This document shows, piece after piece, positions 1 to 31,296 of a stretch of 31,296 nucleotides of DNA. Positions within the stretch are counted from its first letter, which is position 1; each line of letters begins with the position of its first letter. The stretch lies in the IMG/VR virus record IMGVR_UViG_2681813268_000004. One strand, written 5' to 3'. The translations under genes were made by a program, and so were the position numbers. The DNA is from a virus (taxonomy: Duplodnaviria > Heunggongvirae > Uroviricota > Caudoviricetes). The notes beneath the pieces were generated by a model. That model did no database searches. It was not told where the DNA came from and was given only the letters and a program-made list of their open reading frames with translations.

Positions 1-677
1 CGGAAATCAAACCCTCGCCCGGCGGCGACACGCCATCGGGGCCGTCTGAAGATGCATCCGTACGCACAATCTCCCTGTTGCCGACAGCCGGAGATGCTGC
101 TGCGCAGGGCTGGAGCATTAAGAATGGCGGAATTCAGTTGTCAGATGGTGTATTTAAGATCACCAAGCAGAGCAATAAAGCCTGGTCCCTGACGCGCCCG
201 GTGGATGACGCAGTCTCCCTGCTGACACGGGGTGGCAGACTGAGCTGTAAGTTTCGACTGTCAGGCGCACTGACCAACAACCAGTTCGGTCTGGGAATTT
301 ATCTGTATACCGATGTAGCGTTACCTGACGTCGTGGCGATGACCGGGACTGGTAACCCGTTCCTGATGTCGTTCTTCACCCAGACCACAGACGGCAAACT
401 GAATCTGATGCATCACAAGAAAGCAGGAAACACAAAGTTGGGCGAGTTCGGGAATTACAGTAACGACTGGCTGACGCTGGAGCTGGTGTTCACCGCCGGC
501 AGTGCCACGGTTACTCCGAAACTGAATGGAGTGGCTGGCCCGGCATTCCAGGTCATAAAAGACAGTCTGACAGTGGGACTAAATGCACTGACGCTGACGG
601 ATATTACCAAAAATGCAACGTATGGCGTTGAGATAGAAAGTCTGGTGCTGGAGATAAATGCACCGGCATCATCATAA
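1..677 (+). CDS. Late-region protein, C-terminal portion; the reading frame is open to the window start, so the 5' end lies upstream. Function unknown.
   Basis: Frame containing the listed ORF 78..677 has no stop back to position 1; the listed M at 78 is a TTG. Stop at 675-677. Sits immediately upstream of the holin. Confidence 0.5.
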
Positions 678-761
678 AAAGTGAGCCAGTCAAATGGAAG
701 GTATCGTTAAACTCACCGGTAGTGTCAGTGGGTCGTCTGAGACGCCTGCATGAGTTATCAG

Positions 762-795
762 AGCCATCAGTACTTAACTGGTGGCTTTTTTATTG
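762..795 (+). terminator. Putative intrinsic terminator or hairpin between the upstream ORF and the holin
   Basis: Stem agccatcag / ctggtggct (one G-U pair) with 7-nt loop, followed by TTTTTTATT. Seen directly; the copy at about 1238-1272 has one extra T. Confidence 0.35.
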
Positions 796-826
796 TTGTC
801 AGCTTCCGGATAACGGGAGACGGGGT

Positions 827-1042
827 ATGTACCAGATGGAAAAAATCACAACAGGTGTGTCATACACCACGTCAGCGGTGGGAACGGGCTACTGGTTCCT
901 GCAGTTGCTGGACAGGGTTTCCCCGTCTCAGTGGGCGGCAATAGGCGTGCTGGGGAGTCTGCTGTTTGGGCTGCTGACATATCTGACTAACCTGTATTTC
1001 AAAATCAGAGAGGACCGTCGTAAGGCTGCACGGGGAGAGTAA
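827..1042 (+). CDS. S: Class II pinholin-type holin, 71 aa, dual-start MYQM (copy 1)
   Basis: ATG at 827 and second in-frame Met at codon 4; two hydrophobic segments and charged C-terminus ([13 protein letters not shown]); position directly upstream of the endolysin. Recalled similarity to phage 21 / Stx-phage S holins. Confidence 0.75.
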
Positions 1043-1061
1043 TTCAATGACTCAAAACTAT

Positions 1062-1062
1062 N
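1062..1062. other. Single-N junction; downstream sequence re-starts at the equivalent of position 587
   Basis: n at 1062; 1063.. matches 587.. with a few mismatches. Confidence 0.9.
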
Positions 1063-1537
1063 GCTGACGCTGACGGATATTACCAAAAATGCAGCGTATG
1101 GCGTTGAGATAGAAAGTCTGGTGCTGGAGATAAATGCACCGGCATCATCATAAAAAGTGAGCCAGCCAAATGGAAGGTATCGTTAAACTCACCGGTAGTG
1201 TCAGTGGGTCGTCTGAGATGCCTGCATGAGTTATCAGAGCCATCAGTACTTAACTGGTGGCTTTTTTTATTGTTGTCAGCTTCCGGATAACGGGAGACGG
1301 GGTATGTACCAGATGGAAAAAATCACAACAGGTGTGTCATACACCACGTCAGCGGTGGGAACGGGCTACTGGTTCCTGCAGTTGCTGGACAGGGTTTCCC
1401 CGTCTCAGTGGGCGGCAATAGGCGTGCTGGGGAGTCTGCTGTTTGGGCTGCTGACATATCTGACTAACCTGTATTTCAAAATCAGAGAGGACCGTCGTAA
1501 GGCTGCACGGGGAGAGTAATTCAATGACTCAAAACTA
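1063..1537 (+). repeat. Near-identical direct repeat of 587..1061 (3' end of upstream ORF, intergenic region, holin)
   Basis: Direct comparison: same sequence with SNPs (gcaacg/gcagcg, cagtca/cagcca, gagacg/gagatg) and a 6T versus 7T homopolymer. Confidence 0.85.
1304..1519 (+). CDS. S: Class II pinholin-type holin, 71 aa (copy 2, translation identical to copy 1)
   Basis: ATG at 1304; same [10 protein letters not shown]... protein as 827..1042. Confidence 0.75.
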
Positions 1538-1874
1538 TGAACTGATTGTGAAAGGGATCCGCAATTTTGAGAATAAAGTTACGGTAACTTTAGCGTTACG
1601 GGACAAAAAACGCTTTGACGGTGAAATTTTTGACCTGGACATCTCGCTGGACCGTGTTGAAGGTGCCGCGCTGGAGTTTTATGAGGCAGCAGCCAGAAGG
1701 AGCATCAGACAGGTCTTCCTGGATGTTGCTGCCGGGTTATGTGAAGGGGATGAGCAGTCGCCGGAAAAGCGCCCCGTAATTTTAGAGGCGCAGAATGTGT
1801 GGATAACCTACAAAGGAAAGCTACCAGGAAGAATTACTGGTTCTCTGAAGACTCCTCCGGAATCACAACCTTAA
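1524..1874 (+). CDS. Hypothetical protein encoded between holin and endolysin (116 aa)
   Basis: ATG 4 nt after the holin stop; 116-codon ORF; its first 14 nt are also present at 1048-1061 before the N junction. No motif recognised. Confidence 0.55.
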   Translation: MTQNYELIVKGIRNFENKVTVTLALRDKKRFDGEIFDLDISLDRVEGAALEFYEAAARRSIRQVFLDVAAGLCEGDEQSPEKRPVILEAQNVWITYKGKLPGRITGSLKTPPESQP

Positions 1875-1937
1875 GTCACTGACCAGAACAGATAAACCTG
1901 TCCGTGGGCAGAAACCGATAAATCCTGATAAATATCC

Positions 1938-2471
1938 ATGAACGCAAAAATCAGATACGGCCTGTCGGCTGCCGTTCTGGCACTGATTGCCGTCGGTGCG
2001 CCCGCGCCTGATATTCTCGACCAGTTTCTGGATGAAAAAGAGGGTAACCACACTACGGCATACCGCGATGGTTCCGGCATCTGGACCATCTGTCGGGGGG
2101 CCACGATGGTGGATGGAAAACCCGTTTTTCCCGGTATGAAACTGTCGAAGGAAAAATGCGACCAGGTCAACGCCATTGAGCGTGATAAGGCGCTGGCATG
2201 GGTGGAGAAAAACATCAAAGTGCCATTGAGCGAACCCCAGAAAGCGGGGATCGCGTCATTCTGTCCGTACAACATTGGTCCCGGTAAGTGTTTCCCGTCG
2301 ACGTTTTATAAACGAATTAATGCAGGTGATCGCAGGGGAGCGTGTGAGGCGATTCGCTGGTGGATTAAGGACGGTGGCAGAGACTGCCGTATTCGTTCAA
2401 ACAACTGCTACGGTCAGGTATCCCGTCGTGACCAGGAGAGTGCGCTGGCGTGCTGGGGTATCGACAGATAA
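1938..2471 (+). CDS. R: Endolysin, T4-lysozyme-like with N-terminal signal-anchor-release (SAR) hydrophobic segment
   Basis: 177 aa; N-terminal YGLSAAVLALIAVGAPAP hydrophobic stretch followed by a lysozyme-like core (E..D..T arrangement); recalled resemblance to phage 21 / Stx-phage R. Confidence 0.85.
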   Translation: MNAKIRYGLSAAVLALIAVGAPAPDILDQFLDEKEGNHTTAYRDGSGIWTICRGATMVDGKPVFPGMKLSKEKCDQVNAIERDKALAWVEKNIKVPLSEPQKAGIASFCPYNIGPGKCFPSTFYKRINAGDRRGACEAIRWWIKDGGRDCRIRSNNCYGQVSRRDQESALACWGIDR

Positions 2472-2563
2472 GCAGAATATTTTGCTGAAAAATAAGGCAT
2501 GGCCACGCGGGCGGATAACACGAAATCCTGCGAACTGGCGAAACGTAAGTGAATAAAAGTAAA

Positions 2564-2600
2564 AACCCCGTTTGTTGGCAGCAAGCGGGGTTTTGTTTTT
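2564..2600 (+). terminator. Putative rho-independent terminator downstream of R
   Basis: aaaaccccg ... cggggtttt inverted repeat followed by a T-rich run (ttttgttttt). Confidence 0.4.
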
Positions 2601-2665
2601 ATGGCAGTAAGCTATGGGAGGCTGCCTTGATTGATTTTAGCAAACTGATTAGGGAGTTGCGACTC

Positions 2666-2761
2666 ATGATTAGTCAATTACCAAACTGGAAATTTTTGCT
2701 GGTCTGGAGCATCCCTTTTTTATGGGTAGTATCCCAGTTAATTGTGGCAATTAAGGGGTAG
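2666..2761 (+). CDS. Small hydrophobic peptide (31 aa), hypothetical
   Basis: agggag 8 nt upstream of ATG 2666; translation MISQLPNWKFLLVWSIPFLWVVSQLIVAIKG; stop TAG 2759-2761. Confidence 0.3.
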   Translation: MISQLPNWKFLLVWSIPFLWVVSQLIVAIKG

Positions 2762-2763
2762 CT

Positions 2764-2895
2764 ATGTCAGACAAACTCATAACGCCGGCAAAGGTCCTGT
2801 GTGTGATTGTCGGTATTTCATTTTCACTAATGCTGGTTGCTCTTTTTCTGTCCCTCGCCTGGGTGATGTTGTCTTCGTCGGGGCTGCTGGGGTGA
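2764..2895 (+). CDS. Small hydrophobic peptide (43 aa), hypothetical; its hydrophobic segment resembles the Rz N-terminal segment
   Basis: ATG 2764, 2 nt after the previous stop, preceded by aagggg; translation MSDKLITPAKVLCVIVGISFSLMLVALFLSLAWVMLSSSGLLG. Confidence 0.3.
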   Translation: MSDKLITPAKVLCVIVGISFSLMLVALFLSLAWVMLSSSGLLG

Positions 2896-3014
2896 CAGTG
2901 ACTGATGACATCAGCAGAGCGCTGGCTTTTGCTATTAAGTGGGTGGCTGTTGGTATTGCTGTGTCTCCGATGCTATATGGGCTGGCAAAACTGGTCATTG
3001 CGCTGAAATCGTGA
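2892..3014 (+). CDS. Small hydrophobic peptide (about 38-40 aa), hypothetical; start uncertain (GTG at 2892 or 2898)
   Basis: GTG overlaps the previous TGA stop; translation ..TDDISRALAFAIKWVAVGIAVSPMLYGLAKLVIALKS; no in-frame ATG. Confidence 0.25.
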   Translation: MTVTDDISRALAFAIKWVAVGIAVSPMLYGLAKLVIALKS

Positions 3015-3025
3015 ACTTTAAAAAG

Positions 3026-3112
3026 ATGAGTGCTGAACTTATTCGGGCAATGGCATTTGCCATTCGTATTGTGGCCATTGCTGTTCTGGTCTGGGCAATC
3101 CGTTGGTGGTGA
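3026..3112 (+). CDS. Small hydrophobic peptide (28 aa), hypothetical
   Basis: ATG 3026; translation [28 protein letters not shown]; stop TGA 3110-3112, 1 nt before the Rz ATG. Confidence 0.25.
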
Positions 3113-3113
3113 T

Positions 3114-3581
3114 ATGAACCGTGTTCTGTGTGTGGTGATTATTGTCATGCTGGTGGCCTGTGGTGCGCTTAGTCTGGGGCTGAATCATTACCGTGATAAC
3201 GCCATTACCTACAAAGCCCAGCGCGACAAAAATGTCAGAGAACTGAAGCTGGCGAACGCGGCAATTACTGACATGCAGATGCGTCAGCGTGATGTTGCTG
3301 CGCTCGATGCAAAATACTCGAGGGAATTAGCCGATGCGAGAGCTGAAAATGAAACTCTTCGCGCTGACGTTGCCGCTGGTCGTAAGCGCCTGCGTATCAA
3401 CGCCACCTGTCCAGGTCCCGTGCGTGAAGCCACCGGCACCGCCCGCGTGGATAATGCAACCGGCCCCCGACTGGCAGACACCGCTGAACGGGATTATTTC
3501 ACCCTCAGAGAGCGGCTGATGACGATGCACAAGCAACTGGAAGGGGCGCAGGAATATATCCGCACTCAGTGCCTGAAATAA
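3114..3581 (+). CDS. Rz: Inner-membrane spanin Rz (i-spanin), 155 aa
   Basis: From ATG 3114 the protein ([40 protein letters not shown]...) aligns by recall with lambda Rz along its length. The listed ORF start at 3030 is a GTG extension. Confidence 0.85.
3334..3519 (+). CDS. Rz1: Outer-membrane lipoprotein spanin Rz1 (o-spanin), embedded in the +1 frame of Rz
   Basis: Lipobox LVVSAC and proline-rich [30 protein letters not shown], matching lambda Rz1 by recall; wholly inside Rz in another frame. Start may be the second ATG at 3349. Confidence 0.75.
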
Positions 3582-3834
3582 GTTTTGCTGATGCGCGGTA
3601 TTGTCGCCGTATCCCCGCATTAACAGAGACCGCAGCCCGACCGGGAGACTCCTCTGCGCGAGTGTGCGGGGATAATCAAAAACGATACACACCGGGGTTT
3701 ACCGCGTTAACGGAGCGCGGCGTTGTCCCCTCATAGTCGCCAGTCCGGTGCGATGGTGGAAGAAACCGGACTACATTGAAAATGATAACCATTATCATTT
3801 TTGCGGGTCCTTTCCGGCGATCCGGGCCGTTACG

Positions 3835-3846
3835 GGGCGGCGACCT
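3835..3846. other. cos: cosN cohesive-end site (lambda-type 12-nt overhang GGGCGGCGACCT)
   Basis: Exact 12-mer gggcggcgacct followed by cgcgggttttcgctatttatgaaaattt, as in lambda cos by recall; about 170 bp upstream of Nu1. Confidence 0.8.
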
Positions 3847-4015
3847 CGCGGGTTTTCGCTATTTATGAAAATTTTTAGGGAAAAATCAGATCCGTTCTTC
3901 TTCTTTTTAACTGATTGATTATCAATAGAATTTTAAAAATATAAAAGGATCTGACAAAGGCTGTTTTTGTTAGAAAACGCCATTTTCAGATCCTTTCTGG
4001 TTCCCGGGGGAGTGT

Positions 4016-4564
4016 ATGAACGTCAATAAGAAAAAACTGGCCGATATTTTTGGCGTTGATGTCAGGACCATCACCGCCTGGCAGAGTCAGGGGTTACCAC
4101 TAGTTTCTGGTGGAGGGAAAGGGACTGAATCAGTTTTTGATACAACTGCTGCCATTCAGTGGTATGCGCAGAGGGAAGCTGATATTGAAAACGAAAAACT
4201 CCGTAAAGAGATCGAGGATTTGAGGGCTGCCAGCGAATCAGACCTTCAGCCCGGCACCATTGATTACGAACGTTACCGACTGACGAAGGCACAGGCCGAT
4301 GCACAGGAGCTGAAAAATGCTCGTGAGGAAGGCCTTGTCCTCGAGACGGAGTTATTTACCTACATCTTTCAGCGAGTGGCACAGAATATATCAGGGATCC
4401 TTGTCCGTGTCCCTCAGACACTGCAGCGTAAATACCCTGATATATCACCCGTACATCTTGATGCTGTGAAAACTGAAATCGCGAAAGCATCCGATGTGGC
4501 TTCTGAAGCCGGTGAGAATGTGCGCAGGTGGATTGATGATTTCAGACGAACTGAGGGCGGCTAA
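4016..4564 (+). CDS. nu1: Terminase small subunit
   Basis: 182 aa; [36 protein letters not shown].. aligns by recall with lambda Nu1 (N-terminal winged helix-turn-helix). Confidence 0.9.
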
Positions 4565-6464
4565 TTCTGCAGGAGCGATAGCAACCGGCCTCCTTGCGCT
4601 AAAAATTCCTGTCCCTCTGACGACAGTTCAGTGGGCAGATCGACATTATTACCTTCCGAAAGAGTCATCTTACACCCCGGGGCGGTGGGAAACACTGCCG
4701 TTTCAGGTTGCCATCATGAACAGCATGGGGAATGACCGGATCCGCACTGTTAATCTGATTAAATCTGCCCGTGTTGGTTATACAAAGATGTTGCTGGGAG
4801 TGGAGGCTTATTTTATTGAGCATAAATCACGCAACAGCCTTCTTTTCCAGCCCACGGATTCTGCTGCTGAAGATTTTATGAAATCTCATGTGGAACCCAC
4901 GATCAGGGATGTGCCGGTTTTACTCGATCTTGCACCGTGGTTTGGGCGTAAACATCGTGATAATACCCTCACGCTGAAACGTTTTTCATCGGGCGTGGGC
5001 TTCTGGTGCCTGGGCGGGGCTGCCGCTAAAAACTACCGTGAAAAATCCGTGGACGTGGTCTGCTATGACGAACTTTCCTCGTTCGAACCGGATGTCGAAA
5101 AAGAGGGTTCGCCAACCCTGCTTGGGGATAAACGTATTGAGGGCTCTGTATGGCCCAAATCCATTCGCGGCTCGACGCCTAAAATCAAAGGCACCTGCCA
5201 GATCGAAAAAGCGGCCAACGAGTCGGCGCATTTCATGCGTTTTTATGTGCCCTGCCCACACTGTGGGGAGGAGCAGTATCTGAAATTTGGCGATGAATCC
5301 ACGCCTTTTGGCCTTAAATGGGAGAAGGACAGCCCCGAAAGCGTTTTCTACCTCTGTGAACATCATGGCTGCGTGATCCATCAGTCTGAGCTTGACCAGA
5401 GCAACGGGCGGTGGATCTGTGAAAACACGGGGATGTGGACCCGTGACGGTCTGACGTTTTTCAGCGCCGCGGATAATGAAATTCCGCCGCCGCGCTCCAT
5501 CACGTTCCATATCTGGACGGCGTACAGTCCGTTCACCACCTGGGTACAGATAGTCTATGACTGGCTGGATGCACTGAAAGATCCCAACGGCCTGAAAACC
5601 TTTGTGAACACCACGCTGGGCGAGACCTGGGAAGAGGCCGTGGGCGAAAAACTCGATCACCAGGTACTGATGGATAAGGTCGTGCATTACACGGCGGCGG
5701 TGCCAGCCCGGGTGGTTTATCTGACGGCGGGCATTGACTCGCAGCGAAACCGTTTTGAGATGTATGTCTGGGGATGGGCACCGGGAGAGGAAGCTTTTCT
5801 GGTGGATAAAATCATCATTATGGGCCGTCCCGATGAGGAAGAGACGCTGTTACGTGTGGATGCGGCGATCAACAAAAAATACTGCCATGCAGACGGAACC
5901 GAAATGACCATTTCCCGTGTCTGCTGGGACACCGGGGGGATCGATGGTGAAATTGTCTATCAGAGGTCAAAAAAACACGGTGTTTTCCGGGTGCTGCCGG
6001 TAAAAGGCGCATCTGTCTATGGCAAGCCGGTGATCACCATGCCGAAAACCCGCAATCAGCGGGGCGTGTATCTGTGTGAAGTGGGGACGGACACCGCAAA
6101 AGAAATTCTCTATGCCCGTATGAAAGCCGATCCCACGCCTGCGGATGAAGCCACGTCGTATGCCATCCATTTTCCTGATGATCCGGAGATTTTTTCGCAG
6201 ACAGAGGCGCAGCAACTGGTCGCGGAAGAGCTTGTGGAGAAGTGGGAAAAAGGAAAGATGCGTCTGCTGTGGGATAACAAAAAGCGGCGTAACGAAGCGC
6301 TGGACTGCCTGGTGTATGCCTATGCGGCATTACGTGTGTCCGTGCAACGCTGGCAGCTTGATCTGGCTGTACTGGCAAAATCCCGGGAAGAAGAGACGAC
6401 CCGGCCAACCCTTAAAGAACTGGCAGCGAAGCTGTCCGGAGGAGTGAATGGTTACAGTCGCTGA
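4536..6464 (+). CDS. A: Terminase large subunit (ATPase/endonuclease)
   Basis: About 642 aa from ATG 4536, overlapping the Nu1 3' end as in lambda; long colinear recalled similarity to lambda gpA (..[14 protein letters not shown].., ..[10 protein letters not shown]..). The listed start at 4494 is a non-ATG extension. Confidence 0.9.
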
Positions 6465-6654
6465 ACTGCAGGCGCTGCGTCAGGCGCGCCTTGATTTATT
6501 AACCGGTAAACGGGTGGTGTCTGTCCAGAAAGATGGTCGCAGAATTGAATATACGGCGGCTTCTCTGGATGAGCTTAACCGGGCGATCAATGATGCGGAG
6601 TCGGTACTGGGGACAACCCGACGTCGCCGTCGTCCGCTGGGAGTGAGGTTATGA
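6448..6654 (+). CDS. W: Head-tail joining protein W
   Basis: 68 aa; ..LLTGKRVVSVQKDGRRIEYTAASLDEL.. resembles lambda gpW by recall; overlaps the A stop. Confidence 0.85.
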   Translation: MVTVAELQALRQARLDLLTGKRVVSVQKDGRRIEYTAASLDELNRAINDAESVLGTTRRRRRPLGVRL

Positions 6655-8243
6655 AACGAACGCCTGTCCTGATTGATGTGAACGGCGTTCCGCTTCGTGA
6701 GAGTCTCAGCTACAACGGGGGCGGCGCAGGATTTGGCGGGCAAATGGCGGAGTGGTTGCCACCGGCGCAGAGTGCCGATGCAGCCCTGCTGCCTGCGTTG
6801 CGTCTGGGGAATGCCCGGGCAGATGATCTGGTGCGCAATAACGGGATAGCGGCTAATGCGGTGGCCCTGCATAAGGATCATATTGTCGGGCATATGTTTC
6901 TGATCAGCTACCGTCCGAACTGGCGCTGGCTGGGGATGCGGGAGACTGCGGCAAAAAGTTTTGTCGATGAGGTGGAGGCGGCCTGGTCAGAATACGCAGA
7001 AGGGATGTTTGGCGAGATCGACGTGGAAGGGAAACGCACGTTTACGGAATTTATCCGTGAAGGTGTGGGCGTTCATGCGTTTAACGGCGAAATCTTTGTG
7101 CAGCCGGTCTGGGATACGGAAACCACGCAGTTATTCCGTACGCGTTTTAAAGCCGTGAGTCCGAAACGGGTGGACACGCCAGGACGCGGTATCGGGAACC
7201 GTTTTCTGCGGGCCGGTGTGGAGGTTGATCGATATGGCCGTGCCGTTGCGTACCATATCTGTGAGGATGATTTTCCTCGCTCCGGGAGTGGACGATGGGA
7301 ACGGATCCCGCGTGAACTACCCACCGGGCGTCCGGCCATGCTGCATATTTTCGAGCCGGTGGAGGACGGGCAGACCCGTGGAGCCAATCAGTTTTACAGC
7401 GTTATGGAACGGCTGAAGATGCTGGATTCCCTGCAGGCAACACAGCTTCAGTCGGCCATAGTGAAGGCGATGTATGCAGCGACGATTGAAAGTGACCTTG
7501 ATACCGAAAAGGCCTTTGAATATATCGCCGGTGCGCCGCAGGGGCAGAAGGATAATCCGCTTATTAATATTCTGGATAAGTTCTCCACCTGGTATGACAC
7601 GAATAGCGTGACGCTGGGCGGTGTCAAAATTCCGCACCTTTTCCCCGGTGATGATCTGAAACTTCAGACCGCGCAGGATTCAGACAATGGATTTTCGGCG
7701 CTTGAACAGGCGCTGCTGCGGTATATCGCCGCCGGTCTTGGCGTTTCCTACGAACAGTTGTCCCGTGATTACTCGAAGGTCAGTTACTCAAGTGCCCGCG
7801 CATCCGCCAATGAGTCGTGGCGCTATTTTATGGGGCGGCGAAAATTTATTGCGTCCCGGCTGGCCACGCAGATGTTTTCCTGCTGGCTGGAAGAGGCACT
7901 TCTTCGGGGGATTATTCGTCCGCCACGGGCACGGTTTGATTTTTATCAGGCGCGATCAGCCTGGTCACGGGCTGAGTGGATTGGAGCCGGAAGAATGGCC
8001 ATTGACGGGCTCAAGGAGGTTCAGGAATCAGTGATGCGCATTGAGGCCGGACTGAGCACGTATGAGAAAGAGCTGGCGCTGATGGGCGAGGATTATCAGG
8101 ACATTTTCCGCCAGCAGGTCAGGGAATCTGCAGAGCGGGAAAAAGCCGGACTCTCACGTCCGGTGTGGATAGCGCAGGCGTATCAGCAGCAGATAGCGGA
8201 GAGTCGCAGGCCGGAAGAGGAGACAACACCACGTGAGACGTAA
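6651..8243 (+). CDS. B: Portal protein
   Basis: 530 aa; ATGA overlap with the W stop; position and size match lambda gpB (533 aa). Confidence 0.9.
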   Translation: MKRTPVLIDVNGVPLRESLSYNGGGAGFGGQMAEWLPPAQSADAALLPALRLGNARADDLVRNNGIAANAVALHKDHIVGHMFLISYRPNWRWLGMRETAAKSFVDEVEAAWSEYAEGMFGEIDVEGKRTFTEFIREGVGVHAFNGEIFVQPVWDTETTQLFRTRFKAVSPKRVDTPGRGIGNRFLRAGVEVDRYGRAVAYHICEDDFPRSGSGRWERIPRELPTGRPAMLHIFEPVEDGQTRGANQFYSVMERLKMLDSLQATQLQSAIVKAMYAATIESDLDTEKAFEYIAGAPQGQKDNPLINILDKFSTWYDTNSVTLGGVKIPHLFPGDDLKLQTAQDSDNGFSALEQALLRYIAAGLGVSYEQLSRDYSKVSYSSARASANESWRYFMGRRKFIASRLATQMFSCWLEEALLRGIIRPPRARFDFYQARSAWSRAEWIGAGRMAIDGLKEVQESVMRIEAGLSTYEKELALMGEDYQDIFRQQVRESAEREKAGLSRPVWIAQAYQQQIAESRRPEEETTPRET

Positions 8244-9738
8244 TCTTTCACACATTATTGCAGCAGCATTCAATGAACCGCTGCTTCTGGAGCCCGCCTA
8301 TGCGCGGGTTTTCTTTTGCGCGCTGGGGCGCGAGATGGGGGCAGCAAGTCTTTCGGTACCGCAACAGCAGGTACAGCTTGATGCTCCCGGGATGCTGGCT
8401 GAAACGGACGAGTACATGGCCGGAGGTAAACGACCGGCCCGTGTTTACCGGGTGGTGAACGGTATTGCGGTACTGCCGGTGACCGGCACGCTGGTGCACC
8501 GGCTGGGGGGGATGCGGCCATTTTCCGGAATGACTGGCTATGACGGCATTGTCGCCTGTCTTCAGCAGGCAATGGCAGATAGCCAGGTGCGGGGCATACT
8601 GCTGGACATTGACAGTCCGGGCGGGCAGGCCGCCGGCGCGTTTGACTGCGCTGACATGATTTACCGCCTCCGGCAGCAGAAGCCGGTCTGGGCACTGTGT
8701 AATGACACGGCCTGTTCTGCGGCCATGCTGCTGGCGTCGGCCTGCTCCCGACGGCTGGTTACCCAGACATCCCGTATCGGTTCCATTGGCGTGATGATGA
8801 GCCATGTCAGCTATGCCGGTCATCTGGCGCAGGCCGGTGTGGATATCACGCTGATTTACTCAGGGGCGCACAAGGTGGATGGCAATCAGTTTGAAGCGTT
8901 GCCGGCAGAGGTTCGCCAGGACATGCAGCAGCGGATTGATGCGGCGCGCCGGATGTTTGCCGAAAAAGTGGCGATGTTTACCGGTCTGTCTGTTGATGCA
9001 GTCACGGGAACAGAGGCCGCTGTTTTTGAAGGTCAGTCCGGCATTGAGGCCGGGCTGGCGGATGAATTAATCAATGCGTCGGATGCCATCAGTGTGATGG
9101 CCACGGCGCTGAACAGTAATGTCAGAGGAGGCACTATGCCGCAATTAACTGCAACGGAAGCCGCCGTGCAGGAGAACCAGCGAGTGATGGGGATCCTGAC
9201 ATGCCAGGAAGCGAAAGGACGTGAACAGCTTGCCACGATGCTGGCAGGGCAACAGGGCATGAGCGTTGAACAGGCCCGGGCGATTCTGGCCGCGGCGGCA
9301 CCGCAGCAGCCGGTGGCATCCGCGCAGAGTGAAGCCGATCGCATTATGGCGTGTGAAGAAGCGAACGGTCGTGAACAACTGGCGGCAACGCTGGCGGCGA
9401 TGCCGGAGATGACGGTGGAAAAAGCCCGCCCGATCCTGGCGGCTGCACCACTGGCGGATGCCGGGCCCTCACTTCGTGATCAGATCATGGCCCTGGATGA
9501 GGCAAAAGGGGCAGAAGCGCAGGCTGAAAAACTGGCGGCCTGCCCGGGAATGACCGTGGAGAACGCCCGGGCTGTGCTGGCTGCGGGATCAGGTAAGGCC
9601 GAACCGGTCTCTGCATCCACAACCGCCCTGTTTGAACATTTCATGGCGAATCATTCACCGGCAGCGGTGCGGGGTGGCGTGTCACAGACGTCAGCAGACG
9701 GTGATGCGGACGTGAAAATGCTCATGGCCATGCCATGA
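8233..9738 (+). CDS. C: Head maturation protease (S49/ClpP-like) with C-terminal scaffolding domain (C/Nu3 equivalent); the scaffold part has three tandem ~38-aa repeats
   Basis: 501 aa; N-terminal FNEPLLLEPAYARVFFCAL and protease core resemble lambda gpC by recall; C-terminal repeats QEAKGREQLATMLA..VEQARAILAAA / CEEANGREQLAATLA..VEKARPILAAA / LDEAKGAEAQAEKLA..VENARAVLAAG read directly. Confidence 0.85.
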   Translation: MRRNLSHIIAAAFNEPLLLEPAYARVFFCALGREMGAASLSVPQQQVQLDAPGMLAETDEYMAGGKRPARVYRVVNGIAVLPVTGTLVHRLGGMRPFSGMTGYDGIVACLQQAMADSQVRGILLDIDSPGGQAAGAFDCADMIYRLRQQKPVWALCNDTACSAAMLLASACSRRLVTQTSRIGSIGVMMSHVSYAGHLAQAGVDITLIYSGAHKVDGNQFEALPAEVRQDMQQRIDAARRMFAEKVAMFTGLSVDAVTGTEAAVFEGQSGIEAGLADELINASDAISVMATALNSNVRGGTMPQLTATEAAVQENQRVMGILTCQEAKGREQLATMLAGQQGMSVEQARAILAAAAPQQPVASAQSEADRIMACEEANGREQLAATLAAMPEMTVEKARPILAAAPLADAGPSLRDQIMALDEAKGAEAQAEKLAACPGMTVENARAVLAAGSGKAEPVSASTTALFEHFMANHSPAAVRGGVSQTSADGDADVKMLMAMP

Positions 9739-9774
9739 AGTCAGTGCTGACCATCAATATGAGGTTTTAACAAA

Positions 9775-10122
9775 ATGGTGACGAAAACCATCACTGAACA
9801 GCGTGCGGAAGTACGTATTTTTGCTGGTAATGATCCGGCTCATACCGCCACAGGCAGCAGCGGGATTTCTTCTGCAACACCGGCTCTGACGCCCCTGATG
9901 CTGGATGAAGCCACCGGGAAACTGGTGGTCTGGGATGGACAGAAAGCCGGTAGTGCGGTTGGCATACTGGTACTGCCGCTTGAAGGCACAGAGACGGTGC
10001 TGACCTATTACAAGTCGGGGACCTTTGCGACGGAGGCAATCCGCTGGCCTGACAGTGTGGATGAACACAAAAAGGCAAATGCCTTTGCCGGCACAGCCCT
10101 GAGTCACGCGGCTCTGCCATAA
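9775..10122 (+). CDS. D: Head decoration protein D
   Basis: 115 aa; ..NDPAHTATGSSG..PALTPLMLDEATGKLVVWDG..YYKSGTFA.. resembles lambda gpD by recall. Confidence 0.85.
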   Translation: MVTKTITEQRAEVRIFAGNDPAHTATGSSGISSATPALTPLMLDEATGKLVVWDGQKAGSAVGILVLPLEGTETVLTYYKSGTFATEAIRWPDSVDEHKKANAFAGTALSHAALP

Positions 10123-10130
10123 CACGTTAT

Positions 10131-10150
10131 CAGGCCACCATGGTGGCCTG
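10131..10150. promoter_or_regulatory. 20-bp perfect palindrome (caggccaccatggtggcctg) in the D-E intergenic region; possible RNA hairpin
   Basis: Perfect inverted repeat read directly, 30 nt upstream of the E start. Confidence 0.5.
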
Positions 10151-10179
10151 ACTGATTTCTGAATGAAAGGAACTGATTT

Positions 10180-11208
10180 ATGGGATTGTTTACGACCCGC
10201 CAGTTACTCGGTTATACCGAACAAAAAGTGAAATTCCGTGCGCTGTTTCTGGAGCTGTTTTTCCGCCGTACGGTGAATTTCCACACCGAAGAGGTGATGC
10301 TGGACAAAATTACCGGAAAAACGCCGGTGGCGGCCTATGTCTCCCCGATCGTTGAAGGAAAAGTGCTTCGCCATCGCGGTGGTGAAACCCGCGTGTTACG
10401 TCCGGGCTACGTCAAGCCGAAACACGAATTTAATTACCAGCAGGCGGTTGAGCGCCTTCCTGGTGAAGATCCGGCTCAGCTGAACGACCCGGCCTACCGT
10501 CGTCTGCGTATCATTACCGATAACCTCAAACAGGAAGAGCACGCCATTGTCCAGGTGGAAGAAATGCAGGCGGTGAATGCCGTGCTGTATGGCAAATACA
10601 CCATGGAAGGGGATCAGTTTGATACTGTCGAGGTGGATTTCGGGCGCTCTGAAGGAAATAACATTGAGCAGGCTGACGGTAAAAAATGGTCTGAGCAGGA
10701 CCGTGATACGTTTGATCCGACGCATGATATTGACCTCTACTGCGATCAGGCCAGCGGCCTTGTGAATATCGCCATTATGGACGGTACGGTCTGGCGTCTG
10801 CTGAATGGCTTTAAGCTGTTCCGCGAAAAACTGGATACCCGTCGCGGCTCAAATTCACAACTCGAAACGGCAGTGAAAGATCTGGGCGCAGTGGTGTCCT
10901 TCAAGGGGTATTACGGCGATCTGGCCATTGTGGTGGCGAAAACGTCTTATGTGGCAGAGGACGGTACCGAAAAACGTTATCTGCCGGAGGGCATGCTGGT
11001 GCTGGGGAATACGGCGGCAGAGGGGATTCGTTGCTATGGTGCCATTAAGGATGCACAGGCGTTGTCTGAAGGAGTGGTGGCTTCTTCCCGTTACCCGAAA
11101 CACTGGCTGACCGTGGGCGATCCGTCCTGTGAATTCACCATGACGCAGTCCGCTCCGCTGATGGTGCTGCCGGATCCGGATGAGTTTGTGGTGGTACAGG
11201 TGAAATAA
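10180..11208 (+). CDS. E: Major capsid protein
   Basis: 342 aa; colinear recalled similarity to lambda gpE (341 aa), e.g. ..YVSPIV.G.V....GG......PGYVKPKHE.. and the C-terminal ..TMTQSAPLMVLPDPDEFVVVQV. Confidence 0.9.
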   Translation: MGLFTTRQLLGYTEQKVKFRALFLELFFRRTVNFHTEEVMLDKITGKTPVAAYVSPIVEGKVLRHRGGETRVLRPGYVKPKHEFNYQQAVERLPGEDPAQLNDPAYRRLRIITDNLKQEEHAIVQVEEMQAVNAVLYGKYTMEGDQFDTVEVDFGRSEGNNIEQADGKKWSEQDRDTFDPTHDIDLYCDQASGLVNIAIMDGTVWRLLNGFKLFREKLDTRRGSNSQLETAVKDLGAVVSFKGYYGDLAIVVAKTSYVAEDGTEKRYLPEGMLVLGNTAAEGIRCYGAIKDAQALSEGVVASSRYPKHWLTVGDPSCEFTMTQSAPLMVLPDPDEFVVVQVK

Positions 11209-11216
11209 TCCGTGAG

Positions 11217-11245
11217 CGGGGGCGAAATGCCCCCGTGTCTTTTTT
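11217..11245 (+). terminator. Hairpin plus T-run immediately after E (possible attenuator or terminator)
   Basis: cgggggc gaaat gcccccg followed by tgtctttttt; AGGAGG and the FI ATG follow. Confidence 0.45.
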
Positions 11246-11259
11246 CACAGGAGGCTGAG

Positions 11260-11643
11260 ATGGCAACAAAAGAAGAAAATCTGAATCGTCTTCGTCAACT
11301 GGCTGGCCTGCTGGGGCGCGAGGCGGATATGTCGGGGAGTGCTGCGGATATTGCTCAACGTGTGTCTGAGTGGGAAGAGGAGCTTGCTGTTTCCCCGGAG
11401 GGCATTATGCACTCTGATGAGAGCGGGGCTGATCAAAATCACACAGACGATGGTGAGCAGTTGAACAACACGGATGCTCCGGATGATGTTAAAGCCGTCC
11501 GGGTACGGAAGTGCCTGCAAGTAATGGGGTATTGCCCGGAGACAGGTCGTCCCGTTGAGCTGGCGTTACGGGGTATGCGTGTTCTGGTGCCATCATCACT
11601 GGCAACGGCCATGATACAGCACGGAACGGCTGAATATGCGTGA
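11260..11643 (+). CDS. FI: DNA packaging / head assembly protein FI
   Basis: ATG 11260 preceded by aggagg; 127 aa; position between E and FII; acidic central region. Identity based mainly on synteny. Confidence 0.7.
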   Translation: MATKEENLNRLRQLAGLLGREADMSGSAADIAQRVSEWEEELAVSPEGIMHSDESGADQNHTDDGEQLNNTDAPDDVKAVRVRKCLQVMGYCPETGRPVELALRGMRVLVPSSLATAMIQHGTAEYA

Positions 11644-11989
11644 TTTTCAGAATGCCTTTGATGCTGCCCTCGCCGGGGTAGACAGTACGATCGTTGAAGT
11701 GATGGGGCTCTGTGCGCAGTTCACCTCGGGGGCACAGTGTGGCAGCGAAGTTCAGGGGGTTTTTGACGATCCGGAGTCGCTGGGGTTTGCCGGTGGCGGG
11801 GTCCGTATTGAAGGAAGCAGCCCGTCATTATTTGTGCGGACGGATACGGTTCGTGCCGTGCGGCGTGGTGACACGCTGACCATTAATGGTGAGACATTCT
11901 GGGTGGATCGTGTTTCTCCGGATGACGGGGGCAGCTGTTATCTCTGGCTCAACCGTGGGCAACCACCCGCAGTTAACCGGCGACGATAA
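11636..11989 (+). CDS. FII: Head-tail connector protein FII
   Basis: 117 aa; ..GVFDDPE......G.GVR.EGSSPSLFVRTD.VR..RRGDTLTI....FWVDRVSPDDGGSC.LWL.RG.PPAVNRRR matches lambda FII by recall. Confidence 0.85.
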   Translation: MRDFQNAFDAALAGVDSTIVEVMGLCAQFTSGAQCGSEVQGVFDDPESLGFAGGGVRIEGSSPSLFVRTDTVRAVRRGDTLTINGETFWVDRVSPDDGGSCYLWLNRGQPPAVNRRR

Positions 11990-12003
11990 ACGCAGGGTGA
12001 ATT

Positions 12004-12579
12004 ATGGCGATAAAAGGGCTTGATCAGGCGATTGACAATCTGAGCCGGGTTCGTAAAAACGCCATTCCGGCTGCTTCTGCAATGACCATTAACCGCGTGG
12101 CCACAACGGCGATTAATCAGTCTTCGTCACAGGTTGCCCGGGAAACCAGGGTGAGACGGAAACTGGTAAAGGAACGGTCCAGACTGAAACGGGCGACGGT
12201 CAGAAATCCGAATGCCAGAATTATCGTTAACCGCGGTGATCTCCCTGTGATTAAGCTGGGGATCAGAATGCTGGGGCGTCGTCCGAACAGCATACTCAAA
12301 GCCGGTCAGCATCGTTATCAGCGGGCATTTATCCAGCGATTAAATAATGGGCGCTGGCATGTTATGCAACGTCTTCCCCAGGCCAGATATGAGGAGGGCA
12401 ATGACGACAAGGGAAGGAAAAAGCGTAATCGCCTTCCCATTCAGGTGGTGAAAATCCCGATGGCGGCCCCACTGAAACAGGCATTTGATGAGAATGTTGA
12501 CCGTATCCGGCGTGAACGCCTGCCTAAAGAACTGGCATACGCGCTGAAACAACAACTGAGGATTGCGATAAAACGATGA
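12004..12579 (+). CDS. Z: Tail completion protein Z
   Basis: 191 aa; MAIKGL.QA..NLSR......P.A.AM.INRVA...I.QS.SQVARET.VRRKLVKER.RLKRATV.NP.ARI.VNRGDLPVIKLG.. matches lambda gpZ by recall. Confidence 0.85.
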   Translation: MAIKGLDQAIDNLSRVRKNAIPAASAMTINRVATTAINQSSSQVARETRVRRKLVKERSRLKRATVRNPNARIIVNRGDLPVIKLGIRMLGRRPNSILKAGQHRYQRAFIQRLNNGRWHVMQRLPQARYEEGNDDKGRKKRNRLPIQVVKIPMAAPLKQAFDENVDRIRRERLPKELAYALKQQLRIAIKR

Positions 12580-12971
12580 AACACACTGACATTCGTGCCG
12601 CAGTGCTGGATGCACTCGAGCAGCATGAACACGGGGCGACGCTGTTTGATGGTCGCCCCGTTGTTTTTGACGAAGAGGATTTTCCTGCGATCGCGGTTTA
12701 TCTGACGGATGCAGAGTATACCGGTGAAGAGCTGGATGCAGATACCTGGCGGGCCACGCTGCATATTGAGGTGTTTTTACCGGCACAGGTACCGGATTCA
12801 GAGCTTGATCAGTGGATGGAAAGCCGGATTTACCCGGCGATGACCGCGATCCCGGCACTGGCAGGACTGATTACCACGATGGTTACGCAGGGCTATGAGT
12901 ATCGTCGTGATGACGATATGGCGTTATGGAGTTCTGCAGATCTGACTTATTCCATTACATACGAGATGTGA
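12576..12971 (+). CDS. U: Tail terminator protein U
   Basis: 131 aa; ATGA overlap with Z; [73 protein letters not shown] matches lambda gpU by recall. Confidence 0.9.
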
Positions 12972-12978
12972 GGACGAT

Positions 12979-13731
12979 ATGGCAACACCAAATCCCCTTG
13001 AGCCGGTAAAAGGTGCCGGCACCACTCTGTGGGTTTACAACGGCAAGGGTGATGCTTATGCAAACCCGTTGTCAGACGATGACTGGCAGCGACTGGCTAA
13101 GGTGAAGGATCTGACGCCGGGCGAGATGACGGCAGAATCCTACGATGATAACTACCTGGATGATGAAGACGCGGACTGGACCGCGACCGGGCAGGGGCAG
13201 AAATCTGCAGGTGATACCAGTTTTACGCTGGCCTGGAAACCGGGAGAGGAAGGCCAGAAAGGGCTTATAGGCTGGTTTGAAAGCGGCGATGTCCGGGCCT
13301 ATAAAATCCGTTTTCCGAATGGCACGGTGGATGTGTTTCGTGGCTGGGTCAGCAGTATCGGTAAGGCCGTGACGGCGAAAGAAGTGATCACCCGCACGGT
13401 GAAAGTCACTAACGTGGGTAAACCTTCTGTAGCGGAAGAACGCAGCAAAATTACGCCGGTCAGTGCGATTAAGGTGACGCCGACATCCGGTACGGTGGCA
13501 AAAGGGAAAACAACCACCCTGACGGTTTCTTTTGAGCCGGAAAGTGCAACCGACAAGACGTTCAGAGCGGTTTCCGCCGATCCGTCGAAAGCCACCATTA
13601 GTGTGAAAGATATGACAATTACGGTAAACGGCGTGGCGACAGGTAAGGTGCAGATCCCTGTGGTGAGCGGAAATGGTCAGTTCGCCGCAGTGGCTGAAGT
13701 CACCGTTACTGAAGCGGGCGCTGCAGGGTAA
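12979..13731 (+). CDS. V: Major tail tube protein V, with C-terminal Ig-like domain
   Basis: 250 aa; ..[69 protein letters not shown].. matches lambda gpV by recall. Confidence 0.9.
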
Positions 13732-13744
13732 ACGGAGGTAATAC

Positions 13745-14176
13745 ATGTTTCTGAAAACAGAACAATTTGAATATAACGGTGTGTCTGTCACGCTTTCCGA
13801 ATTGTCTGCGCTGCAGCGTATCGAGCATCTTGCCCTCCTGAAACGGCGTGCAGAACAGGCAGAATCCAGCGGCAACCTGCAGGTAAGCGTGGAAGATCTC
13901 GTCAGAACCGGCGCGTTTCTGGTGGCGATGTCCCTGTGGCATAACCATCCACAGAAAACGCAGTCACCGTCAATGAATGAGGCCGTGATGAAGATAGAGC
14001 AGGAAGTGCTCACCACCTGGCCTGCCGATGCCATTGCCCGGGCGGAAGACGTGGTGTTGTGCCTGTCCGGGATGATCGAAGCTGTTCGTCCGGATACTGA
14101 TATTACTGAAGTGGCGAAAAATAACACGCTGACTGATGATGATTTTTCTGCGGGAAAGTCTTCGACGGCGAGCTGA
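13745..14176 (+). CDS. G: Tail assembly chaperone G
   Basis: 143 aa; MFLKTE.FE.NGV.VTLSELSALQRIEHLAL.KR.AEQAES.. matches lambda gpG by recall; slippery site near the 3' end. Confidence 0.85.
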   Translation: MFLKTEQFEYNGVSVTLSELSALQRIEHLALLKRRAEQAESSGNLQVSVEDLVRTGAFLVAMSLWHNHPQKTQSPSMNEAVMKIEQEVLTTWPADAIARAEDVVLCLSGMIEAVRPDTDITEVAKNNTLTDDDFSAGKSSTAS

Positions 14177-14616
14177 ACTTTGCCCTCAGACTGGCGCGTG
14201 AGATGGGGAGACCCGACTGGCGCGCCATGCTTGCCGGGATGACATCCACCGAATATGCCGACTGGCACCGTTTTTACCGCACGCATTATTTTCAGGATAC
14301 CCAGCTGGATATGCATTTTTCCGGGCTGACGTACGCTGTACTCAGCCTGTTTTTTTGCGATCCGGATATGCATCCCTCTGATTTCAGTCTGCTTGTCCCC
14401 CGGCATGAGGAAGAGCAGGTGGAGAGGCCGGATGAGGACAAAATGCTGATGCAGAAAGCGGCAGGACTTGCCGGAGGCGTCCGGTTCGGTGGGGACGGAG
14501 GGCGCGATATTTTATCGTCTGCGGATGTGGCGGATGTCATGGTGGATGAAGCCGCATTAATGATGGCTTCAGCGGGGATTCCGGGAGGTGTGAGATATGT
14601 CCCAGCCGGTTGGTGA
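13745..14616 (+). CDS. T: G-T fusion tail assembly protein made by -1 frameshift at 14152-14158
   Basis: Frame arithmetic: G frame is coordinate mod 3 = 2, T frame is mod 3 = 1; T ends at 14616, overlapping the H start at 14597. Confidence 0.7.
14152..14158 (+). promoter_or_regulatory. Programmed -1 ribosomal frameshift slippery heptamer G GGA AAG (G to G-T)
   Basis: gggaaag sits in the G zero frame as G_GGA_AAG; the downstream T ORF (14203..14616 as listed) is in the -1 frame relative to G. Confidence 0.75.
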
Positions 14617-17600
14617 TCTTGTTATTGACCTGAGTCTGGATGCTGTCCGTTTCGATGAGCAGATGAGCCGGGTAAGGCGTCATTTTTCAGGTCTGGATAC
14701 CGACGCCAGAAAAACCGCCAGTGCTGTTGAACAGGGCCTGAGCCGCCAGGCGCTGGCTGCACAAAAAGCCGGGATTTCCGTCGGGCAGTATAAAGCGGCC
14801 ATGCGAACCCTGCCCGCACAGTTTACGGATATCGCCACGCAGCTTGCCGGTGGTCAGAATCCCTGGCTGATCCTGCTGCAACAGGGCGGTCAGGTGAAGG
14901 ACTCCTTCGGCGGGATGATCCCCATGTTCAGGGGGCTTGCCGGTGCGATCACCCTGCCGATGGTCGGGGTCACCTCGCTGGCGGTGGCGACAGGTGCGCT
15001 GGTGTACGCCTGGTACCAGGGAGATTCCACGCTTTCAGCGTTTAATAAAACGCTGGTCCTTTCCGGCAATCAGGCGGGACTGACGGCAGATCGTATGCTG
15101 GTCCTGTCCAGAGCCGGGCAGGCGGCAGGGCTGACGTTTAACCAGACCAGCGAGTCACTCAGCGCACTGGTTAAGGCGGGGGTAAGCGGTGAGGCTCAGA
15201 TTGCGTCCATCAGCCAGAGTGTGGCGCGTTTCTCCTATGCATCCGGCGTGGAGGTGGACAAGGTCGCTGAAGCCTTCGGGAAGCTGACCACAGACCCGAC
15301 GTCGGGGCTGACGGCGATGGCACGCCAGTTCCATAACGTGACGGCGGAGCAGATTGCGTATGTTGCTCAGTTGCAGCGTTCCGGCGATGAAGCCGGGGCA
15401 TTGCAGGCGGCGAACGAGGCCGCAACGAAAGGGTTTGATGACCAGACCCGCCGCCTGAAAGAGAACATGGGCACGCTGGAGACCTGGGCAGACAGGACTG
15501 CACGTGCATTCAAATCCATGTGGGATGCGGTGCTGGATATTGGTCGTCCTGATACCGCGCAGGAGATGCTGATTAAGGCAGAGGCTGCGTTTAAGAAAGC
15601 AGACGACATCTGGAATCTGCGCAAGGATGATTATTTTGTTAACGATGAAGCGCGGGCGCGTTACTGGGATGATCGTGAAAAGGCCCGTCTTGCGCTTGAA
15701 GCCGCCCGAAAGAAGGCTGAGCAGCAGACTCAACAGGACAAAAATGCGCAGCAGCAGAGCGATACCGAAGCGTCACGGCTGAAATATACCGAAGAGGCGC
15801 AGAAGGCTTACGAACGGCTGCAGACGCCGCTGGAGAAATATACCGCCCGTCAGGAAGAACTGAACAAGGCACTGAAAGACGGGAAAATCCTGCAGGCGGA
15901 TTACAACACGCTGATGGCGGCGGCGAAAAAGGATTATGAAGCGACGCTGAAAAAGCCGAAACAGTCCGGCGTGAAGGTGTCTGCGGGCGATCGTCAGGAA
16001 GACAGTGCTCATGCNTGCATCCGGCGTGGAGGTGGACAAGGTCGCTGAAGCCTTCGGGAAGCTGACCACAGACCCGACGTCGGGGCTGACGGCGATGGCA
16101 CGCCAGTTCCATAACGTGACGGCGGAGCAGATTGCGTATGTTGCTCAGTTGCAGCGTTCCGGCGATGAAGCCGGGGCATTGCAGGCGGCGAACGAGGCCG
16201 CAACGAAAGGGTTTGATGACCAGACCCGCCGCCTGAAAGAGAACATGGGCACGCTGGAGACCTGGGCAGACAGGACTGCACGTGCATTCAAATCCATGTG
16301 GGATGCGGTGCTGGATATTGGTCGTCCTGATACCGCGCAGGAGATGCTGATTAAGGCAGAGGCTGCGTTTAAGAAAGCAGACGACATCTGGAATCTGCGC
16401 AAGGATGATTATTTCGTTAACGATGAAGCACGGGCGCGTTACTGGGATGATCGTGAAAAAAAACGCCTGGAGCGGGATGCAGCCCAAAAGAGGGTAGATC
16501 AACAGCGTCAACAGGACAAAAATGCGCAGCAGCAGAGCGATACCGAAGCGTCACGGCTGAAATATACCGAAGAGGCGCAGAAGGCTTACGAACGGCTGCA
16601 GACGCCGCTGGAGAAATATACCGCCCGTCAGGAAGAACTGAACAAGGCACTGAAAGACGGAAAAATCCTGCAGGCAGATTACAACACGCTGATGGCGGCG
16701 GCGAAAAAGGATTATGAAGCGACGCTGAAAAAGCCGAAACAGTCCGGCGTGAAGGTGTCTGCGGGCGATCGTCAGGAAGACAGTGCTCATGCTGCCCTGC
16801 TGACGCTTCAGGCAGAACTCCGGACGCTGGAGAAGCATGCCGGAGCGAATGAGAAAATCAGCCAGCAGCGCCGGGATTTGTGGAAGGCAGAAAGTCAGTT
16901 CGCGGTACTGGAGGAGGCGGCACAACGTCGCCAGCTGTCCGCACAGGAGAAATCCCTGCTGGCGCATAAAGACGAGACGCTGGAGTACAAACGCCAGCTG
17001 GCTGCACTTGGTGACAAGGTTACGTATCAGGAGCACCTGAATGCGCTGGCGCAGCAGGCGGATAAATTCGCACAGCAGCAACGGGCAAAACGGGCAGCCA
17101 TTGATGCGAAAAACCGGGGGCTGACTGACCGGCAGGCAGCGCGGGAAGCCACGGAACAGCGCCTGAAGGAACAGTATGGCGATAATCCTCTGGCGCTGAA
17201 TAACGTCATGTCAGAGCAGAAAAAGACCTGGGCGGCTGAAGACCAGCTTCGCGGGAGCTGGATGGCAGGCCTGAAGTCCGGCTGGAGTGAGTGGGAAGAG
17301 AGCGCCACGGACAGTATGTCACAGGTTAAAAGTGCAGCCACGCAGACCTTTGATGGTATTGCACAGAATATGGCGGCGATGCTGACCGGCAGTGANGCCC
17401 TGCTGACGCTTCAGGCAGAACTCCGGACGCTGGAGAAGCATGCCGGAGCGAATGAGAAAATCAGCCAGCAGCGCCGGGATTTGTGGAAGGCAGAAAGTCA
17501 GTTCGCGGTACTGGAGGAGGCGGCACAACGTCGCCAGCTGTCCGCACAGGAGAAATCCCTGCTGGCGCATAAAGATGAGACGCTGGAGTACAAACGCCAG

Positions 17601-18539
17601 CTGGCTGCACTTGGCGATAAGGTCACGTATCAGGAGCGCCTGAACGCGCTGGCGCAGCAGGCGGATAAATTCGCACAGCAGCAACGGGCAAAACGGGCCG
17701 CTATTGATGCGAAAAGCCGGGGGCTGACTGACCGGCAGGCAGAACGGGAAGCCACGGAACAGCGCCTGAAGGAACAGTATGGCGATAATCCTCTGGCGCT
17801 GAATAACGTCATGTCAGAGCAGAAAAAGACCTGGGCGGCTGAAGACCTGCTTCGCGGGAGCTGGATGGCAGGCCTCAGGTCCGGCTGGAGCGAGTGGAAA
17901 GAGAGTGCCACGGACAGTATGTCGCAGGTAAAAAGTGCAGCCACGCAGACCTTTGATGGTATTGCGCAGAATATGGCGGCGATGCTGACCGGCAGTGAGC
18001 AGAACTGGCGCAGCTTCACCCGTTCCGTGCTGTCCATGATGACAGAAATTCTGCTTAAGCAGGCAATGGTGGGGATTGTCGGGAGTATTGGCAGCGCCAT
18101 TGGCGGGGCTGTTGGTGGCGGCGCATCAGCGTCAGGCGGTACAGCCATTCAGGCCGCTGCGGCGAAATTCCATTTTGCAACCGGAGGATTTACGGGAACC
18201 GGCGGCAAATATGAGCCAGCGGGGATTGTTCACCGTGGTGAATTTGTCTTCACGAAGGAGGCAACCAGCCGGATTGGCGTGGGAAATCTCTACCGGCTGA
18301 TGCGCGGCTATGCCACCGGCGGTTATGTCGGTGGCACCGGAAGTCCGGCGCAAATGCGGCGTTCAGAGGGTATCAGGTTTGAGCAGAACAACAACGTGGT
18401 GATTCAGAACGACGGTACGAATGGTCTGCCAGGTCCACAGATGATGAAGGCGGTGTATGACATGGCCCGCAAGGGTGCCCGTGATGAAATCCAGGCACAG
18501 ATGCGCGATGGTGGTCTGTTCTCCGGAGGTGGACGATGA
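14597..18539 (+). CDS. H: Tail tape measure protein; the span is inflated by two N-delimited redundant blocks, and the non-redundant length is 2562 nt (853 codons)
   Basis: Position after G-T; conserved C-terminal end overlapping M; Gln/Ala/Lys-rich coiled-coil-like middle. N at 16015 and 17396, each followed by a re-start at an earlier point of the gene. Confidence 0.8.
16016..16792 (+). repeat. Redundant variant copy of H block 15238..16014 (follows the N at 16015)
   Basis: Sequence after the N matches 15238.. at an offset of 778 nt, with a divergent patch (protein DDREKARLALEAARKKAEQQTQQ versus DDREKKRLERDAAQKRVDQQRQQ). Confidence 0.85.
17397..17998 (+). repeat. Redundant variant copy of H block 16794..17395 (follows the N at 17396)
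   Basis: Sequence after the N matches 16794.. at an offset of 603 nt, with scattered SNPs. Confidence 0.85.
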
Positions 18540-18865
18540 AAACCTTCCGCTGGAAAGTGAAACCCGGGATGGATGTGACATCGGCTCCTTCCGTCAGGGA
18601 GGTGCGCTTTGGTGATGGCTATTCCCAGCGTGCGCCTGCCGGGCTGAACGCTGACCTGAAAACGTACAGCGTGACGCTGTCTGTCTCCCGTGAGGAGGCC
18701 ACGGCGCTGGAGTCGTTTCTGGAAGAGCACGGGGGCTGGAAAGCCTTTCTGTGGACGCCGCCTTATGAGTGGCGGCAGATAAAGGTGACCTGCGCAAAAT
18801 GGTCGTCGCGGGTCAGTATGTTGCGTGTTGAGTTCAGCGCAGAGTTTAAACAGGTGGTGAACTGA
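18536..18865 (+). CDS. M: Minor tail protein M
   Basis: 109 aa; MKTFRWKVKPGMDV...PSVR.VRFGDGYSQRAPAGLNA.LKTYSVTLSV.REEAT.LESFLEEHGGWK.FLWTPPYEWRQIKVTCAKWSSRVSML matches lambda gpM by recall. Confidence 0.9.
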   Translation: MKTFRWKVKPGMDVTSAPSVREVRFGDGYSQRAPAGLNADLKTYSVTLSVSREEATALESFLEEHGGWKAFLWTPPYEWRQIKVTCAKWSSRVSMLRVEFSAEFKQVVN

Positions 18866-19563
18866 TGCAGGATATCCGGCAGGAAACACTGAATGAATGC
18901 ACCCGTGCGGAGCAGTCGGCCAGCGTGGTGCTCTGGGAAATCGATCTGACAGAGGTCGGTGGAGAACGTTATTTTTTCTGTAATGAGCAGAACGAAAAAG
19001 GTGAGCCGGTCACCTGGCAGGGGAGGCAGTATCAGGCGTATCCCATTCAGGGGAGCGGTTTTGAACTGAATGGCAAAGGCACCAGTACGCGGCCCACGCT
19101 GGCAGTCTCTAACCTGTACGGCATGGTCACCGGTATGGTGGAAGATATGCAGAGTCTGGTCGGCGGAACGGTGGTCCGGCGTAAGGTTTACGCCCGTTTT
19201 CTGGATGCGGTGAACTTCGTCAACGGAAACAGAGACGCCGATCCGGAGCAGGAGGTGATCAGCCGCTGGCGCATCGAGCAGTGCAGCGAACTGAGCGCGG
19301 TGAGTGCCTCCTTTGTACTGTCCACGCCGACGGAAACGGATGGCGCTGTTTTTCCGGGGCGTATCATGCTGGCCAACACCTGCACCTGGACCTATCGCGG
19401 CGATGAGTGCGGTTATCACGGTCCGGCGGTCGCGGATGAATATGACCAGCCAACGTCCGATATCACGAAGGATAAATGCAGCAAATGCCTGAGCGGTTGT
19501 AAGTTCCGCAATAACGTCGGCAACTTTGGCGGCTTCCTTTCCATTAACAAACTTTCGCAGTAA
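18865..19563 (+). CDS. L: Minor tail protein L (block 1 allele)
   Basis: 232 aa; TGATG overlap with M; cysteine-rich C-terminus (..CTWTYRGDECGY..KCSKCLSGCKFRNN..). Confidence 0.9.
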   Translation: MQDIRQETLNECTRAEQSASVVLWEIDLTEVGGERYFFCNEQNEKGEPVTWQGRQYQAYPIQGSGFELNGKGTSTRPTLAVSNLYGMVTGMVEDMQSLVGGTVVRRKVYARFLDAVNFVNGNRDADPEQEVISRWRIEQCSELSAVSASFVLSTPTETDGAVFPGRIMLANTCTWTYRGDECGYHGPAVADEYDQPTSDITKDKCSKCLSGCKFRNNVGNFGGFLSINKLSQ

Positions 19564-19574
19564 NNNNNNNNNNN
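19564..19574. other. 11-N gap or junction
   Basis: n run read directly; sequence resumes inside M. Confidence 0.95.
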
Positions 19575-19723
19575 TTCTGGAAGAGCACGGGGGCTGGAAA
19601 GCCTTTCTGTGGACGCCGCCTTATGAGTGGCGGCAGATAAAGGTGACCTGCGCAAAATGGTCGTCGCGGGTCAGTATGCTGCGTGTTGAGTTCAGCGCAG
19701 AGTTTGAACAGGTGGTGAACTGA
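19575..19723 (+). CDS. M: M, 3' fragment (5' end cut by the N junction)
   Basis: Matches 18716..18865 of the complete M with one change (K to E near the C-terminus). Confidence 0.6.
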
Positions 19724-20421
19724 TGCAGGATATCCGGCAGGAAACACTGAATGAATGCACCCGTGCGGAGCAGTCGGCCAGCGTGGTGCTCTGGGAAATC
19801 GATCTGACAGAGGTCGGTGGAGAACGTTATTTTTTCTGTAATGAGCAGAACGAAAAAGGTGAGCCGGTCACCTGGCAGGGGCGACAGTATCAGCCGTATC
19901 CCATTCAGGGGAGTGGTTTTGAACTGAATGGCAAAGGCACCAGTACGCGCCCCACGCTGATGGTTTCTAACCTGTACGGTATGGTCACCGGGATGGCGGA
20001 AGATCTACAGAGTCTGGTCGGCGGAACGGTGGTCCGGCGTAAGGTTTACGCCCGTTTTCTGGATGCGGTGAACTTCGTCAACGGAAACAGTGACGCCGAT
20101 CCGGAGCAGGAGGTGATCAGCCGCTGGCGCATTGAGCAGTGCAGCGAACTGAGCGCGGTGAGTGCCTCTTTTGTACTGTCCACGCCGACGGAAACAGATG
20201 GCGCTGTTTTTCCGGGACGTATCATGCTGGCCAACACCTGCACCTGGACCTATCGCGGCGATGAGTGCGGTTATCACGGTCCGGCGGTCGCGGATGAATA
20301 TGACCAGCCAACGTCCGACATCACGAAGGATAAATGCAGCAAATGCCTGAGTGGTTGTAAGTTCCGCAATAACGTCGGCAACTTTGGCGGCTTCCTTTCC
20401 ATTAACAAACTTTCGCAGTAA
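19723..20421 (+). CDS. L: Minor tail protein L (block 2 allele)
   Basis: 232 aa; differs from the block-1 L at a few residues (QAYP/QPYP, TLAVS/TLMVS, GNRD/GNSD). Confidence 0.85.
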   Translation: MQDIRQETLNECTRAEQSASVVLWEIDLTEVGGERYFFCNEQNEKGEPVTWQGRQYQPYPIQGSGFELNGKGTSTRPTLMVSNLYGMVTGMAEDLQSLVGGTVVRRKVYARFLDAVNFVNGNSDADPEQEVISRWRIEQCSELSAVSASFVLSTPTETDGAVFPGRIMLANTCTWTYRGDECGYHGPAVADEYDQPTSDITKDKCSKCLSGCKFRNNVGNFGGFLSINKLSQ

Positions 20422-20426
20422 ATCCC

Positions 20427-21170
20427 ATGACAGAGACAGAATCAGCGATTCTGGCGCACGCCCGGCGATGTGCGCCAGCGGAGTCGTGTGGCTTCGTGGT
20501 AAGAACGCCGGAGGGAGACAGGTATCTTCCCAGCGAGAATATCTCCGGTGAGCCGGAGGAACGGTTCCGGATGGCTCCGGAGGACTGGCTGCGGGCACAA
20601 ATGCAGGGTGAGATTGTGGCGCTGGTCCACAGTCATCCCGGTGGTCTGCCCTGGCTGAGTGAGGCTGACCGGCGGCTGCAGGTGCAGAGTGATTTGCCGT
20701 GGTGGCTGGTCTGCCGGGGGGCGATTCACAAGTTCCGCTGTGTGCCGCATCTCACCGGGCGGCGCTTTGAGCACGGGGTGACGGACTGTTACACGCTGTT
20801 CCGGGATGCTTATCATCTGGCAGGGATTGAGATGCCGGATTTTCATCGCGGGGATGACTGGTGGCGTAACGGTCAGAATCTCTATCTTGACAATATGGAG
20901 GTGACGGGTTTTTACCGTGTCGCACTGACAGAGGCACAGCCGGGCGATGTGCTGCTGTGCTGTTTTGGTTCATCGGTGCCGAATCATGCCGCCATTTACT
21001 GTGGTGACGGCGAGCTGCTGCACCATATTCCTGAACAACTGAGCAAACGAGAGAGGTACACCGACAAATGGCAGCGACGCACACACTCCCTCTGGCGTCA
21101 CCGGGCATGGCGCGCATCTGCCTTTACGGGGATTTACAACGATTTGGTCGCCGCATCGACCTTCGTGTGA
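20427..21170 (+). CDS. K: Tail tip assembly protein K; JAMM/MPN metalloprotease-like N-domain plus NlpC/P60-like C-domain
   Basis: 247 aa; JAMM motif E..HSHPGGLPWLSEAD (H-x-H-x7-S-x2-D) and a Cys/His pair (DCYTLF ... NHAAIY) read directly. Confidence 0.85.
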   Translation: MTETESAILAHARRCAPAESCGFVVRTPEGDRYLPSENISGEPEERFRMAPEDWLRAQMQGEIVALVHSHPGGLPWLSEADRRLQVQSDLPWWLVCRGAIHKFRCVPHLTGRRFEHGVTDCYTLFRDAYHLAGIEMPDFHRGDDWWRNGQNLYLDNMEVTGFYRVALTEAQPGDVLLCCFGSSVPNHAAIYCGDGELLHHIPEQLSKRERYTDKWQRRTHSLWRHRAWRASAFTGIYNDLVAASTFV

Positions 21171-21709
21171 AAACGGGGGCTGAAGCCATCCGGGCACTGG
21201 CCACACAGCTCCCGGCGTTTCGTCAGAAACTGAGTGACGGCTGGTATCAGGTGCGCATTGCCGGGCGTGATGCAGGTGAAACCGAATTGTCTGCCCGTCT
21301 TAATGAGCCGCTGGCAAATGGTGCAGTGATCCACATAGTACCGCGTCTGGTGGGAGCTAAAAGTGGCGGTGTGTTTCAGGCGGTGCTGGGGGCGGCTGTT
21401 ATGGCGGTTGCTATATGGATGCCGGGGGTAGGAATTATGGCGAGTAATCTGCTGTTTTCTCTCGGTGCCAGTATGACGCTTGGCGGTGTTGCACAGATGC
21501 TGGCACCGAAAGCCAGAACTCCCCGTACACAGACAACGGATAACGGTAAGCAGAACACGTATTTCTCGTCACTGGATAACATGGTTGCCCAGGGCAATGT
21601 TCTGCCCGTTCTGTACGGTGAAATGCGCGTGGGGTCACGTGTGGTTTCTCAGGAGATCAGCACGGCAGACGAAGGGGATGGTGGTCAGGTTGTGGTGATT
21701 GGTCGCTGA
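21068..21709 (+). CDS. I: Tail tip assembly protein I (allele with ..DAGETELSARLNEPLANG.. centre)
   Basis: 213 aa; starts inside the 3' end of K in another frame; conserved N-terminus MAATHTLPLASPGMARICLYGDLQRFGRRIDL and C-terminus ..GEMRVGSRVVSQEISTADEGDGGQVVVIGR. Confidence 0.85.
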   Translation: MAATHTLPLASPGMARICLYGDLQRFGRRIDLRVKTGAEAIRALATQLPAFRQKLSDGWYQVRIAGRDAGETELSARLNEPLANGAVIHIVPRLVGAKSGGVFQAVLGAAVMAVAIWMPGVGIMASNLLFSLGASMTLGGVAQMLAPKARTPRTQTTDNGKQNTYFSSLDNMVAQGNVLPVLYGEMRVGSRVVSQEISTADEGDGGQVVVIGR

Positions 21710-21769
21710 TGCAAAATGTTTTATGTGAAACCGCCTGCGGGCGGTTTTGTCGTTTATGGAGCGTGAGGA

Positions 21770-22371
21770 ATGGGTAAAGGCAGCAGTAAGGGGCATACCC
21801 CGCGCGAAGCGAAGGACAACCTGAAATCCACGCAGTTGCTGAGTGTGATTGATGCCATCAGCGAAGGGCCGGTTGACGGTCCGGTGGATGGATTAAAAAG
21901 CGTGCTGCTGAACGGTACGCCGGTCCTGGACAGCGAGGGGAAGACAAACTTTTCCGGTGTTACGGTGGTGTTCCGTGCAGGTGAGCAGGAGCAGACACCG
22001 CCGGAGGGTTTTGAATCCTCCGGCTCCGAGACGGTGCTGGGTACGGAAGTGAAATATGACACGCCGATCACCCGGACCATCACGTCGGCAAACATCGACC
22101 GTCTGCGCCTGACCTTCGGTGTGCAGGCACTGGTGGAAACCACCTCAAAGGGTGACCGGAATCCGTCGGAAGTCCGCCTGCTGGTTCAGATACAGCGTAA
22201 CGGTGGCTGGGTGACGGAAAAAGACATCACCATTAAGGGCAAAACCACTTCGCAGTATCTGGCCTCGGTGGTGGTGGGTAACCTGCCGCCGCGCCCGTTT
22301 AATATCCGGATGCGCAGGATGACACCGGACAGCACCACAGACCAGCTGCAGAACAAAACGCTCTGGTCGTC
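21770..22371 (+). CDS. J: Tail tip / host-specificity protein J, 5' fragment (cut by N gap)
   Basis: MGKGSSKGHTPREAKDNLKSTQLLSVIDAISEGP.. matches the lambda gpJ N-terminus by recall; preceded by a ccgcc-tgcg-ggcgg hairpin. Confidence 0.8.
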
Positions 22372-22382
22372 NNNNNNNNNNN
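22372..22382. other. 11-N gap or junction
   Basis: n run read directly; sequence resumes at the same internal M position as after the first gap. Confidence 0.95.
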
Positions 22383-22531
22383 TTCTGGAAGAGCACGGGG
22401 GCTGGAAAGCCTTTCTGTGGACGCCGCCTTATGAGTGGCGGCAGATAAAGGTGACCTGCGCAAAATGGTCGTCGCGGGTCAGTATGCTGCGTGTTGAGTT
22501 CAGCGCAGAGTTTGAACAGGTGGTGAACTGA
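22383..22531 (+). CDS. M: M, 3' fragment (second redundant copy)
   Basis: Same sequence as 19575..19723. Confidence 0.6.
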
Positions 22532-23229
22532 TGCAGGATATCCGGCAGGAAACACTGAATGAATGCACCCGTGCGGAGCAGTCGGCCAGCGTGGTGCTCT
22601 GGGAAATCGATCTGACAGAGGTCGGTGGAGAACGTTATTTTTTCTGTAATGAGCAGAACGAAAAAGGTGAGCCGGTCACCTGGCAGGGGCGACAGTATCA
22701 GCCGTATCCCATTCAGGGGAGTGGTTTTGAACTGAATGGCAAAGGCACCAGTACGCGCCCCACGCTGATGGTTTCTAACCTGTACGGTATGGTCACCGGG
22801 ATGGCGGAAGATCTACAGAGTCTGGTCGGCGGAACGGTGGTCCGGCGTAAGGTTTACGCCCGTTTTCTGGATGCGGTGAACTTCGTCAACGGAAACAGTG
22901 ACGCCGATCCGGAGCAGGAGGTGATCAGCCGCTGGCGCATTGAGCAGTGCAGCGAACTGAGCGCGGTGAGTGCCTCTTTTGTACTGTCCACGCCGACGGA
23001 AACAGATGGCGCTGTTTTTCCGGGACGTATCATGCTGGCCAACACCTGCACCTGGACCTATCGCGGCGATGAGTGCGGTTATCACGGTCCGGCGGTCGCG
23101 GATGAATATGACCAGCCAACGTCCGACATCACGAAGGATAAATGCAGCAAATGCCTGAGTGGCTGTAAGTTTCGCAATAACGTCGGCAACTTTGGCGGCT
23201 TCCTTTCCATTAACAAACTTTCGCAGTAA
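22531..23229 (+). CDS. L: Minor tail protein L (block 3; protein identical to block 2)
   Basis: 232 aa; same translation as 19723..20421. Confidence 0.85.
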   Translation: MQDIRQETLNECTRAEQSASVVLWEIDLTEVGGERYFFCNEQNEKGEPVTWQGRQYQPYPIQGSGFELNGKGTSTRPTLMVSNLYGMVTGMAEDLQSLVGGTVVRRKVYARFLDAVNFVNGNSDADPEQEVISRWRIEQCSELSAVSASFVLSTPTETDGAVFPGRIMLANTCTWTYRGDECGYHGPAVADEYDQPTSDITKDKCSKCLSGCKFRNNVGNFGGFLSINKLSQ

Positions 23230-23234
23230 ATCCC

Positions 23235-23978
23235 ATGACAGAGACAGAATCAGCGATTCTGGCGCACGCCCGGCGATGTGCTCCAGCGGAGTCGTGCGGC
23301 TTCGTGGTAAGAACGCCGGAGGGGGAAAGATATTTCCCCTGCGTGAATATCTCCGGTGAGCCGGAGGCGTATTTCCGTATGTCGCCGGAAGACTGGCTGC
23401 AGGCAGAGATGCAGGGTGAGATTGTGGCACTGGTCCACAGCCACCCCGGTGGTCTGCCCTGGCTGAGTGAGGCCGACCGGCGGCTGCAGGTGCAGAGTGA
23501 TTTGCCGTGGTGGCTGGTCTGCCGGGGGGCGATTCACAAGTTCCGCTGTGTGCCACATCTTACCGGGCGGCGCTTTGAGCACGGGGTGACGGACTGTTAC
23601 ACGCTGTTCCGGGATGCTTACCATCTGGCGGGGATTGAGATGCCGGATTTTCATCGTGAGGATGACTGGTGGCGTCACGGTCAGAATCTCTATCTGGATA
23701 ATCTGGAGGCCACAGGGCTGTATCAGGTGCCGTTGTCAGCGGCGCAGCCGGGCGATGTGCTGCTGTGCTGTTTTGGTTCATCGGTGCCGAATCATGCCGC
23801 CATTTACTGTGGTGACGGCGAGCTGCTGCACCATATTCCTGAACAACTGAGCAAACGAGAGAGGTATACCGACAAATGGCAGCGACGCACACACTCCCTC
23901 TGGCGTCACCGGGCATGGCACGCATCTGCCTTTACGGGGATTTGCAACGATTTGGCCGCCGCATCGACCTTCGTGTGA
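23235..23978 (+). CDS. K: Tail tip assembly protein K (block 3 allele)
   Basis: 247 aa; same JAMM and Cys/His motifs; differs from block 2 in patches (EGERYFPCVNISGEPEAYFRMSPEDWLQAEMQ versus EGDRYLPSENISGEPEERFRMAPEDWLRAQMQ). Confidence 0.85.
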   Translation: MTETESAILAHARRCAPAESCGFVVRTPEGERYFPCVNISGEPEAYFRMSPEDWLQAEMQGEIVALVHSHPGGLPWLSEADRRLQVQSDLPWWLVCRGAIHKFRCVPHLTGRRFEHGVTDCYTLFRDAYHLAGIEMPDFHREDDWWRHGQNLYLDNLEATGLYQVPLSAAQPGDVLLCCFGSSVPNHAAIYCGDGELLHHIPEQLSKRERYTDKWQRRTHSLWRHRAWHASAFTGICNDLAAASTFV

Positions 23979-24547
23979 AAACGGGTGCCGAAGCCATCCG
24001 GGCGATGGCCACACAGCTCCCTGCGTTTCGTCAGAAGCTGAGCGACGGCTGGTATCAGGTGCGTATTGCCGGGCAGGATGTTAGCACGTCCGGATTAACG
24101 GCACAGTTACATGAGGCTCTGCCTGACGGCGCTGTGATTCATATTGTTCCCAGAGTCGCCGGGGCCAAGTCAGGTGGTGTATTCCAGATTGTCCTGGGAG
24201 CAGCCGCCATTGCCGGATCATTCTTTACCGCCGGAGCCACCCTTGCAGCATGGGGGGCTGCCATTGGTGCCGGTGGTATGACCGGCATTCTGTTTTCTCT
24301 CGGTGCCAGTATGGTGCTCGGCGGTGTGGCTCAGATGCTGGCACCGAAAGCCAGAACTCCCCGCACACAGACAACGGATAACGGTAAGCAGAACACCTAT
24401 TTCTCCTCACTGGATAACATGGTTGCCCAGGGCAATGTTATGCCTGTTCTGTATGGTGAAATGCGCGTGGGGTCACGTGTGGTATCTCAGGAGATCAGCA
24501 CGGCAGACGAAGGGGACGGTGGTCAGGTTGTGGTGATTGGTCGCTGA
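23876..24547 (+). CDS. I: Tail tip assembly protein I (allele with ..DVSTSGLTAQLHEALPDG.. centre)
   Basis: 223 aa; conserved ends, divergent glycine/alanine-rich hydrophobic middle. Confidence 0.85.
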   Translation: MAATHTLPLASPGMARICLYGDLQRFGRRIDLRVKTGAEAIRAMATQLPAFRQKLSDGWYQVRIAGQDVSTSGLTAQLHEALPDGAVIHIVPRVAGAKSGGVFQIVLGAAAIAGSFFTAGATLAAWGAAIGAGGMTGILFSLGASMVLGGVAQMLAPKARTPRTQTTDNGKQNTYFSSLDNMVAQGNVMPVLYGEMRVGSRVVSQEISTADEGDGGQVVVIGR

Positions 24548-24607
24548 TGCAAAATGTTTTATGTGAAATCGCCTCCGGGCGGTTTTATCGTTTATGGAGC
24601 ATGACGA

Positions 24608-24832
24608 ATGGGTAAAGGCAGCAGTAAGGGGCATACCCCGCGCGAAGCGAAGGACAACCTGAAGTCCACGCAGCTGCTGAGTGTGATCGATGCCATCAGC
24701 GAAGGGCCGGTTGAAGGTCCGGTGGATGGATTAAAAAGCGTGCTGCTGAACAGTACGCCGGTGCTGGACAGTGAGGGGAATACCAACATCTCCGGCGTCA
24801 CGGTGGTGTTCCGGGCAGGTGAGCAGGAGCAG
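24608..24832 (+). CDS. J: J, 5' fragment (cut by the N at 24833)
   Basis: Begins MGKGSSKGHTPREAK..; ends at the N junction, after which the sequence is mid-K. Confidence 0.7.
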
Positions 24833-24833
24833 N

Positions 24834-25367
24834 CCCGGTGGTCTGCCCTGGCTGAGTGAGGCTGACCGGCGGCTGCAGGTGCAGAGTGATTTGCCGTGGT
24901 GGCTGGTCTGCCGGGGGGCGATTCATAAGTTCCGCTGTGTGCCGCATCTCACCGGGCGGCGCTTTGAGCACGGGGTGACGGACTGTTACACGCTGTTCCG
25001 GGATGCTTATCATCTGGCGGGGATTGAGATGCCGAATTTTCATCGCGGGGATGACTGGTGGCGTCACGGTCAGAATCTCTATCTTGACAATATGGAGGCT
25101 ACTGGTTTTTACCGTGTCGCACTGACAGAGGCGCAGCCGGGCGATGTGCTGCTGTGCTGTTTTGGTTCATCGGTGCCGAATCATGCCGCCATTTACTGTG
25201 GTGACGGCGAGCTGCTGCACCATATTCCTGAACAACTGAGCAAACGAGAGAGGTATACCGACAAATGGCAGCGACGCACACACTCCCTCTGGCGTCACCG
25301 GGCATGGCACGCATCTGCCTTTACGGGGATTTGCAACGATTTGGCCGCCGCATCGACCTTCGTGTGA
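24834..25367 (+). CDS. K: K, 3' fragment (begins at ..PGGLPWLSEADRR.. after the N junction)
   Basis: In-frame continuation of the K C-terminal two-thirds; the listed ORF 24771..25367 is a J-K chimera across the N. Confidence 0.6.
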   Translation, partial: PGGLPWLSEADRRLQVQSDLPWWLVCRGAIHKFRCVPHLTGRRFEHGVTDCYTLFRDAYHLAGIEMPNFHRGDDWWRHGQNLYLDNMEATGFYRVALTEAQPGDVLLCCFGSSVPNHAAIYCGDGELLHHIPEQLSKRERYTDKWQRRTHSLWRHRAWHASAFTGICNDLAAASTFV

Positions 25368-25936
25368 AAACGGGTGCCGAAGCCATCCGGGCGATGGCCA
25401 CACAGCTCCCTGCGTTTCGTCAGAAGCTGAGCGACGGCTGGTATCAGGTGCGTATTGCCGGGCAGGATGTTAGCACGTCCGGATTAACGGCACAGTTACA
25501 TGAGGCTCTGCCTGACGGCGCTGTGATTCATATTGTTCCCAGAGTCGCCGGGGCCAAGTCAGGTGGTGTATTCCAGATTGTCCTGGGAGCAGCCGCCATT
25601 GCCGGATCATTCTTTACCGCCGGAGCCACCCTTGCAGCATGGGGGGCTGCCATTGGTGCCGGTGGTATGACCGGCATTCTGTTTTCTCTCGGTGCCAGTA
25701 TGGTGCTCGGCGGTGTGGCTCAGATGCTGGCACCGAAAGCCAGAACTCCCCGCACACAGACAACGGATAACGGTAAGCAGAACACCTATTTCTCCTCACT
25801 GGATAACATGGTTGCCCAGGGCAATGTTATGCCTGTTCTGTATGGTGAAATGCGCGTGGGGTCACGTGTGGTATCTCAGGAGATCAGCACGGCAGACGAA
25901 GGGGACGGTGGTCAGGTTGTGGTGATTGGTCGCTGA
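25265..25936 (+). CDS. I: Tail tip assembly protein I (same allele as 23876..24547)
   Basis: 223 aa; translation identical to the block-3 I. Confidence 0.85.
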   Translation: MAATHTLPLASPGMARICLYGDLQRFGRRIDLRVKTGAEAIRAMATQLPAFRQKLSDGWYQVRIAGQDVSTSGLTAQLHEALPDGAVIHIVPRVAGAKSGGVFQIVLGAAAIAGSFFTAGATLAAWGAAIGAGGMTGILFSLGASMVLGGVAQMLAPKARTPRTQTTDNGKQNTYFSSLDNMVAQGNVMPVLYGEMRVGSRVVSQEISTADEGDGGQVVVIGR

Positions 25937-25996
25937 TGCAAAATGTTTTATGTGAAATCGCCTCCGGGCGGTTTTATCGTTTATGGAGCATGACGA

Positions 25997-26655
25997 ATGG
26001 GTAAAGGCAGCAGTAAGGGGCATACCCCGCGCGAAGCGAAGGACAACCTGAAGTCCACGCAGCTGCTGAGTGTGATCGATGCCATCAGCGAAGGGCCGGT
26101 TGAAGGTCCGGTGGATGGATTAAAAAGCGTGCTGCTGAACAGTACGCCGGTGCTGGACAGTGAGGGGAATACCAACATCTCCGGCGTCACGGTGGTGTTC
26201 CGGGCAGGTGAGCAGGAGCAGTCACCGCCGGAGGGATTTGAATCCTCCGGCTCCGAGACGGTGCTGGGTACGGAAGTGAAATATGACACGCCGATCACCC
26301 GGACCATCACGTCGGCAAACATTGACCGACTGCGTTTTACCTTCGGTGTACAGGCACTGGTGGAAACCACCTCAAAGGGAGACAGGAATCCGTCTGAAGT
26401 TCGCCTGCTGGTTCAGATACAGCGTAACGGTGGCTGGGTGACGGAAAAAGACATCACCATTAAGGGCAAAACCACCTCGCAGTATCTGGCCTCGGTGGTG
26501 GTGGATAACCTGCCGCCGCGCCCGTTTAATATCCGGATGCGCAGAATGACGCCGGACAGCACCACAGACCAGCTGCAGAACAAAACGCTCTGGTCGTCAT
26601 ACACCGAAATCATCGATGTGAAACAGTGCTACCCGAACACGGCACTGGTCGGCGT
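25997..26655 (+). CDS. J: J, 5' fragment (cut by the N at 26656)
   Basis: gpJ N-terminal 219 codons. Confidence 0.7.
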
Positions 26656-26656
26656 N

Positions 26657-26894
26657 GGCGCAGCCGGGCGATGTGCTGCTGTGCTGTTTTGGTTCATCGG
26701 TGCCGAATCATGCCGCCATTTACTGTGGTGACGGCGAGCTGCTGCACCATATTCCTGAACAACTGAGCAAACGAGAGAGGTACACCGACAAATGGCAGCG
26801 ACGCACACACTCCCTCTGGCGTCACCGGGCATGGCACGCATCTGCCTTTACGGGGATTTGCAACGATTTGGCCGCCGCATCGACCTTCGTGTGA
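26657..26894 (+). CDS. K: K, 3' fragment (begins at ..AQPGDVLLCCFGSS.. after the N junction)
   Basis: In-frame K C-terminal 79 codons. Confidence 0.55.
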
Positions 26895-27433
26895 AAACGG
26901 GGGCTGAAGCCATCCGGGCACTGGCCACACAGCTCCCGGCGTTTCGTCAGAAACTGAGCGATGGCTGGTATCAGGTACGGATTGCCGGGCGGGATGCAGG
27001 AGAAACCGAATTATCATCCCGTCTTAATGAGCCGCTGGCAAATGGTGCCGTGATCCACATCGTGCCGCGTCTTGCGGGAGCAAAAAGTGGCGGTGTGTTT
27101 CAGGCGGTGCTGGGTGCGGCGTTGATTGCTACGGCAATCTGGATGCCGGGGATCAGTATCGCTTTCAGTGACATTCTCTTTTCAATGGGTGCGGCGATGA
27201 CGCTTGGTGGTGTGGCGCAGATGCTGGCACCGAAAGCCAGAACTCCCCGTACACAGACAACGGATAACGGCAAACAGAACACCTATTTCTCCTCACTGGA
27301 TAACATGGTTGCCCAGGGCAATGTCCTGCCTGTTCTGTACGGTGAAATGCGCGTGGGGTCACGTGTGGCATCTCAGGAGATCAGCACGGCAGATGAAGGG
27401 GATGGTGGTCAGGTTGTGGTAATTGGGCGGTAA
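26792..27433 (+). CDS. I: Tail tip assembly protein I (third allele; centre ..AALIATAIWMPGISIAFSDILFSMGAAMTLGG..)
   Basis: 213 aa; conserved ends with a distinct central hydrophobic segment. Confidence 0.85.
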   Translation: MAATHTLPLASPGMARICLYGDLQRFGRRIDLRVKTGAEAIRALATQLPAFRQKLSDGWYQVRIAGRDAGETELSSRLNEPLANGAVIHIVPRLAGAKSGGVFQAVLGAALIATAIWMPGISIAFSDILFSMGAAMTLGGVAQMLAPKARTPRTQTTDNGKQNTYFSSLDNMVAQGNVLPVLYGEMRVGSRVASQEISTADEGDGGQVVVIGR

Positions 27434-27506
27434 TATTATTTTACTCATGTTCTAACTGATTTAATATTTATATCGAACACTGATAATTATTCTATTGGTT
27501 AGCTAT

Positions 27507-27845
27507 ATGAACAAAACGATTTTATTCTGCACGATTATTGCCTTAACAGGATGTAAATCTTTGGATTACGTAAAATCCGGAAAACCTGTAATGGAAGGTA
27601 ATTCATTAAAAAATATTGATGAATTGTCAGGCTGCATATCCAGACAATGGGCTGGTAATGGAACACCTATAACATCCCTTCCTATTGAGAATGGGGTAAG
27701 CCTTTTAGTTCCACAGGCTATGGGGGGATATGATGTTGTGCTTGATATCAAAAAAGCAGGAAATGGCAGTAGTTTTACTCTTTATGAACGTGTACCAGCA
27801 TTAACGCCAAAAATTTTTGCTGATAGTGTTAATGCATGTAAATAA
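27507..27845 (+). CDS. Predicted lipoprotein (moron) inserted between I and J; 112 aa precursor with lipobox LTGC
   Basis: ATG 27507; signal peptide MNKTILFCTIIALTGC with Cys16 and Lys at +2; visibly AT-rich island 27434-27911 (the only one in the window); followed by hairpin gagccgcc tttt gggcggct and a T-rich run before J. Confidence 0.65.
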   Translation: MNKTILFCTIIALTGCKSLDYVKSGKPVMEGNSLKNIDELSGCISRQWAGNGTPITSLPIENGVSLLVPQAMGGYDVVLDIKKAGNGSSFTLYERVPALTPKIFADSVNACK

Positions 27846-27911
27846 TAGTTAATCCTGTCGTAACTCATGAGCCGCCTTTTGGGCGGCTTTGTTGTTTATG
27901 GAGTGTGAGGA

Positions 27912-28756
27912 ATGGGTAAAGGAAGCAGTAAGGGGCATACCCCGCGCGAAGCGAAGGACAACCTGAAGTCCACGCAGCTGCTGAGTGTGATCGATGCCAT
28001 CAGCGAAGGGCCGGTTGAAGGTCCGGTGGATGGATTAAAAAGCGTGCTGCTGAACAGTACGCCGGTGCTGGACACTGAGGGGAATACCAACATCGCCGGT
28101 GTCACGGTGGTGTTCCGTGCCGGTGAGCAGGAGCAGACACCGCCGGAGGGGTTTGAATCTTCCGGCTCCGAGACGGTGCTGGGTACGGAAGTGAAATACG
28201 ACACGCCGATCACCCGGACTATCACGTCTGCAAACATCGACCGTCTGCGCTTTACCTTCGGTGTGCAGGCACTGGTGGAAACCACCTCAAAGGGGGACCG
28301 GAATCCGTCGGAAGTCCGCCTGCTGGTTCAGATACAGCGTAATGGTGGCTGGGTGACGGAAAAAGACATCACCATTAAGGGCAAAACCACCTCGCAGTAT
28401 CTGGCCTCGGTGGTGGTGGATAACCTGCCGCCGCGCCCGTTCAATATACGGATGCGCAGGATGACGCCGGACAGCACCACAGACCAGCTGCAGAACAAAA
28501 CGCTCTGGTCGTCATACACCGAAATCATCGATGTGAAACAGTGCTACCCGAACACGGCACTGGTCGGCGTGCAGGTGGATTCGGAGCAGTTCGGCAGCCA
28601 GCAGGTGAGCCGTAATTATCATCTGCGCGGGCGTATTCTGCAGGTGCCGTCGAATTATAACCCGCAGACGCGGCAATACAGCGGTATCTGGGACGGAACG
28701 TTTAAACCGGCATACAGCAACAACATGGCCTGGTGTCTGTGGGATATGCTGACCCA
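27912..28756 (+). CDS. J: J, 5' fragment (cut by the N at 28757)
   Basis: gpJ N-terminal 281 codons; the listed 446-aa ORF 27912..29252 is a J-K chimera across the N. Confidence 0.7.
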
Positions 28757-28757
28757 N

Positions 28758-29252
28758 CTGCAGGTGCAGAGTGATTTGCCGTGGTGGCTGGTCTGCCGGG
28801 GGGCGATTCACAAGTTCCGCTGTGTGCCACATCTTACCGGGCGGCGCTTTGAGCACGGGGTGACGGACTGTTACACGCTGTTCCGGGATGCTTACCATCT
28901 GGCGGGGATTGAGATGCCGGATTTTCATCGTGAGGATGACTGGTGGCGTCACGGTCAGAATCTCTATCTGGATAATCTGGAGGCCACAGGGCTGTATCAG
29001 GTGCCGTTGTCAGCGGCGCAGCCGGGCGATGTGCTGCTGTGCTGTTTTGGTTCATCGGTGCCGAATCATGCCGCCATTTACTGTGGTGACGGCGAGCTGC
29101 TGCACCATATTCCTGAACAACTGAGCAAACGAGAGAGGTATACCGACAAATGGCAGCGACGCACACACTCCCTCTGGCGTCACCGGGCATGGCACGCATC
29201 TGCCTTTACGGGGATTTGCAACGATTTGGCCGCCGCATCGACCTTCGTGTGA
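28758..29252 (+). CDS. K: K, 3' fragment (begins at ..LQVQSDLPWWLV.. after the N junction)
   Basis: In-frame K C-terminal 164 codons, same allele as block 3. Confidence 0.55.
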   Translation: MQVQSDLPWWLVCRGAIHKFRCVPHLTGRRFEHGVTDCYTLFRDAYHLAGIEMPDFHREDDWWRHGQNLYLDNLEATGLYQVPLSAAQPGDVLLCCFGSSVPNHAAIYCGDGELLHHIPEQLSKRERYTDKWQRRTHSLWRHRAWHASAFTGICNDLAAASTFV

Positions 29253-29821
29253 AAACGGGTGCCGAAGCCATCCGGGCGATGGCCACACAGCTCCCTGCGT
29301 TTCGTCAGAAGCTGAGCGACGGCTGGTATCAGGTGCGTATTGCCGGGCAGGATGTTAGCACGTCCGGATTAACGGCACAGTTACATGAGGCTCTGCCTGA
29401 CGGCGCTGTGATTCATATTGTTCCCAGAGTCGCCGGGGCCAAGTCAGGTGGTGTATTCCAGATTGTCCTGGGAGCAGCCGCCATTGCCGGATCATTCTTT
29501 ACCGCCGGAGCCACCCTTGCAGCATGGGGGGCTGCCATTGGTGCCGGTGGTATGACCGGCATTCTGTTTTCTCTCGGTGCCAGTATGGTGCTCGGCGGTG
29601 TGGCTCAGATGCTGGCACCGAAAGCCAGAACTCCCCGCACACAGACAACGGATAACGGTAAGCAGAACACCTATTTCTCCTCACTGGATAACATGGTTGC
29701 CCAGGGCAATGTTATGCCTGTTCTGTATGGTGAAATGCGCGTGGGGTCACGTGTGGTATCTCAGGAGATCAGCACGGCAGACGAAGGGGACGGTGGTCAG
29801 GTTGTGGTGATTGGTCGCTGA
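29150..29821 (+). CDS. I: Tail tip assembly protein I (same allele as 23876..24547)
   Basis: 223 aa; identical translation. Confidence 0.85.
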   Translation: MAATHTLPLASPGMARICLYGDLQRFGRRIDLRVKTGAEAIRAMATQLPAFRQKLSDGWYQVRIAGQDVSTSGLTAQLHEALPDGAVIHIVPRVAGAKSGGVFQIVLGAAAIAGSFFTAGATLAAWGAAIGAGGMTGILFSLGASMVLGGVAQMLAPKARTPRTQTTDNGKQNTYFSSLDNMVAQGNVMPVLYGEMRVGSRVVSQEISTADEGDGGQVVVIGR

Positions 29822-29881
29822 TGCAAAATGTTTTATGTGAAATCGCCTCCGGGCGGTTTTATCGTTTATGGAGCATGACGA

Positions 29882-31296
29882 ATGGGTAAAGGCAGCAGTA
29901 AGGGGCATACCCCGCGCGAAGCGAAGGACAACCTGAAGTCCACGCAGCTGCTGAGTGTGATCGATGCCATCAGCGAAGGGCCGGTTGAAGGTCCGGTGGA
30001 TGGATTAAAAAGCGTGCTGCTGAACAGTACGCCGGTGCTGGACAGTGAGGGGAATACCAACATCTCCGGCGTCACGGTGGTGTTCCGGGCAGGTGAGCAG
30101 GAGCAGTCACCGCCGGAGGGATTTGAATCCTCCGGCTCCGAGACGGTGCTGGGTACGGAAGTGAAATATGACACGCCGATCACCCGGACCATCACGTCGG
30201 CAAACATTGACCGACTGCGTTTTACCTTCGGTGTACAGGCACTGGTGGAAACCACCTCAAAGGGAGACAGGAATCCGTCTGAAGTTCGCCTGCTGGTTCA
30301 GATACAGCGTAATGGTGGCTGGGTGACGGAAAAAGACATCACCATTAAGGGCAAAACCACCTCGCAGTATCTGGCCTCGGTGGTGGTGGATAACCTGCCG
30401 CCGCGCCCGTTCAATATACGGATGCGCAGGATGACGCCGGACAGCACCACAGACCAGCTGCAGAACAAAACGCTCTGGTCGTCATACACCGAAATCATCG
30501 ATGTGAAACAGTGCTACCCGAACACGGCACTGGTCGGCGTACAGGTGGATTCGGAGCAGTTCGGCAGCCAGCAGGTGAGCCGTAATTATCATCTTCGCGG
30601 GCGCATTCTGCAGGTGCCGTCGAACTATAATCCGCAGACGCGGCAATACAGCGGTATCTGGGACGGAACGTTAAAACCGGCATACAGCAACAACATGGCC
30701 TGGTGTCTGTGGGATATGCTGACCCATCCGCGCTATGGCATGGGGAAACGTCTTGGTGCGGCAGATGTGGATAAATGGGCGCTGTATGTCATCGGCCAGT
30801 ACTGTGACCAGTCGGTGCCGGACGGCTTTGGCAGCACGGAGCCGCGCATCACCTGTAATGCCTGGCTGACCACACAGCGCAAGGCGTGGGATGTGCTCAG
30901 TGATTTCTGCTCGGCGATGCGCTGTATGCCGGTATGGAACGGGCAGACGCTGACGTTCGTGCAGGACCGACCGTCGGATAAGGTGTGGACCTATAACCGC
31001 AGTAATGTGGTGATGCCGGATGATGGCGCGCCGTTCCGCTACAGTTTCAGCGCCCTGAAAGACCGCCATAATGCCGTTGAGGTGAACTGGATTGACCCGG
31101 ATAACGGCTGGGAGACGGCGACAGAGCTTGTGGAGGATACGCAGGCCATTGTCCGTTACGGTCGTAACGTCACGAAGATGGATGCCTTTGGCTGTACCAG
31201 CCGGGGGCAGGCACACCGCGCCGGGCTGTGGCTGATTAAAACTGAACTGCTGGAGACGCAGACCGTGGATTTCAGCGTGGGTGCTGAAGGGCTTCG
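29882..31296 (+). CDS. J: Tail tip / host-specificity protein J, 5' portion; continues beyond the window end
   Basis: ATG 29882 after the I-J hairpin; open frame to 31296 with no stop; colinear recalled similarity to lambda gpJ (..WCLWDMLTHPRYGMGKRLGAADVDKWALYVIGQYCDQSVPDGFG..). Confidence 0.85.
   Translation, partial: MGKGSSKGHTPREAKDNLKSTQLLSVIDAISEGPVEGPVDGLKSVLLNSTPVLDSEGNTNISGVTVVFRAGEQEQSPPEGFESSGSETVLGTEVKYDTPITRTITSANIDRLRFTFGVQALVETTSKGDRNPSEVRLLVQIQRNGGWVTEKDITIKGKTTSQYLASVVVDNLPPRPFNIRMRRMTPDSTTDQLQNKTLWSSYTEIIDVKQCYPNTALVGVQVDSEQFGSQQVSRNYHLRGRILQVPSNYNPQTRQYSGIWDGTLKPAYSNNMAWCLWDMLTHPRYGMGKRLGAADVDKWALYVIGQYCDQSVPDGFGSTEPRITCNAWLTTQRKAWDVLSDFCSAMRCMPVWNGQTLTFVQDRPSDKVWTYNRSNVVMPDDGAPFRYSFSALKDRHNAVEVNWIDPDNGWETATELVEDTQAIVRYGRNVTKMDAFGCTSRGQAHRAGLWLIKTELLETQTVDFSVGAEGL

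Follow-up and report, generated by a model that had tools for sequence, protein, structure and literature searches.

The lysis cassette of phage 21 is composed of the S21 pinholin and the SAR endolysin R21, and is the closest described system to the locus considered here, which likewise has a holin of Pfam family PF04971, then DUF1327/YdfR, and then a PF00959 lysozyme. The late region of Stx-type and other lambdoid E. coli prophages, which runs esterase, holin, YdfR, lysozyme and Rz, has a gene order identical to that of our locus. Apart from an apparently artificial second copy of the holin, and the N-terminus of the holin itself, nothing of note distinguishes the locus from cassettes of the phage 21 type.

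Tandem duplications occur in phage and bacterial genomes. The locus resembles a genuine tandem duplication or amplification in that the copies are head-to-tail and the boundary of the unit lies inside flanking genes, but it differs in having an N for a junction, in that its copies are distinct natural alleles, and in that the arrangement does not recur in related genomes. False duplication flanking a scaffold gap has been described for genome assemblies (Ko et al., 2022, Genome Biol 23:205; PMC9516828). The locus is similar to the heterotype false duplication of that study, in which divergent versions of one locus stand side by side with a gap between them, and also in the apparent gain of a gene that results. 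There are two differences. The versions seen here are alleles of a multi-copy prophage module and not diploid haplotypes, and the locus was judged by comparison of sequences, whereas the criteria used by Ko et al. were read depth and read pairs.

The window (the whole stretch of viral DNA that was analysed, 31,296 nucleotides, IMG/VR record IMGVR_UViG_2681813268_000004) begins with the following features.

1..1061, plus strand: segment S1, running from the 3' part of the esterase gene through the intergenic region and the holin to the 15th nucleotide of ydfR
3..677, plus strand: 3' part of a SASA-family carbohydrate esterase gene (NanS-p type), with a DUF6645 C-terminal domain (Pfam PF20350, E = 9.6e-20)
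587..1061, plus strand: copy 1 of the repeat, the last 475 nt of S1 (from alignment)
760..788, plus strand: terminator-like hairpin, copy 1, upstream of the holin, with the T6 run as its T tract
827..1042, plus strand: holin gene on S1, 216 nt, 71 aa, class II, phage 21 S type (Pfam PF04971)
1047..1061, plus strand: start of ydfR/DUF1327, truncated at the end of S1, 15 nt (MTQNY), the same as 1524-1538
1062..1062, no strand: single N, the probably artificial join of S1 and S2 (from piece mapping, junction probes and synthetic control)
1063..1538, plus strand: copy 2 of the repeat, the first 476 nt of S2 (from alignment and piece mapping)
1236..1264, plus strand: terminator-like hairpin, copy 2, the counterpart of 760-788, with a T7 tract
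1304..1519, plus strand: holin gene on S2, 216 nt, in its native context with ydfR directly after (from the ORF and PF04971)
1524..1874, plus strand: YdfR/DUF1327 gene (Pfam PF07041, 145 bits)
1938..2471, plus strand: lysozyme R (endolysin; Pfam PF00959, 86.7 bits), with a hydrophobic, Gly/Ala-rich N-terminus in the translation

The N at 1062 is flanked by a direct repeat of about 475 nt (587-1061 and 1063-1538), with the two copies in the same orientation and about 99% identical, which is far beyond chance. The initial annotation had reported this repeat, and it is present. The end given there for copy 1 was right, but copy 2 extends to 1538 rather than 1537, owing to an extra T. The repeat is in exact register, such that 588-1061 corresponds to 1064-1538, and a global alignment of the copies gives five differences: 587A/1063G, 618A/1094G, 690T/1166C, 743C/1219T, and a run of six T in copy 1 (780-785) that is seven T in copy 2. 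The three SNPs and the T6/T7 difference listed earlier are therefore all found inside the repeat, but there is a fourth substitution, at the first base. The final 276 nt of the copies are 100% identical (family D16 of the repeat listing, where the repeat as a whole is made up of families D16 and D17), and because both holin ORFs lie within this stretch their 71-aa products are identical, as had been claimed. The esterase gene contributes its last 91 nt to the start of copy 2 (1063-1153). Copy 1 stops exactly at the N, where the earlier description had placed its end, having run 15 nt and not 14 into ydfR/DUF1327 (ATGACTCAAAACTAT, 1047-1061, equivalent to 1524-1538). As written in the window the junction of S1 and S2 is TTCAATGACTCAAAACTAT-(N)-GCTGACGCTGACGG, and reading through the N gives a ydfR stub of six codons followed by a stop.

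The esterase gene runs off the start of the window and has its stop codon at 675-677; in matching genomes the whole upstream gene carries the RefSeq label 'SASA family carbohydrate esterase'. The hairpin between esterase and holin has a 12-bp stem, and tract lengths of T6 and T7 are both found among natural alleles. The holin matches PF04971 ('Bacteriophage P21 holin S') over profile positions 1-63 of 64, with E = 9e-33 and 112.5 bits against a cut-off of 26. The gene order is esterase, class II holin, YdfR, lysozyme, lysis protein (Rz) and terminase, which is the same as in complete RefSeq-annotated E. coli prophages and Stx-converting phages. The holin thus sits in a lysis cassette, with the PF00959 lysozyme nearby and an Rz-like 'lysis protein' annotated downstream in the matching RefSeq genomes. 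The underlying biology is that of a normal and very common lysis cassette of the phage 21 type, with holin and lysozyme expressed from the late transcript. From its family membership the holin would be expected to act as a pinholin, forming small heptameric channels that depolarize the membrane and release the SAR endolysin.

The lysozyme translation contains what we take to be the E-8-D-5-T motif. The holin starts MYQMEK (827-838 and 1304-1315), and its Met1 and Met4 resemble what is presumably the dual start of phage 21 S, with products of 71 aa and 68 aa. Its N-terminus, MYQM, is without the lysine that we take to be present at position 2 of S21 and to distinguish the antiholin form.

The N at 1062 is one of eight runs of N in the window, at 1062, 16015, 17396, 19564-19574, 22372-22382, 24833, 26656 and 28757, which together comprise 28 N characters and are of two kinds, 1 N and 11 N. 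At 8/8 runs the 25-mer that precedes the N is found again downstream and the one that follows it is found again upstream, in agreement with the suggestion in the initial annotation that the other N junctions carry the same signature. The window was cut at the Ns, and the nine resulting pieces were mapped to the complete prophage of E. coli AF20 (locus L003, NZ_OZ547052.1), with the following positions in L003.

S1: 1495-2556
S2 (window 1063-16014): 2081-17725
S3 (1,380 nt): 16949-18328
S4: 17727-19893, 100% identical
S5: 19047-22260
S6: 19047-21883
S7: 20108-22317
S8: 20404-22503, 99.95% identical
S9: 20147-23073

The joins that follow the one at 1062 are, in window coordinates and with no strand:

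16015: N join of S2 and S3, inside the tape-measure gene; overlap of 777 nt (15238-16014 equivalent to 16016-16792) with 23 differences
17396: N join of S3 and S4; overlap of 602 nt
19564..19574: 11-N join of S4 and S5; overlap of 847 nt
22372..22382: 11-N join of S5 and S6, which start at the same reference position
24833: N join of S6 and S7, alternative alleles of tail genes
26656: N join of S7 and S8 (from 25-mer recurrence and piece mapping)
28757: N join of S8 and S9 (from 25-mer recurrence and piece mapping)

On the AF20 prophage each piece begins upstream of the end of the piece before it, and hence all the joins are negative gaps. The identity of the pieces to this prophage ranges from 85% to 100%. 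The first four overlaps, of 476, 777, 602 and 847 bp, carry 5, 23, 20 and 23 differences respectively, which implies that where pieces overlap they represent one sequence in different alleles. The AF20 prophage has one holin, located between esterase and ydfR.

From 19575 to 31296 the window consists of pieces S5-S9, which are five alternative alleles in series of a stretch covering tail genes L, K/C40 peptidase, I and the start of J. In this final 12 kb or so, alternative alleles are stacked one after another, and the window gives no contiguous genome map there. Elsewhere on the AF20 reference, S2 ends at 17725 and S4 starts at 17727, while S3 spans both and has a T at the intervening position (window 16793); the N between the ends of S2 and S4 may stand for a single variant base. 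Single Ns in the related IMG/VR contigs L059, L075 and L078 were considered as further cases of the overlap signature, and were rejected as ordinary ambiguous bases. This check covered those three contigs; L088, L089 and L090 also have single Ns.

The holin junction was then sought in other sequences. A 401-nt probe across the N at 1062 gave only two-piece matches in complete E. coli genomes, in permuted order and covering 476 bp together. The half that follows the N lies upstream of the half that precedes it within this 476-bp span, which is the arrangement of a single copy. An 81-nt junction probe (1022-1102), used with an E-value limit of 1e-20 such that half matches were excluded, gave no match in 5,426 complete E. 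coli genomes and none in 50,697 phage records. The native holin-to-ydfR 81-mer (1499-1579) occurs at 2,704 places in 2,041 complete E. coli genomes. In a synthetic control for the 81-nt probe, a true duplication was found with E of about 1e-31 to 1e-33, and a single copy gave half matches at 4e-11. The control separates the two cases, and a true duplication would therefore have been detected. The exact junction pattern, allowing 0-4 unknown bases, was absent from IMG/VR, from GTDB representatives (one genome each for 185,579 species) and from JGI metagenome contigs.

The repeat unit is present once in all 89 of the 89 related IMG/VR loci retrieved. Loci with more than one BLAST HSP to the unit (L041, L056, L078 and L083) have split alignments over a diverged middle, and are not duplications. 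A 61-mer private to S1 was found in 6 IMG/VR contigs, and was absent from JGI metagenomes. Neither these contigs nor the IMG/VR contigs that share a 53-mer from 2763-2815 include one identical to the window.

Each copy matches sequence that is found elsewhere in single copy. Copy 1 (587-1061) is identical at 475/475 positions to a single-copy locus of E. coli 14EC047 (L093 6587-7061), and the remainder of S1 matches that genome at 99.66% identity; S1 aligns as one contiguous piece on complete E. coli genomes, with up to 99.8% identity. All five differences fall within the first 200 nt of copy 2, a segment that occurs as a single copy, at 100% identity, in many complete genomes, and the holin region common to both copies is also 100% identical in many complete genomes. 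Both haplotypes are found among the IMG/VR loci as single-copy alleles. In FDAARGOS_1059, 602687 and O111:H2 12A, S1 and the beginning of S2 align to the same locus, which has one holin, at 99.3-99.5% identity and with an overlap of 474 bp.

The ends of the repeat coincide with variant sites. S2 starts on an A/G site, and S1 stops one base before an A/G site (A in 14EC047, G in S2), which is the sole relevant difference past the end of S1. Judged from these alignments, ends at allele-distinguishing sites would be expected of pieces cut where alleles diverge, unlike the breakpoint of a duplication. A mosaic boundary just after the holin, common to many prophages, was considered as the cause of the S1 end and rejected, because the downstream sequence is unchanged in 28/30 loci with the same holin 3' end.

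E. coli genomes carry the esterase/holin module in multiple copies, at a median of 2 places and a maximum of 15-16, and the larger late region is found at up to 21 places per genome. Near-identical paralogous prophages of one genome, or several strains in a sample, could therefore easily supply competing alleles. Multi-copy modules of this type are the setting in which assemblers fragment and mis-chain contigs.

The prophage of 14EC047 that gives the best match to S1 (NZ_CP024155.1 2209088-2222148) is decayed. It has an IS66-family element upstream, an IS3 transposase that splits the small terminase gene, and a frameshift in the large terminase gene, and its Rz region (74-76% identity) bears no relation to the one in the window.

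We consider that the second holin copy is very probably an assembly artefact (with a probability of roughly 0.96), in which overlapping pieces of one lambda-like E. coli prophage locus were left unmerged with an N between them, and that the phage has one holin. An artefact of assembly or concatenation was also the reading preferred in the initial annotation, and it is well supported: the nine pieces overlap on the reference, the junction is missing from the independent assemblies searched while the native junction is present, and both copies are known single-copy alleles. Moreover, the N lies exactly between the copies, both copies map to one place in independent complete genomes, and the same signature is seen at all the other gaps. 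In the proposed mechanism, S1 (1-1061) and S2 (1063-16014) would cover one stretch, comprising the esterase end, the intergenic terminator, the holin and 15 nt of ydfR, and would represent slightly different alleles of it, most likely from paralogous lambdoid prophages of one genome or from co-occurring strains. Because of their allele differences (four substitutions and T6/T7) the pieces would not have been merged, and would have been written in series with a single N as placeholder. A plain de Bruijn graph assembler would have collapsed the stretch common to both copies, since 276 identical nt is longer than any usual k-mer. Which program made the join, and whether the alleles come from one genome or two strains, are matters that we infer; the exact procedure could be negative-gap scaffolding, reference-guided ordering or linearization of a variant graph.

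It is possible, if somewhat unlikely, that the join was made not as a negative gap by a scaffolder but by concatenation, either deliberate or within a pipeline, of separate sequences that were ordered on a reference and pasted together with N separators. The inputs could be amplicons, contigs from several strains, or paths through a variation or pangenome graph. The duplication would still be artificial, and tentatively the copies would then derive from different samples or strains and not from one genome. The serial arrangement of S5-S9 is consistent with this, as are the positions of piece boundaries at variant sites, the two kinds of separator, and the single-base spacing on the reference between the end of S2 and the start of S4 with S3 spanning it. 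However, the sequence does not distinguish such a concatenation from scaffolded contigs of paralogous prophages in one genome, in which these modules, at up to 15-21 copies, could account for five alleles.

A real tandem duplication of the 476-bp unit (esterase 3' end, terminator, holin and ydfR start), giving two holins and with the N as an uncalled base, is highly improbable. The copies are indeed adjacent and oriented alike, and each has an intact holin ORF together with its upstream region, but the N, the one uncalled base in the region, falls exactly at the junction, in place of contiguous sequence, and the seven other N runs of the window behave likewise. The copies are distinct at five sites, and each copy matches a different known single-copy allele. 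A recent duplication would be expected to have identical copies, and an old one should appear in relatives. The junction was found in none of the E. coli genomes, phage records, IMG/VR, GTDB representatives or JGI metagenomes, using a probe validated by the control, and the alternative of a duplicated holin gene raised in the initial annotation therefore gains no support. Absence from other genomes is compatible with a private and recent duplication in this one sample, but we would expect a unique junction to assemble easily rather than give an N, and a join of the same type would destroy the tape-measure gene. There is accordingly only a very slight chance that the source phage carries a private tandem duplication, of recent to intermediate age, of the pinholin and upstream terminator region, with the N being coincidental; in that case the two doses of holin would be expected to advance the timing of lysis. 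Terminal redundancy or a concatemer junction was rejected as a cause, the lambda-type cos at 3836-3847 being about 2.8 kb from the N at 1062.

The effect of a literal reading is clearest in the tape-measure gene, which in the AF20 reference is one ORF of 2,562 nt. The repeat at the 16015 join has a period of 778 nt, a number not divisible by 3, so that the join taken literally produces a frameshift, and the gene, over which pieces S2, S3 and S4 overlap, is split into ORFs 14597-16048 and 16005-18539. The literal window also contains minor tail gene L three times and an I-like ORF five times. A phage built in this way is implausible.

It is concluded that the holin duplication is not a real feature, and because what underlies it is a textbook lysis cassette of the lambdoid kind, the finding is of no biological importance. 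It does present a hazard for annotation, in which a second holin gene, a tape-measure gene in two parts, and the tail genes L, K, I and the start of J in three to five copies would be called, none of this being real. Before any analysis of gene content or synteny, the window needs to be collapsed at the N joins or split into its nine pieces.

Two other features of the window were noted. At 3836-3847, just upstream of the small terminase gene (4016-4564), the sequence is GGGCGGCGACCT, then CGCGGGTTTTCGCTATTTATGAAAATTTT, which we take to be the cohesive-end (cos) sequence of phage lambda. Its position upstream of the small terminase points to a cos-packaging lambda-like phage, with the lysis cassette at the right end of the virion genome. 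Between lysozyme and Rz there is a stretch of about 560 bp (2549-3112) in which three small ORFs overlap one another, their predicted products being very hydrophobic peptides. This stretch is absent or replaced in the AF20 prophage (S2 positions 1645-2036 are unaligned), and in RefSeq matches it has no annotation beyond 'hypothetical protein'. An exact 53-mer from it (2763-2815) had no match in GTDB representatives, and was found in 83 IMG/VR contigs.

What the first reader, a model, noticed from the sequence alone, without database searches (positions are those of the whole stretch)
2549..3113. Run of four short hydrophobic ORFs wedged between the endolysin R and the spanin Rz
In lambda, Rz follows R directly. 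Here about 640 bp separate them and contain no long ORF. Instead there are four consecutive small ORFs (31, 43, about 38 and 28 codons), each essentially one hydrophobic helix, packed tightly (stop-to-start spacings 2 nt, overlapping GTGA, 1 nt to Rz); the first two have recognisable Shine-Dalgarno-like motifs. Peptide 2 (..KVLCVIVGISFSLMLVALFLSL..) resembles the Rz N-terminal membrane segment (..[21 protein letters not shown]..), and peptides 3 and 4 resemble each other (AFAIKWVAVGIAV versus [13 protein letters not shown]). Candidates are decayed duplications of the Rz membrane anchor, small membrane proteins that modulate lysis, or non-coding spacer that happens to translate hydrophobically. 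These ORFs are below the 60-aa cut-off of the supplied track.
Basis: seen in the sequence. Interest (0 to 1): 0.55.

Follow-up and report, generated by a model that had tools for sequence, protein, structure and literature searches.

The report
Small membrane-protein genes between endolysin and spanin
The gap between the cell-wall-cutting enzyme gene and the outer-membrane-disrupting gene of this E. coli prophage holds four tightly packed small genes from conserved but uncharacterised families of one-helix membrane proteins; two of the four are shortened copies, and none has a known function.

Summary
R ends at 2471 and Rz starts at 3114.

Sequence alone is only mildly unusual: a chain of four packed ORFs arises in 2.6% of shuffles, and every + frame is hydrophobic. 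Comparison with about 400 related loci decides the matter.

- The ORFs belong to three PHROG families of unknown function, seen only in Escherichia, Shigella and Salmonella phages.
- They are protein-coding: pN/pS is 0.08-0.39 in frame and 0.5-6.6 out of frame, and ORF length is conserved.
- Pep2 (43 aa) is full length.
- Pep1 probably starts at TTG 2627 (44 aa).
- Pep3 and pep4 are 5'-truncated copies of one 50-60 aa family.
- 2546-3146 is a nearly invariant mosaic block set in variable R and Rz.

The slot is modular. Other phages carry pep3-pep2, ant-pep2 (Stx phages), pep1 alone or pep4 alone. A different lysis cassette carries pep3-pep2 followed by a lipoprotein.

A conserved terminator hairpin (2562-2594) precedes the ORFs and no + strand promoter was found, so expression is probably late and Q-dependent.

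Similarity of pep2 to the Rz anchor is not supported. Pep3 and pep4 are paralogues. Function is unknown; a role in lysis is inferred from position only.

The parts
1938..2471 (+). SAR-type endolysin R (phage 21-like), the upstream neighbour.
   Evidence: phrog_7 endolysin, E = 2e-62. RefSeq calls it 'lysozyme'. The N-terminal weakly hydrophobic segment was read.
2472..2545 (+). Leader after the R stop. It is polymorphic among otherwise identical cassettes and conserved at 75-93% in other R-Rz slot types.
   Evidence: Variable positions cluster at 2487-2545. Alignment A4. blastn pieces.
2562..2594 (+). Intrinsic-terminator-like hairpin with U tracts on both strands. It lies inside the 70-aa ORF that PGAP sometimes calls from GTG 2549.
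   Evidence: Consensus scan. dG -24.2 kcal/mol, z -5.2, 0 of 200 shuffles as stable. Kept in 5 diverse loci with one doubly compensated pair (UG / AU / GC).
2546..3146 (.). Nearly invariant mosaic block: terminator, four ORFs and the first 11 Rz codons. It sits between variable R and Rz sequence.
   Evidence: Among 38 distinct haplotypes only 15 singleton or low-frequency variable sites fall in 2546-3146. By contrast 21% of R sites and 36% of Rz sites vary.
2627..2761 (+). Pep1, a 44-aa single-pass membrane peptide if started at TTG 2627 (SD GGGAGG at 2615-2620).
   Evidence: phrog_6632: E = 1e-12 here and 4e-23 for the 45-aa Salmonella phage SPN3UB homologue, matching the whole 45-position profile. 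SD dG -10.2. The N-terminal 27 aa are conserved against SPN3UB. 82 of 83 loci are intact. Diversity is too low for a selection test.
2764..2895 (+). Pep2, a 43-aa full-length single-pass membrane peptide (RefSeq WP_001280935).
   Evidence: phrog_4906, E = 4.5e-21. Length is 43-44 aa in 273 of 277 loci. pN/pS is 0.385 in frame against 0.86 and 1.64 out of frame; within one clade it is 0.107. It is intact in 159 of 162 loci that were chosen through pep3. It is full length in 276 phage records.
2892..3014 (+). Pep3', a 5'-truncated copy (38-40 aa from GTG 2898 or 2892) of a 60-aa family. It has lost the native SD, the start codon and about 22 codons.
   Evidence: phrog_3246, 1115 and 4493. Window 2896-3200 is collinear at 95.7% with L130, where pep3 is full length. 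Family alignments. Family pN/pS is 0.28, with variable sites 12/4/23 by codon position. RefSeq's 51-aa call starts on CTG 2859 with no SD.
3026..3112 (+). Pep4, a 28-aa short form (33 aa if started at GTG 3011) of the same family as pep3 (RefSeq WP_032140280). Its stop lies 1 nt before the Rz ATG.
   Evidence: phrog_4493, E = 4e-7. The full-length 50-aa form is in phage GER2 and prophage CP-933O. Long-form clades differ by 20.5 synonymous and 5.5 non-synonymous changes, pN/pS 0.08. The short form against L128 gives pN/pS 0.32, with ATG and length kept. There is no SD.
3114..3581 (+). Rz i-spanin with embedded Rz1 (3334-3519), the downstream neighbour.
   Evidence: PF03245, E = 2e-51, and phrog_13.

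Best explanation
**What is shown.**
- 2549-3113 is an accessory gene cassette inside the late (lysis) operon of a phage-21-type lambdoid prophage.
- After the endolysin stop comes a conserved leader that ends in a terminator hairpin.
- Four small cistrons follow, packed end to start and running straight into Rz.
- They belong to three families of uncharacterised small proteins of enterobacterial phages.
- Each protein has a short polar N-terminal segment followed by one hydrophobic helix and almost no C-terminal tail.
- As families they are protein-coding and under purifying selection.
- The array in this window is a recombinant. Pep1 and pep2 are full length. Pep3' and pep4 are 5'-shortened copies of one 50-60 aa family, whose best-conserved part is the N-terminal motif MKNGLExDAPVTxEI.

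**What is inferred.**
- No + strand promoter was found and a terminator sits just upstream. The peptides would therefore be made only from the Q-antiterminated late transcript, together with holin, endolysin and spanin.
- Pep1, pep2 and pep3' have their own SD-like sites. Pep4 and Rz would be reached by termination-reinitiation.
- By the positive-inside rule the peptides would insert N-in, C-out into the inner membrane.
- Their most likely job is to act there at lysis time through helix-helix or cytoplasmic-tail contacts with the holin or with the component that follows them (Rz, or a lipoprotein in another cassette), adjusting when or how lysis proceeds.
- I put about 0.85 on 'real conserved small membrane-protein genes' and about 0.3 on 'lysis modulators'.
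For: **Annotation and family membership.**
- RefSeq annotates three or four hypothetical proteins at these positions in identical DNA of E. coli 55989 and others.
- Each ORF matches a PHROG family of unknown function.

**Selection in the ORF frame.**
- Pep2: 273 of 277 loci encode 43-44 aa. pN/pS is 0.385 in frame against 0.86 and 1.64 out of frame, and 0.107 within one clade.
- Pep3 long form: 31 distinct DNAs, variable sites 12/4/23 by codon position, pN/pS 0.28 overall and 0.012 for codons 13-30.
- Pep4 long form: 20.5 synonymous against 5.5 non-synonymous differences, pN/pS 0.08 in frame against 1.46 and 6.58 out of frame.

**Distribution and modularity.**
- Pep2 is intact in 159 of 162 loci that were selected through pep3 alone.
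- Pep2 is full length in 276 phage records, including Stx phages such as VT2-Sakai, 24B and Min27.
- The modules recur in different orders and next to different neighbours, always with SD or start-stop coupling preserved.

**Translation and transcription signals.**
- The terminator is conserved with a compensatory pair.
- No + strand promoter-like site was found in 1800-4100.

**Structure.**
- The AlphaFold model of the 60-aa form shows helix 3-14, a loop, then a long helix 23-59, with pLDDT about 90 over residues 31-60.
Against: - No expression data were found for any of these ORFs.
- The cassette in this window is almost invariant, so selection cannot be measured on the four ORFs as they stand here.
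- Pep3' and pep4 lack the most conserved part of their family, and pep4 has no SD. They may be inert remnants.
- Eight loci carry a frameshifted pep2 C-terminus, so loss is tolerated at times.
- Pep1 has too little diversity for a selection test.
- The lysis role rests on position alone. The same pep3-pep2 pair sits in cassettes with unrelated holins and a soluble GH108 endolysin. That argues against a partner specific to pinholin or SAR endolysin.
- K-12 DLP12 and Qin, where R and Rz overlap with no insert, show that the genes are dispensable for a lysis cassette.
Confidence: 0.65

Rival explanations
1. Partial remnant. The families are real genes, but in this window only pep1 and pep2 are functional. 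Pep3' and pep4 are untranslated or inert leftovers of the recombination that placed pep1-pep2 in front of a pep3-pep4-Rz unit. They persist only because the block is young.
For: - Window 2896-3200 is collinear with L130, where pep3 is a full 60-aa gene. Here its first ~22 codons, SD and ATG are replaced by the end of pep2.
- The lost part includes most of the segment with pN/pS 0.012 and the family motif.
- Pep4 has no SD.
- The block is nearly invariant, so it is young or recently spread.
Against: - In-frame GTG starts overlap the preceding stop codons, and GTG 2898 has an SD-like site of -9.0 kcal/mol.
- A diverged short pep4 allele in L128 keeps its ATG, its 28-aa length and pN/pS 0.32.
- Short forms of 38-40 aa occur on many contigs: P0151 on 56 and P0188 on 99.
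Confidence: 0.35
2. Late-expressed membrane peptides with a role outside lysis. Examples are blocking DNA entry by superinfecting phage, or interfering with a host membrane protein. On this view they sit in the R-Rz slot only because it tolerates insertions.
For: - The slot also accepts an unrelated gene, ant, in Stx phages.
- The peptides occur with unrelated holin and endolysin types.
- The strongly conserved TM core and cytoplasmic motif suggest a specific partner, which need not be a phage protein.
Against: - The ORFs are preceded by a terminator, and no + strand promoter was found. Expression from the repressed prophage, which is usual for exclusion genes, is therefore unlikely.
- There is no match in PADLOC.
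- The last small ORF is always coupled to the outer-membrane-step gene that follows.
Confidence: 0.15
3. Relay cistrons. What matters is that ribosomes translate through the insert so that Rz, which has a start close to the preceding stop, is still reached. The peptide products themselves do nothing.
For: - Stops and starts are 1-2 nt apart or overlap all the way to Rz.
- The same TGGTGGTGA-T-ATG junction feeds Rz here and a lipoprotein gene in L128.
- In K-12 prophages R and Rz overlap directly.
Against: - A relay needs an open frame but not a particular sequence. Yet pN/pS is 0.08-0.39 in frame, and the TM core and the MKNGLExDAPVTxEI motif are nearly invariant.
- Rz has its own SD-like site of -8.1 kcal/mol.
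Confidence: 0.1
4. Decayed duplications of the Rz N-terminal membrane anchor.
For: - A short match exists: KVLCVIV...MLVA in pep2 against [13 protein letters not shown] in Rz.
- The two also share a 12-nt repeat, 2794-2805 and 3123-3134, at 92% identity.
- hhalign aligns 13 columns at 62% identity with a 4-residue gap.
Against: - BLASTP finds no alignment at E <= 100, and the hhalign probability is 2.6%.
- Pep2 has a conserved N-terminus of its own (MSDKLIT) and is under purifying selection.
- Pep1, pep3 and pep4 show no likeness to Rz.
- None of the ORFs matches PF03245.
Confidence: 0.04
5. Non-coding spacer whose T-rich + strand happens to translate into hydrophobic ORFs.
For: - All three + frames are hydrophobic.
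- A four-ORF chain appears in 2.6% of shuffles.
- No Pfam or NCBIfam family matches.
Against: - Substitutions are frame-specific and biased to synonymous sites.
- Length is conserved across about 400 loci and 276 phage genomes.
- SD sites are kept at every junction.
- Rfam finds no RNA family.
Confidence: 0.03

Closest known systems
PHROG families 6632, 4906 and 1115/3246/4493, and the RefSeq hypothetical proteins WP_001280935, WP_042004856, WP_032140280 and WP_001043230
   Same: The same sequences. The ORFs are already catalogued as hypothetical or 'transmembrane' proteins of E. coli, Shigella and Salmonella prophages and phages.
   Different: These entries carry no function. Start codons are set inconsistently (GTG 2549 through the terminator; CTG 2859). 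Many phage records leave the ORFs unannotated.
Mu gp25 'releasin' (DUF2730)
   Same: A small membrane-anchored protein with almost no periplasmic part, encoded within a few genes downstream of a SAR endolysin and acting in lysis (PMC9239132).
   Different: Releasin is 99 aa, N-out/C-in, with a 73-aa cytoplasmic domain, and belongs to DUF2730. The peptides here are 28-60 aa, predicted N-in/C-out, have no Pfam match, and also occur next to a soluble GH108 endolysin.
Holins and antiholins (S21 pinholin, lambda S107, P1 LydB, P2 LysA)
   Same: Small inner-membrane proteins of the lysis cassette made from the late transcript. A weak local likeness exists between pep3 (KWVAVGIAVSP) and TMD2 of the window's pinholin ([11 protein letters not shown]).
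   Different: There is no holin family match. hhalign probability is 1.6%. Each peptide has a single helix and no charged C-terminal tail. The cassette already has its own pinholin.
Rz/Rz1 two-component spanin
   Same: An N-terminal membrane helix, a position in the same operon, and translational coupling into Rz.
   Different: The peptides have no periplasmic domain, no PF03245 match and no significant similarity to the Rz anchor.
Morons of lambdoid phages (for example bor, lom, HK97 gp15)
   Same: Extra genes inserted between conserved late genes and exchanged among phages as small modules.
   Different: A classical moron brings its own promoter and a downstream terminator and is expressed from the prophage. 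Here the terminator is upstream and no + strand promoter was found.

Membership tests
PHROG 4906 (pep2), 6632 (pep1), 1115/3246/4493 (pep3, pep4) | Significant match to the family profile over most of its length. | tested here: met
   E-values are 4.5e-21 (pep2), 1.3e-12 (pep1), 3.8e-27 (pep3) and 4.4e-7 (pep4). The full-length relatives score 5e-40 and 4e-23.
Protein-coding gene (as opposed to spacer) | Frame-specific excess of synonymous change, and conserved ORF length in independently sampled loci. | tested here: met
   This was met at the family level. It cannot be tested on the window's own nearly invariant block.
Protein-coding gene (as opposed to spacer) | Direct evidence of translation (Ribo-seq, mass spectrometry or tagging). 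| not testable with these tools
   No mention was found by accession or by peptide sequence in the held literature, nor in the supplements of two small-protein surveys.
Rz i-spanin (PF03245) | N-terminal TMD plus a periplasmic coiled-coil domain, and a match to the Pfam model. | tested here: not met
   No Pfam hit for any of the four ORFs. There are at most 7 residues after the helix. No BLASTP alignment to Rz.
Holin / pinholin | Match to a holin family, and a charged cytoplasmic C-terminal tail after the last TMD. | tested here: not met
   No holin PHROG or Pfam hit. The C-termini are KG, SSSGLLG, KS and RWW. hhalign to the window's pinholin gives 1.6% probability.
Holin / pinholin | Lethal hole formation at a programmed time when expressed. 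| not testable with these tools
   This needs induction experiments.
Mu releasin (DUF2730) | DUF2730 domain, N-out/C-in topology, and a cytoplasmic domain of about 70 aa. | tested here: not met
   No Pfam match. Sizes are 28-60 aa, with the polar segment N-terminal to the helix. The releasin features are taken from PMC9239132.
Moron | Own promoter upstream and terminator downstream, allowing expression from the prophage. | tested here: inconclusive
   The consensus scan finds no + strand promoter in 1800-4100, and the only strong terminator lies upstream of the ORFs. A consensus scan cannot exclude weak or non-sigma-70 promoters.
Type I toxin-antitoxin | Small hydrophobic toxin ORF with its own promoter and an overlapping antisense RNA. 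| tested here: inconclusive
   One weak minus-strand promoter-like site lies at 2770-2741, facing the two-way terminator. Such sites are as frequent in shuffles (3 found, 2.3 expected). Rfam finds nothing.
Anti-phage defence proteins (PADLOC) | Match to a PADLOC model. | tested here: not met
   No hit at E <= 1 for any of the five proteins scanned: window pep1 and pep2, the full-length 60-aa pep3 and 50-aa pep4 relatives, and the 60-aa lipoprotein.

The most novel reading that the evidence does not exclude
The peptides could be a so-far undescribed class of partners of the outer-membrane step of lysis. They would be tail-anchored inner-membrane peptides that are translationally coupled to, and act with or restrain, whichever envelope-disrupting gene follows them. 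That gene is Rz/Rz1 in phage-21-type and Stx phages. In cassettes where no i-spanin was seen in the about 1.5 kb read downstream, it is a 60-aa lipoprotein (phrog_7528). In those cassettes pep3, pep2 and the lipoprotein might together replace a spanin.
Probability: 0.1. Interest if true: 0.75.

Novelty: new member of a known kind. Interest (0 to 1): 0.42.

Why it matters
- The lambdoid lysis cassette is one of the best-studied gene sets in biology. It is usually described as holin, endolysin and spanin.
- Parts of this insert match 2068 of 5426 complete E. coli genomes. Pep2 is present full length in 276 phage records, including the Stx phages VT2-Sakai, 24B and Min27. Many of those records do not annotate it.
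- If the peptides tune lysis timing or spanin action, they would affect burst size and the timing of Shiga-toxin release.
- If they do nothing for lysis, they still mark the R-Rz junction as a slot where small membrane-protein genes are shuffled.
- The practical gain now is better annotation. It gives likely true starts (TTG 2627 for pep1; the 60-aa and 50-aa long forms for the pep3/pep4 family), identifies a terminator inside a called ORF, and flags a doubtful CTG start.

Tried and rejected
**Searches with no result**
- Rfam at E <= 1 over 1-6000 found nothing.
- Pfam and NCBIfam gave nothing for the four ORFs.
- PADLOC gave nothing.
- A PDB sequence search with the family profile gave nothing.
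- Two scans of one genome per GTDB species found no relative. The first used a concatenated query and the second the pep3 alignment. The family is therefore absent from species representatives, or missed by the few patterns used.
- K-12 DLP12 and Qin lack the insert, so K-12 small-protein data do not apply.

**Literature**
- Accession numbers and peptide strings appear in no held paper.
- They appear in no held supplement of the Sakai and Salmonella small-protein surveys.
- A preprint on prophage Pas sRNAs concerns loci next to the holin-lysozyme operon, not the R-Rz gap.

**Ideas considered and rejected or left open**
- The minus-strand 123-aa ORF (2777-3148) was rejected. Reverse frames show pN/pS of 0.3-2.4, mostly no better than the out-of-frame controls.
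- A type I toxin-antitoxin reading was considered because of the two-way terminator. It was left as unsupported.
- Homology of pep3 to pinholin TMD2 was tested and is not significant.
- Homology of pep2 to pep3 was tested and is not significant.

**Structure**
- The AlphaFold model only confirms a helix-loop-helix shape. I ran no fold search because such a model cannot give meaningful matches.
Full report
**1. What is in the sequence**

The window is a lambdoid E. coli prophage with a phage-21-type lysis cassette:

| Feature | Coordinates | Support |
|---|---|---|
| Class II (pinholin-like) holin | 1316-1519, duplicated upstream | |
| YdfR/DUF1327 gene | 1524-1874 | |
| Endolysin R with an N-terminal weakly hydrophobic segment | 1938-2471 | |
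| Rz, with Rz1 embedded at 3334-3519 | 3114-3581 | |

- In K-12 DLP12 and Qin, R and Rz overlap by 4 nt, so the comparison with the simple arrangement is fair.

**2. Is it more than chance?**

On the single sequence, barely.
- A chain of four packed same-strand ORFs arises in 51 of 2000 dinucleotide shuffles.
- Every + strand frame reads hydrophobic, because the strand is T-rich.

SD-like sites are real for some starts and absent for others:

| Start | dG (kcal/mol) |
|---|---|
| pep1 TTG 2627 | -10.2 |
| pep1 ATG 2666 | -8.7 |
| pep2 | -8.5 |
| pep3 GTG 2898 | -9.0 |
| pep4 | about -2.5 (no SD) |

**3. Related sequences**

- The 644 nt between R and Rz match 2068 of 5426 complete E. coli genomes in part, and 587 over at least 80% of the length. 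Identity is 100% in strain 55989.
- RefSeq annotates three or four hypothetical proteins there.
- Each ORF hits a PHROG family of unknown function. None hits Pfam, NCBIfam, PADLOC or the PDB.
- All named homologues come from Escherichia, Shigella and Salmonella, apart from one partial cluster that a source labels Pseudomonas aeruginosa, and are called hypothetical or transmembrane proteins.
- A profile search of 1.84 billion representative proteins finds only 23 clusters for the pep3/pep4 family.
- One genome per GTDB species gives no hit.

**4. The slot is modular**

I fetched about 400 loci from IMG/VR and from phage records.

| Type | Order of genes | Where seen |
|---|---|---|
| A | R, pep1, pep2, pep3', pep4, Rz | this window |
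| B | R, pep3 (60 aa), pep2, Rz | E. coli prophages |
| C | R, ant, pep2, Rz | VT2-Sakai and other Stx phages |
| D | 3TM holin, GH108 endolysin, pep3, pep2, 60-aa lipoprotein | e.g. L089 |
| E | R, pep1 (45 aa), Rz | Salmonella phage SPN3UB |
| F | R, pep4 (50 aa), Rz | phage GER2, CP-933O |

Every junction keeps either an SD or a stop-start overlap.

**5. True gene forms**

- The pep3 family is 60 aa. It starts at an ATG preceded by AAGGAGAAC, about 35 nt after the terminator.
- The pep4 family is 50 aa with a homologous N-terminus.
- Intermediates (P0374, P0378) join the two C-terminal types.
- The best-conserved part of the family is MKNGLExDAPVTxEI.
- Window 2896-3200 is collinear at 95.7% with L130, where pep3 is full length. 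In the window the first ~22 codons are replaced by pep1-pep2. Pep3' and pep4 here are therefore shortened copies.
- The 70-aa ORF from GTG 2549 has no SD and runs through the terminator.
- RefSeq's 51-aa protein starts on CTG 2859.

**6. Coding test**

| Family | In-frame result | Out-of-frame controls |
|---|---|---|
| Pep2, 33 distinct intact DNAs | pN/pS 0.385; 0.107 within one clade | 0.86 and 1.64 |
| Pep3 long form, 31 DNAs | variable sites 12/4/23 by codon position; pN/pS 0.28; 0.012 in codons 13-30 | 0.53 and 2.2 |
| Pep4 long clades | 20.5 synonymous, 5.5 non-synonymous; pN/pS 0.08 | 1.46 and 6.58 |
| Pep4 short form vs L128 | pN/pS 0.32, ATG and length kept | 0.84 and 1.92 |

- Pep2 is intact in 159 of 162 loci picked through pep3.
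- Pep2 is full length in 276 phage records.
- Eight loci carry a frameshifted pep2 tail.
- Pep1 has too few variants to test.
- Reverse-strand frames show no comparable constraint.

**7. The window's own cassette**

- Among 38 haplotypes, 2546-3146 has only scattered rare variants. By contrast 21% of R sites and 36% of Rz sites vary.
- The block therefore moves, or has recently spread, as a unit. Constraint on its four ORFs as arranged here cannot be measured.

**8. Transcription context**

- A hairpin at 2562-2594 has dG -24.2 kcal/mol and z -5.2, with U tracts on both sides.
- It is kept in diverse loci with one doubly compensated pair.
- No + strand sigma-70-like site was found in 1800-4100.
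- It is established for lambdoid phages that Q-modified polymerase reads through terminators. I therefore infer late, Q-dependent expression. This is not shown.

**9. Shape of the proteins**

- Each has a short polar N-terminal segment, one hydrophobic helix and a tail of 2-7 residues.
- The AlphaFold model of the 60-aa form gives helix 3-14, a loop, then helix 23-59.
- N-in/C-out topology follows from the positive-inside rule and is an inference.

**10.

- Pep3 and pep4 are paralogues.
- Pep2 versus the Rz anchor is not supported.
- Pep3 versus pinholin TMD2 is not supported.
- Pep2 versus pep3 is not supported.

**11. Function**

- Nothing in the held literature mentions these proteins.
- The closest described idea is an accessory membrane protein of lysis such as the Mu releasin, but its defining features are not met.
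- Three facts point to an inner-membrane role at lysis time: the position, the late expression and the coupling to the following outer-membrane-step gene.
- The peptides also occur with unrelated holins and endolysins. This argues against a partner specific to pinholin or SAR endolysin.
- I commit to 'lysis modulator' at about 0.3.
- I keep three alternatives open: exclusion-type function, relay cistrons, and inert remnants for pep3' and pep4.

**12. Verdict**

- The families are already catalogued as hypothetical proteins but are functionally uncharacterised.
- Interest is moderate.

Noticed in passing
window 588-1061 and 1064-1538: A ~476-bp tandem duplication at 99-100% identity duplicates the pinholin gene. 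An ambiguous base sits in the first copy (X in the ORF at 928-1086). It could be real or an assembly artefact.
   Followed up: partly
window 18700-30200: Three to five diverged direct copies (82-100% identity) of 1.4-2.8 kb segments lie in the tail-tip region. This looks like several alleles concatenated by assembly, or an amplification.
   Followed up: no
window 2562-2594: A strong terminator hairpin with U tracts on both strands sits directly after the endolysin gene. It is conserved in E. coli and Salmonella phages with one compensatory pair. Its role inside a late operon is unexplained. The conserved leader 2472-2600 could also be a 3'UTR-derived RNA.
   Followed up: partly
window about 3837-3878: A lambda-type cos sequence (GGGCGGCGACCTCGCGGGTTTTCGCTATTTATGAAAATTTT) lies between Rz and the DUF1441 and terminase genes. 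I read it and recognised it from my own knowledge of lambda cos.
   Followed up: no
L089 1804-1986 (also L128 and about 40 other loci): In a different lysis cassette (Phage_holin_8, 3TM holin, GH108 endolysin) the pep3-pep2 pair is followed by a 60-aa lipoprotein (LVGC lipobox, phrog_7528) instead of Rz. No i-spanin-like ORF is seen within the about 1.5 kb read downstream.
   Followed up: partly
window 2859-3014 and 2549-2761: RefSeq WP_042004856 starts on CTG 2859 with no SD and overlaps the pep2 3' end. WP_001043230 starts at GTG 2549 and reads through the terminator. Both starts are probably mis-set.
   Followed up: yes
L003 2050-2184 (VT2-Sakai) and 276 phage records: The pep2 homologue between ant and Rz is unannotated in the VT2-Sakai reference record and in many Stx phage records.
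   Followed up: yes
8 IMG/VR loci (2 distinct DNAs) among those with a pep2-family ORF: These are pep2 alleles with a frameshifted C-terminus (...LVALRLDDVVFVGDAGVRGI) that still end at 43 aa. They read in the frame that RefSeq uses for its 51-aa pep3 call.
   Followed up: partly

What the first reader, a model, noticed from the sequence alone, without database searches (positions are those of the whole stretch)
14597..18539. Tape measure gene is inflated by two N-delimited redundant blocks; the non-redundant sequence is exactly 853 codons
At the N at 16015 the sequence jumps back to the equivalent of 15238 and repeats about 777 nt as a diverged copy. At the N at 17396 it jumps back to 16794 and repeats about 602 nt. 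Taking 14597-16014, 16793-17395 and 17999-18539 gives 1418 + 603 + 541 = 2562 nt, or 853 codons plus stop, the length I recall for lambda gpH. Because tape measure length sets tail length, an apparent H of 1313 codons would predict an abnormally long tail; the arithmetic instead argues the extra blocks are concatenated alternative alleles, not insertions.
Basis: partly seen in the sequence, partly recalled or inferred. Interest (0 to 1): 0.6.

Follow-up and report, generated by a model that had tools for sequence, protein, structure and literature searches.

The report
Tape measure gene inflated by scaffolding artefact
The oversized lambda-type tail tape measure gene is an assembly artefact: a 1.38-kb piece of the same gene from a second, related prophage was spliced between N placeholders into an ordinary 853-codon gene.

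Summary
After the N at 16015 the sequence restarts at the equivalent of 15238 (777 nt, 23 mismatches). After the N at 17396 it restarts at the equivalent of 16794 (602 nt, 20 mismatches). Removing the redundancy leaves 2562 nt, an intact 853-codon ORF colinear with lambda gpH.

Two refinements:
- The raw 3943-nt span is not a 1313-codon ORF. Its length is not divisible by 3 and the frame breaks at the first junction, giving ORFs of 483 and 844 aa.
- The two "blocks" are physically one foreign 1380-nt contig (16016-17395) plus one N. Window 14597-16014 + N + 17397-18539 matches the annotated 2562-nt tape measure gene of the finished genome E. coli APEC E12049, with 3 mismatches and N = T.

The inserted piece, together with 22383-24832 and 28758-31296, matches a different prophage contig at 99.75-100%. 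That contig carries its own 853-codon H.

All 8 N-runs in the window are jump-back junctions. Neither H junction exists in 5,426 complete E. coli genomes.

The window is a scaffold that interleaves contigs from at least four lambdoid tail modules. Biological interest is low; the value is as a data-quality flag.

The parts
13745..14176 (+). gpG-type tail assembly chaperone gene, with the GGGAAAG slippery heptamer at 14152-14158 in the G GGA AAG frame
   Evidence: Pfam Phage_TAC_2, E = 1.9e-51; heptamer position.
14203..14616 (+). gpT-type tail assembly protein reading frame
   Evidence: Pfam Phage_tail_T, E = 2.9e-14.
14597..16014 (+). Tape measure gene H, haplotype A, gene nt 1-1418. This is the end of scaffold segment 2 (1063-16014).
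   Evidence: Colinear with the annotated tape measure gene of E. coli APEC E12049 (L127 18582..), with 3 mismatches over the whole gene. TMP_2 domain.
16015..16015 (.). Placeholder N. It stands for gene nt 1419, which is T in APEC E12049, in L031 and in the inserted copy at 16793.
16016..17395 (+). Interloper contig: an internal fragment of a second H allele (haplotype B), equivalent to lambda 11183-12562. Its left 777 nt duplicate 15238-16014 and its right 602 nt duplicate 17397-17998.
   Evidence: 99.86% identical to L123 (IMGVR_UViG_2700989234_000002) inside an 853-aa H ORF. 99.7% identical to E. coli ACN002 inside a 2562-nt tape measure gene. 96.7% to lambda.
17396..17396 (.). Second placeholder N at the end of the interloper
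17397..18539 (+). Tape measure gene H, haplotype A, gene nt 1420-2562 including the stop. This is the start of scaffold segment 4 (17397-19563).
   Evidence: Segment 4 is 100% identical (2167/2167) to APEC E12049 and to NZ_OZ547052.1. Tape_meas_lam_C domain.
18536..18865 (+). gpM-type tail tip protein gene immediately downstream of H
   Evidence: Pfam Phage_min_tail, E = 5e-40.
18865..19563 (+). gpL-type minor tail protein gene. Segment 4 ends exactly at its stop codon, followed by an 11-N run and another jump back.
   Evidence: Pfam Phage_tail_L, E = 2.4e-100.
19575..31296 (+). Five further N-delimited overlapping segments (19575-22371, 22383-24832, 24834-26655, 26657-28756, 28758-31296) that re-cover M-L-K-I-J 5' from at least four haplotypes. 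Same artefact as in H.

Best explanation
The window is a scaffold or otherwise ordered concatenation of short-read contigs from several closely related lambdoid prophage tail modules, at least four haplotypes that are 94-99% identical. These came either from one polylysogenic E. coli or from a mixture of strains.

Contigs broke where the haplotypes share exact sequence. A scaffolding or ordering step then laid all of them along one common coordinate axis. Where neighbouring contigs overlapped but were too different to merge, it inserted placeholder Ns (1 or 11).

In the H region, haplotype A is complete and normal: 14597-16014, one base, then 17397-18539, giving 2562 nt or 853 codons. A 1380-nt fragment of haplotype B's H gene plus one N was dropped into the one-base break, adding 1381 nt of redundancy and breaking the frame.

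Biologically there is an ordinary lambda gpH-type tape measure gene of 853 codons, which predicts an ordinary lambda-length tail.

Shown: the anatomy, the haplotype assignment, and the absence of the junctions in finished genomes. Inferred: the software step that produced the interleaving, and whether the haplotypes share one genome.
For: - All 8 N-runs (1062, 16015, 17396, 19564-74, 22372-82, 24833, 26656, 28757) are followed by a jump back of 0.5-2.8 kb at 94-100% identity. On lambda coordinates the segments run ..11959 | 11183-12562 | 11961-14127 | 13281-16106 | 13281-15729 | 14342-16163 | 14638-16349 | 14381-16919.
- Haplotype A: segment 2 is 98.6%, segment 4 is 100% and segment 8 is 99.95% identical to one prophage of the finished genome APEC E12049. 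Its annotated 2562-nt tape measure gene equals 14597-16014 + N + 17397-18539 with 3 mismatches and N = T. The same is seen in L031, where the gene is called at 853 aa.
- Haplotype B: segments 3, 6 and 9 are 99.86%, 100% and 99.75% identical to one N-free contig, L123, whose H ORF is 853 aa.
- The frame breaks at the first junction.
- 61-nt probes spanning each junction find no match in 5,426 complete E. coli genomes. 122 of the 148 matching phage records cover at least 80% of the 3943-nt query, and every listed one maps it onto about 2552 nt in 3 pieces.
- Every internal segment end lies in a stretch shared exactly with another copy, 32 to 1349 nt long, except the start of segment 2, which is offset by one base. 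This is what is expected of contig ends at graph branch points.
- The same single-N jump-back occurs in two other IMG/VR contigs, L124 and L130.
- Fragmentation of E. coli short-read assemblies by homogeneous lambdoid prophages is documented (PMC7175801). These tail genes occur at a median of 2-3 and up to 14 places per complete genome.
Against: - The source record, its assembly metadata and its reads were not found, so the software step is inferred.
- The segment order is not perfectly sorted by start, end or midpoint on any reference tried.
- Segments 6 and 9 share 1349 identical bases yet were not merged.
- Haplotype A breaks at exactly one base inside a 296-nt stretch that is identical in A and B. 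No standard assembler behaviour I can name accounts for this.
- No single genome in the collections was shown to hold haplotypes A and B together at 100%.
Confidence: 0.95

Rival explanations
1. The duplications are real. The phage carries an H gene enlarged by two diverged internal tandem duplications, and the Ns are merely ambiguous base calls. This would give either an extra-long tail or, because of the frameshift, a disrupted H pseudogene.
For: Tape measure genes do tolerate internal deletions, with proportional tail-length changes (Katsura and Hendrix 1984, as cited in PMC1796659). The second redundancy is in frame at 603 nt.
Against: - The first junction shifts the frame, with a stop 11 codons later.
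- Both junctions coincide exactly with Ns, as do six other jump-backs outside H.
- The two flanks rejoin to a known finished-genome allele with one base missing.
- The inserted block belongs to another haplotype whose continuation appears further down the window.
- Neither junction is present in 5,426 complete genomes or in the listed phage records that cover the query.
Confidence: 0.01
2. The artefact is the same, but the alleles come from several E. coli strains or phages in a mixed sample (a metagenome, virome or contaminated culture) rather than from several prophages in one genome.
For: - No complete genome holds haplotype B at 99% or better over its full length together with haplotype A. 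For segment 3 the only complete genome above 97.5% is ACN002 at 99.7%, and for segment 6 the best is 98.1%.
- The IMG/VR genome identifiers that carry an A-specific 63-mer and a B-specific 51-mer do not overlap.
- Related contigs also occur in contigs numbered like metagenomes (3300...).
Against: - E. coli genomes commonly carry 2-14 copies of these tail genes.
- L130, whose IMG/VR identifier (2695420808) is numbered like an isolate genome, combines A-like and B-like sequence in one N-joined scaffold.
Confidence: 0.25
3. The concatenation was produced by reference-guided contig ordering or a database build step (contigs sorted against a lambda-like reference and joined with Ns), rather than by a paired-end scaffolder.
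For: - The segments are nearly sorted by reference start coordinate.
- Exact overlaps as long as 1349 nt were left unmerged.
- Segments 2 and 4 look like one contig split at an ambiguous base, with segment 3 sorted in between.
Against: Segment 9 starts before segment 8 on both lambda and APEC coordinates, so the sort is not exact. There is no metadata to check.
Confidence: 0.35

Closest known systems
Bacteriophage lambda gpH tail tape measure protein (J02459 10542..13103, 853 aa)
   Same: After the interloper is removed the gene is 2562 nt (853 codons) and gap-free colinear with lambda H, 93.6-94.6% identical in protein depending on the stitch. It has the TMP_2 and Tape_meas_lam_C domains. It sits between G/T (with the GGGAAAG slippery site) and M-L.
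   Different: About 5% nucleotide divergence from lambda in the 3' two thirds and more in the 5' third (the alignment spanning 12436-16018 is 83% overall). The upstream head genes are only 70-80% identical to lambda.
Tape measure gene of the trp-adjacent lambdoid prophage of E. coli O78:H4 APEC E12049 (NZ_CP126952.1, WP_001403610.1)
   Same: Identical in length, with 3 nucleotide mismatches to window 14597-16014 + N + 17397-18539. The M and L genes are identical.
   Different: The finished genome has no N and no 1380-nt insertion. The rest of segment 2 is 98.6% identical, so this is a close relative and not the source.
Haplotype-interleaved or redundant scaffolds from short-read assembly of repeated lambdoid prophages
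   Same: N-joined overlapping contigs, contig ends in exactly shared sequence, and redundancy spread over many genes. The fragmentation problem is documented for E. coli carrying many lambdoid prophages (PMC7175801), and two further examples were seen here (L124, L130).
   Different: The exact software and gap convention (1 N versus 11 N) are unknown. The one-base break in haplotype A is unexplained.

Membership tests
Lambda gpH-type tail tape measure protein | Pfam TMP_2 N-terminal domain plus Tape_meas_lam_C domain | tested here: met
   In the de-duplicated 853-aa protein, TMP_2 has E = 6.1e-69 (residues 54-256) and Tape_meas_lam_C has E = 3.7e-21 (residues 627-701).
Lambda gpH-type tail tape measure protein | 853 codons, colinear with lambda H without gaps | tested here: met
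   Two different stitches both give 2562 nt and 853 codons, with 94.6% and 93.6% protein identity to lambda H position by position. The raw record does not meet this: it is 3943 nt with a broken frame.
Lambda gpH-type tail tape measure protein | Gene order V - G - T (with the G-T slippery heptamer) - H - M - L | tested here: met
   Pfam Phage_TTP_12, Phage_TAC_2, Phage_tail_T, Phage_min_tail and Phage_tail_L appear in that order. GGGAAAG lies at 14152-14158 in the G GGA AAG frame.
Lambda gpH-type tail tape measure protein | Protein length sets tail length, about 0.15 nm per residue | not testable with these tools
   Established for lambda and TM4 (Katsura and Hendrix 1984, cited in PMC1796659). 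Needs electron microscopy of virions.
Assembly or scaffolding artefact (redundant haplotype contigs joined by Ns) | Every discontinuity coincides with an N placeholder | tested here: met
   8 of 8 N-runs are jump-back junctions. No jump-back occurs without an N.
Assembly or scaffolding artefact (redundant haplotype contigs joined by Ns) | Flanks of the inserted block rejoin into a sequence known from finished genomes, and the inserted block belongs to a different natural haplotype | tested here: met
   APEC E12049 for the flanks. L123 and ACN002 for the insert, each with a normal 853-codon gene.
Assembly or scaffolding artefact (redundant haplotype contigs joined by Ns) | Junction sequences absent from independently finished genomes | tested here: met
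   61-nt junction probes find no match at E <= 1e-6 in 5,426 complete E. coli genomes.
Assembly or scaffolding artefact (redundant haplotype contigs joined by Ns) | No reads span the junctions; the AGP or assembly record shows separate contigs | not testable with these tools
   The source record was not located.
Genuine internal tandem duplication of a tape measure gene | Reading frame preserved across the duplication junctions | tested here: not met
   The first junction adds 778 nt (+1 frame), with a stop at 16046-16048.

The most novel reading that the evidence does not exclude
The source DNA really contains a rearranged H locus, in which illegitimate recombination between two co-resident lambdoid prophages inserted a 1.38-kb segment of one allele into the other. 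The Ns would then be only low-quality base calls at the novel joints, and the result would be a frameshifted tape measure pseudogene.
Probability: 0.01. Interest if true: 0.25.

Novelty: not a real feature. Interest (0 to 1): 0.05.

Why it matters
The biology is that of an ordinary lambda-type tape measure gene, so nothing new follows about tail-length control.

The practical point is data quality. Gene callers run on this record will emit two spurious tape measure proteins: a 483-aa fragment with a frameshifted tail, and an 844-aa protein with an in-frame 201-residue pseudo-duplication and ambiguous residues. They will also emit triplicated L and four- to five-fold K/I/J fragments.

Such products can contaminate protein clusters and inflate gene counts. 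They could also be mistaken for natural tape measure length variation or for tail-gene amplification. At least two other IMG/VR contigs show the same single-N jump-back. A simple screen would be worthwhile before such collections are mined: flag any N-run whose right flank aligns upstream of its left flank.

Tried and rejected
**Locating the source record.**
- An exact 40-mer and a 48-mer from the window found 28 and 83 IMG/VR contigs, but none identical to the window.
- A pattern spanning the junction found nothing. It is unclear whether a literal N in the database can match.
- An exact look-up of the truncated 483-aa ORF found nothing.
- A haplotype-B 51-mer found nothing in the GTDB representative genomes.

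**Co-residence of haplotypes A and B in one genome.** I compared the IMG/VR genome identifiers that carry A-specific and B-specific markers. The sets do not overlap, so this is inconclusive. L130 does combine A-like and B-like sequence.

**Junction probes.** The first 101-nt probes were uninformative. The tool joins the two half-matches into one 'place', and a true single-piece hit would have ranked level with those joined pairs among the few rows listed. I replaced them with 61-nt probes at E <= 1e-6, for which only a true junction could score.

**Segment order.** I tested whether it is a strict sort by reference start, end or midpoint. It is not.

**Synonymous versus non-synonymous differences between copies** (9:9 and 13:6 codons). 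This does not discriminate between the hypotheses.

**Real duplication.** Considered and rejected, as set out above.
Full report
**1. Checking the observation**

The window contains eight N-runs: 1062, 16015, 17396, 19564-19574, 22372-22382, 24833, 26656 and 28757.

15238-16014 matches 16016-16792 and 16794-17395 matches 17397-17998, at 96.9% and 96.7% identity, E = 0. Counted base by base these are 777 nt with 23 mismatches and 602 nt with 20 mismatches. In the first repeat the mismatches are confined to 15637-15898, and the first 399 nt are identical.

14597-16014 + 16793-17395 + 17999-18539 is 2562 nt, and it translates as 853 codons plus a stop with no internal stop. It is 94.6% identical to lambda gpH position by position. 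Lambda H is annotated 10542..13103, 853 aa.

One point is wrong. The raw span 14597-18539 is 3943 nt, not a multiple of three. The first redundancy (N + 777 nt = 778 nt) shifts the frame, so the record holds two ORFs, 14597-16048 (483 aa) and 16005-18539 (844 aa), and not a 1313-codon gene.

**2. What is really there**

Against lambda, the window is a chain of overlapping segments, each starting upstream of where the previous one ended. The lambda coordinates are ..11959 | 11183-12562 | 11961-14127 | 13281-16106 | 13281-15729 | 14342-16163 | 14638-16349 | 14381-16919. A similar jump-back of 474 nt sits at the N at 1062, in the esterase/holin region. So the phenomenon is a property of the whole record and not of H. 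All 8 N-runs are jump-back junctions.

In the H region the two pieces flanking the "extra" sequence abut with exactly one base missing. 14597-16014 (1418 nt) + N + 17397-18539 (1143 nt) is again 2562 nt.

This joined sequence matches a finished genome. In E. coli O78:H4 APEC E12049 (NZ_CP126952.1) a lambdoid prophage next to the trp operon has an annotated 2562-nt tape measure gene. It differs from the joined sequence at only 3 positions, and the N corresponds to T. Segment 17397-19563 is 100% identical (2167/2167) to that genome, and segment 26657-28756 is 99.95% identical to the same prophage. A draft genome with the identical large terminase (L031, GCA_014427265.1) shows the same colinearity, and its tape measure gene is called at 853 aa.

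The intervening 1380 nt (16016-17395) is therefore one foreign contig.

That contig is 99.86% identical to IMGVR_UViG_2700989234_000002 (L123), an N-free contig. L123 also carries window segment 22383-24832 at 100% and 28758-31296 at 99.75%, and its own H ORF is 853 aa. The contig is also 99.7% identical to E. coli ACN002, again inside a 2562-nt tape measure gene.

The window therefore interleaves haplotype A (segments 2, 4, 8) with haplotype B (segments 3, 6, 9). Two further haplotypes (segments 5 and 7) differ from both and from each other by 3-5%.

**3. Tests of the rival "real duplication"**

- I ran 61-nt probes centred on each junction at an E-value limit at which a 30-nt half-match cannot score. 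Neither found a match in 5,426 complete E. coli genomes.
- 122 of the 148 matching phage records cover at least 80% of the 3943-nt query, and every listed one maps it onto about 2552 nt in three pieces.
- The first junction destroys the frame.
- Every internal segment end lies in a stretch shared exactly with another copy, 32 to 1349 nt long, as expected for contig ends at assembly-graph branch points. The one exception is the start of segment 2, which is offset by one base.
- The last 1349 nt of segment 6 are identical to the first 1349 nt of segment 9.

A genuine duplication explains none of these.

**4. Mechanism (inferred)**

Tail genes of lambdoid prophages occur at a median of 2-3 and up to 14 places per complete E. 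coli genome. They are a documented cause of fragmented short-read assemblies (PMC7175801).

The most likely history has three steps:
1. Contigs from several near-identical tail modules broke at shared exact sequence.
2. A scaffolder or reference-guided ordering step placed them on one coordinate axis.
3. Overlapping but non-identical neighbours were joined with placeholder Ns.

The same single-N jump-back occurs in two other IMG/VR contigs. L130 has an N at 3113, after which the sequence restarts about 1.6 kb upstream. L124 has an N at 8215, with tape measure ORFs of 853 and 857 aa on either side. This points to a recurrent pipeline artefact.

Not established:
- which software produced it;
- why 1 N at some joins and 11 N at others;
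- why haplotype A breaks at one base inside a 296-nt stretch that is identical in A and B;
- whether the haplotypes share one genome or come from a mixture. The marker-carrying IMG/VR genomes for A and B do not overlap, but L130 mixes both.

**5. Comparison with the known**

The underlying gene meets every sequence-level criterion of a lambda gpH-type tape measure protein:
- TMP_2 and Tape_meas_lam_C domains;
- 853 codons colinear with lambda H;
- gene order V-G-T-H-M-L, with the G GGA AAG slippery heptamer at 14152-14158.

The ruler relationship is about 17 nm per 114 residues (Katsura and Hendrix 1984, as cited in PMC1796659). With 853 residues this predicts an ordinary lambda-length tail.

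**6. Verdict**

There is one interloper contig rather than two blocks, and there was never an intact 1313-codon ORF. The inflated gene is not a biological feature. Interest is low, apart from its use as a data-quality flag for collections built from draft scaffolds.

Noticed in passing
window 18717-31296: The same artefact multiplies the downstream tail genes. L is present three times (18865-19563, 19723-20421, 22531-23229). K, I and the 5' end of J are present four to five times, from at least four haplotypes, separated by the N-runs at 19564-74, 22372-82, 24833, 26656 and 28757.
   Followed up: partly
window 23484-24832 and 28758-30106: The last 1349 nt of segment 6 are exactly identical to the first 1349 nt of segment 9, yet the two were not merged, and two other segments lie between them.
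   Followed up: partly
window 588-1538: The N at 1062 is also a jump-back. 588-1061 is repeated at 1064-1538 (99.2%), duplicating the 3' end of the SASA-type esterase gene and the holin region. Segment 1 is a different haplotype from segment 2 (94.6% versus 98.4% identity to APEC E12049).
   Followed up: partly
L130 (IMGVR_UViG_2695420808_000007) N at 3113; L124 (IMGVR_UViG_2690316286_000003) N at 8215: Two other public viral contigs show the same single-N jump-back within lambdoid tail genes. L124 carries two tape measure ORFs (853 and 857 aa) on either side of the N. This suggests a recurrent assembly-pipeline artefact in that collection.
   Followed up: partly
window 16015 (gene nt 1419): Haplotype A is broken at exactly one base in the middle of a 296-nt stretch identical between haplotypes A and B. 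That base is T in APEC E12049, in L031 and in the inserted copy, but G in ACN002. It may have been an ambiguous SNP call that later served as a split point. Unexplained.
   Followed up: no
window 3835-3875: An exact 41-nt match to lambda positions 1-41 (the cos end) lies upstream of the terminase small subunit gene, although the head genes are only 70-80% identical to lambda.
   Followed up: no
window 2600-3098: A roughly 500-nt stretch between the lysis genes and cos has no match in the closest relatives examined (L031-L035, APEC E12049). A 48-mer from it occurs in 83 IMG/VR contigs. It contains small ORFs rich in hydrophobic residues.
   Followed up: no

What the first reader, a model, noticed from the sequence alone, without database searches (positions are those of the whole stretch)
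18536..31296. Tail-tip module M-L-K-I-J is tiled six times as overlapping, non-identical blocks joined at N characters
After the complete M-L pair (18536-19563) the sequence runs: 11 N; a block restarting mid-M (19575) through L, K, I and 200 codons of J; 11 N; a block restarting at the same mid-M point (22383) through L, K, I and 75 codons of J; N at 24833; mid-K through I and 219 codons of J; N at 26656; mid-K through I, a lipoprotein gene and 281 codons of J; N at 28757; mid-K through I and J to the window end. The junctions fall inside codons and create chimeric ORFs (for example the listed 27912..29252 J-K fusion). The copies differ by SNPs and allelic patches, so they are not one sequence repeated; they look like paralogous tail modules from several related prophages, or reads or contigs of a repeat family, concatenated into one record. 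A real five-fold tandem array of truncated tail genes would be non-functional and is implausible.
Basis: seen in the sequence. Interest (0 to 1): 0.65.

Follow-up and report, generated by a model that had tools for sequence, protein, structure and literature searches.

The report
Scaffolding artefact in prophage tail genes
The apparent six-fold array of phage tail-tip genes is not a real structure: a draft short-read assembly laid overlapping contigs from several related prophages end to end, with an N at every joint, so it matters only as a source of bogus fusion genes in databases.

Summary
The window is the whole of one draft WGS scaffold (GCA_001260755.1, CXEW01000055.1, 31,296 bp). It consists of nine blocks separated by eight N runs. 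Three of these (1062, 16015, 17396) lie upstream of the flagged region. At all eight joints the next block restarts 475-2,797 bp back in gene order. Every internal block end sits in a stretch of 47-1,349 nt shared exactly with another block, as expected for assembly-graph branch points in a repeat family. One intact prophage in complete E. coli genomes (AF20; APEC E12049) has a single M-L-K-I-lipoprotein-J module. It threads the scaffold as S1 -> S3 (100%) -> 214 nt missing -> first 296 nt of S6 (100%) -> S7 (99.95%). The other blocks are paralogous alleles, and S4 and S6 switch haplotype at shared stretches. None of 5,426 complete E. coli genomes has an alignment crossing the two J->mid-K joints tested, and no IMG/VR contig carries the two joint sequences searched. 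About 9.7 kb of the scaffold is redundant, and its chimeric ORFs were called as genes. Verdict: not a biological feature; interest is low.

The parts
1..1061 (+). Block S0: paralogous copy of the esterase 3' end and holin region. Its last 475 bp re-align to the start of S1 at 99.2%.
   Evidence: maps to reference L001 6995-8056 at 94.5%
1062..1062 (.). Single-N joint; S1 restarts 475 bp back.
1063..16014 (+). Block S1: backbone prophage from lysis genes and terminase to mid tape measure. It is near-identical to the AF20 prophage except for a ~96% patch at 7282-11782. It ends at reference base 23225.
16015..16015 (.). Single-N joint; S2 restarts 777 bp back.
16016..17395 (+). Block S2: paralogous tape-measure allele (96.7% to the backbone) placed on the one-base seam between S1 and S3. 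It creates the split tape-measure ORFs 14597-16048 and 16005-18539.
17396..17396 (.). Single-N joint; S3 restarts 602 bp back.
17397..19563 (+). Block S3: backbone tape-measure 3' end, M and L. It is 100% identical to AF20 prophage L001 23227-25393 and ends on the L stop codon.
19564..19574 (.). 11-N joint; S4 restarts 847 bp back, in mid-M.
19575..22371 (+). Block S4: a hybrid. The first 780 nt (M end and L) are identical to S5. K-I-J' (20440-22371) is 99.9% identical to a different lineage (CP023645/CP019689 type). The switch lies at a 69-nt stretch shared exactly with the end of S3.
22372..22382 (.). 11-N joint; S5 restarts at the same mid-M base as S4.
22383..24832 (+). Block S5: third allele, M'-L-K-I-J (75 codons). 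Its last 1,349 nt are identical to the start of S8, so S5 and S8 are one sequence.
24833..24833 (.). Single-N joint; S6 restarts 1,388 bp back, in mid-K.
24834..26655 (+). Block S6: a hybrid. The first 296 nt are the backbone K segment (0 differences to reference 25608-25903). The next 1,092 nt are identical to S5/S8. The J end has 4 private differences.
26656..26656 (.). Single-N joint; S7 restarts in mid-K.
26657..28756 (+). Block S7: backbone K 3' end, I, lipoprotein ORF (27507-27845) and J (281 codons). It is 100% identical to APEC E12049 and AF20 by megablast, with 1 mismatch in 2,100 nt to AF20 in local BLAST. It starts at reference 25904, directly after the backbone head of S6.
28757..28757 (.). 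Single-N joint; S8 restarts upstream of the S7 start. It creates the chimeric J-K ORF 27912-29252.
28758..31296 (+). Block S8: continuation of the S5 allele, K'-I-J, running to the end of the scaffold.

Best explanation
The window is one scaffold of a short-read draft assembly of an E. coli-like genome that carries several lambdoid prophages (at least three distinct K-I-J alleles, plus further paralogous alleles of the tape-measure and lysis regions). Their tail genes are 83-100% identical in patches. The assembly graph therefore breaks wherever two prophages share an exact stretch. A read-pair scaffolder then chained the resulting contigs, allelic alternatives of the same genes, into one line. 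Because consecutive contigs 'overlap' without being mergeable, each joint was written as a residual gap (1 N or 11 N). Edge extension by a gap filler probably lengthened the flanks and let them switch haplotype in shared stretches. The real locus is one ordinary prophage with a single M-L-K-I-lipoprotein-J module. Shown: the scaffold origin, the overlap geometry, the exact-repeat termini, the identity of S3, the head of S6 and S7 to an intact single-copy prophage, and the absence of the tested adjacencies in complete genomes. Inferred: the software steps (Velvet/SSPACE/GapFiller-type pipeline).
For:: the window equals the entire record GCA_001260755.1:CXEW01000055.1 (31,296 bp), and the chimeric J-K ORF occurs on no other contig in the collection; 8 of 8 N runs are joints where the next block restarts 475-2,797 bp back, at 83-100% identity; all 16 internal block termini lie in stretches of 47-1,349 nt shared exactly with another block; complete genomes AF20 and APEC E12049 hold one intact prophage with single-copy M-L-K-I-hyp-J. 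S3 has 0 mismatches in 2,167 nt, S7 has 1 in 2,100, and the S6 head has 0 in 296. S1 ends at reference 23225 and S3 starts at 23227, and S7 starts at the base after the S6 head. S4 and S6 switch haplotype at shared stretches; of 5,426 complete E. coli genomes, none has a single alignment across joints 26656 or 28757, and the two-piece hits are in natural K->J order; the two joint sequences searched (at 24833 and 16015) have 0 hits in 2.9 M IMG/VR contigs; an unrelated draft (L063) shows the same single-N overlap joint in the same module. PMC5320598 and PMC3446322 describe greedy SSPACE/GapFiller joins written as N gaps, edge extension by majority vote, closure only if the extensions merge, and removal of contigs shorter than 300-500 nt. 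That last rule fits the missing 214-nt backbone piece.
Against: No reads or assembly graph were available, so the adjacency was not refuted directly. The pipeline used for this assembly could not be confirmed: the accession was not found in the literature or in the held supplement. Two gap sizes (1 N and 11 N) imply two joining rules that I could not tie to specific software. S4 and S6 could be genuine recombinant prophages rather than assembly hybrids.
Confidence: 0.96

Rival explanations
1. Reference-guided tiling: contigs were ordered along a reference prophage by a contig-ordering tool and abutted with N spacers, rather than linked by read pairs.
For: In reference coordinates the block starts increase monotonically (6995, 7581, 22449, 23227, 24547, 24547, 25608, 25904) with one exception, S8 at 25647. 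S4 and S5 start at the same base. The fixed 11-N spacer looks like a constant rather than a size estimate.
Against: S8 is out of order by start. Two different spacer lengths need two rules. Read-pair scaffolding also yields a left-to-right order. This is still an artefact, so the biological conclusion is unchanged.
Confidence: 0.25
2. The isolate was a mixture of strains, or the sample was contaminated, and the blocks are alleles of the same prophage from different cells rather than paralogues within one genome.
For: Overlapping 97-99% alleles of one locus (S0/S1, S1/S2/S3) are also what a mixed culture gives.
Against: E. coli genomes carry a median of 3 and up to 14 such tail modules, so paralogy within one genome is sufficient. 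The alleles differ by up to 17% with gene-content differences, such as the lipoprotein ORF found only in S7, which is typical of different prophages. This could not be tested without read depth.
Confidence: 0.05
3. A genuine tandem array of truncated tail-tip cassettes exists in the genome.
For: Only the order of blocks in the record. Genuine tandem duplication of this module does occur: CP019689.1 has two full copies.
Against: The genuine case consists of complete modules at 99.96% identity, bounded by IS copies, with no N. Here every joint is an N, the blocks are truncated at exact-repeat boundaries, and no mobile element or microhomology is seen at the joints. None of 5,426 complete genomes shows the adjacency at the two joints tested. 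The backbone blocks are collinear with an intact single-copy prophage.
Confidence: 0.01

Closest known systems
Scaffolding or gap-filling mis-joins of collapsed repeat families in short-read bacterial drafts (SSPACE/GapFiller-type 'false joins'; PMC5320598, PMC3446322)
   Same: N at every joint. Consecutive contigs overlap without merging. Contig ends lie at exact-repeat boundaries. Flanks switch haplotype. A short unique piece is missing. The setting is multiple lambdoid prophages, the classic unresolvable repeat in E. coli drafts.
   Different: The specific pipeline is not confirmed for this assembly. Eight successive joints in one 31-kb scaffold is an unusually dense example.
Lambda-like tail-tip module M-L-K-I-J of E. 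coli prophages (for example the AF20 / APEC E12049 prophage next to the trp operon)
   Same: The gene order, Pfam families and sequence of blocks S1, S3, the head of S6 and S7 match it (100% for S3 and the S6 head, 99.95% for S7; S1 near-identical outside one ~96% patch), including the small lipoprotein ORF between I and J.
   Different: The real module is single-copy and uninterrupted. The scaffold adds about 9.7 kb of paralogous alleles between its parts and lacks 214 nt of K.
IS-bounded tandem duplication of the tail-tip module in complete genome CP019689.1
   Same: The same gene family is repeated head to tail.
   Different: That case has whole modules, 99.96% identical copies, a 9,417-bp period, an IS element at each boundary and no N. 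The window shares none of these features.

Membership tests
Assembly or scaffolding artefact (linearised repeat tangle) | The sequence comes from a draft scaffold, and every discontinuity coincides with a gap character | tested here: met
   the whole record is a WGS scaffold; 8 of 8 N runs are joints, and no joint lacks an N
Assembly or scaffolding artefact (linearised repeat tangle) | Block ends lie at boundaries of sequence shared exactly with other copies (graph branch points) | tested here: met
   all 16 internal termini have 47-1,349 nt exact matches in another block
Assembly or scaffolding artefact (linearised repeat tangle) | A subset of blocks reconstitutes a normal single-copy locus known from finished genomes | tested here: met
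   S1 -> S3 -> S6 head -> S7 are collinear with the AF20 prophage (S3 and the S6 head 100%, S7 99.95%, S1 near-identical outside one ~96% patch), with a one-base seam between S1 and S3 and one 214-nt gap
Assembly or scaffolding artefact (linearised repeat tangle) | The claimed adjacencies are absent from finished genomes | tested here: met
   0 of 5,426 complete E. coli genomes, two joints tested; 0 IMG/VR contigs, two joints searched
Assembly or scaffolding artefact (linearised repeat tangle) | No reads span the joints, and read depth shows collapsed or multi-copy sequence | not testable with these tools
Lambda-like tail-tip module (M, L, K, I, J) | Pfam families Phage_min_tail, Phage_tail_L, JAB + NlpC/P60, Lambda_tail_I and GpJ domains, in that order | tested here: met
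Genuine tandem gene amplification | Continuous sequence across the repeat junctions, with a recombination substrate (IS or direct repeat) at the boundaries | tested here: not met
   (N at every junction and no IS); contrast (a genuine IS-bounded duplication)

The most novel reading that the evidence does not exclude
The blocks are physically real: a chromosomal array of silent, truncated K-I-J cassettes downstream of an expressed tail module, acting as donors for gene conversion that varies the tail-tip or host-range protein J, analogous to cassette-based antigenic variation. A milder version is that S4 is a true recombinant prophage combining an E. coli-type M-L with a Shigella-lineage K-I-J.
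Probability: 0.01. Interest if true: 0.75.

Novelty: not a real feature. Interest (0 to 1): 0.06.

Why it matters
It has no biological importance. Practically, it is a clean and dense example of how multi-prophage genomes corrupt short-read scaffolds. About 31% of this scaffold is redundant. The tape measure, K and J genes are split or fused, and at least four chimeric ORFs were called as genes and entered public protein collections: the 446-aa J-K, the 253-aa J-M, the 244-aa J-K and the 842-aa tape measure. Anyone mining such records for novel tail-fibre architectures, gene amplifications or prophage counts would be misled. A simple filter would flag such records automatically: N runs whose flanks re-align to each other.

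Tried and rejected
(1) I looked for the source and for block-specific matches in IMG/VR and GTDB genomes with block-specific 32-mers. The k-mers proved to be common alleles and the source was not there. The source was found instead by exact look-up of the chimeric ORF. (2) I searched the literature and the held supplement of the Sanger pipeline paper for the accession and found nothing, so the pipeline attribution stays an inference. (3) I looked in the GapFiller paper for an explicit 'single N' rule; the only hit was the abbreviation SNP. (4) I considered that the two-piece '>=80% coverage' hits might be real J->K adjacencies. Inspection showed natural K->J order with deletions. (5) I considered that S4's lack of any full-length match above 95.9% might mean a novel module. 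It resolves into two known alleles joined at a shared 69-mer. (6) The single N's in L038 and L152 were checked as further examples and are not overlap joints. (7) CP019689.1 could not be opened in the annotated collections.
Full report
OBSERVATION. The window contains eight runs of N: single N's at 1062, 16015, 17396, 24833, 26656 and 28757, and 11-N runs at 19564-19574 and 22372-22382. Cutting at the N's gives nine blocks: S0 1-1061, S1 1063-16014, S2 16016-17395, S3 17397-19563, S4 19575-22371, S5 22383-24832, S6 24834-26655, S7 26657-28756 and S8 28758-31296.

Pfam confirms the gene names: M (Phage_min_tail), L (Phage_tail_L), K (Prok-JAB + NLPC_P60), I (Lambda_tail_I) and J (FNIII-A_GpJ, Phage-tail_3). 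The small ORF between I and J in S7 begins MNKTILFCTIIALTG|C, a standard lipobox. It matches PHROG 914, of unknown function.

THE TILING COVERS THE WHOLE WINDOW. A self-BLAST of the blocks shows that at every one of the eight joints the following block restarts upstream in gene order:
- S0/S1: 475 bp at 99.2%
- S1/S2: 777 bp at 97.0%
- S2/S3: 602 bp at 96.7%
- S3/S4 and S3/S5: 847 bp at about 97%
- S4/S5: same start base, 91.8% over 2.45 kb
- S5/S6: 1,388 bp at 98.2%
- S6/S7 and S7/S8: 83-96%

The tape-measure gene is therefore tiled as well. It is split into ORFs 14597-16048 and 16005-18539, and the region is 1,381 nt too long.

Not all overlaps are non-identical. S4 and S5 share their first 780 nt exactly. 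The last 1,349 nt of S5 equal the first 1,349 nt of S8. The last 1,092 nt of S5 equal S6 25130-26221.

ORIGIN. An exact look-up of the chimeric 446-aa J-K ORF finds a single contig: NCBI GCA_001260755.1, record CXEW01000055.1, length 31,296 bp. The window is therefore a complete scaffold of a draft WGS assembly. The gene calls on that record include the chimeras (253-aa J-M, 244-aa J-K, 446-aa J-K and the 842-aa tape-measure piece).

WHAT THE REAL LOCUS LOOKS LIKE. S7 matches two complete E. coli chromosomes at 100% (APEC O78:H4 E12049 and blood isolate AF20). These are the same two records that give the best hit for the 15-kb block S1. The AF20 region (L001) is an ordinary lambdoid prophage next to the trp operon. 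It has one copy each of tape measure, M, L, K, I, a 112-aa hypothetical protein (the lipoprotein), J, lom and tail fibre genes.

Local alignment to L001 gives:
- S3 has 0 mismatches in 2,167 nt (reference 23227-25393, ending on the L stop codon).
- S7 has 1 mismatch in 2,100 nt (reference 25904-28003).
- S1 has 1 mismatch over 4282-7282 and 3 over 11782-16014, with a ~96% patch between them. It ends at reference 23225, one base short of the start of S3.
- The first 296 nt of S6 have 0 differences to reference 25608-25903. That is the segment ending at the base before S7 begins.

The backbone prophage therefore threads the scaffold as S1 -> S3 -> (214 nt of K, reference 25394-25607, absent) -> head of S6 -> S7. 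Everything else is extra: S0, S2, S4, S5, the rest of S6, and S8. The window spans reference 6995-28573 (21.6 kb) but is 31.3 kb long, so about 9.7 kb is redundant.

WHAT THE EXTRA BLOCKS ARE. They are other alleles of the same genes.
- S5 and S8 together are one sequence (100% overlap). Its best full-length match in complete genomes is 98.1%.
- S4 has no full-length match above 95.9% among about 15,000 tail modules in 5,426 genomes. It resolves into two parts. The first 780 nt are identical to S5. K-I-J' has 2 mismatches in 1,932 nt to modules in CP023645, CP019689 and CP022455. The natural M-L of that second lineage is only about 80-86% similar to this window's S3 and S5 alleles. The switch lies at a 69-nt stretch that is also the exact end of S3.
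- S6 likewise switches from the backbone to the S5/S8 type within a stretch shared by all alleles.
- All 16 internal block termini lie in stretches of 47-1,349 nt shared exactly with another block. This is what contig ends look like at branch points of an assembly graph in a repeat family.
- In the K-I-J core there are three distinct haplotypes (backbone, S4, S5/S6/S8), plus private J differences in S6 and separate paralogues for the tape measure (S2) and the lysis region (S0).

Several lambdoid prophages in one genome is normal: E. coli genomes have a median of 3 and up to 14 such modules.

IS THE ADJACENCY REAL ANYWHERE? Six-hundred-base queries centred on joints 26656 and 28757 find no single alignment crossing the joint in 5,426 complete E. 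coli genomes. The few 'full coverage' places are two pieces joined by the tool. On inspection they are in the natural K->J order, in a degraded remnant and in a prophage with an N-terminally truncated J. Patterns spanning the joints at 24833 and 16015 have no match in 2.9 million IMG/VR contigs. A pattern N does match a literal N, at least in local scope.

A genuine tandem duplication of this module does exist in complete genome CP019689.1. It has two whole M-L-K-I-J-lom modules, 99.96% identical, with a 9,417-bp period, IS copies at the boundaries and no N. The window has none of these properties. An independent draft in IMG/VR (L063, UViG 2695420698_000002) shows the same single-N joint with overlapping flanks (729 nt, 94.5%) in the same module. 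The artefact therefore recurs.

MECHANISM (INFERRED). Several prophages share patches of identical sequence longer than the k-mer or the read, so contigs end at those patches. Read pairs from all copies map into the shared patches. A greedy scaffolder then links allelic contigs in series. Because the contigs 'overlap' but cannot be merged, a residual gap is written.

The widely used Sanger pipeline is described as Velvet, then SSPACE, then 120 iterations of GapFiller. Its authors call these 'greedy algorithms' that 'can lead to false joins'. Joins are written as N gaps, and contigs below 300-500 nt are dropped (PMC5320598). GapFiller extends both gap edges base by base by majority vote. It closes a gap only if the extensions overlap by at least 10 nt and the inserted length fits the estimated gap (PMC3446322).

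In a repeat family this would give lengthened, overlapping, non-identical flanks that switch haplotype around a leftover N, and it would lose a 214-nt unique piece. Both are seen here. I could not confirm that this assembly came from that pipeline. The coexistence of 1-N and 11-N joints implies two joining rules that I cannot assign to specific tools. A reference-guided contig orderer is a viable alternative for some joints, because block starts are almost monotonic in reference coordinates. Either way it is an artefact.

COMPARISON AND VERDICT. The real content is an ordinary lambda-like prophage plus fragments of its paralogues. The 'six-fold array' is a linearised repeat tangle. It should be extended to the whole scaffold, with the caveat that S4 and S6 are hybrids and cannot each be assigned to one locus.

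The residual probability that the array is physical is about 1%. If real, it would be interesting as a cassette array for tail-tip variation. Interest as it stands is low. The value of the result lies in flagging the record and its chimeric proteins.

Noticed in passing
window 27507-27845 (+): A 112-aa lipoprotein ORF (lipobox LTG|C) sits between tail genes I and J of the backbone prophage. It matches PHROG 914 (unknown function), has no Pfam hit, and is annotated as hypothetical protein WP_001332187.1 in the intact AF20 prophage. Its position next to the receptor-binding protein suggests a moron, perhaps for superinfection exclusion.
   Followed up: partly
L164+L165 (CP019689.1 4621455-4651513): A complete genome carries an apparently genuine tandem duplication of the entire M-L-K-I-J-lom module: period 9,417 bp, 99.96% identity over 10.7 kb, with a ~1.27-kb IS copy at each of the three boundaries and no N. 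The neighbouring IpaH-type gene in a related locus (L162) suggests a Shigella-lineage host.
   Followed up: partly
L063 (IMGVR_UViG_2695420698_000002), N at locus position 898: An independent draft isolate genome has the same artefact in the same tail module: a single N whose flanks overlap (729 nt, 94.5%). Its blocks are 98.8-100% identical to window blocks S4 and S5.
   Followed up: partly
window 7282-11782: Within block S1, the portal, protease, decoration and capsid genes form a ~96% divergent patch relative to the AF20 prophage, while both flanks are almost identical to it (1 and 3 mismatches). This is either natural mosaicism or another haplotype switch made by the assembler.
   Followed up: no
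window 16005-18539, 21770-22531, 24608-24859, 25997-26731, 27912-29252: Chimeric ORFs spanning N joints were called as genes in the public record, so they sit in protein databases as apparent novel fusions (tape measure, J-M, J-K).
   Followed up: yes
window 1-1538: The esterase 3' end and holin region is present twice, in S0 and at the start of S1, with 475 bp overlapping at 99.2%, across the N at 1062.
   Followed up: yes

What the first reader, a model, noticed from the sequence alone, without database searches (positions are those of the whole stretch)
27434..27911. Low-GC lipoprotein moron inserted between I and J, immediately upstream of the receptor-binding tail protein gene
In four of the five I-J junctions here the intergenic region is about 60 bp containing only a hairpin. 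In the block at 26792-28756 it is expanded to about 480 bp of conspicuously AT-rich DNA carrying one gene (27507-27845) for a 112-aa protein with a canonical lipoprotein signal peptide (MNKTILFCTIIALTGC, Lys at +2, suggesting outer-membrane sorting) and its own downstream hairpin plus T-run. That promoter-gene-terminator architecture in foreign-composition DNA is the definition of a moron. By position it recalls T5 Llp and phi80/HK022 Cor, lipoproteins encoded next to the receptor-binding protein gene that block the phage's own receptor for superinfection exclusion. That function is inference only; I do not recognise the protein sequence.
Basis: partly seen in the sequence, partly recalled or inferred. 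Interest (0 to 1): 0.7.

Follow-up and report, generated by a model that had tools for sequence, protein, structure and literature searches.

The report
Lipoprotein cargo gene in lambda-type tail cluster

Summary
At 27434-27911 the usual 60-bp I-J spacer is replaced by 478 bp of 34% GC DNA against 57% in the flanks. It carries one intact 112-aa gene (27507-27845) with a canonical lipobox (LTGC) and Lys at +2.

Two details are wrong. The downstream hairpin is the native I-J hairpin found at all five junctions. No convincing promoter was found.

The protein belongs to PHROG 914 (function unknown) and is annotated "hypothetical". It occupies about 4% of lambda-type I-J junctions in complete E. 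coli genomes and is under purifying selection. It is not homologous to Cor, T5 Llp, Bor or the mEp021 lipoprotein; its predicted fold most resembles the Francisella lipoprotein Flpp3.

Relatives in Klebsiella, Kluyvera, Serratia and Pseudomonas phages almost always lie immediately upstream of gene I. An Enterobacter clade has it upstream of the tape-measure gene.

The near-invariant E. coli allele is linked to at least four J receptor-binding types and three unrelated tape-measure modules. That argues against masking of the phage's own receptor.

Best guess (unproven): an envelope-acting exclusion lipoprotein working at a receptor-independent step. K|I and I|J are already known moron slots in HK97. 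Moderately interesting.

The parts
26792..27433 (+). Gene I (tail-tip protein I, 213 aa), immediately upstream of the insert
   Evidence: ORF list. 100% identical to the annotated 'tail assembly protein' of E. coli ATCC 11775.
27434..27868 (+). AT-rich inserted cassette (about 435 bp, 33.8% GC) lying between the I stop codon and the native I-J hairpin
   Evidence: Alignment of the five junctions and of lambda and mEp460. Composition. Present in 337 of 5,426 complete E. coli genomes.
27507..27845 (+). Lipoprotein gene, 112 aa (WP_001332187.1-like; PHROG 914)
   Evidence: Translation. PHROG 914 match, E 7e-33, full length. Homologues and purifying selection. AlphaFold2 model with pLDDT 83.7.
27507..27554 (+). 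Signal peptide with lipobox LTGC. The Cys16 codon is at 27552-27554, followed by Lys at +2.
   Evidence: Read from the sequence. The lipobox is conserved at about residue 16 in nearly all of 125 family clusters.
27434..27520 (+). 5' leader. It has only weak promoter-like matches. The predicted RNA structure pairs the start-codon region.
   Evidence: Promoter scans. Fold energy -15.7 kcal/mol, z -3.4.
27869..27899 (+). Hairpin (9 bp stem, 6 G-C pairs) plus T-run. This is the resident I-J intergenic hairpin, not specific to the insert.
   Evidence: Terminator scan. Fold energy -16.7 kcal/mol. Homologous hairpin at all five junctions, in lambda and in mEp460.
27912..28756 (+). 5' part of gene J (central tail fibre / host specificity protein), cut off by an N at 28757

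Best explanation
What is shown: an intact accessory gene for a lipoprotein of about 96 aa (mature) has been inserted into the I-J spacer of one lambda-type tail cluster. It is predicted to be lipidated at Cys16 and, with Lys at +2, sorted by Lol to the periplasmic face of the outer membrane. It belongs to an uncharacterised family (PHROG 914) whose usual position, from Pseudomonas to Enterobacteriaceae, is inside the tail-tip gene cluster directly upstream of gene I. In some phages it is translationally coupled to K, and it is always followed by a hairpin plus T-run.

What is inferred: it works at the cell envelope to hinder entry of phages, that is, superinfection exclusion and/or protection during the lytic cycle. 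It does not do this by masking the receptor read by its own J tip. More likely it acts at a receptor-independent step, such as outer-membrane penetration and ejection by the tail-tip plug (gpI with the C-terminus of the tape measure), or on a common envelope component.

The descriptive part is near-certain. The functional part is a best guess.
For: Gene reality and lipoprotein features:
-.
- Three Cys are invariant across 44 divergent members: the lipobox Cys plus C43 and C111. Whether C43 and C111 form a disulfide (which would fit export) is my inference, not something I tested.

Accessory, foreign cassette:
-.

Conserved placement in lambda-type tail-tip clusters:
- K|I position, immediately upstream of I: Klebsiella and Kluyvera; phages Fraca and LMessi; nine of ten Pseudomonas IMG/VR loci; P. 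aeruginosa phage D14P and Serratia phage OS31; metagenomic members.
- In phiAH14a, and in the tenth Pseudomonas locus (L098), the pair lipoprotein plus gpI-like gene stands alone with no K or J beside it; in phiAH14a it lies in the early region, outside the tail cluster.
- The Enterobacter clade sits directly upstream of the tape-measure gene.

Other points:
- The gene start overlaps the end of K in L095 and L107.
- Between loci whose K and J N-termini differ by only 6-16%, the lipoprotein differs by 76-78%, yet dN/dS is low within clades. This is the pattern of discrete specificity types.
- Independence from the J receptor-binding domain and from the tape-measure type.
- Published lambda structures show gpI as the trimeric tip plug. 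Its hydrophobic helices are proposed to insert into the outer membrane, and it binds the C-terminus of gpH (PMC11101478, PMC12617516). These are the phage proteins that would meet a lipoprotein on the periplasmic face of the outer membrane.
- Precedents for tail-region lipoproteins that exclude phages: the mEpimmI lipoproteins (PMC11893012); Cor, Llp and Ltp (established knowledge).
Against: - There is no experimental evidence for any function, and no homology to a characterised protein.
- No promoter was found, so expression from the repressed prophage, which classical exclusion needs, is unproven.
- A family member in Shimwellia blattae is chromosomal, in a non-phage neighbourhood between a yidB-like gene and ecotin. 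The family is therefore not intrinsically a phage function.
- Mantel tests show no specific co-evolution with gpI beyond what K, L and J also show.
- K|I and I|J are general moron slots, as in HK97. Placement may only reflect permissive sites.
Confidence: 0.42

Rival explanations
1. A Cor/Llp-like lipoprotein binds and inactivates the outer-membrane receptor used by the adjacent J protein. It excludes the phage's own kind and protects progeny from receptor in cell debris.
For: It is an outer-membrane-type lipoprotein next to the receptor-binding protein gene. Lipoproteins in structural clusters of mEpimmI phages exclude phages that use the same receptor (PMC11893012). Llp and Cor are precedents.
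Against: The same allele (98-100% identical) is linked to at least four J C-terminal types, including an unrelated one in L036 and L041. The commonest J C-terminus is in 56 phage records that lack the gene. The usual family position is upstream of I, not next to the J receptor-binding domain, which is encoded about 3 kb downstream. There is no homology or fold match to Llp or Cor. Fraca carries a separate cor gene as well.
Confidence: 0.15
2. A lysogenic-conversion factor unrelated to phage entry. It would be an envelope lipoprotein that changes host fitness or virulence, as Bor/Iss does for serum resistance or Lom for adhesion, and would simply ride in a permissive tail-cluster slot.
For: The nearest structural neighbour is the Francisella virulence lipoprotein Flpp3. 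There is a chromosomal, non-phage homologue in Shimwellia. The gene is widespread in commensal and pathogenic E. coli from many hosts. HK97 shows that these slots accept unrelated morons.
Against: The family is kept in the same tail-tip position in phages of environmental Pseudomonas and Serratia. It is sometimes translationally coupled to K, implying late co-expression with tail genes. It is absent from Pfam and NCBIfam virulence families, and Bor aligns only over the signal peptide.
Confidence: 0.2
3. A lytic-cycle helper made from the late tail operon. It would be exported late to modify the envelope of the producing cell, for example limiting loss of progeny on debris or aiding release, and would have no role in the lysogen.
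For: No own promoter was found. The gene overlaps or closely abuts K in several phages. The Shine-Dalgarno sequence or start codon lies in a leader hairpin in five of five contexts examined, which fits translation coupled to upstream ribosomes. It is present in the cultured phages Fraca, LMessi, OS31 and D14P.
Against: It is dispensable, being absent from about 96% of E. coli I-J junctions and from most cultured relatives. Protecting progeny by receptor masking would again need matching to the J receptor-binding domain, which is not seen.
Confidence: 0.18
4. A decaying or non-functional hitchhiker ORF in junk AT-rich DNA.
For: Translation signals in the E. coli copy are weak. Frameshifted copies exist (P0002, P0007, P0017, P0018; L070-L072).
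Against: It is a full-length, conserved family of 125 clusters with an invariant lipobox and two further invariant Cys. dN/dS is 0.05-0.2 where there are substitutions to measure. The fold is predicted with confidence.
Confidence: 0.03

Closest known systems
HK97 tail-cluster morons: gp22 and gp23 between I and J, a small ORF plus terminator between K and I, and gp15 between T and H
   Same: They occupy the same three intergenic slots (I|J, K|I, T|H) in lambda-type tail clusters. They are extra low-GC genes present in some phages and absent in close relatives. The HK97 record labels gp22 and gp23 'moron product'. From established knowledge, HK97 gp15 is a membrane protein that blocks DNA entry.
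   Different: There is no sequence relationship: the family HMM finds nothing in the HK97 stretch fetched (8500-19000, tape-measure gene to J). That stretch does not include gp15, so gp15 was not compared. The present cargo is a lipoprotein of a family conserved across genera. No own promoter was shown here.
Cor (phi80, N15, HK022, T1) and T5 Llp, lipoproteins that inactivate FhuA
   Same: They are small phage-encoded outer-membrane lipoproteins encoded near tail and receptor-binding genes. They are the obvious functional analogy.
mEpimmI phage exclusion lipoproteins (Lpp021 and Lpp010; PMC11893012)
   Same: They are lipoproteins within the structural gene cluster of temperate coliphages, and exclusion has been shown experimentally.
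   Different: mEp021 gp81 is 72 aa, lies downstream of J on the opposite strand, and is not homologous.
Ltp of Streptococcus thermophilus phage TP-J34
   Same: It is a prophage lipoprotein that blocks DNA injection by targeting the tape-measure protein. That is the kind of receptor-independent mechanism favoured here.
   Different: Its host is Gram-positive and its fold and family are unrelated. The analogy rests on established knowledge and was not tested here.
Flpp3 / DUF3568 (Francisella tularensis lipoprotein; PDB 6pny, 2mu4, 9nlt)
   Different: Sequence identity is 6-9% and there is no Pfam DUF3568 hit. The similarity is at fold level only, and the function of Flpp3 is itself unknown.
Lambda Bor / Iss
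   Same: It is a prophage-encoded outer-membrane lipoprotein of similar size, a classic lambda moron.
   Different: Only the signal peptide aligns. There is no Pfam Lambda_Bor hit. Its genome position is different, next to the lysis genes.

Membership tests
Moron (as defined for HK97/HK022 by Juhala and Hendrix) | An extra gene present at a junction where close relatives have none | tested here: met
   Four of five junctions in the window, lambda, mEp460 and 107 phage records have the plain 60-bp spacer. About 4% of E. coli I-J junctions carry the insert.
Moron (as defined for HK97/HK022 by Juhala and Hendrix) | Nucleotide composition unlike the flanking phage genes | tested here: met
   GC is 33.8-36.3% (GC3 23.9%) against 57% in the flanks. 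The same holds for enterobacterial homologues: 41-46% against 44-55%.
Moron (as defined for HK97/HK022 by Juhala and Hendrix) | Its own promoter upstream | tested here: inconclusive
   No sigma-70 consensus hit on the + strand. Only 8/12 matches in AT-rich DNA. Homologues overlap or abut K, leaving no intergenic room.
Moron (as defined for HK97/HK022 by Juhala and Hendrix) | Its own terminator downstream | tested here: inconclusive
   A hairpin plus T-run is present, but here it is the resident I-J hairpin. In K|I and T|H contexts the gene is likewise followed by a hairpin plus T-run.
Moron (as defined for HK97/HK022 by Juhala and Hendrix) | Expression from the repressed prophage | not testable with these tools
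   Needs RNA-seq or 5'-RACE on a lysogen such as E. coli ATCC 11775.
Bacterial lipoprotein (signal peptidase II substrate) | Positively charged n-region, hydrophobic h-region and a lipobox [LVI][ASTVI][GAS]C | tested here: met
   The sequence is MNK-TILFCTIIA-LTGC. The lipobox is conserved at about residue 16 in nearly all family clusters.
Bacterial lipoprotein (signal peptidase II substrate) | Outer-membrane sorting (no Asp at +2) | tested here: met
   Lys at +2 and Ser at +3; the motif CKSLD is conserved in the enterobacterial clade. This is a sequence rule only. Localisation itself is not testable here.
Bacterial lipoprotein (signal peptidase II substrate) | Actual lipidation and globomycin-sensitive processing | not testable with these tools
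   Requires an experiment.
PHROG 914 | Full-length profile match | tested here: met
   E 7.3e-33, residues 1-112 against profile positions 1-118 of 118. The function of the family is unknown.
Cor superinfection-exclusion lipoproteins | Sequence homology to Cor | tested here: not met
   hhalign probability 2.6%, signal peptide only. The family HMM does not hit Fraca cor.
T5 Llp | Sequence or fold similarity to Llp | tested here: not met
Receptor-masking exclusion (Llp/Cor mode of action) | Cargo matched to the receptor-binding domain of the carrying phage | tested here: not met
   One allele occurs with at least four J C-terminal types and three tape-measure modules. The same J C-terminus is common without the gene.
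Receptor-masking exclusion (Llp/Cor mode of action) | Reduced adsorption or plating of phages on expressing cells | not testable with these tools
   Requires an experiment.
Lambda Bor / Iss (PF06291) | Pfam or profile match | tested here: not met
   No Pfam hit. hhalign aligns the signal peptide only.
Known anti-phage defence systems (PADLOC) | Match to any PADLOC model | tested here: not met
   0 families at E up to 10.

The most novel reading that the evidence does not exclude
The family is a receptor-independent exclusion device specific to lambda-type tails. A lipoprotein on the periplasmic face of the outer membrane would intercept the ejected tip plug (the N-terminal and hydrophobic part of gpI, with the C-terminus of the tape measure) as it emerges through the outer membrane. 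That would stop formation of the trans-envelope channel. This reading would explain three things: why the gene is kept next to I (or next to the tape-measure gene) from Pseudomonas to E. coli; why it is indifferent to the J receptor-binding domain; and why it occurs as highly divergent allelic types in otherwise similar tail clusters.
Probability: 0.2. Interest if true: 0.7.

Novelty: new member of a known kind. Interest (0 to 1): 0.42.

Why it matters
Cargo genes in phage tail clusters are a known source of superinfection exclusion and lysogenic conversion. Only a few lipoprotein families (Cor, Llp, Bor, Ltp, the mEp lipoproteins) have been studied.

This one is uncharacterised, sits in about 6% of complete E. 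coli genomes, and has relatives in Klebsiella, Enterobacter, Serratia and Pseudomonas prophages. Its steady position beside gene I, and its independence from the receptor-binding domain, make it a cheap and testable candidate for an exclusion mechanism. Such a mechanism would act on outer-membrane penetration by lambda-type tails, a step whose players (gpI and the C-terminus of gpH) have only recently been seen structurally.

If it does exclude phages, it would matter for predicting prophage-conferred resistance in phage therapy. If it does not, it is simply one more moron of unknown function.

Tried and rejected
- Pfam, NCBIfam, PADLOC and PDB sequence searches gave nothing. The only NCBIfam hit was a VirB7 signal-peptide match at E 0.08. 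Ten distant family members also have no Pfam family.
- Rfam on 27300-28000 gave only a sub-threshold GcvB match, 19.6 bits against a gathering score of 42. I rejected it.
- The AFDB50 fold library was unavailable.
- The GTDB genome scan returned one locus only, because the search patterns were too strict. An alignment of the wide family was too divergent for the locus finder. Scans with P0030 and P0036 found nothing. tblastn of the Klebsiella type against cultured phages found nothing.
- Cluster names for distant members were uninformative, mostly unnamed metagenomic proteins.
- Literature searches for the accession and for tail-cluster lipoproteins found no paper on this family.
- Co-evolution with gpI. 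A first partial-correlation analysis looked positive, but it used inconsistent trimming and non-independent pairs. With clean trimming and Mantel permutation, the lipoprotein's distances correlate equally with I, K, L and J (r 0.37-0.57). There is therefore no specific signal.
- The 140-aa lipoprotein AH14a_p83 and AH14b_p21, which the phiAH14 authors proposed to be Cor-like, are not convincing homologues: hhalign probability 43% and 4%. The true family member in phiAH14a is the mis-annotated p33/p34 ORF.
- The antisense ORFs 27535-27666 and 27566-27751, and a minus-strand promoter-like site, were considered and set aside as chance in AT-rich DNA.

Full report
THE WINDOW

The window is not a continuous genome stretch. 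It contains Ns at 1062, 16015, 17396, 19564-74, 22372-82, 24833, 26656 and 28757. Neighbouring blocks repeat each other: there are five copies of the K-I-J region at 82-100% identity over 300-nt repeat windows, and some blocks overlap the next by hundreds of bases. It is a scaffold of lambda-like prophage contigs from a draft E. coli assembly. The block of interest is only 26657-28756: the end of K, gene I, the insert and the first 845 bases of J.

CHECKING THE OBSERVATION

- Gene I ends at 27433 and J starts at 27912.
- The other four I-J spacers are exactly 60 bp, and this one is 478 bp.
- The insert is 33.8% GC. The ORF 27507-27845 is 36.3% GC, with 23.9% at third codon positions, against 57% in I and J.
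- The ORF encodes 112 aa beginning MNKTILFCTIIALTGC-KS. This is a textbook lipoprotein signal peptide with Lys at +2. By the +2 rule (established knowledge) that means Lol-dependent sorting to the outer membrane.

Two details do not hold.

- The hairpin and T-run at 27869-27899 (stem of 9 pairs, -16.7 kcal/mol) align with the hairpin at the same distance from the J start in all five junctions, in lambda and in mEp460. The cassette therefore lies between the I stop codon and the resident hairpin. It replaces 17 nt of the native spacer.
- No sigma-70-like promoter was found on the + strand. A relaxed scan finds only 8/12 matches (TTTACT-16-TAATAT and TTTAAT-16-GATAAT), which AT-rich DNA gives by chance. 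The Shine-Dalgarno sequence is poor.

IS IT A REAL GENE, AND HOW COMMON IS IT?

- The 478 bp occur at 95-100% identity in 337 of 5,426 complete E. coli genomes (349 places), always annotated "hypothetical protein". One example is WP_001332187.1 in the type strain ATCC 11775, in a complete lambda-like prophage next to trpA/yciEFG.
- A probe across a plain I-J junction finds 8,687 places in 4,291 genomes, so about 4% of junctions carry the cassette.
- None of the 107 cultured phage records that share the flanks has it. tblastn of the protein against 50,697 phage records finds only two distant relatives.
- Among 57 E. coli-type loci from IMG/VR there are 13 alleles, with 11 synonymous and 6 non-synonymous variable sites. 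Seven homologue pairs could be compared: five give dN/dS of 0.05-0.2 and two show no non-synonymous change.
- A profile search of 1.84 billion representative proteins finds 125 clusters (E below 1e-3). Nearly all are about 112 aa with a lipobox near residue 16.
- Across 44 divergent members the lipobox Cys and two further Cys (C43, C111) are invariant. I infer that C43 and C111 form a disulfide, which would fit an exported protein.
- Some copies are frameshifted.

WHAT THE PROTEIN IS

- Pfam, NCBIfam, PADLOC and the PDB sequence search give nothing. PHROG 914, of unknown function, matches over its full length at E 7e-33.
- An AlphaFold2 model built on 12 homologues is confident: mean pLDDT 83.7, and about 90 for the mature part. 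It is a two-layer alpha/beta sandwich.
- T5 Llp does not appear among the hits.
- Profile comparisons with Fraca Cor, T5 Llp (sequence verified), lambda Bor and the tested exclusion lipoprotein gp81 of mEp021 align only the signal peptides.

WHERE THE FAMILY LIVES

This was the most informative result.

- E. coli clade: in 59 E. coli-type IMG/VR loci the gene is always between I and J.
- Klebsiella, Kluyvera and further IMG/VR loci (50-59% identical): between K and I, 30-60 bp upstream of I.
- Phages Fraca and LMessi (30% identical): likewise between K and I.
- Metagenomic members P0021, P0022, P0028 and P0030: downstream of K, or directly upstream of I where only that side is on the contig.
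- Pseudomonas: nine of ten IMG/VR loci have the order K - (variable insert) - lipoprotein - I - J; in the tenth (L098) the lipoprotein is directly upstream of a gpI-like gene with no K or J on the contig.
- P. aeruginosa phage D14P, where the gene is unannotated, and Serratia phage OS31 (p54): K - lipoprotein - I - J as well.
- Pseudomonas phage phiAH14a: a clear family member (E 1.6e-28, mis-annotated as p33/p34) lies directly upstream of a second gpI-like gene (p32). This pair is in the early region, outside the tail cluster.
- An Enterobacter clade (about 51% identical): between the chaperone gene T and the tape-measure gene, which is the slot of HK97 gp15.
- Shimwellia blattae: one member is chromosomal and not phage-associated.

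Further features of these contexts:

- In L095 and L107 the start overlaps the end of K, which suggests translational coupling.
- In every context a hairpin plus T-run follows the gene.
- Enterobacterial copies are 2-21 GC points below their flanks (most by about 9-13 points). Pseudomonas copies run from 8 points below to 3 points above their locus as a whole.

TESTING THE RECEPTOR-MASKING IDEA

If the lipoprotein blocked the receptor read by its own J, it should co-vary with the J C-terminus. It does not.

- Next to lipoproteins that are 98-100% identical, the last 300 aa of J fall into at least four types. Some are only 38-57% identical over the last 200 residues. In L036 and L041 the C-terminus is replaced by an unrelated one.
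- The same allele is found with three different tape-measure and tail-tube modules (about 100%, 80% and 27% identical), and with varied Lom and side-fibre genes.
- The commonest J C-terminus is present, at 80% coverage or more, in 56 cultured phage records (VT1-Sakai, PPompW and others), none of which has the gene.
- Fraca carries an annotated cor gene as well as this family.

WHAT FITS BETTER

- The constant feature is a lambda-type tip module (M-L-K-I-J), with the gene usually beside I or, once, beside the tape-measure gene.
- Recent structures show that gpI is a virion protein. It is a trimeric plug in the tip that binds the C-terminus of gpH. On LamB binding it opens and is proposed to insert its two hydrophobic helices into the outer membrane. 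gpH* then forms the periplasmic channel (PMC11101478 and PMC12617516).
- An outer-membrane lipoprotein facing the periplasm is in the right place to meet exactly these proteins. Exclusion lipoproteins that act on ejection rather than adsorption are known, for example Ltp (established knowledge).
- The lipoprotein differs by 76-78% between loci whose K and J N-termini differ by 6-16%, while dN/dS is low within clades. This is the pattern expected of discrete specificity types.

All of this is inference. Mantel tests show the lipoprotein's distances correlate no better with I than with K, L or J. The chromosomal homologue and the lack of a promoter keep the other readings open: a fitness factor, or a late lytic-cycle helper.

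COMPARISON WITH WHAT IS KNOWN

The GenBank record of HK97 already marks gp22 and gp23 between I and J as "moron product". It also has a small membrane ORF plus terminator between K and I. HK97 gp15, between T and H, is a known DNA-entry blocker (established knowledge). The slots and the kind of element are therefore known.

What is new is the cargo: an uncharacterised lipoprotein family, unrelated to Cor, Llp, Bor and the mEp lipoproteins, that keeps its place beside gene I across genera. The phiAH14 authors speculated in 2016 that a different lipoprotein in that slot (p83, 140 aa) is Cor-like (PMC4936722). That protein is not a convincing homologue. No paper on the present family was found.

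VERDICT

The feature is real and correctly located. It is a compositionally foreign accessory lipoprotein gene in a known moron slot. The full promoter-gene-terminator architecture and the "blocks its own receptor" reading are not supported. The best-supported function is an envelope-level interference with phage entry that does not depend on the J receptor-binding domain. I hold that at about 0.4 confidence; it needs the simple plating, adsorption and ejection experiments listed. Novelty: a new member of a known kind. Interest: moderate.

Noticed in passing
window 1-31296 (N at 1062, 16015, 17396, 19564-19574, 22372-22382, 24833, 26656, 28757): The window is a scaffold of overlapping or alternative contigs joined by N. 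The five K-I-J copies are collapsed or alternative prophage fragments, not a tandem array. Some blocks repeat the end of the previous one exactly (15238-15537 equals 16016-16315; 786-1061 equals 1263-1538).
   Followed up: partly
L097 (phiAH14a, KU708004) 13998-14984, minus strand: A true family member (115 aa, lipobox LLSGC, E 1.6e-28) is mis-annotated as two short hypothetical genes (p33, p34). It sits directly upstream of a second gpI-like gene (p32) in the early region, far from the tail cluster. The lipoprotein and gpI-like gene appear to travel as a pair. L098 is a near-identical pair on a separate contig.
   Followed up: partly
L003 (LMessi) 5647-5994; L002 (Fraca) 5725-5994; L106 4624-4959: A second small exported protein often precedes the family lipoprotein in the K|I slot. 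It has a lipobox (IVGC) in LMessi and a type-I signal peptide in the Pseudomonas locus, and carries the shared motif DPDSAKF...NAKNSYGAY. It is conserved between E. coli and Pseudomonas phages. Function unknown.
   Followed up: no
window 27434-27520; L010 7915-8015; L006 7940-8015; L013 9940-10015; L109 4900-4975: In all five contexts examined, the Shine-Dalgarno sequence or start codon of the lipoprotein gene lies in a small leader hairpin of different sequence. z-scores are -2 to -3.4 for four leaders and -1.1 for the Enterobacter one (L010). This may indicate translational control or coupling to the upstream gene. It is not statistically solid.
   Followed up: partly
L089 and L090, 1270-5940: In these metagenomic phages the K|I slot has also taken up a 4.5-kb block with Arc-like repressors and Bro-N / KilA-N / ANT antirepressor genes. 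This is an immI-like module inside the tail gene cluster.
   Followed up: no
L108 (P. aeruginosa phage vB_PaeS-D14P, BK061589) 5001-5336: The family gene between K and I is not annotated in the public record.
   Followed up: yes
L086 (Shimwellia blattae CP001560) 8001-8339: A family member at a fixed chromosomal, non-phage locus, between a yidB-like gene and ecotin and near copCD. The phage genes may derive from, or have donated to, a host lipoprotein family.
   Followed up: partly
L036 and L041 (IMG/VR): These lambda-type J genes have an ordinary N-terminal 850 aa (92% identical to lambda over L036). The C-terminus, however, is replaced by one of the type found in the Fraca and other Hendrixvirinae-like J proteins (ending ...RVRMGRLF). 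This is a clean example of receptor-binding-domain swapping downstream of an unchanged lipoprotein cassette.
   Followed up: partly
window 27672-27897: A sub-threshold Rfam match to GcvB (19.6 bits against a gathering score of 42, E 0.055) spans the 3' part of the gene and the hairpin. I judged it to be chance.
   Followed up: yes
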